Part shown: positions 1 to 32,000 of the stretch, one piece after another
Layout of the letters: every line of letters begins with the position of its first letter
How positions within the stretch are numbered: the stretch's first letter is position 1
Source of the DNA: Amoeboradix gromovi X-113
Taxonomy: Eukaryota > Fungi > Sanchytriomycota
Length of the DNA stretch: 32,000 nt
Direction: 5' to 3'
NCBI GenBank assembly: GCA_018985225.1
Contig: JADGIF010000001.1
Location: forward strand, 63,617-95,616
Program-made: the position numbers and the translations under genes
Notes under the pieces: model-generated
What the model saw: only the letters and a program-made list of their open reading frames with translations
Database searches by the model: none
What the model was told of the DNA's origin: nothing

Positions 1-1
1 G

Positions 2-79
2 AAGATATATGGAGTAAATGCTGATGTATTTAATAAGATTCAGTCACCAGGCAGTGTAGCGTTTTTAAGGGAAATGTAG
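2..79 (+). CDS. Possible 3' end of an upstream gene (partial, unknown)
   Basis: Open frame from the window edge (KIYGVNADVFNKIQSPGSVAFLREM*) ending TAG at 77-79, consistent with the tight gene packing; no recognisable motif. Confidence 0.35.
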   Translation, partial: KIYGVNADVFNKIQSPGSVAFLREM

Positions 80-125
80 TAAATTAATAGCTTCGTATCA
101 TTTGTTTTACCTCTTTGAAACCAGC

Positions 126-653
126 ATGTCTTTTGATGATGATTTTGATGTACCGTTAACAGATATCATGGCAAATGTATCAGAAGTAACAGTACTTAAG
201 CATGAGTCGAAGAGATTCTCTGAGCACTATTATACTATTTATCCATATTATTTCAATTCTACAAAGTTGCCGAAATGCACTAGAAGCTGTTATGAAGGAG
301 TGGACATCACAATATATCACTTGACAAAGACGTTAACTAGCATGGGATACGAATTTAAGCTGGAATGGAAGAGACATCCGAGAGATTTATTCCATATGGG
401 AAGATTACTAGTGTTCACAAACAAAAAGAAGAGAGCATTACTCAATGAAATTGGTCAGAATTTACCAATATGCTTCAAAGAATTTGATGATCAGGTAACG
501 GAATTTAAAAGATTGGCAGATCAGGGAGTATCTTCAAATGATGAATACTTGTTAGTTGTTGATCCATTCTACGTACCTACTGCAATGCGAAAAGCTGAAA
601 AGGAAGCACCGGAAAAGGTGAAATCCAAGAAATCTGGCAAGAAAAAGAGCTAG
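126..653 (+). CDS. SEC65: Signal recognition particle 19 kDa subunit (SRP19/Sec65)
   Basis: YTIYPYYFNS, EWKRHPRD...GRL motifs and a Lys-rich tail typical of SRP19; first ATG at 126 (the ORF track uses TTG at 102). Confidence 0.85.
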   Translation: MSFDDDFDVPLTDIMANVSEVTVLKHESKRFSEHYYTIYPYYFNSTKLPKCTRSCYEGVDITIYHLTKTLTSMGYEFKLEWKRHPRDLFHMGRLLVFTNKKKRALLNEIGQNLPICFKEFDDQVTEFKRLADQGVSSNDEYLLVVDPFYVPTAMRKAEKEAPEKVKSKKSGKKKS

Positions 654-664
654 GCCTATAATAA

Positions 665-1813
665 ATGTCAATTAGTTTCAAAGCCTCTTATAAGACTACT
701 GCAATTACTCAAGCATTTGCTAAAAGAAATTGGACAGAAAAGAACGTGGATGACTCAGATTTCACATTATTTTGGAGTGATGTTTCCTGGATATACAAGT
801 TTATGGATTCGCTGCCATTGCAGAAACACCAGCTAATCAATCACTTTAGAAACAATTATGAGCTAACAAAGAAAGACTTACTGATCAAGAATTTAAAGAT
901 GTATTGGAGGAAGTCCAATCCTTTTGCTCTATTTTATGATGCTGTAGACAACATTGTACCAGTGAGTTTCGAAATTCCTACGGAATTTGCAATATTTCAT
1001 GACTATTATAAGAAAAATCCAAAGAAAATGTGGATTATGAAGCCATCTGGAAAATCACAAGGTAAGGGTATATTTATGGTTACTAAACTGGCTCTAGTTC
1101 GTGCTCAATATGACCAGTGCCGTAAAGTCCTGGGGATGTCCTTTGCAGAAAGAGAAAATTTGGAATCCTCGGAAGTTGAATCTTATGTTGTACAGGAATA
1201 CATCATAAATCCGCTTCTTATAGGGTTTCGAAAGTTCGACATGAGACTATATGTTTTAGTGACCAGTTTCTGTCCTCTTATAGTCTATATTCATAAGCTA
1301 GGATTTTGCAGATTTAGCCAAAGTTTGTATTCTCTTGATTACTCCAATCTGGCCGTGCATGCCACTAACGTTGCAATTCAAAAAAACCACTGCGATTACA
1401 ACAAGAAGTATGGGTGTAAATGGAATTTAAACAAATTCAGAAGCTATCTTGCGGCTAAAAAGGGATATGATGCTTGCGTTGAGCTATTCAACAACATTGA
1501 AAAGGTTATTCTAACTTCACTTTTTTCCGTGGAAAACAGAATAATACATTCTAATCAAGCATTTGAGCTATACGGATATGACGTATTAATTGACGAAAAC
1601 CTTAAACCCTGGTTAATCGAGGTTAATGCCAGTCCTTCTCTCACAAGCGAGAACGATGAAGATCTGTCTATAAAAGTCAAAGTTTTGTCTGATATGCTGG
1701 ATTTGCTGCATTTAGACAAGAAAGTTGAGTTTGTGAACGGATTTCAACCGGTTTACAATAACGGATTTATTGCCGCAGATGAGACATATTATTCTAAAAT
1801 AGGTACAAAGTAA
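665..1813 (+). CDS. TTLL9: Tubulin polyglutamylase, TTLL9/TTLL1 family
   Basis: INHFRNNYELTKKDLLIKNLK, WIMKPSGKSQGKGIF, KFDMRLYVLVTS, HATNVAIQK, FELYGYDVLID, LIEVNASPS: TTL ATP-grasp motifs most like TTLL9. Confidence 0.85.
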   Translation: MSISFKASYKTTAITQAFAKRNWTEKNVDDSDFTLFWSDVSWIYKFMDSLPLQKHQLINHFRNNYELTKKDLLIKNLKMYWRKSNPFALFYDAVDNIVPVSFEIPTEFAIFHDYYKKNPKKMWIMKPSGKSQGKGIFMVTKLALVRAQYDQCRKVLGMSFAERENLESSEVESYVVQEYIINPLLIGFRKFDMRLYVLVTSFCPLIVYIHKLGFCRFSQSLYSLDYSNLAVHATNVAIQKNHCDYNKKYGCKWNLNKFRSYLAAKKGYDACVELFNNIEKVILTSLFSVENRIIHSNQAFELYGYDVLIDENLKPWLIEVNASPSLTSENDEDLSIKVKVLSDMLDLLHLDKKVEFVNGFQPVYNNGFIAADETYYSKIGTK

Positions 1814-1828
1814 ATTTATTAACTGCAG

Positions 1829-3426
1829 TTATATAACAGTCCATTGTAAGTACTTTTCGGCATACTCTTCTGCGTCCTCGTATTCAAAGTTAGATGGTTT
1901 AGTGGTTAAGCTGACTTTCAGTAATAGCTCATTCCCTAATTCTGAAATGCAATGCAATGCATAATCCAAGTCTTCTTTTGTGTGAGCAGCCGACAAACAG
2001 AATCTAACTCTGCTAGAAATTATAGGAGTTGCTGGATAACCACTAAATAAGTACTAAATTACACTACTACAACGGCAATGCCTCTTTCTTTCATTCCTCT
2101 TGAAAATCCAGGGAGTTTTGCAGTGTTAAACAGCAATAATGGTACAACTGGCGATGCAGGGTCACCTAGAACACAAAATCCCATATTCTTTAGGTGATGG
2201 TAAAAGTATCGACTATTCTCATGGAGCTGATTAATCCGATACAGTCCCTCATTGCTTAAAATACTGGAAAACGCAGCCGTTACTTGATGAACAACTGGCA
2301 ACGGCATTGGTTCACAGTACACCATGCCGTGAGAGCTCTTTCTCAGAAACCGAGTTAAAACTTTACTACCAGCAATATAACCTCCAGCGGCTCCGAAACT
2401 CTTTGTGAATGTACCCATTAAAATATCAACATCCTTTGGATTTACTCCTAAATGCTCACATACACCCCTACCAGTATTCCCTAATGCTCCGATTGAGTGT
2501 GCTTCATCCAGGTATAAGTAAAAATTGAATTTCTTTTTTAATGATACAATTTCTTTTAAATGAACAATGCTGCCTTCCATACTGTATAAACCTTCTACTA
2601 CAACTAATATTTTTTTCCAAGGTCTATGAGTCCTGGGTTGTCCTTGAGAAATGGCATCACTTAAGACTACTGCCAAACTAGCTGCATTGTTATGTTCAAA
2701 CACCTTTATTGTGGCACCGCTTAACCTAGCACCAGTAACCAGTGAGCTGTGATTAAATTCATCAGAAATAATTAGACTACCTTTACCAACAAGTGCGGGA
2801 ATAACCGTAGAGTTCGTTGCAAATCCCATGCTAATTACAATAGCATCTTCGCTACCAATATATTCTGCCACCAACTTTTCCAATTCAACATGTGATTTTG
2901 TATTAAAATCGGACCTACTAGCACTTACGCCTAAGCCTTTAGTCATGTTTTCTTGGACAAACTCAGCACAATCACCCTCGCATTCGGCAAATCCTAAATA
3001 ATTGTAACTACTCAGATTTAAGACTCTTTGACCGAATCCAGTAAATTGAAATGACTTACAGTAGTCTTCAGTACTTCTGTCTTTAAGAGTCATAAATCTG
3101 CCAGCGGCTGAACAGATAGGCCTATTAAAACAGTCACGTATGCGTCTATAGATTCTGCGTATGAAGAAATTGCTGAAATCATTAACTAATGGAGCATATC
3201 CGTCATTGTTCTTCAAATGGGAATACTCTTCGCTTTTAAAGACTTTTCCAAAAACATCTCGGATATGTCCAAAAAGTATCAACAAAAGATAATTCAGGTA
3301 AGTAGTTATTATAACATACATTTTCACATCATCCTCAACCTTCTGATGTACATGTGAATGGACGTCACCTTTATTGCTTAATAAGGAAATTGCAGAATCT
3401 TTAGCTCTCTCTTGCTTACCCTTCAT
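1829..3426 (-). CDS. LCB2: Serine palmitoyltransferase subunit 2; spliced, exons 2063-3426 and 1829-2042 (525 aa)
   Basis: [27 protein letters not shown] and the PLP lysine motif GTFTKSFG. Removing the 20-nt intron restores the conserved [27 protein letters not shown]; ATG at 3426. Confidence 0.95.
2043..2062 (-). other. 20-nt spliceosomal intron in LCB2
   Basis: GTAATTTAGTACTTATTTAG; excision joins GT|T GGT TAT CCA = V-G-Y-P, the conserved LCB2 sequence. Confidence 0.92.
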
Positions 3427-3578
3427 ATTGGAAATAAAAATGCGTTTCAGATTAAAATCTGAACGTGTAAACGGGATTGCGTTACAAGAATTGCGCGTTG
3501 AGTTATGCTGACTCAAACACACAGTAACACATCCGATTTAATCTTGTATTCTAAAATAAACCATTCCCCTGTTTTGTG

Positions 3579-4088
3579 ATGGTGCAGCTATTTGTGATCA
3601 CTGCATCGAGTCATGCTGTCAAAGAACACTGGGAAGCTTGTGGATTATCCACCGCTACAGAATCTTTAGGGATAAGAACCTATTTGTTTGAAAACCAAAA
3701 GATATATTATATCTCACTGAGTAATTATGAGTTTATTTATCAGTTACCGCTGCATAGTTTAATCCAGATAAATAATGTGAAGCTTCTAGATGTGCTGCTA
3801 AATAAATGGAATAGAAAAAGAGATCAGCTTTATCAAGGTTATTCTACTAGTTGTTGTAACATTGATTTTAAAGTATTTCAAATCAACAACCTAACTCTTC
3901 TTGAAATATCTGGTGAGTTTAAGAAATGCCCACCAGTGCTATTAGAGAAGATTGTGCCATTTCATTTGCAGCAAACTTCTGAAGTTTTGATTAAAACTCA
4001 TTTATTCAAAAATTGTACAATCGAGCCAAATACCAGAGACGGGATGCTTTTATGGCTGCAAGCTATTTTTGAACACGAAATTCAGTAA
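3579..4088 (+). CDS. Hypothetical protein, possibly a degenerate small-GTPase fold (RSG1/CPLANE2-like)
   Basis: 169-aa ORF filling the gap between genes; faint resemblance only (TESLGIRT, KLLD, KRDQLY, GMLLWL); no intact P-loop. Confidence 0.45.
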   Translation: MVQLFVITASSHAVKEHWEACGLSTATESLGIRTYLFENQKIYYISLSNYEFIYQLPLHSLIQINNVKLLDVLLNKWNRKRDQLYQGYSTSCCNIDFKVFQINNLTLLEISGEFKKCPPVLLEKIVPFHLQQTSEVLIKTHLFKNCTIEPNTRDGMLLWLQAIFEHEIQ

Positions 4089-4089
4089 A

Positions 4090-5214
4090 TCAAATACTTC
4101 TCAATACTCGCTGTCTATTCTGCGAGGGTTGAAATATATTCCTCACCAAACTCTGTAATCTAGAAGATTCAATAGTCCACCTCCTCCGGGGTATATCCAA
4201 CAGTGCTATATTTAGGATTGCCTTGGTATCTGATAGTTCTTCCAACTCAGAATTTTGCGGAGCTATATCAATGCACTTGTCTATTAGTAGACATAAATCA
4301 TCTATCAAATTTGCACTAATTGGAGAAAAGTGGATTCCATTTAAAACCTGAGTTTTGACGTGGTTCCACAACATGGCAAACAGCTCATCATTTATATAAT
4401 CAAATGTATTGAAATGTAAGGATTTAAATTGGTCCAGTAGCTCTATAAATGATTTTATTCTGTTTCTAGAGCTATCAAAAGATTGCAGAGATTCTGCCAC
4501 TGGTAAAAGTATCTTGTGTTCCTCATAAATAAGGTTTACAACGAAGATAAAATACTTTCGAGGTACATGATATCTAAGGTTCAAAATAGCAATATCATTT
4601 AACATATGAATTGGGTATTCACAACTCGAGGCGACGAATGTATCGAGTACTGATTCATCAAATCCAAACACGTCAAAGTAAGCCAAAAGTGGATAAACAC
4701 CAAGGCAATCTAGCAGTTTGTCTTTAGTTTTGCGTAGGTTCAGAACATTTAGTACATCTGAGAGATGTATTGATAGCAATTGCTTATTTATTGATAAATA
4801 ATCTTTGTTTAGAACATTTGATGAGAACCCCAAGACTAGATCATGATAGTCTAAAGAAAGCTTATCATAACATTCAACCGCTTCTTTGACACCGTGATCT
4901 ATCAATTCTTTTAGGAGTTCGTGGTTACGGAGGTTGTTAAAATGATTTATCAAGTTGGCTCTGGCGCGAGAAGGATGAATTGCATTGTCTAGCTCAATCG
5001 TCTTACTCAATATATTCTGGAGTTCCACAAACTGTTTGTAGTCCTCTATTAAGTTGTAAATTTTGCCTTGTTCCGTTGGAGAAATTAATTTTATCAGTTT
5101 TTCGTTGACGGTCTGGGTCTTTTTGAATTGAGATAACACAACATATTTTAAAGATGAGTCTATTTTCTCCAAAGGATATTCAGTGAACTCGAATTGATTG
5201 ATGTCATGTTGCAT
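4090..5214 (-). CDS. Shortened ZW10/Dsl1-like protein
   Basis: C-terminus ILNIALLDIPRRRW...LQSLVRNIFQPSQNRQRVLRSI resembles the conserved ZW10 C-terminus (L.ASL.EI..RW ... VKALIRALFQNTERRA.AL..I). Confidence 0.55.
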   Translation of the reverse strand: MQHDINQFEFTEYPLEKIDSSLKYVVLSQFKKTQTVNEKLIKLISPTEQGKIYNLIEDYKQFVELQNILSKTIELDNAIHPSRARANLINHFNNLRNHELLKELIDHGVKEAVECYDKLSLDYHDLVLGFSSNVLNKDYLSINKQLLSIHLSDVLNVLNLRKTKDKLLDCLGVYPLLAYFDVFGFDESVLDTFVASSCEYPIHMLNDIAILNLRYHVPRKYFIFVVNLIYEEHKILLPVAESLQSFDSSRNRIKSFIELLDQFKSLHFNTFDYINDELFAMLWNHVKTQVLNGIHFSPISANLIDDLCLLIDKCIDIAPQNSELEELSDTKAILNIALLDIPRRRWTIESSRLQSLVRNIFQPSQNRQRVLRSI

Positions 5215-5276
5215 ATCTATTTCAAGGAGAACGATTCCATTTTTATTAATTTCAAATTTTAGACGTCGCGCTTTGC

Positions 5277-6416
5277 ATGTTTACAACAAACGATGTATTT
5301 CACAGTGCTATTGTTAAATTGGAAGGAATTCCATGGGATCTTAGAGTTGAAGAGATTTTAAACATGTTGTACCCTTTTGTGCCAATAGGACAGCCTCCAA
5401 GATTGCATATACCCATAGATGTAATTACTGGAAAAACGCTTTCTTGTGCGTTTATAGAAATTGGCACTATGGAAAATGCTTATGCTTGTGTAAGGCATTT
5501 GGAATCCAGGAGACCTATTCTACATGGCAAGGCACCCAGGGTTACTGTCTCCAACCACGTAGAATTACAGAATGCGTTCTTTTCCAATGGAAGCCTTGTT
5601 CGGGAAGATGTTATTAAAATATTGACTGTTTGTAGAAACTACAAACGTCAATATAACAGAAGGTGTCCCAATAGACCGTTCGATTATGTTATATCGCTCA
5701 TACAAATATTTTCGTTTGATTCTATCCAAGAGGCAACGCAAAGAGATCAAATCTTTGAGTTCCATAAAAATGCTGTAGAGTTGTTGAAAATTTTTACTAA
5801 AAAAGATTTTTCGTACTTTAGAAAAGACTTATTGTATAGCCTGGTACTATGTGGAGTAGTATGTCTCGGATACACTTTAAAACAGCGTGAAGTACTAGTC
5901 AGAACTAGTCAAATTAATTTACCTGAGCGTTATATTAGGTATTTGAAGGATGAAGAGACTACTGGGCATTTAGTGAGAAGATTGAAGAGAAAGCTAGAAG
6001 TTCCATTGCTGGGTAAGTTTTCAGGGTTTGGTCATACTTTAATTAAACAGTTTACGCACGAAATTCAAATTCCTGATCTATATGATTTGAGTAGTCAGAT
6101 GTGTTCAAGACCATCCGGAGTTGTCCCAGTAGCTAGACATTCATCATATGAAAGCAATAGGTTTGACAGCAATAGTGAAATCAAGAGATTGACTGAGATA
6201 ATTATTGAAAACCAAACCCGAATTGGCAATATTGAACGAGCTATGAAAGACTTAATTACAATCAGACAAGCCAAAGAAGCCAAGGATGAAGCCAAAGATT
6301 TTCCATCATTAGATGTAGCTACTGAAGTATCGGAGTTATTTAAATGTGGTGCATGCTGCAAAGTTGATCATTTGCATTCAAAACTAGCGGCGCTAGAACC
6401 GGAAACCCAAATGTGA
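5277..6416 (+). CDS. RRM-domain RNA-binding protein with C-terminal coiled coil; last codons supplied by a transposon end
   Basis: AIVKLEGIPWD...GKTLSCAFIE RNP2/RNP1-like motifs; the terminal TQM* lies inside the 6404-6689 element. Confidence 0.7.
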   Translation: MFTTNDVFHSAIVKLEGIPWDLRVEEILNMLYPFVPIGQPPRLHIPIDVITGKTLSCAFIEIGTMENAYACVRHLESRRPILHGKAPRVTVSNHVELQNAFFSNGSLVREDVIKILTVCRNYKRQYNRRCPNRPFDYVISLIQIFSFDSIQEATQRDQIFEFHKNAVELLKIFTKKDFSYFRKDLLYSLVLCGVVCLGYTLKQREVLVRTSQINLPERYIRYLKDEETTGHLVRRLKRKLEVPLLGKFSGFGHTLIKQFTHEIQIPDLYDLSSQMCSRPSGVVPVARHSSYESNRFDSNSEIKRLTEIIIENQTRIGNIERAMKDLITIRQAKEAKDEAKDFPSLDVATEVSELFKCGACCKVDHLHSKLAALEPETQM

Positions 6417-6689
6417 ATTTCTTAAATAAATCATAGTTCTCTTCAATTTTATTAGCGTATTTTATAAAACATTTAGTAATACGAATAACACCATTTAAAG
6501 GATTTTAGCGACCTCTCATTGGAACGCAACTGTTGATGAAGAATGAAAAGCTATCCAATTTCGTTAGAGTTGCCACAATCCAAAAAGAAGATTCAAGGAA
6601 GATGCTTAAATGGCACTTACCCAAGTTGTCTACACTGAAGGAGTGTGGGATCTCGAAGTAATTTGAGAGCTTCACATTTAACGTAGGCG
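6404..6689 (+). mobile_element. Non-autonomous Fanzor2/TnpB-type element, copy A (retains ORF start and omegaRNA-like end)
   Basis: Inverted duplicate of 21114-21423: 148-bp 5' arm with 2 mismatches and an identical 88-bp 3' arm. Preceded by AACCG; direct repeat GA (extendable to CGGAA) on both sides; 16/19 subterminal inverted repeat 6409-6427 vs 6661-6679. Confidence 0.85.
6602..6689 (+). ncRNA. Putative omegaRNA scaffold (copy A)
   Basis: Hand-folded: closing stem TTAAATG(6606-12)/CATTTAA(6675-81); hairpins CTACACT-GAAGG-AGTGTGG and TCTCGAA-GTAA-TTTGAGA with G.U pairs; possible pseudoknot CTTAC(6616-20)/GTAGG(6683-87) at the element end. Confidence 0.6.
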
Positions 6690-6714
6690 GAACTCAAGAA
6701 ATAATAAAACAACT

Positions 6715-7362
6715 TTATTTAATATTTTTAGCTATGTCATAAACACCATTCAGTGCTGTAATAGTGCCAAACAATCCAATCGAAGACTCCGAGAACGAAG
6801 TGTATCCCAAAGAATTCAATGGAATCATTAAATCTATAAAATCCATGAACAATGACTTTTTGGAAATCAATTTCTCACGAATGAGCTGCTGCCTTTGAGG
6901 GTAATTGAAGGTCAAGTGCAACTGCTTAATTAAACTCAAAACAATACCAAAGGCCCAAAAACGCATGTGAAATTCTTTAATACTTTTTAATCGATCTTTT
7001 GAGGGGGAATAAAGCCTTAAACCATTGAACAATAAGGCATGATCGCAATAGAAGAAAAATTGCATGGAAATATTGCGAGCCACAGATAAAAAGCGAACGA
7101 CGGGATCTTTATCTCCTGTACCTTTAAAATTTTGAGTTTCTTCCACCAAAGGTACAAAAAAATCTAAGCGGAATAGCCGTAGCCATTTCCTGGTAAGTGA
7201 GCCGCTGATCATTATAGATCGGAATTTTTCTTGCAACTCACCAGTTGTGTGCTGAACTAAAAAGCGACAAAGGTATTGAACTGATCGATAAACCTTGTCT
7301 CTTCCAGCAGTGGTAGCAAAATAGATTTGAAATGTCTTCAAAGCTCTTAAACCTTTAAGCAT
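6715..7362 (-). CDS. PEX11: Peroxisomal membrane protein PEX11
   Basis: ATTAGRDKVYRSVQY, SLTRKWLRL, DFIDLMIPLNSLG...IGLFGTITAL match the PEX11 consensus. Confidence 0.88.
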   Translation of the reverse strand: MLKGLRALKTFQIYFATTAGRDKVYRSVQYLCRFLVQHTTGELQEKFRSIMISGSLTRKWLRLFRLDFFVPLVEETQNFKGTGDKDPVVRFLSVARNISMQFFFYCDHALLFNGLRLYSPSKDRLKSIKEFHMRFWAFGIVLSLIKQLHLTFNYPQRQQLIREKLISKKSLFMDFIDLMIPLNSLGYTSFSESSIGLFGTITALNGVYDIAKNIK

Positions 7363-7691
7363 TGTTTTGAAAATTCTAATTTATTAATTTTAAGGAAGAC
7401 TCTACCGATTTAAGAGTAGTTAGCTGCCTCCTGAGAAATATCTGAATGAGTTGAATAGCACTGGATCTTGAAGCAGTATTAACTAGCGCAAAATTGACTG
7501 GGTCTTGCTTAATTGCCAAATTCATTAAACTTCTAGAAAGTACTTTCTTGTAAAGATTGCTTGATTTGAAATCTATGATGCTTTTCGAATAGCACTTTTG
7601 CATCACTATATTGGATCGAGTCTGCTCTTTATAATGGCGAATGCTGATCATTATTTCACCCCAGCCTCACGTGCTACTTTGCAATTGCTCT

Positions 7692-8345
7692 ATGCATCCA
7701 CTCATCCAATTTGCCAAAACAATCGATTTCAAAGTCATTCAATATGCGCAATCTCTCTTTTTAAAGATAACTGGTAACCGGTATCAACATTTCCTAGCCT
7801 ATTTTCCTATTTTGTATTATGTGCTATGCTACTATGGAAAAAGACAGCAAACATTTGGCGAGTCACTATCTATGATAAAATTGAACAACTCTAAGATACG
7901 GCTTCTGTCGGCTATATTGCTGCAATTTATCTTTGCACCAAAGTTTCCGGAGTACAAGCATGTTTTTGAGAAACTTAATGACATTTTGTATTACTTGTTT
8001 TCAGTACCTGGTTGGCTAGCAATATTTAATCTAAAATACAACCTGACTAGGCCTCCTTTGCCATTTGACAAATCTAAGGTTTTCCAGTACATCGGAATTT
8101 GTTCAATCGTTTATTACGGGATCCAGGAGACTAAAAGATTAGCCGCAATGACTATATCTGAGGGAAATGAGTCTAATTTTACTTGTTCTTTATGTCTCGA
8201 TCCAGTATCTAGTATTACCAGCTTTCCTTGCGGGCATACTAGCTGCTGGAGCTGTGCTGTTGGTTGGGTCCAAAAGCAACCGAAGTGCTACATCTGCAGA
8301 GAGAAGTGCGAGTTACAAGATCTTATAATGCTAAACGGAAGTTAA
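7692..8345 (+). CDS. PEX10: Peroxin 10, RING-finger E3 ligase
   Basis: QTFGE (TLGEEY-like Pex2/12 motif) and C-terminal RING CSLCLD...PCGH.SCWSC..GW...PKCYICR; start uncertain (7641 or 7692). Confidence 0.75.
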   Translation: MHPLIQFAKTIDFKVIQYAQSLFLKITGNRYQHFLAYFPILYYVLCYYGKRQQTFGESLSMIKLNNSKIRLLSAILLQFIFAPKFPEYKHVFEKLNDILYYLFSVPGWLAIFNLKYNLTRPPLPFDKSKVFQYIGICSIVYYGIQETKRLAAMTISEGNESNFTCSLCLDPVSSITSFPCGHTSCWSCAVGWVQKQPKCYICREKCELQDLIMLNGS

Positions 8346-8354
8346 GTAATGGGT

Positions 8355-11300
8355 TTATTGCACAGCCTCGGCAAAAGTCTCCGAAACAACTTGAGGTCCA
8401 TTCTTCAGAGAGGAGTTTTTTTGCACTTTAGTGTGAGTCTGTTTTTGATTGAACTCTATGATCAAATTTTGCAAAAACCTAAATAAATTAAATGTACACA
8501 TATCCGGATAAAGTTTGCTGCTTCTTGTTAATTCTACCTTTGATGAGTATAGTTAATACGAATAATAGAGCAACAGTCAAGCAGAGCCCCAAGACCAAAA
8601 TCGTAGATCTCCTTTTTGTCAATAGATCTTCGAGCACAAGAAGACTCATCATATCTTCTAACCTTTTCCAGGATGACTTTGCGATGGCAGTGTTCATCCT
8701 GTCTGACAAATCATTGCAGTCTATCGTAAAGCATTCCAAAACCGATCTTACGAACTCGTTCACTTCAAAATCCAACGATTGATCACAAATATCACTCTCA
8801 CAATTCTTGTCCAGAATCAAGCCCTTATAGTATTGAGAATGGCTCAATTCCACGAAAAACGGGTCTCTTATTTGTGATGCTAGTTCGGCCATGTTTTCGG
8901 CCATGAAAAGCAAGCTGAAGTTTGCGGCGTTGTAGAATGACTCTTGATGAATTGAAACTAGAGAACTCTCATTAACTTTAAGATATCCTAGAGATTGAAT
9001 ATGATAGAACGAAAACAAAATGTTTGACGCTGCAGAAGCTAATTTTGTTTGAAAATAAGCACAATCTATAGCCTCCTGTCTAACAGTGAAAATCAAATAC
9101 AGAAACACTGCTGTTATACCAACAATTGAAAAGGCCAAAAATAATGACATCAAAAAATTGTTTAAACTACTTTTAACTTTGATATTATATGAATCAACGG
9201 CGCTAGCTAAATTGGCATAATGATCTTCAACAGATGAAAAGCTTTGGGTTTTAATCTCCAGCGTTAATTCTGAAATTTCTCGAGTTTTTGTCCGAATATG
9301 TACTAACATTTTTTCTTTTTCTCTATCAACGTAATACAAGTAAGTGTAAACGACAGTCGCAATAAGAATGATTGAAGCTGAAATAATAGGTAAAAATGAA
9401 TACTCAAAGTAGTTCAAATTGTTTTCAGCAAATCGAGATTTCAAGTTGTTATTGAAATCGTTCAATCTCCCGTTTTGTAAAATGCTTGTATTCATAGTAA
9501 CAAAGCTTATGAATGCTCTTTTTAGATCACTAGGCAGCAAGAGGTTTGTGTACAAAATCATGTGATCGAGATTCGCATCAAGATAACTAGCATCAATTAA
9601 TGTGTACTGAGTTGCATTTATTAAGCTTGGAGATTTTATAGTGGATGCATCTAAAAACTGCATTGTAGCATAGCTATCTAGTCTCCCCATGTAAATTAAG
9701 TTTGTTGTGCACTCTTCTAGCTCTAAAAGAGTCCATGAAAAGCTTTCTCGGCTTTGAAAATAAGATTCGTCTGCTCTTTGTCTCTTAAATGGTAAAGTGG
9801 ACGCAACTTGTGAAAAACTTAACTGAAGCGCTACATAATCCATTAGTAGGTAGCCGTTCAGTAACACACATGTAACTAAAGAGGCAAACAAGATAAAAAT
9901 TGATATCTTTAATGCATAATGAAACTGTTTTTGCCATTGTAATTGTTGAAAGCGATTTTTTTTCATGTTTTCGTTAATAAGTAAGAATTTCCCTACATAA
10001 TCGAATTGAACAAACGAATCTGATCTTTCATTTTCTTCTTCCGTGACAGCGGATATATCCAGAATATCCTTCTCTACGCCTCTGTTTGTATCAAACATTT
10101 GCATGGTCTTTACAACAAAATCCCCAGCTTCTAAATCATTTTCAACAGAGTTGAAATACGACGCCAATAGCCTTAGAGTTGCAGGATCTTGGGGATATTT
10201 CTGAAATAATTCTTTAATACTATGAAACGATTTATAAGCATGATCTACAAACAAGTGCGAAAGTATGTGCAACTTGGCGTCTTTTTCAGAGTTCGCCGCC
10301 TTAAGCAACGCATACAAAGACGTAGATGCTTTTATCAATTGTTTTGCACAAAATTCTTTAAAACTGTCCTTCATTAACACAGTCAAATCATTTTCTGATG
10401 AAAACTCGACCAAATCCTTTAATTTTCTAATTGTAGATACCAATATGAGGGTATATGAAGACAAAATTGTTCTTTTTCCTAAAATTATTTGATTTTCAAG
10501 TTCGACAGCTCTTGTCTTGTCTTCAATTACTCCAAAGTTCATCCAGCAGTACCTCACAATATTGCATTTTAGCATTGCGCAATTATCCAATTTTTTCTCT
10601 GCACTATTAAGACAATTGTATACTGTATTAGCTAAAAGACAATGACCTTTATGTCTAGATGAAAGCAAAGCATTGGGAACATCATTGCTTTGCTTTGATG
10701 AACTTGCAGTTCCACCATTAGAAGTGTCGCCGGAATCGATTTCCTCTACCAAGTTAAAATTAGAAAGAAAATGTACCGATACTAAAAATTTCAGCAAGCT
10801 TTCCATTGGAACTAAAAGTGGCAGCTTTTGGTTATACTCTGTCTGTGTCAAATGGCCTTTTAGTAGGGCTTGTGTGATTCGGATGGCATTGATATCAGGT
10901 AAGAAAGATCTGATATGTGGTTTCAAACCGCTATAAAGTAGGTAAAACAGCAATGCACCTTGTACAACAGAGAACACGGAGCTTGAAAGATTTAAGTTTG
11001 GAAAAATCAAAAAAACTAACTGGAAAACCATGAAAAACAAATAAGACCAATAAAATGCAAGCTGAACTTGGCAAAGAGATATAGACTGAAAAGATGGCAT
11101 TATGTATCCTCTGTAGCTTAAATGTATTCCAAAGAGTATGCCAACAGAAACAGAGAGAATTGGTGTGTGCAGCAAGAAACATAACCCTTGCACAAGTAAA
11201 AGCATAATTTCACTAGCTTGAGAATTCCTATCAAATCTTCCAATTCCTTGATGCAGTGGTAATTTATAATAAAGATTTAAATAAGACGAAAAGACAGTTA

Positions 11301-11739
11301 AAATCATTTGGCCGCCAACTACGAGGAAACCCAGAACACTAGTAATCTCACTTTTGGTAGATAAATTTCTCTCAAGAGAGTCTACAACACTTAACGTACA
11401 GTAAAACATTGGCGGTAACATAACATATCCATTCATAAGTAGAAGCAACCTAATGACCTTTATTGATTGGGCAGTTGGGTATAAGCCAGTTTCTAGATTA
11501 TAAACGACCTTTCCTATCAAGTATGTCTGCAGTGATATTAGAAACATGCCAAAATACAAAAAACCATAAGCTTTATCATTATTTGCAAAATCGACCCATG
11601 TTGAACTAATGTGATGTAAAATTGCCAAATAATTGAAGCAAAAGACAGAAAACAACTGTAGAGCTCCAGATAGCTCCATCAACCTACTTTGATGAAATAC
11701 CAAAGTGTTAAATCTCATGAATGAATCTGAAAATCCCAT
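8355..11739 (-). CDS. Large multi-pass membrane protein, TmcB/TmcC-like; probable exons 8498-11739 and 8355-8478
   Basis: N-terminal multi-TM block and central LFQKYPQDPATLRLLASYFNSVEND resembling the TmcB/TmcC TPR-like repeat, with further TM pairs. A 19-nt intron extends the frame to a stop 9 nt from PEX10. Confidence 0.6.
8479..8497 (-). other. Probable 19-nt spliceosomal intron
   Basis: GTACATTTAATTTATTTAG, same GTA...TATTTAG pattern as the LCB2 intron; excision opens 41 more codons filling the gap to PEX10 (an alternative 21-nt donor at 8499 is possible). Confidence 0.65.
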
Positions 11740-11790
11740 TCGACTTTGGCCTTTGTTGAAACAAAAAAAGATTTATTGAAAGGAAATATT

Positions 11791-12219
11791 TTATTTCCAG
11801 TTGTCCCTGTGAAAAACAGGATCCTGCAGAAACGGAATTAATATCTTTGAACTGGTTTGAACCAAAGGGTGTCCCGCGACAATTTGCAAAAATCTCTCAA
11901 GTCCTTTCATTCTGGTGTCTATTACCTCATCACTAAACCTGTTTCTAAGTACCTTCCCTGGAAGATTTGGAAGATGAACATGAGGACATTCTCTCTCCAA
12001 ATAGCTTTTGAAAATTTCGCAATCCTTGTATCTTCGACGAACGATACTTTCTTTGATTTTAAACAGCGGCAAATTAGTTTTCAAATGAACCTCATAAGTG
12101 GTATATAAGTTGCTTGGATTTTCTGGATTCTCACTCAACGGATTCTTTACTCTAATTTCTAAATAATTTTCTGGCGTTGAATAGGTAGAGTGATTAGACA
12201 GTTTTTGTTCAGATATCAT
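11791..12219 (-). CDS. SNX3: Sorting nexin 3 (PX domain)
   Basis: PENYLEIRVKNP, YTTYEV..KTNLP.FK, VRRRYKD, LPGK, GLERFLQIVAGHPLVQT; likely ATG at 12219. Confidence 0.9.
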   Translation of the reverse strand: MISEQKLSNHSTYSTPENYLEIRVKNPLSENPENPSNLYTTYEVHLKTNLPLFKIKESIVRRRYKDCEIFKSYLERECPHVHLPNLPGKVLRNRFSDEVIDTRMKGLERFLQIVAGHPLVQTSSKILIPFLQDPVFHRDNWK

Positions 12220-12356
12220 TCCCTCTCTAGTAAAGGAAATCCTTATTGTAGGAGTCGTTAATAAGCGATCCCATAAAGCACTCATATAGTAATATTGTTT
12301 GAGGGGTGAATAAGTGGAATAATTTATTTGTGCAAATACGGCTCGTAAACAAGGCT

Positions 12357-13121
12357 TCATTGGGCTGCTGAAGAATGAATATGGTTTGCTAAATTCTGAA
12401 TTTCTTTGGAAAAGATGGAGTTACTTAAATCAGACAGGATAGGAGAGCCTTTATCCATGTTTTCTGATATTCTAGGATCAAAAGGTAGACTAGCTAAAAA
12501 TTCAGATCGCTTCCAGAACTCTGTGTTTGCATCAGGAAAAAGTGAATGTAATTTGCTGCAAGATGGACACTGAAAGGTGGACATGTTTTTTACCATTCCC
12601 AACAACGGGATTTTCACTTTTTCAAGCATCTGAACGGCTTTCTGGGCATCGATTATACTAATAGACTGCGGCGTACTTACTACAACGCAACCGTGTAGAT
12701 TTAATTGTTGTACAACGGTAAGCTGTGCATCTCCGGTTCCAGGTGGAAAATCAATTAATAAGTAATCCAAATCACTCCATTTGGTATGCCAAATCAAATC
12801 TTGAACAGCTTTCATCACCATTAAGCCTCGCCAAACAACTGCTTTTTTAGAGAAAAGTCCCATAGACATAAATTGAATTCCATGATTTTTTAGTGGAATC
12901 ATCCGACCCGTATCATCTATTTCTGGCTCCCTAGATAAATTCATTATTTTAGGGATTGAGGGGCCGTAAACATCTGCATCCAATATACCTACTCTACCTG
13001 GAAGTGTATGAGCTAAACAAGCAGTTACACAGCTTTTACCCACGCCTCCCTTCCCGGATAGAACTCCAATTACTCGCTTCACAGTTGGAATATTCTTTGG
13101 AACCATTAATCCTAGTGCCAT
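12357..13121 (-). CDS. IND1: Mrp/NBP35-family Fe-S cluster carrier, mitochondrial Ind1/NUBPL type
   Basis: SGKGGVGKS, DADVYGPSIP, VVWRGLMVMKA, DFPPGTGD, VSTPQ and CPSC motif; first ATG at 13121. Confidence 0.85.
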   Translation of the reverse strand: MALGLMVPKNIPTVKRVIGVLSGKGGVGKSCVTACLAHTLPGRVGILDADVYGPSIPKIMNLSREPEIDDTGRMIPLKNHGIQFMSMGLFSKKAVVWRGLMVMKAVQDLIWHTKWSDLDYLLIDFPPGTGDAQLTVVQQLNLHGCVVVSTPQSISIIDAQKAVQMLEKVKIPLLGMVKNMSTFQCPSCSKLHSLFPDANTEFWKRSEFLASLPFDPRISENMDKGSPILSDLSNSIFSKEIQNLANHIHSSAAQ

Positions 13122-13145
13122 CCAAACAATGCTCCTTGAAGCCAA

Positions 13146-13697
13146 ATGCTTTGTAACGATGATGAAAAAATTTTAGATTTAATTTTCTCAGGTCCTATGG
13201 ACGGCTATGTGTTTGATTCAAATGCTACTACAGTTGATAGCTGTCCCGAAACTTCCAAAATAGTTACAAATGAAATTTCACAGCAGTTAAAAGAAAAGGA
13301 AATCATTGCAGTTCATTTGGCAGAAGATGGAAAAATAGATGAAAGCATTTTGCTTTTTAATGAAATTATTAAATCAAACAGAAGTTATTATTCGGTATAT
13401 AACAATAGAGCTCAGGCATTCAGGATAAAAAAAGAGGACAAGAGTGCATTAAATGATTTAAATTTTGTTATCAAAAACTGCAGGGACTCTGAAGTTTTAA
13501 AGCAATCGTATATCCAAAGAGCAATTATTTTGAAAGCCTCAGATCCAGACCAAAGCTACACTGATTTTTGTAAGTCAAACGCATTGGGTCAGAAAATCGC
13601 GGAAAAAGCAGTTGTTGAAAACAATCCTTACAGAAAGTTGTGCAATTCGATGGTGTCGAAAGTTTTACAGCAAGAAATATCTGGCAATAAATTTTAG
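13146..13697 (+). CDS. TTC36: Tetratricopeptide repeat protein 36-like
   Basis: DEKILDLIF, SVYNNRAQA, QSYIQRA, NPYRKLCNSMV match TTC36. Confidence 0.8.
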   Translation: MLCNDDEKILDLIFSGPMDGYVFDSNATTVDSCPETSKIVTNEISQQLKEKEIIAVHLAEDGKIDESILLFNEIIKSNRSYYSVYNNRAQAFRIKKEDKSALNDLNFVIKNCRDSEVLKQSYIQRAIILKASDPDQSYTDFCKSNALGQKIAEKAVVENNPYRKLCNSMVSKVLQQEISGNKF

Positions 13698-13729
13698 TAA
13701 TATTTAACTTTTTTTGTTAGCAAGAGGGT

Positions 13730-14674
13730 ATGACAGGTGGAAGAAAAGAAAATAACTTCAGAAAAAGTAGAAAGGAAAGGCAAGTTGTTAAAAAGAAAAA
13801 GACAGAGACTATCTATGAAAAGCCCAGCTATAATAATAACATACTTAAACAACCGCTTCCTCGACTTTGTAAACTTAGCATAGCTTTACCTGGAAGCATT
13901 ATTGACAATTGCCAAGGGCTTCAAATGAAGACAATTATGGCGGGTCAAATTGCAAGAGCGTGTGCAGTTTTCAGAGTCAGTAACATTTACGTTTTTAATG
14001 ATACAGATACAGTATGGGGCGCTAGGTTTATGGTCAAGGTTTTGAATTATTTAGAAACCCCGCAGTATTTAAGAAAGAGGCTATTTCCTAAGAGTGACGA
14101 CATGCGATTTTTAGGTATACTGCCTCCACTAGATGTCCCTCACCATTTCCGAAAATCTGATAGGTACGAGTATCGAGAAGGCGTGGTTGTTGAGCAGCTA
14201 AAGGAAGCGTGCCTAGTAGACATTGGCGGTGAGAAACCAATTATTTCGACTGTTGTGAGGGAAACAAATACGCGAGTTACTGTTAAAGTCGATTATGACT
14301 CAGATCTAGGAGTCGAGGGTGTAATTGTTGAAAAAGAAGAGGCTGCGAAAAAATCTTACTGGGGATACGACGTTCACACTACAAAGACCATATCTGAAGT
14401 ATTGGAAAGTGAAAAATTTGATTTCGTACTAGGAACATCTGAGCGGGGATTGTCTCATGAGGAACTGGTTGTCAAAGACGACGTGAAAAATGCACTGATT
14501 CTGTTTGGTGGCGTTGATGGGTTAGAAAAAGCGAGTGACCATGAGGGAGAGACTAAACCCCTTAGCGAGAGATTTGACTTCTACATTAACATAAATCCTC
14601 ATCAGGGATCCAGAACTATTAGAACAGAAGAAGCAGTTTTGGCGACATTAAGTTTGCTGAATTCCATGTTTTAA
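13730..14674 (+). CDS. SPOUT1: SPOUT-family RNA methyltransferase (SPOUT1/CENP-32-like)
   Basis: LSIALPGSII, GQIARA, YLETPQYLRK, GILPPLDVPHH, YWGY, GTSERG, QGSRTIRTEEA. Confidence 0.9.
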   Translation: MTGGRKENNFRKSRKERQVVKKKKTETIYEKPSYNNNILKQPLPRLCKLSIALPGSIIDNCQGLQMKTIMAGQIARACAVFRVSNIYVFNDTDTVWGARFMVKVLNYLETPQYLRKRLFPKSDDMRFLGILPPLDVPHHFRKSDRYEYREGVVVEQLKEACLVDIGGEKPIISTVVRETNTRVTVKVDYDSDLGVEGVIVEKEEAAKKSYWGYDVHTTKTISEVLESEKFDFVLGTSERGLSHEELVVKDDVKNALILFGGVDGLEKASDHEGETKPLSERFDFYININPHQGSRTIRTEEAVLATLSLLNSMF

Positions 14675-14692
14675 GCTTTTATTAAATTATCA

Positions 14693-15340
14693 TTACTCAT
14701 AAAGGTACGACTTCATAGTCTTTCTCATTCTTTGAAACGCAGCTTGCGGACTATCAAATGCAGGTCTTACGTCGCAATAGAAGGTTGGGTTATCATTTTC
14801 TTCTTCTCCCTCATAGTAATCAATAACGTATCGGACATGCCTACCACACCTGTCAATGATCCAATCATGTCTGTCAAAAGCATGCTGATTGTGCACCATT
14901 GCTACCCACTTAGATTTCCAAGTTGGACTACTTGCTTTGCCTTGAAATCTCAACAGCTTGGGATTTGGACATACGCCTTTGTACTCACTCTCCCACTTCA
15001 GGATTTCCTTCCAGACTTCTTCGTTCAGAAAATTATGTATGTCTACCATAGATTCAATGCTTTCTTCTGGTGCAGCCATGTCTTTTTTCTTTAATGCGTG
15101 ATAAAATTGCTGGGGACTGGGATAAGACCAGTTTTCTTCATTGCTGTTACTTCCGGGTCCATCAGCGTGCTCCGACTTAGGTATTGTAGATATTTCTCTC
15201 TTCTTCGACAGTTCAACAGTTTGGTCTGGATCCTTTTCTTGTGAATATTCAGGCATCAAGTTATTTGGATTTATTTCTTCCTTTTTGTTATGGTGTGGGC
15301 ATCCGCTCTTTGATGCTCTTTGAAATGACTCGTTTTTCAT
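14693..15340 (-). CDS. CYC3: Holocytochrome c synthase (cytochrome c heme lyase)
   Basis: GCP heme-regulatory motif, WSYPSPQQFYHAL, IHNFLNE, FDRHDW, RYVIDYY, DVRPA; start 15340 or 15373. Confidence 0.92.
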   Translation of the reverse strand: MKNESFQRASKSGCPHHNKKEEINPNNLMPEYSQEKDPDQTVELSKKREISTIPKSEHADGPGSNSNEENWSYPSPQQFYHALKKKDMAAPEESIESMVDIHNFLNEEVWKEILKWESEYKGVCPNPKLLRFQGKASSPTWKSKWVAMVHNQHAFDRHDWIIDRCGRHVRYVIDYYEGEEENDNPTFYCDVRPAFDSPQAAFQRMRKTMKSYLYE

Positions 15341-15610
15341 ATCTAGGGGTAAATCAATTCGCAAGCTCCTCATTAAAATCCTAGTTTTCTAGAAATGGAG
15401 AATTTCTATCAAGACACTAGCAGTGATTGTTGCTCCGTTATAGTGACTACTCATCCATACTGAGAAGCAAACAGCGGTGCTAACGTACTTAAAAGCTTCA
15501 TTTTTGTGACCGCTAAAGGTAGTTCAGATGTTCTGATTTTTGCAATCTGGGTAAAATAGAATCGTCAAATGCACCATGGGCATAGATTAAATAAGAATTA
15601 AAAATTTTAC

Positions 15611-17260
15611 TTATCCCAACTTCATCAGTATTTCCTTCTTTCTTCCACCTTTTTTCTTTTTGCTGCTGTTATTTGTATTATCCTCACTTGCCGTGGAGTC
15701 ACTTAATGCACTCAATTGAATTGTCCTCCTTGGCGGAACTGTTTCTGCCACCGCTTCTTCTTTCTTTACTGGTAATGGAACATCTGTCCATAGCCATGGT
15801 AAATATATCGGATTACCAACTTCTACAATTTTATCACCTCGATTTACCATTGTTAACATCGATCTTGGTTTCTTGTCTTTCATTTTGGGTATGTTATTAT
15901 TAACCGTATATCTACTTACACAATCTGCAACATTAAGGTCAGGAAATTTACAGTTGCTCTCGTAGAAAGGCTTCCACTCATTTTTCAGCTGATTTCTAAA
16001 TTGAACAGGACTAGTACAAATAAGCCATTTGATTAATGCAGACACGTCTGGGTATGTAAACAGTCTAGGCTGAAGCCTAAGTAGTTCTTCATAGACAGAC
16101 TGCGCATTCAAATGACTCTGCTTGACTAAAAACGACTGGAACATTGCACACCTCTCATCGTGGTGAAACACAGCGCATAGAACCTTGAGGTCTATGTTCT
16201 GGCTGCATAAACATTCACTGTTGGACCTGTTTAACCTAGGGGCCCTCTGATATGTGGTAGAATCGCTGGTGCTGTGATCTTGAAAGTGTGACGTCGGTTT
16301 AGTTAACTGGCCAATCCTCAGTTTGCTATTGATAGCGTGAGAAGCGGATAAATGTGACAAGTAGTCTAATTCTGTGGCAAACCCTAGTAACCCATCTGTG
16401 TTGATGCAATATTCGCACGCAATATGATCTTCTTTATAGTGTTTTTTGAGTTCGTTTAAGTTTTTAAACCATAAGCTTTTTCCTGATTGCTTACAAAGTG
16501 AGCATTCCTCGTGTCTCTGCTTCATATGATGCTTTAAATATTCATCGTTCACAAATCTTTGACTGCAGAACTTGCAGAGGGGATGACCCGTAAAATTGAT
16601 TAGAGGGTTGACAACATTATTAGAATGCGTAATATCAACAGTGATTTCGTCACTGTTATTGACAGTAGATTGCAAAAACAATTTGTCACCTGTTTTAATA
16701 TGGCTAGCAAGAAGATCAGACGGATATATGTTCAGTTCGCTGATGAATTTCTTAGATTCCCTAATGCATATTTCACAATATTTGTAGCCGTTTTTGATGT
16801 TATCATGTTGAGTTAAATGATTTTTCAATTCTTCAAACGCAGCGTAGGTTTGCTTTGTATACTTAACGTGCTCAATTATACCACCAGTAATAGGTTTATT
16901 ACGAACAGCGGGAGTGAAGTACAAGTAGGTGTTCCATTTCTTTGTGCAACCTGGAACCGGACAAGAAAATCCCAAAAGATTCATAACATGAAAATAAGCG
17001 TCATTAGACTTGTAATAAATCTGCCATTTTTGATGAGCATAAGGATACACATTCAGATCAGACGTACTGCCTTTGCTTCCAATGATAATGTAGCTTATAG
17101 GCTTTTTGCAATAAACGCAATCGGTACTTTTAAATAGTAAAAACATGCGCAAAGCACATACAGAACACATTTCGTGATCGCATGACATCCTGGCATTGTA
17201 CAAAAAAGGATGCGAACAAATGGGACAAACTGTTGAATTTGAACTGGACATTTGGGACAT
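15611..17260 (-). CDS. HEL2: Ribosome quality-control RING E3 ligase HEL2/ZNF598
   Basis: N-terminal RING CPIC...CDH.MC.VC.LR...CVYCK, then C2H2 fingers including FTGHPLCKFC; KKKKG tail. Confidence 0.85.
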   Translation of the reverse strand: MSQMSSSNSTVCPICSHPFLYNARMSCDHEMCSVCALRMFLLFKSTDCVYCKKPISYIIIGSKGSTSDLNVYPYAHQKWQIYYKSNDAYFHVMNLLGFSCPVPGCTKKWNTYLYFTPAVRNKPITGGIIEHVKYTKQTYAAFEELKNHLTQHDNIKNGYKYCEICIRESKKFISELNIYPSDLLASHIKTGDKLFLQSTVNNSDEITVDITHSNNVVNPLINFTGHPLCKFCSQRFVNDEYLKHHMKQRHEECSLCKQSGKSLWFKNLNELKKHYKEDHIACEYCINTDGLLGFATELDYLSHLSASHAINSKLRIGQLTKPTSHFQDHSTSDSTTYQRAPRLNRSNSECLCSQNIDLKVLCAVFHHDERCAMFQSFLVKQSHLNAQSVYEELLRLQPRLFTYPDVSALIKWLICTSPVQFRNQLKNEWKPFYESNCKFPDLNVADCVSRYTVNNNIPKMKDKKPRSMLTMVNRGDKIVEVGNPIYLPWLWTDVPLPVKKEEAVAETVPPRRTIQLSALSDSTASEDNTNNSSKKKKGGRKKEILMKLG

Positions 17261-17779
17261 GCTCTAAGAACAGTAGACTTGGGGTAATAGAGGGTGACAC
17301 GCGATTATATTTTACTCATGGCGATAAACTCGTCATAAGTCTATGATTCCCAGAATATCAAGAATTTCCATCCAGAAACTGAGAACTCAAGTAAATCTGA
17401 TAAGCATTTGCGTTTAAAAATGCATATAGACTGTACTGAGAAATTACTGTGGATCTAGCAATACAAACTTTCTGCTATAGATGGAAGAATTTCGCTGACT
17501 GTAAATAGAGTAAAGGTGAAGATCCAGCAACATTTGAGTACTCCTAAAGCATAAACGTTAAGAAGTAAATGGAATGTCAAAGCAAAAAATTTCTATCTTT
17601 TAATCCACAAAAAATGCGTAGTGAACCTACAACCATTGCGATGAAGTCTCTTGTGGCATTGTGAATACTAATTATAGAAGCTTTGAGCTCTTTAAACTTA
17701 GTAAGCAATGGTGAAAGGTCTGGAAAAGAGAGGAACTGGTAACAGCAAATTTTCTGCTAAAGCACACGTTACAAAATAG

Positions 17780-18285
17780 CAGATATTCTACTCGAGAGTT
17801 TTAACTTTTTGAGGCATTTTTTGACAAGATGTCTGGTTTTTATGGCGCTAATGAGTTAAATCTGATTAAATAATATTGTAGAAGCTAACCGTTTAACTGA
17901 ATAAACCATTTATTGTAATAATATGAGCTAAATCACTCCAACATCTGTCTTTCTATGTTTTACTAGTTGCATAAAAACACCATACTCTTGTTATCGCCAA
18001 TTAAAAATGGCCCTAAATGGTCTCCTGAATATTTCGATTTTGAGAGATCGCTGGCAGATGCAGAATGCAGTCTTTTGCATCCAAATATTTAGGAACAAAA
18101 TTATTATCCAAAGAAAGGTGAAAGGTAGTGGTGGAATATAACGAAGCATTTATTGGCCAAATATACACAAGCTGTGGTTCTCCGTAGAAAACCAGTTTGG
18201 AGGCATTAGCATGCACAAAATTTCATTTTAGACGCAGATAGAGATCATATGGCACAGCAAGAAGCATATATTTGAGATGTATGCA
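17780..18285 (+). pseudogene. Fanzor2/TnpB RuvC nuclease pseudogene
   Basis: Motifs in the correct order across stops and frameshifts: YSRVLTF (17789, cf. RuvC-I DPGVRTF), LHKNT, RMQSF...KLLSK, VVVEYNEAFIGQIYTSCG (18125-78, cf. RuvC-II E..TS..C..CG), DADRD (18231-45) and ARSIYLR (18257-77, cf. DRD.NGARNI). Confidence 0.75.
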
Positions 18286-18410
18286 TCCTATCTATCCCAC
18301 TCAGTGTAATACAAACAGCCGTCATGGAGCTTTTTTCAGATTCACTTGGGAAGTCATTGATTTTGTAGTAAATCAGGACTTTTATGAGTTTATTGCTCTA
18401 TGAACAGATA

Positions 18411-18741
18411 TGAGATCCAATTTCAGAAAATATCCCCAAATTCTAGTCGGAGGACCTCTTAGAAAGATGTGTCAGTCCAATAATATGCCATCAAGCTTTC
18501 TCTCAATATGAAAAATGCACTGGCAAAATATCTTGGCTGATTAGCACTTGAGCATATGTTGCAATATCTCAACTGATAACCATTTTTGATATTCTGTCTT
18601 GGTGATTGTAATGACGTCTTGTTCACAAACAAGGCAGCATCTGGATGCCTTTCTTTCGTATCTGGTGACATTATAATGGGAGTGTGTCTTCTAAGTGTTC
18701 CTCCTACCTGGAAATGAGGACAATTCGTCAGAATGGGTCCA
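18411..18741 (-). mobile_element. Fanzor1-carrying TIR element, internal-deletion copy C
   Basis: Both ends homologous to 30283-30928. TG...CA termini flanked by a perfect 5-bp duplication AGATA (18406-10 and 18742-46). Interior translates YERKASRCCLVC (18660-18625) and GYQLRYCNIC...ASAFFIL. Confidence 0.75.
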
Positions 18742-18757
18742 AGATATTTCGAAACCG

Positions 18758-19180
18758 ATGTTTCTTCAGAACGGATTTCATGTGCACTGGAAAAATGACA
18801 AGCAAGAAATTAATGAGCCATGTTTATATTTTAGAGTTACAGAAGATGTGATATTTGATCCTTTTGAATTCCCGGACTGCAAGACTAGAGGCAATTTTGA
18901 TTTGGAGATGTCAAAAGAAGAATGGAATCAAAAGTTGGATGTCTGGTGTCCGAGTCAGTTGGAAAGTGTTCATTTTTCTTGCAGATACCAAAACGCAAAA
19001 GGCCTTTGCAAGCTGTACCAGCCTCTTCCCTCTGACTGTCTTGTAATCCCTAATGAACAATTGCAAGACATTACTTACACAATTCCGGTAAAAAATGACG
19101 CGCATGCTAGTTTTGTAATCTACAGTACATTTTCTTATTTTATATTTGTGAGCTGGCTGTTAATAAGTAAAATGAAATAA
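18758..19180 (+). CDS. PIG-X/PBN1-like GPI mannosyltransferase I subunit (reduced)
   Basis: GFH, VIFDPFE, DLE, HF..RYQ, TIPV and a C-terminal TM helix fit PIG-X; ATG at 18758 (the ORF-track extension lies in the transposon end). Confidence 0.65.
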   Translation: MFLQNGFHVHWKNDKQEINEPCLYFRVTEDVIFDPFEFPDCKTRGNFDLEMSKEEWNQKLDVWCPSQLESVHFSCRYQNAKGLCKLYQPLPSDCLVIPNEQLQDITYTIPVKNDAHASFVIYSTFSYFIFVSWLLISKMK

Positions 19181-19183
19181 ATA

Positions 19184-19668
19184 TGAGATCTCCATGAGTC
19201 GCAGTCAAATATTATAATAAACACGTTAATTTGAAGAAAAACTCATTTGGATTTTCAAAAGAACAAGGCCCAGTGAAGCGTCGATGAATTCTAAAGAATT
19301 TCCACAGACAATCTAGATTTTCTATCTCACATGGTAATATTTTGCACTGCGTACTGAAAATACTTGCAATCCATTAAACATGACTTCGGCTACATAGCAG
19401 AACCAATTGTAGTGCAGTAGATCAATTGAACTGTTGATTAAATAGTGGTCATATTGTCAAAAATCTCGTCTACAGTTTGTGCATTCGTTAAAAGCGAAAA
19501 TTGTCTCGTGATCCACGAGTAATAAAATACGGTTAAAGTTTACAGTTGCTCACAAATTGTAGATTAAAAATGGCATAGCAGTTAAATGAATTTAGATATT
19601 ATTCCCGAGCCATTCTCAAAGATTAATTTACAGCACATTATTTAAGGGGTTTCGCAGCTGTATCTCAA
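19184..19668 (-). mobile_element. Possible highly decayed Fanzor1 relic
   Basis: Starts with ATA|TGAGATC like 18411; minus-strand fragments LLLVDHE...ECTNC, LVLLCS and AVQNI in Fanzor-like order; weak. Confidence 0.3.
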
Positions 19669-19674
19669 ACGTAA

Positions 19675-20331
19675 ATGAAGAGGTTCATTTCTCCATCAAT
19701 TTTGTCGAGCGATTTCAGCAGACTTTACGAAGAATGTTCGCTCTGTCTAGACAAGTCAAAATACATCCATCTTGATGTTATGGACAACCATTTTGTTCCT
19801 AACCTGACATTTGGTCCGCCAATTATAAAATGCCTAAAGAAAAGGTTAGAGCAGCAAACAAAGCCCTATTTTCTAGACTGCCATTTGATGGTAACCAATC
19901 CAGAATCAATTATACCTTTGTTGGAGGGACATGCGGACAGCATAACTTTTCATTGTGAGGTCTCAACTGATACTCTGAGTTTGATTGAACTGTGTCGCAA
20001 GCACGGATTAAAAGCCAGTATGGCTATTAAACCCGAAACTCAGTTATCCACCGACTTAATCAGTCTTTGCAAGTACTTAGATTCAGTTTTAATTATGACT
20101 GTTAACCCTGGCTTTGGTGGGCAGTCTATGATTATGGAATGCTTAGATAAGGTCAAAAAATTGCGAGCAGAATATCCTGAATTAGATATTCAAGTTGATG
20201 GCGGTATAAACGTTAAAACAATTTCAATGGCATCAAAAAGCGGTGCAAACAATTTCGTCGCAGGAAGTGCGATTTTTAAACACGAAAAAGGCATTCACTA
20301 TGCAATTGATGAATTAAATAAATTAATTTAA
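19675..20331 (+). CDS. RPE1: Ribulose-phosphate 3-epimerase
   Basis: ISPSILS, HLDVMDNHFVPN, DCHLMV, MTVNPGFGGQ, IQVDGG, VAGSAIF. Confidence 0.96.
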   Translation: MKRFISPSILSSDFSRLYEECSLCLDKSKYIHLDVMDNHFVPNLTFGPPIIKCLKKRLEQQTKPYFLDCHLMVTNPESIIPLLEGHADSITFHCEVSTDTLSLIELCRKHGLKASMAIKPETQLSTDLISLCKYLDSVLIMTVNPGFGGQSMIMECLDKVKKLRAEYPELDIQVDGGINVKTISMASKSGANNFVAGSAIFKHEKGIHYAIDELNKLI

Positions 20332-20344
20332 GTTTATTTAGGCA

Positions 20345-21052
20345 TTACGCATCTTCTATTAATGGTTCTATAAAGTATTCTACATAAACATTTTGTTCTT
20401 TTATGGGCAAAAGCATCTGCCATTGCAAAACACCATCTTCGTTTAGTCTAAGAGTAATCTTACTTGCTTTTTTTAGGGTATATTTGAGATTTGCAAACTT
20501 TTTGTACATGTACCGTAGAGAAAGCGATTCTTTCGGATATTGGAATCGAAACTTCTCCAAATTAGATAACGAAGAACTAATTCTGGCGCCCATGCTTGAT
20601 ATTACCTGAAAAGATAAAGACTTCTCGATTTTCAGTTCAACCACTCCATTCAGGATCGGAACTAAGAATATCGATTTTAATAAAGAAGAGGGTTGTATAA
20701 TGGTATCAAGTATTACTTGAGATGGATCCCAATAGGATAGGAAGTTCTGACCCTCCCACACAAGAGTCGGAATTTTAATCATGGCTTTCTCGTCGCTTAG
20801 AGTTAGTTCAGATTCCGTAAATCTAATTTCAATGTAGTCTTCGAACAGTTTGATGCCCTCTAAAAATGGTTTAGAGCTTATTATGATTGCAGTTGTACTA
20901 GGATTAAATTGAGTGAACAACTTTGAGGAAATGTACAAAAATGTGTCAAACGTACCTATTTTATATCCAGAATCAGACGCTGCAAGCGTTATGGAAGGAT
21001 TCTCTTTAAACATGTTTACATTGTCAAATGCGAATGCTGGTAAAATACTCAT
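20345..21052 (-). CDS. RAD1: 9-1-1 checkpoint clamp subunit Rad1 (yeast Rad17 family)
   Basis: PCNA-like size; FDNV, LF..F and C-terminal LKKASKITLRLNEDGVLQWQ...VYVEYFIEP typical of Rad1; ATG at 21052. Confidence 0.72.
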   Translation of the reverse strand: MSILPAFAFDNVNMFKENPSITLAASDSGYKIGTFDTFLYISSKLFTQFNPSTTAIIISSKPFLEGIKLFEDYIEIRFTESELTLSDEKAMIKIPTLVWEGQNFLSYWDPSQVILDTIIQPSSLLKSIFLVPILNGVVELKIEKSLSFQVISSMGARISSSLSNLEKFRFQYPKESLSLRYMYKKFANLKYTLKKASKITLRLNEDGVLQWQMLLPIKEQNVYVEYFIEPLIEDA

Positions 21053-21113
21053 TACAAACAACGGAGAACGTTATTTCATTTAAAAAAAGTTGCTTCATCA
21101 GAATGAATATTCT

Positions 21114-21201
21114 CGCCTACGTTAAATGTGAAGCTCTCAAATTACTTCGAGATCCCACACTCCTTCAGTGTAGACAACTTGGGTAAGTGCCATTTAAGCA
21201 T
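21114..21201 (-). ncRNA. Putative omegaRNA scaffold (copy B)
   Basis: 88 nt identical to 6602-6689, directly downstream of the TnpB-like C-terminal fragment and ending at the element boundary. Confidence 0.6.
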
Positions 21202-21423
21202 ATTTTTCCCTACATTAATAAAATAATACCTGGATTAATATCTCTACGATCTTCGTGACCACACGCATTACATTTGCTTTTCATTCTTCATCAACAGTTG
21301 CGTTCCAATGAGAGGTCGCTAAAATCCTTTAAATGGTGTTATTCGTATTACTAAATATTTTATAAAATACGCCAATAAAATTGAAGAGAACTATGATTTA
21401 TTTAAGAAATTCACATTTGGGTT
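21114..21423 (-). mobile_element. Non-autonomous Fanzor2/TnpB-type element, copy B (retains Zn-ribbon/RuvC-III fragment and omegaRNA-like end)
   Basis: Inverted duplicate of 6404-6689. On the minus strand it is preceded by AACCG and flanked by AG (extendable to CGAGAA) on both sides. The unique middle (21202-21275) reads in frame MKS-KCNACGHEDRRDINPGIILLM*. Confidence 0.85.
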
Positions 21424-21510
21424 CTCGGTTAACATAACGAAATTCTTTTTTGGCAGAATGTTATCGGACTTCGTATGAGTTTATGAAGTAACAAATTTTA
21501 GGCTCTAGAA

Positions 21511-21583
21511 GGGCTTGTGGATTAATGGTTATATCGTCTGACTTCGAATCAGAATGCTCGGGGTTCGAATCCCTGCTGGCCCT
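21511..21583 (+). tRNA. tRNA-Arg (anticodon TCG)
   Basis: Cloverleaf: acceptor GGGCTTG/CTGGCCC, anticodon stem TCTGA/TCAGA with loop CTTCGAA (TCG at 21544-46), T-loop GGTTCGAATCC, followed by TTTT. Confidence 0.92.
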
Positions 21584-21613
21584 TTTGAGGATCCATTTTA
21601 TAATTATTGATAT

Positions 21614-22069
21614 TTATTTTGCTTGGCTTTCTTTTTTCTTTTCCTTCTTTTTGATTTCAATCAATAGATCAGGTCCAAGGGCTTCTTTCAAAATGTCTTC
21701 AATTTCATATGTGAGATCACCTTGTACTACGATTTCATTTGAATTCGCGCTGGTAGAACATGCGAATTGCTTTGCTAACGTTTTTGCGAATGCCTTCATA
21801 TCTATTTCGTGTGCTTCCAGTCCAGCAATAGAAGTTATATGCTTTTTTTTGCTTCTTGACGTTATTGTAACTACAATTTGTCCACCACCCTTTATCTTTT
21901 CAGTTTTAACCTTCTTTGGTTTCTTATATTCCTGAGAAAGAGATTCCTCAATATCAGGATGTTCAACTTTCCAGAATTCTATACATTTATCAGTTTTGTA
22001 GCAATACTCTAATGGAAGGGTGCAATGAATGCAATAAATTGGAACTATCTCTCGAACTTCAAATTCCAT
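21614..22069 (-). CDS. TMA22: Translation reinitiation factor DENR/Tma22 (SUI1 domain)
   Basis: YCIHCTLPLEYC, RSKKKHIT.I.GLE, FACSTS, EIVVQGD; likely ATG at 22069. Confidence 0.9.
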   Translation of the reverse strand: MEFEVREIVPIYCIHCTLPLEYCYKTDKCIEFWKVEHPDIEESLSQEYKKPKKVKTEKIKGGGQIVVTITSRSKKKHITSIAGLEAHEIDMKAFAKTLAKQFACSTSANSNEIVVQGDLTYEIEDILKEALGPDLLIEIKKKEKKKESQAK

Positions 22070-22101
22070 TTTGTCTTGCTTCAAAAAGCGACCCTTGAAA
22101 A

Positions 22102-23343
22102 ATGGAGAAATGTGTTGGTTGTGGAGCAATTTTACAGACCAATTTGCCAGGTATTGCGGGATACCTTCCCCCGATTAAAGAAGAGAAAAGCTGTATTGTT
22201 TGCGAGAGGTGCCACAAACTGAAAAATCAAAATGTCATGATCTCCGAGATACCGAATTTCTCTGAAAGCGAAATTGGAATTCCCAAGGATTCATTGCATA
22301 TTGTTCTGTTTGATCTTATCAGCTATCCCAAATCAATTTGCAATTATAAATTTTTAAACTCAAAGAACATTTGGCTGGTAGGTACAAAATTAGATCTTCT
22401 GCCAAAATCTGTAAACTGTAACATTATCAGTGAAAACGTAAATAAAGACTTTCCAGATGTATTAGGACATAGCCTAGTGAGCTCAAAAACTAGCCAAGGA
22501 ATGAATCAACTTATTAACAGCTTAAAAAGAGAAAGAAGAAGATTGAATCTGACACATTTCTCTTTGTTAGGATTTACTAACTCAGGAAAGACCAGTTTAA
22601 TGAACAGGTTACTAAAAATGTCTCAGCTCTCGAGTACTAAGAATAGAACGGGAACCGATCTCACATATTCAAGTTATCCAGGTACAACGGTTGGAAACAT
22701 TGAATTTCCTTTAAAGAAAATGGCAATTTTTAACAATCCTACAACTGGAAAACTCGTAGATACACCAGGAATGTTTGACCGAGATTCCAACTATAACTTG
22801 TTGAATCACAAGGAAATATTTTCTTTGTCGCAACAAAAAGACTCTTTTAATTCCAAATCTTTTTTTGTACCAAAATACTACCAGAAGTCGCTTTTCATTG
22901 GTGGACTAGCTAGAATAGATATTTTGGACATCAAAGAAGATCCTTTAAATCTCGTTTGGTTCGGTACTAATCGCCTAAATCCACACTTTGTAAATTTCGA
23001 TAAAGCAGATTATTTTTGGAATCGATATATTAACAAAATTATAAAAAATCATGGGCCACCATACGATCCCAGTAGCTTATCTCCTCTTAGAATAGTAGAC
23101 GAATTCACCATTGAAGGAGATAAAAAGACGACCTTAAAAGAAATCGTGTTGAAAAATTTTGGATGGTTTAACATAATAAAACAGTGCGGATCTGCCACCA
23201 TTCGTCTCCATTCTACTCTTCCGAAATCTTTATATACAAGACACCCGTTTGTTAAATCATACGATTACCGAGGAGTGTATGCAAAAACTCATAGATTCTT
23301 TGGTAATCATGTATTGAAGAGTAAAAGATTCGTTAAATTGTAA
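22102..23343 (+). CDS. GEP3: Circularly permuted GTPase, YqeH/NOA1/Gep3 family
   Basis: Zn finger CVGCG...CERC, G4 TKLD, G1 GFTNSGKT, G2 PGTT, G3 DTPG, SLFIGGLARID. Confidence 0.85.
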   Translation: MEKCVGCGAILQTNLPGIAGYLPPIKEEKSCIVCERCHKLKNQNVMISEIPNFSESEIGIPKDSLHIVLFDLISYPKSICNYKFLNSKNIWLVGTKLDLLPKSVNCNIISENVNKDFPDVLGHSLVSSKTSQGMNQLINSLKRERRRLNLTHFSLLGFTNSGKTSLMNRLLKMSQLSSTKNRTGTDLTYSSYPGTTVGNIEFPLKKMAIFNNPTTGKLVDTPGMFDRDSNYNLLNHKEIFSLSQQKDSFNSKSFFVPKYYQKSLFIGGLARIDILDIKEDPLNLVWFGTNRLNPHFVNFDKADYFWNRYINKIIKNHGPPYDPSSLSPLRIVDEFTIEGDKKTTLKEIVLKNFGWFNIIKQCGSATIRLHSTLPKSLYTRHPFVKSYDYRGVYAKTHRFFGNHVLKSKRFVKL

Positions 23344-23346
23344 TAT

Positions 23347-24069
23347 TTATTCTGCAAGTCTTTTTTCCAAATCTTCTTCCTTCAATAAACGATACCCATC
23401 TTTATCAACAATCCCAACTTGAATGTTAACTTTGCTAATTTTCTCTTCCATAACTTGCTTTAAAATCTTCAAAGCTAGTTTTAATGCATCTTCAGTAGAT
23501 AAATTCTCTTTATATTGTTCTACTAACTCTACTTGCGCAGCTTCCCCCGCACTTCCAATAGCCTTAGCTTGATATTGCATATAAGTACCAGAAGGGTCAG
23601 TGACGTATAATTTAGGACCGGTTTCATCAAATCCAGCAAACAGTAATGCAACGCCATAAGGTCGTGCTGTACTTGTACCTTCACCAATGTCGCCGAATCG
23701 TAAAGCGACATCAGAGACACTTTGAGCCAGAGATTCAGTTTTAATCGGTTCATCGTATACAAATGTATGGTTTACAGCCGCTGCACGAGCATGTTGAACC
23801 AAAGTTTGTGCATCTCCAGTTAATCCTGAAGCAGCAACAGCAATATGTTTATCTACTTCAAACATCTTTTGAATAGAATCAGGTATCAATAATTTAGATG
23901 CTACTCTTCTTTCGACTGCTAAAATTACTCCATCTTTGGCTTGAATTCCAAGTGCAGTTGAACCGAGTTTGATAGCCTCAATAGCATACTCTACTTGAAA
24001 AAGTCTACCCTCAGGGCTGAATGTATTTACACCTCTGTCGTATTCGCTTGATGGGTTTGCCAAAAACAT
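23347..24069 (-). CDS. PUP2: 20S proteasome subunit alpha type-5
   Basis: SEYDRGVNTFSPEGRLFQVEYAIEAIKLGST, RPYGVALL, ILKQVMEEK. Confidence 0.96.
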   Translation of the reverse strand: MFLANPSSEYDRGVNTFSPEGRLFQVEYAIEAIKLGSTALGIQAKDGVILAVERRVASKLLIPDSIQKMFEVDKHIAVAASGLTGDAQTLVQHARAAAVNHTFVYDEPIKTESLAQSVSDVALRFGDIGEGTSTARPYGVALLFAGFDETGPKLYVTDPSGTYMQYQAKAIGSAGEAAQVELVEQYKENLSTEDALKLALKILKQVMEEKISKVNIQVGIVDKDGYRLLKEEDLEKRLAE

Positions 24070-24219
24070 TTGTTACACATTCCCCAAATAAAATTATTCT
24101 TCCCAAATAATATGTCTTATTATTACGAAAAGTCATACATATAAGAGAGGCAGCTTTTATTGATTTAAATCTAGGATTGTTTAATTTGATTCTAGAACAA
24201 TTTCCCTGAAACCGTCAAA

Positions 24220-25281
24220 ATGAGTCAAGAAAGTGAAGCTATGAAATGTCTTACCCTAGCTAAAAGAAAATATGTCCAAAATGATGTAGAAGGTGCTATA
24301 AGACTAGCTAAAAAAGCTAAAAGAATGGATTCCAGCTTGGAAATTGACAACCTAATAAATGCGTGGTCCAAAGAAATCCCTGTAGAGATTGAATTGACTA
24401 AAAAGCAAGAAGAACTACTAAACCGAATTTTGAATACTGACCCTGCGAAATTTTATGATATCTTAGAGCTGGAAAAGAGTTGTACCGAAGTTGAAATTAA
24501 AAAGTCTTATCGTAAGCTAGCTCTGCATTTGCATCCAGACAAATGTCCCCATCCTAAAGCGAAAGATGCTTTTCTAATCGTTTCAAAAGCTTTTGACGTA
24601 CTTTGCGACCCAGATAAAAAGAGAATGTTCGACATGAATGGTTTAGACCCAGATGATAGGAGTTCACAGTCTTCTAGATATCAGAGGTCTCAGAACATGA
24701 GAGATACTTTTAATATGGATGACATTCTAGCAGAACAGATATTTGCGCAGTTTTTTGGTATGCAAAGTGGATTTCAGCAATTTCATAATGTTCCTCGAAG
24801 AAGACATCAGACTTTTCATTACTCCAATCCTCCGAATAGAAATAGAGCAAGGGAGAATGATGATGGATCGATACTTAGGATGTTAATCCAATGCGCACCA
24901 CTAATTTTATTTATTGCACTGAGTGTCCTACCAAGCCTGATGAAGGTCTCTAATCCGCATGTTTCCTTGAATCCGGTTATGGGGTTTAGCCAGTATACGA
25001 CTAGATTACGATTCAATTATTACGCCTCAGAACAGGACATTAATAGATTTGTACAGCAGGGTGGTGATATTGATAAATTTGAGAATGAGCTAGATAAGGA
25101 TATTGTAAATAAGTACAGGCAGAGATGTCTTCATGAAAGAGATTATAGATCGCAGCAAATATCAATGGCATCAAATACTTGGTTTGGGCTCAAAACTGCT
25201 GATGAAGCTGCCATTTCCAAAGCAAAAGATATTAAAATGCCGTCATGTACAGAACTGAATAAAAGAGGAATAAATTATTAA
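24220..25281 (+). CDS. HLJ1: ER membrane J-domain chaperone (Hlj1/DNAJB12/14 with DUF1977)
   Basis: J-domain FYDIL...IKKSYRKLAL.LHPDK, G/F-rich region, one TM helix, luminal C..E...MPSC domain. Confidence 0.88.
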   Translation: MSQESEAMKCLTLAKRKYVQNDVEGAIRLAKKAKRMDSSLEIDNLINAWSKEIPVEIELTKKQEELLNRILNTDPAKFYDILELEKSCTEVEIKKSYRKLALHLHPDKCPHPKAKDAFLIVSKAFDVLCDPDKKRMFDMNGLDPDDRSSQSSRYQRSQNMRDTFNMDDILAEQIFAQFFGMQSGFQQFHNVPRRRHQTFHYSNPPNRNRARENDDGSILRMLIQCAPLILFIALSVLPSLMKVSNPHVSLNPVMGFSQYTTRLRFNYYASEQDINRFVQQGGDIDKFENELDKDIVNKYRQRCLHERDYRSQQISMASNTWFGLKTADEAAISKAKDIKMPSCTELNKRGINY

Positions 25282-25298
25282 TTGGTTTTATTAAAATA

Positions 25299-26555
25299 TG
25301 CGATCTAGTGACAAGCTGTATAATCCTACAGATTCAATGAGAGAACGGCCTTTCCCTTTGGATGGTTGTTCTAATTGACTTATGGAATGGGTGCCCCTCA
25401 AGGATTAGGTTCTTTAAATCCACTTGTTTGTCGTAGGCTTTTCTTCGGTATACCAATAAATTTACAACTAGCTTTGTTTTAGATGTACTCATATTGGTAG
25501 GGTATCACAAGCAAGCTTCATTATAAATAACACCAAACTTAACCATTCCAAGTACTTCAGCCATGATTACCTGAAAGTCAAATGTTCAAAGTAATGAAAA
25601 ACTAGATCATTGACAAAACGATACAGCTTTCAAAAGATTCGAGTCCGCATGTGAGCTCTTATTATTGTTCTTCATCAAAGACTTCAAGAAAAATTAAGCA
25701 TAATCAAACAAAGGTTCTCAATGCATACTGATATCAGCAAGCCTAATTTGGTAGAAGTATATGCGATTATAGTATTCTTGGTTACTAGAAAGGCTGATTT
25801 GATGTGGGTTATTACTCAACAAAAGACTGATACTGAATCGCCGATTGGTTGACTAGATCATGGCTGCCCTCAGTAAAGTTGCTTTTATAAAGCCAGTAAA
25901 CGATAGGTATAGAAATTTTGCTCTGGGTAAGGTATTAGTGACAAATATGAAATACAATGAGAGATAAAAGGAACACAACATGTCGAGAAAGTGAATGAAT
26001 GTAATTAAGTGATTGCTATGGTGATGCAAGCTATTAGTGCGACAGATAGGGCCATTGTCTCACCTTGGATAAGTAACTTGTGTATGTACTTGGTATATGG
26101 ATGTTATTTTTACTTATCTCTGACTTCTGAACATCCAAAAACTGCTATGAGCATGGTGACATATTTAGATCATTCATCGATCTTTTAGAGGTTCAAGGTT
26201 GCGCCAGTCTATCCACTGCAATGTAGTTGTGGGTCAAGATGTGAATGCAAGTTATAAAAATCTTCAACTAACAGAAGTTCTGGCAAGATAGCGGTGTTTG
26301 GCCTGAATGGCAAGGAAGTATCAGTAAGGAGAGTTCCGTAGTGCTTTATGTAATGGAAGATAGAATATCTTAGAAAATGAGATCTGCTATTTTTAGACAT
26401 GTTTTCAAATTTGTTTGGTTATTGTTAAGTGTCCCATATTAAGTAACAGGGTCGCAATCAACAATTCCGAGTATTTGACATCTAAGATGTTTTCCATTAT
26501 GAAAAAGTTAAATATTCTGTGTAAACACCAATTCTTTGTGTCACTTTTGTGCTCA
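25299..26555 (+). pseudogene. Decayed Fanzor1 nuclease gene/transposon
   Basis: In order: LDH*QND (~25602, cf. DPG), VI(A)YGDAS (26009-31), SDF*TSKNCYEHG (26119-57, cf. dEfrTSK.C..C), HCNVVVGQDVNAS (26214-52, cf. C...nRDVNAS). Begins ATA|TGCGATC; boundaries approximate. Confidence 0.75.
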
Positions 26556-26596
26556 AAGGTTAATTGTGTAATCCATTTGGGTACCTAATTATAGGG

Positions 26597-27805
26597 ATGA
26601 AACCGGTATTAAATTCAGACAATAAATCGGGGATTGTAAATGCTATATTTCTTATGACTAAAGCATTTATAGGTACCGGTGTATTGTTTTTGTGCAAGGC
26701 TTTTGCTAATGGTGGACTACTTGGAAGTTTAATGTTATTGTTAGTGATTGCAATATTTAGCATGATTGGAATGTGGTTTTTATTTAAATCATCATTAGGG
26801 ACACCCGGGACTTATCAAGATATTGCGGGAGCACTTTATGGCAAATCATTCAAAACACTAGTAATGGCATCGTTGGTAATGTGCCAATCGGGATTTATTA
26901 TGGTCTACTTTTTGTTCGTAGCATCAAATGTGCAGGATCTTGTTTCTACCCTAAGCAACTGCAAATACGAAATCGATAATAAGCCAGTTTTAATTACAAT
27001 GCAGTTAATTATATACATACCTTTAGTGTTGATACGAAGGATTCAAAGTTTAACAAAATTTGCAGTTTTAGCGAACATTCTTATGCTAGTAGGTGTTGTG
27101 TTTGTTATATACAGCTCTTTAGTGAAACTCGTTACAGAACCAGTGAACATCAAATTGTTTAATAACTTGTCTGACACTTCCTTATTTCTTGGTACAGCTA
27201 TTTTTACTTTCGAAGGGTTTGGATTGGTTATTCCTATTTCGCAATCTATGAAGGACCCTCGCCAATTTAATGGTGTATTAATCTCCACAATTGCTCTTGT
27301 ATCCGCGTTGTATTTAACTATAGGAGCCATAGGTTACTCCGCCTATGGTGTAGATACACAAACTAATATATTGTTAAATATGCCTAATAACATTCCTCTA
27401 AAGATTGTGCAATTTTGTTACGTTATCGCTGTCATGCTGAGTTTTCCGCTACAGTTATTTCCCGCGATTGAGATTCTGGAAATGCCGTTCTTTTCTGATA
27501 AACCTAATGAAACATATCGCAGCGTATATCGTGCTGCTATAACTGCAGTGGCGGCTTTAGGTGCATACTTAGGTGCCAATTCGCTTGATGTATTTACTTC
27601 TTTTATCGGTGCATTTTGCGGAATGCCAGTAGGTTTTATATATCCACCGATGTTGTATCTTCGAAGCTGTGCTAGAACTAGGCTTGAAAAGACTTTTTGT
27701 TGCCTTTATATTGTTTTTGGTATTTTGGCAACAATATTTGCATCTTCGATGGCATTCCACAAGTTAATTTATGCCGAAGAAGAATTTCAACTAAGCCACT
27801 GTTGA
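26597..27805 (+). CDS. AVT3: AAAP-family vacuolar amino acid transporter (Avt3/Avt4-like)
   Basis: KAFIGTGVLFL.KAF.NGG, GTAIFTFEG.GLVIPI, SFPLQLFPAI; ~11 TM helices; ATG at 26597. Confidence 0.88.
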   Translation: MKPVLNSDNKSGIVNAIFLMTKAFIGTGVLFLCKAFANGGLLGSLMLLLVIAIFSMIGMWFLFKSSLGTPGTYQDIAGALYGKSFKTLVMASLVMCQSGFIMVYFLFVASNVQDLVSTLSNCKYEIDNKPVLITMQLIIYIPLVLIRRIQSLTKFAVLANILMLVGVVFVIYSSLVKLVTEPVNIKLFNNLSDTSLFLGTAIFTFEGFGLVIPISQSMKDPRQFNGVLISTIALVSALYLTIGAIGYSAYGVDTQTNILLNMPNNIPLKIVQFCYVIAVMLSFPLQLFPAIEILEMPFFSDKPNETYRSVYRAAITAVAALGAYLGANSLDVFTSFIGAFCGMPVGFIYPPMLYLRSCARTRLEKTFCCLYIVFGILATIFASSMAFHKLIYAEEEFQLSHC

Positions 27806-27818
27806 CTAAATAAATTAT

Positions 27819-29567
27819 TTATTCATCTAAACATTCTAATGCCCAGTCTGCTATAATTTTTGTTCCTTCAATTGATTTTGGTAAAAATGATTTGAAAAGT
27901 AAAAAGCCATGGCTCCTACATTAACTAGTAATTTACCATCCTGGAATAACTGTTAGCTGTGCTGCATTGTGATCTTTTTGGGCTCTTCTTAGTTTGGCAC
28001 ACATTAATATCGAGTCGTCCAACAATGGATCTCGATCTCCAACTAAAATACTGACTTTTGGAAACTTGGCTAGAACGACATCCGGTGCTAATAACGGTGA
28101 GAGTACAAAGTTTGTGTTTATTTGAGGGTCCATTGGAGAGTTCTTAAGATAGAGCAGAACAAGCGCCCTCATTAATTCCGCAGGTAATATTTTATCTTGA
28201 AAAAAGCATATTCTAGATGTCAACGCTATATGCCCGCCATCCTTGTTCTGCAAATAATCAAATGTAGCAGGAGAATTGTGATTAATGTCTACGTCATAAC
28301 TTCGCATTAATATCCGCTCATCTTCTATGTCATTTCTATTTCCAAATTCGGACCAAACAGTGGGGTCCTTGTACAAATCTCTGTTTTGATAATCAATGAC
28401 CTTTTTAGTGAGATCAAAAAATGATTTGTTGCCTCGAATTGGAGCATGTTCAACTTGTGTAGATTGTTCCATTGCCAGTAAACTTTTTACTCTACGATGC
28501 TCACCAGTGTTAGTATCCAAAAATGAATTAACCTTTGTAAGCTCCTTTGTATTTAGCAATTCCATTTGCCCAGGCTCCAACCAGCACTTGAGATCTAAGT
28601 TAAGACAAGGGTACATCATAATACAATGATGAGGTAGTTTATACTCCTGCAGTATAAGCTTGATAATTAAGCCTGACGCCATGTTTCCACCGGCAGAATC
28701 GCCCAACAAAATAACTCGACGATGTTTGTTAATCGAATTCATACCAATAAATGTTCCATTTGTACTTACGAATTGTTTATAAAAACCTATACACTCTTCC
28801 AGCGCGTATGGAAATGGGTATTTTGGAGATTTCAGATAATCTAAAGCAATCACAGGCACATTTGTAAATTTAACTAAATCGTAAATCATCTGTATATGAC
28901 TCGTAGGGTCGGTCGCTAGCCAGCCGCCCCCTGGAATAAAAAAAATAATGTCTTTGTGGTCCATAAAATCACTTTTCGAACCGTTGAAATAAATATGAGT
29001 AATGGTACGGGTTGTAGCAATATCTTTTGGGTTGTATCCCCACTCTTCAGGATCCCTAAGTACATTCTTAACTTCTTTGTATCCTATAGTGGGTAAACTT
29101 AGTCTAATAGCAGCAGCAAAAATCATGTTTTTTTGTTTTTCCCAGCTAATTTTTAGCATGTTTACCGTGGGTTGAGCTCTAAACTTTGCACACTTAGCAG
29201 TAGCAGTCTCATAAGCTATCAGGTAGTACCCTGTAGCCACTACACTGGCCATATCACGGACCCATTTTACAGGAATTTTGGCGCAAGACCAGAAGCCAGC
29301 ATCCATTGCCTGGGTTATCCAGGTTGCTCTGTAATAATCTCGGGCATATCCTACTCTATTTTCTGGAGGATCGATGCCTAAAATCAAAGGCAAGTTACGT
29401 ATGCATCGATATATCAGGAATATAGCTATCAAAAAGTTAGATAAGCCGTTACTAGAATTTTTCTGAAAAAAAGGTTTGACTGTCTTGTAATAAACATAAA
29501 CGGCCGGAAGTATAAACTGAATCCGTTTATAAGATCTAGATGGTCGTCCGATTAATAAATCCAGCAT
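27819..29567 (-). CDS. Hormone-sensitive-lipase-family alpha/beta hydrolase; exons 27937-29567 and 27819-27915 (575 aa)
   Basis: PGGGW oxyanion motif, GDSAGG nucleophile, DPLLDD acid; the catalytic His motif W-S-H-G-F appears only after the 21-nt intron is removed. Confidence 0.9.
27916..27936 (-). other. 21-nt spliceosomal intron with in-frame stops
   Basis: GTAAATTACTAGTTAATGTAG; excision gives TG|G AGC CAT GGC TTT (WSHGF). Confidence 0.9.
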
Positions 29568-29668
29568 TTTGATGAAACTGGGGAATTCACAACAATCAAA
29601 ATAATTTAAATTTAATTCTATTGCAGTAATTATTATACAAAAGGCTACTCATGGTCTATAAATTAACT

Positions 29669-30253
29669 TTACATGAATTTACTAAGAACAATAGCGACTG
29701 CCAAGAGCAGACAGCCAATCAATACATAATCTAAGATGCTGGATTCCAACTTTTTCTCTTTAATTAGGTCAACTTCTGTTTCTCCATTTTCTGATATTTC
29801 CAGTGAAGGGAGTAACTTAGAATTGGCCACTGCGCACATTGAACAGGTCCAGGTTCTAGACAATTGGGTCATTCTTTTACGTTCTGGTTCATTAACCTGT
29901 ATATAACCAATAGCACCCGGTGTTTCTTGGTTCATGAATACAGAAATTGCTAGCAGTGCAGTCCTGAGTGACCAGCTTGGATTCCATGTTTCCTGATGAA
30001 AATCTGAAATTGACAAACATATCTTGGTATCTATAGCAAACCTTCCAGATGGAGTCAAGAAATAAATAGAAGGCGGTTTCAGTGGATATTCCGCAGGAAT
30101 AAGTAATCTGCCGTGATATAATCCATTTTCATAAACTGATTCTGAAGGACCTTGAATTGTAAAATGAACATCGTTCATGTCATCTAGAATGTTTATATGG
30201 ATGCTTGGGTCATTTTGAAGTTCCATGATCTCTTTTTGTAATCTTCTGTTCAT
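29669..30253 (-). CDS. UBC6: Tail-anchored ubiquitin-conjugating enzyme E2 (Ubc6/UBE2J)
   Basis: RRLQKE, YPLKPP, TPSGRF, KICLSISDFH.ETWNPSW, C-terminal TM; likely ATG at 30253 (the ORF-track extension runs into a transposon). Confidence 0.9.
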   Translation of the reverse strand: MNRRLQKEIMELQNDPSIHINILDDMNDVHFTIQGPSESVYENGLYHGRLLIPAEYPLKPPSIYFLTPSGRFAIDTKICLSISDFHQETWNPSWSLRTALLAISVFMNQETPGAIGYIQVNEPERKRMTQLSRTWTCSMCAVANSKLLPSLEISENGETEVDLIKEKKLESSILDYVLIGCLLLAVAIVLSKFM

Positions 30254-30282
30254 ACTTTGACCTCCTATATTTCGAAAATAAA

Positions 30283-30928
30283 TGAGACTCATTCTGAAAA
30301 AATGTCCTAATTTCCAAATAGGTGGAACGCCTAGAAACCACACTAGGTTACCCATTATCATTAATTCATCATACCCAACACAACAAAGAAACAAAAAGAG
30401 CAAAAAAGACGATAATGACGTACTAGGATAAACAAAGACAACAATTCAAAATCACCACATCCAAATCATATTAAACTACAATTAAGAGAATACGCGCAAG
30501 TATATCGTCACATTCCTGCACAATCTTTCTATCTATCAAGTGGTATCTGGAAACAAAAAACATCTCAGGATATCCAAATTACCAAGGCTTCTAAAATAAT
30601 GTTCAAAAACATTTCTTACATGACTTTCAACCCAGACACACTGAAATGAAATCATAATGAAATCGAGAAAAGAAATATCGAATGGAAGAAAAAGGCGCTA
30701 TGTAGTGGTATGCTGGGGTGGTGGACATTTAGACAGAATGTGAAAATGGTTATCGTTTGAGATATTGCAACACATGCTCAAGTGCTACTGAGCCAAGCTA
30801 TTTTGAAAAAGATACTGCCAATGCATTTTCATGTTGAGAAAAGGCTTAATGGCATATTATGCGACTGAGACATCTTTCCAGGAGGTGCTCCGACTTAGAG
30901 CTGGGGACATTTTCTGAAATTGGTCCCA
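30283..30928 (+). mobile_element. Fanzor1-carrying TIR element, internal-deletion copy D
   Basis: Left ~75 bp and right ~200 bp homologous to 18411-18741. Imperfect TIR TGAGACTCATTCTGAAAAAATGTCC vs TGGGACCAATTTCAGAAAATGTCC. Fragments NNSKS...SFYLSSGIWKQK...KASKIM, RYVVVCWGGG and GYRLRYCNTC...YFEKDTANA. Confidence 0.72.
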
Positions 30929-30931
30929 AAT

Positions 30932-32000
30932 ATGATTCTCACACAACTGAAGAAAAGGCTACTATTGAAAGGCACTACTGCACAGACACCGACCACTTAC
31001 AAGATATTAGAGAACCATTTGTCTACGCCTAGGGTATTTTATTTGGGAATAGATCCAACTGCAGAATTCCTTCACTTGGGACATTTCATGCAATTGATTG
31101 CAGCAAAATGGATGATGTCTGACGGACATCGTGGTATCGTACTGTTAGGAGAATTTACTGCTTCAATTGGGGATCCCTCTGGCAGATCAAATGAAAGAGA
31201 ATCAATTTCGCATTCTGTGATTGTTCAAAACACTAATAAATTAGAGTCCATCATTAAGACGATAGATGATAATACTAAAGATATTATGCACATAAATTCT
31301 AGTTTCAATATTCTTAGAAACTCTTGGAACCACATGCCAATAATTGAATTCTTCAGTTTAGGAAAAGAATTTAGCTTGAGTTCAATGTTGAGTAGAGACT
31401 GCATAAAATCTAGACTGAGCAAAGGCATTAGCTACACAGAATTCAGCTACATGTTGTTTCAAGCAAATGACTTTTTACATCTTAACAAAAACCATAATTG
31501 TACGATACAACTAGGAGGATCGGACCAGCTGGGCAATATGATAAGTGGAATTAATTTGATACATGGAAAAGAAAGCTGTAATCATCCTAATTTTGGAATC
31601 ACAATGAACCTTTTAACTGATGAGAAACAACAAAAAATTGGCAAATCGTTGATTCAGGCCAAAAAACGAGGGAAAGCTGTAATTTCTGATGATTACAACG
31701 ATGCCGTATATTTGTACAACTATTTGCAGAATATTAAAGATTGCATCGCGTCAGAAATGATTTTAAAACTATCAGATTTAGACGAATGCAAAACAAAAAA
31801 AGAGTTGGCGGATTTTGTAATAGACTGCTGCTGGAAGAAAATGCCTCAAAGACCATCAACGCTCATTAAGCGTTTATTGAATCTTTTATACTACCCAGAA
31901 AGCTCTAGTCATTCAGAGGCGGACCAACTATTCGAAAGCAGCTCATTACTTTCTAGCTTTGTTGTTGAGGTAGATGATTGCAAAGTCTCAAATATAAATT
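30932..32000 (+). CDS. MSY1: Mitochondrial (bacterial-type) tyrosyl-tRNA synthetase, 3' partial
   Basis: Not in the ORF track (no stop before the window end). YLGIDPTAEFLHLGH, IGDPSGR, EFSYMLFQANDF, QLGGSDQLGN, KIGKS. Confidence 0.93.
   Translation, partial: MILTQLKKRLLLKGTTAQTPTTYKILENHLSTPRVFYLGIDPTAEFLHLGHFMQLIAAKWMMSDGHRGIVLLGEFTASIGDPSGRSNERESISHSVIVQNTNKLESIIKTIDDNTKDIMHINSSFNILRNSWNHMPIIEFFSLGKEFSLSSMLSRDCIKSRLSKGISYTEFSYMLFQANDFLHLNKNHNCTIQLGGSDQLGNMISGINLIHGKESCNHPNFGITMNLLTDEKQQKIGKSLIQAKKRGKAVISDDYNDAVYLYNYLQNIKDCIASEMILKLSDLDECKTKKELADFVIDCCWKKMPQRPSTLIKRLLNLLYYPESSSHSEADQLFESSSLLSSFVVEVDDCKVSNIN

Follow-up and report, generated by a model that had tools for sequence, protein, structure and literature searches.

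Here, we describe two copies of a short mobile element, A (plus strand) and B (minus strand), in a 32,000-nt stretch of the genome of the tiny parasitic sanchytrid fungus Amoeboradix gromovi X-113 (contig JADGIF010000001.1, positions 63,617 to 95,616; hereafter the window), which by sequence comparison are internal-deletion derivatives of an IS607-type element encoding the serine recombinase TnpA and a Fanzor2 nuclease. It is very probable that they are 'ghost' derivatives of a ~2-kb transposon with TnpA and an overlapping Fanzor2, which would have integrated at a CG core, produced an omegaRNA and homed, and is now orphaned or nearly so. Alignment of family copies establishes how the element is built, its (A)CCG target motif and GGCG terminus, the dispersal of young copies and the internal deletions.

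Copies A and B

The left arms (6397-6551 in A, 21276-21430 in B) share 97% identity over 155 nt and the right arms (6599-6689 and 21114-21204) 99% over 91 nt; within them, the inverted repetition described in an earlier note on this DNA is confirmed, with 2 differences in a 148-nt left arm and none in the final 88 nt. Each copy is preceded by AACCG (6397-6401, plus strand, for A; 21426-21430, minus strand, for B), which contains the family consensus (A)CCG, the predicted TAM, and ends in the probable CG core. Since the two bases 3' of CCG are the left end of the element, its bounds are 6402-6689 in A (288 bp, from arm alignments and genome BLAST) and 21114-21425 in B (312 bp, from arm alignments). 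On the plus strand, copy A comprises a left end (6402-6535) that starts with GA where the family majority has TA, the first ~17 codons of TnpA (MerR-HTH serine recombinase; 6536-6587), whose start is identical to the TnpA ORF of the longer copy L013, and a right end (6602-6689) in which Fanzor2 C-terminal codons (to 6661) overlap the predicted omegaRNA scaffold. This scaffold has a putative pseudoknot loop (6628-6633), a terminal hairpin (6644-6676) and a pairing arm (6683-6688), and the 5' strand of its first stem is deleted. On the minus strand, copy B retains TnpA start codons (21277-21291), the second zinc-finger CxxC and the RuvC-III motif RDINP of Fanzor2 (21230-21275; 75% identity to the intact relative P0081), a 20-nt GT..AG insert within RuvC-III (21210-21229), and a right end with Fanzor2 C-terminal codons and the complete predicted scaffold (21114-21209; loop 21175-21170, arm 21120-21115). 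Host flank would supply the predicted guides at 6690-6709 (A, plus strand), with a length taken from other TnpB/Fanzor systems, and probably at 21094-21113 (B, minus strand). Copy A lies in sense at the last codons of the host ORF 5277-6416, and its reconstructed empty site gives a plausible host stop (...EPELKK* vs ...EPETQM* with the insertion), and copy B lies between a Rad1/PCNA-fold gene (20345-21061) and a tRNA-Arg (21510-21584).

Family ends and target motif

Across the A. gromovi genome, BLAST recovered 48 pieces of the family, a left-end pattern matched 28 times, in 25 cases at a family site (control 1), and a right-tail pattern search gave 101 (control 0), so the resemblance of A and B is not due to chance. 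At least 22 left ends belong to the family; 21 left junctions, 10 complete copies and a minority of the 101 right-tail sites were read. CCG stands in register 5' of 17 of the 21 left junctions (background 0.0036), which extends the CCG motif predicted from A and B to other copies and, with the intact relatives below, beyond this genome; the longer AACCG holds for both window copies, but the conserved motif is only (A)CCG. Family right ends terminate in GGCG, where conservation stops (6689 in copy A), and in nearly all copies CG is the last dinucleotide of the 5' motif as well as of the right end. Terminal inverted repeats are absent. These junctions fit crossover at a CG core, a TAM predicted to be CCG and a GCG right junction that would be self-protected. 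The genome also contains an older family, which has the parallel pair CAG / GGAG.

The first bases of the left end vary, with TA in most copies, whatever the right flank, and TT, GA, AG or AA in others. In the window copies the bases after AACCG reappear 3' of the right end (GA/GA in A, AG/AG in B), which the earlier note read as a duplication of 2-5 bp; the match is of 2 bp, present in 4 of 10 complete copies and absent in 6, and target-site duplication was rejected as a family trait on these 10 copies. Such apparent duplications might instead arise if crossover took place not in CG but in the two bases that follow CCG, with mismatch-tolerant recombination leaving heteroduplexes in some copies, A and B included. 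This we consider unlikely. The variable starts agree with it, as do the left-end dinucleotides, which equal the right flank in 4 of 10 copies, above shuffles (p 0.02 in a small sample), which leaves some doubt about where crossover occurs; the first flank base is A or T in 16 of 17 (p 0.006), and IS607 TnpA accepts non-matching dinucleotides in E. coli (PMC10690162). Against it are the CG flanks on both sides, the CAG/GGAG family, which follows CG-type core logic, and a metagenomic lineage whose left-end start is constant (CT in 5/6) although flanks differ. A separate candidate, in which the mini-element in its entirety would be a spliceosomal intron (GT usually stands at the left junction, and TAG precedes GCG at the right end), was dropped: splicing would leave two bases behind, the GT is missing from A and B, and the host introns seen measure 20-21 nt.

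TnpA and Fanzor2

The 1453-bp copy L013 has the same ends as the mini-elements and encodes TnpA and the nuclease's N-terminal half. Its TnpA matches the resolvase domain PF00239 (E 2.3e-15), with a weak MerR match, and that of the sister element L032 gives E 5e-17; tnpA overlaps the downstream tnpB/Fanzor gene in L013, L032, L044 and the intact L070/L083. First TnpA codons are preserved in the mini-elements, and the IS607 serine recombinase is the only transposase between family ends. No TnpA circle or joint junction was seen in the only sequencing run, available as contigs.

The assignment to a Fanzor2-type family, first made from the mini-elements, is borne out by L013 and by nuclease motifs in family pieces; the search that had been suggested for an ORF between the ends thus yielded TnpA and part of Fanzor, but no full-length copy with an intact nuclease. 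RuvC-I reads ALDPG in family copies L016, L033 and L034 and in all intact relatives. In L028 the catalytic Glu has a shifted position six residues ahead of the zinc finger (E-x6-C), LLP replaces the canonical Glu position and RDINP is present. For the C4 zinc finger and the RD of RuvC-III that comes after it, PF07282 is above the cut-off at C528 and C459. Compared piecewise with intact P0081, the sister element C459 shows 52% identity across residues 15-577 and contains one stop; the best PDB match of P0081 is the mimivirus Fanzor2 9B0L (E 3e-15).

Intact metagenomic Fanzor2 relatives share 43-52% amino acid identity and a tail ending in TAGGCG, and CCG clearly precedes the element in 3 of 4 intact metagenomic lineages. 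Judged from their sequences, the HRDINP motif, a length of 574-607 aa and intact natural members, among them P0081, P0084 and P0086, define a small probable Fanzor2 clade. Searches of IMG/VR by protein or DNA pattern, which reach close relatives only, gave no match that would point to a viral origin.

Predicted omegaRNA scaffold

The structured scaffold proposed for the right end is supported by conserved folding and pairing, with folding z of -2.1 to -2.5 in the family and of -6.3 and -3.4 in intact relatives. The left arm, tried as a structured RNA, was rejected at z +0.7. Pairing of loop and arm is kept in five lineages, with one compensatory C-G to U-A change in the distant L081, and the presenting stem is weakened in the A/B subfamily; RNAalifold on close lineages found weak covariation (2/19 pairs). 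We predict from these models that the right end folds as a pseudoknot-type omegaRNA scaffold, which is partly coding, overlapping the last ~25 Fanzor2 codons. An Rfam search returned tRNA only, with no known RNA family and no group I intron/IStron, and these identities were rejected on this result.

Activity and mechanism

By analogy with IS607 biology, TnpA acting in trans would excise elements as circles, which would integrate at CCG via crossover within the CG that both partners share, with no true duplication. A transcript leaving the right end could then become an omegaRNA of about 90-100 nt of scaffold plus flank as guide; Fanzor2 would cut empty CCG+flank sites, favouring retention or homing, and the filled right junction (GCG+flank) would escape cutting. 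Because the mini-elements retain both ends, mobilisation and guide donation would have been possible while an intact copy existed.

Six ~369-bp mini-elements at unrelated sites are 95-98% identical, which makes the family young. The earlier note had called the system recently active and served by a nuclease encoded elsewhere: the near-identical copies uphold its youth, but no intact cognate nuclease was found in this fragmented short-read assembly, where every cognate-clade match has a stop, frameshift, deletion or contig end. An intact 569-aa Fanzor2 on C542 (L059) was rejected as the cognate nuclease, with 27% identity to P0081 and an unrelated 3' end. Given that every assembled cognate copy is broken, the family was most likely recently active and is now orphaned or nearly so.

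It is possible, at low probability, that the system is active now, with an intact cognate Fanzor2, missing from the assembly or collapsed in it, using the mini-elements as omegaRNA donors and copy A transcribed by read-through of the host gene at whose end it lies. Right arms are near-identical among copies, 22 of 136 pairs showing no difference over 85 nt, and several contigs, C690, C178, C197 and C995, end inside long copies and could thus conceal a complete one. Left arms, in contrast, include no pair identical over 120 nt, the RuvC-I/II region is covered by four or five short family pieces only, the longest containing a stop, and a search for empty alleles or guide targets found none, the single 1-mismatch match for A equalling the control count. 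Less likely again is a still-active IS607/Fanzor2 adapted to the nucleus, in which a hidden intact intron-containing copy would use dozens of ghosts as a guide library and co-resident families would split targets by core (CCG/CG vs CAG/AG).

Comparison of the spliced Fanzor exon by exon indicates that the 20-nt insert of copy B is most likely a host-type spliceosomal intron. It is missing from the sister subfamily and the intact relatives, and removing it restores the sister reading frame exactly; another subfamily has 18-19 nt, and between the two subfamilies GT..AG ends are retained while middle and length (18-20 nt) differ. Host introns found are of 20 and 21 nt, and one shares the insert's last 9 nt. 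That the insert is instead an inactivating duplication, the subfamily nuclease having been truncated prior to spread, has a slim chance: its 3' part is similar to the exon bases before it and the unspliced frame terminates 7 codons past the RuvC-III Asp, but the conserved ends, the exact frame and the host introns favour splicing. MITE-like elements with short TIRs and TSD, moved by a DDE transposase with the Fanzor remnant as a passenger, are extremely improbable despite the duplications at A and B and a 9-bp inverted motif (6409-6417 vs 6671-6679 in A), since this sole inverted motif is sub-terminal and within the predicted RNA hairpin, the duplication is not general, and the TnpA-bearing long copy, with no other transposase between the ends, largely refutes them.

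Significance and comparison with known systems

Earlier publications already cover this type of system, Fanzor ghost loci, introns in Fanzor genes and a CCG TAM, which limits the surprise; the literature searched contained no mention of Fanzors in sanchytrids. With intact members available in nature, a predicted scaffold that is compact and a TAM that can be read from sequence, the CCG prediction is testable at once. If the reading of a still-active system adapted to the nucleus were true, this would be a natural eukaryotic model of Fanzor2-driven homing and of co-evolution between TAM and recombinase core.

Ghost loci that lack an ORF but keep ends and omegaRNA occur in four species, those of S. 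punctatus give RNAs that function as scaffolds, and a CCG TAM was measured for NlovFz2 of Naegleria lovaniensis (Saito 2023, PMC10432273); the family shares the ORF-less ghost type and the CCG, predicted here and measured there. No Naegleria proteins are among the close homologues, so kinship with NlovFz2 is not established. Like ApmFNuc/ApmFz2 of Acanthamoeba polyphaga mimivirus (9B0L, PMC10530073), the family has TnpA and an overlapping Fanzor2, DPG, a shifted Glu, a right-end RNA (predicted here) and a TAM corresponding to the motif at the element start. It differs in its predicted CCG TAM (GGG in ApmFz2), its fungal nuclear rather than viral host, its scaffold reaching into the last codons, its RuvC-III HRDINP[G/C]KN and its probable intron.

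As predicted for the family here, ISXfa1 and CboIStron (bioRxiv 2023.08.09.552727; PMC10690162) have dinucleotide-core recombination with TAM equal to target site, a right-end TAM variant that avoids self-cleavage (ISXfa1, with TAM GGG, leaves its right-end CGG uncut; bioRxiv 2023.08.09.552727) and a pseudoknot between hairpin loop and guide-adjacent bases. Both are prokaryotic, with core GG and TAM (T)GGG, and CboIStron has a group I intron, whereas Rfam matched none here. Eukaryotic IS607-like sequences (Gilbert and Cordaux 2013, PMC3673617; Bao and Jurka 2013, PMC3627910) likewise come from fungal and protist genomes and lack TIR and TSD, and are mostly fragments; the early survey could not show IS607 transposition in eukaryotic genomes, having no evidence for it (PMC3673617). 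Here, in contrast, the copies are dispersed, their ends are sharp, their flanks are unrelated and their target motif is fixed; together with a probable host-type intron in the nuclease gene, this provides unusually clean evidence of IS607 transposition inside the nuclear genome of a cellular eukaryote.

Description

The A. gromovi assembly comprises 1319 contigs and 10.55 Mb (published genome: 36.27% GC, 10.5 Mb; PMC8371127), and the window has ~36% GC and densely packed eukaryotic genes; the locus is present in one sequencing run only, of type DNA. Both mini-element copies described in the earlier note were confirmed. Copy A (6402-6689, forward strand) and copy B (21114-21425, reverse strand) share a 155-nt arm at 97% identity and a 91-nt arm at 99% identity, with 2 differences in the aligned 148-nt left arm and 0 in the final 88 nt. 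Each is preceded by AACCG, with the same dinucleotide on both sides of the element (GA for A, AG for B). Copy A lies in the last codons of a host ORF (5277-6416), to which it provides a new stop (6402-6416); taking A out in silico returns the host stop three codons on (EPELKK-stop vs EPETQM-stop), in agreement with the reconstructed empty site. The remainder of copy A would fall in the 3' UTR of this gene. A search for an empty allele of A or B found none.

Copy A as query yielded 48 BLAST pieces in the genome, and pattern searches gave 28 left-end matches and 101 right-tail matches, the latter including sister subfamilies, which have the same tail. Complete copies measure 249, 288, 312, 367-370 (n=6) and 1455 bp. 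The six ~369-bp minis have one common deletion junction, unrelated flanks and 95-98% mutual identity, which means that transposition multiplied the mini form itself; the copies testify to recent, dispersed transposition in a family that the earlier note had called young, and A and B are most simply later deletions of the ~369-bp form. In L013, a long copy with the same ends, a MerR-HTH resolvase ORF (PF00239, E 2e-15) overlaps a TnpB-like ORF represented by its N-terminal half, the layout of IS607. Other copies with the same ends carry RuvC-I ALDPG (L016, L033, L034) or a Glu six residues ahead of the zinc finger plus RDINP (L028), all of which are published Fanzor signatures, and a PDB search with an intact relative ranked mimivirus Fanzor2 (9B0L) first. 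By all sequence criteria tested this young family is an IS607/Fanzor2 member, and its earlier assignment to the Fanzor2 type stands.

An older IS607/Fanzor2 mini family (L050-L069; ~600 bp, mostly 80-90% identical) is found genome-wide, dominates the PF07282 matches (560 candidates, all 150 scored exceeding the cut-off) and left a faint relic at 15364-15453. Young-family copies (L008, L009, L014, L017, L018, L019, L024, L028) often lie <~1.5 kb from one of its copies, which suggests shared insertion-tolerant spacers. A third dispersed repeat (18417-18600 and 30743-30923, ~80% identical, 116 genome candidates) reads CxxC then EKD-x-A-x-A in one frame, loosely resembling the zinc finger and RuvC-III of a more distant TnpB/Fanzor; it is adjoined by a further dispersed repeat (18109-18384, ~70% to several other contigs).

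Directly after RDINP, a 20-nt GT..AG insert interrupts copy B as well as the ~369-bp minis; it is 18-19 nt with the same ends in a second subfamily and absent from a third subfamily and every intact relative, in whose frame the flanking codons go on, each of the two exons being compared separately. Host genes in the window, encoding serine palmitoyltransferase-like and lipase-like proteins, require 20- and 21-nt introns (2043-2062 and near 27933, both reverse strand) to regain conserved motifs, and one host intron shares the insert's last 9 nt. The main text of the A. gromovi genome paper holds no discussion of intron size (PMC8371127). The insert is very probably a spliceosomal intron, a feature already known in Fanzors (PMC10530073), and would then link the element to nuclear expression in the A. 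gromovi lineage.

At 17 of 21 left ends, CCG immediately precedes the element (background 0.0036); at two others small deletions have displaced it, and the remaining two have CTG. With A at -4 in 14/21 and at -5 in only 11/21, the motif is (A)CCG, so the AACCG proposed earlier keeps its CCG and loses the outermost A as consensus. Right ends finish in GGCG, beyond which conservation does not extend. The simplest reading is IS607 recombination within the shared CG core, with no target-site duplication. A crossover two bases beyond CG, a minority reading, is favored by left-end dinucleotides equaling the right flank more often than in shuffles (p 0.02), by A/T as first flank base in 16/17 and by the mismatched dinucleotides that IS607 TnpA accepts (PMC10690162). 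Most left ends begin TA or TT irrespective of the right flank, and the 2-bp duplication seen in A and B, taken earlier as a target-site duplication, is present in only 4/10 complete copies. For recombination within CG, we infer CCG as TAM, CG as core and a guide junction at the right end; the CG being shared by both ends, the filled right junction would read GCG+guide, not CCG+guide. The older family parallels CCG/GGCG with CAG 5' of the left end and GGAG at the right end.

The right end proves conserved and scaffold-like. Folding against shuffles of the final ~90-110 nt gave z -2.5 and -2.1 in the A. gromovi family and -6.3 and -3.4 in intact relatives (left arm, +0.7). The predicted fold comprises a small hairpin, another hairpin that pairs through its loop with the six bases ahead of the final G, and a long terminal hairpin that has an entirely different sequence from lineage to lineage; it agrees with the pseudoknot known from IS607 TnpB and Fanzor2. 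One loop/arm pair changes from C-G to U-A in L081, within a non-homologous stem, and a G-U becomes G-C in L087; covariation among close copies is weak, and the loop doubles as coding sequence. The omegaRNA claimed as readable is retained as a scaffold-like end with predicted pseudoknot pairing, with the loop-presenting stem weakened in the A/B subfamily and the first stem's 5' strand deleted in copy A.

Four metagenomic lineages (P0081, P0084, P0085, P0086) encode intact proteins of 574-607 aa; identity among them, or with the A. gromovi sister, is 43-52%. Where annotation exists, it places TnpA 5' of Fanzor2. Their elements all terminate in TAGGCG. CCG precedes each left end of six differently flanked P0084-lineage copies and the likely left ends of the P0085 and P0086 lineages, with one candidate in the P0081 lineage. 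Flanks of intact relatives (L074:2-349; L073) include a Thg1 gene and DUF4116/orphan genes, in DNA that is AT-rich. Searches of IMG/VR by protein and by DNA pattern, with a reach limited to close relatives, gave no match.

Searching the genome with the sister protein, intact P0081 and family RuvC-II DNA for the full-length copy with an intact RuvC ORF that was expected earlier found broken copies only, the best (C459, a sister subfamily, ~67% DNA identity) with one stop. Long copies run into contig ends on several contigs, so an intact copy may be hidden. No other open Fanzor was seen in the genome than the one on C542 (L059), an intact 569-aa Fanzor2 ORF of another clade that has RuvC motifs I-III and overlaps a TnpA; it was rejected as cognate nuclease (27% identity to P0081, unrelated 3' end). 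The family cannot be classed as a working OMEGA system; a homing role and splicing of the insert are what we infer for it. For Fanzors, both ghost loci and a CCG TAM have been published before (PMC10432273), and the literature searched contained no publication on sanchytrid Fanzors. ISXfa1 avoids itself by a right-junction TAM variant, GGG being cut and CGG spared (bioRxiv 2023.08.09.552727), to which the GCG predicted here in place of CCG is parallel. Judged by sequence, the young family would work like both ApmFz2 and ISXfa1.
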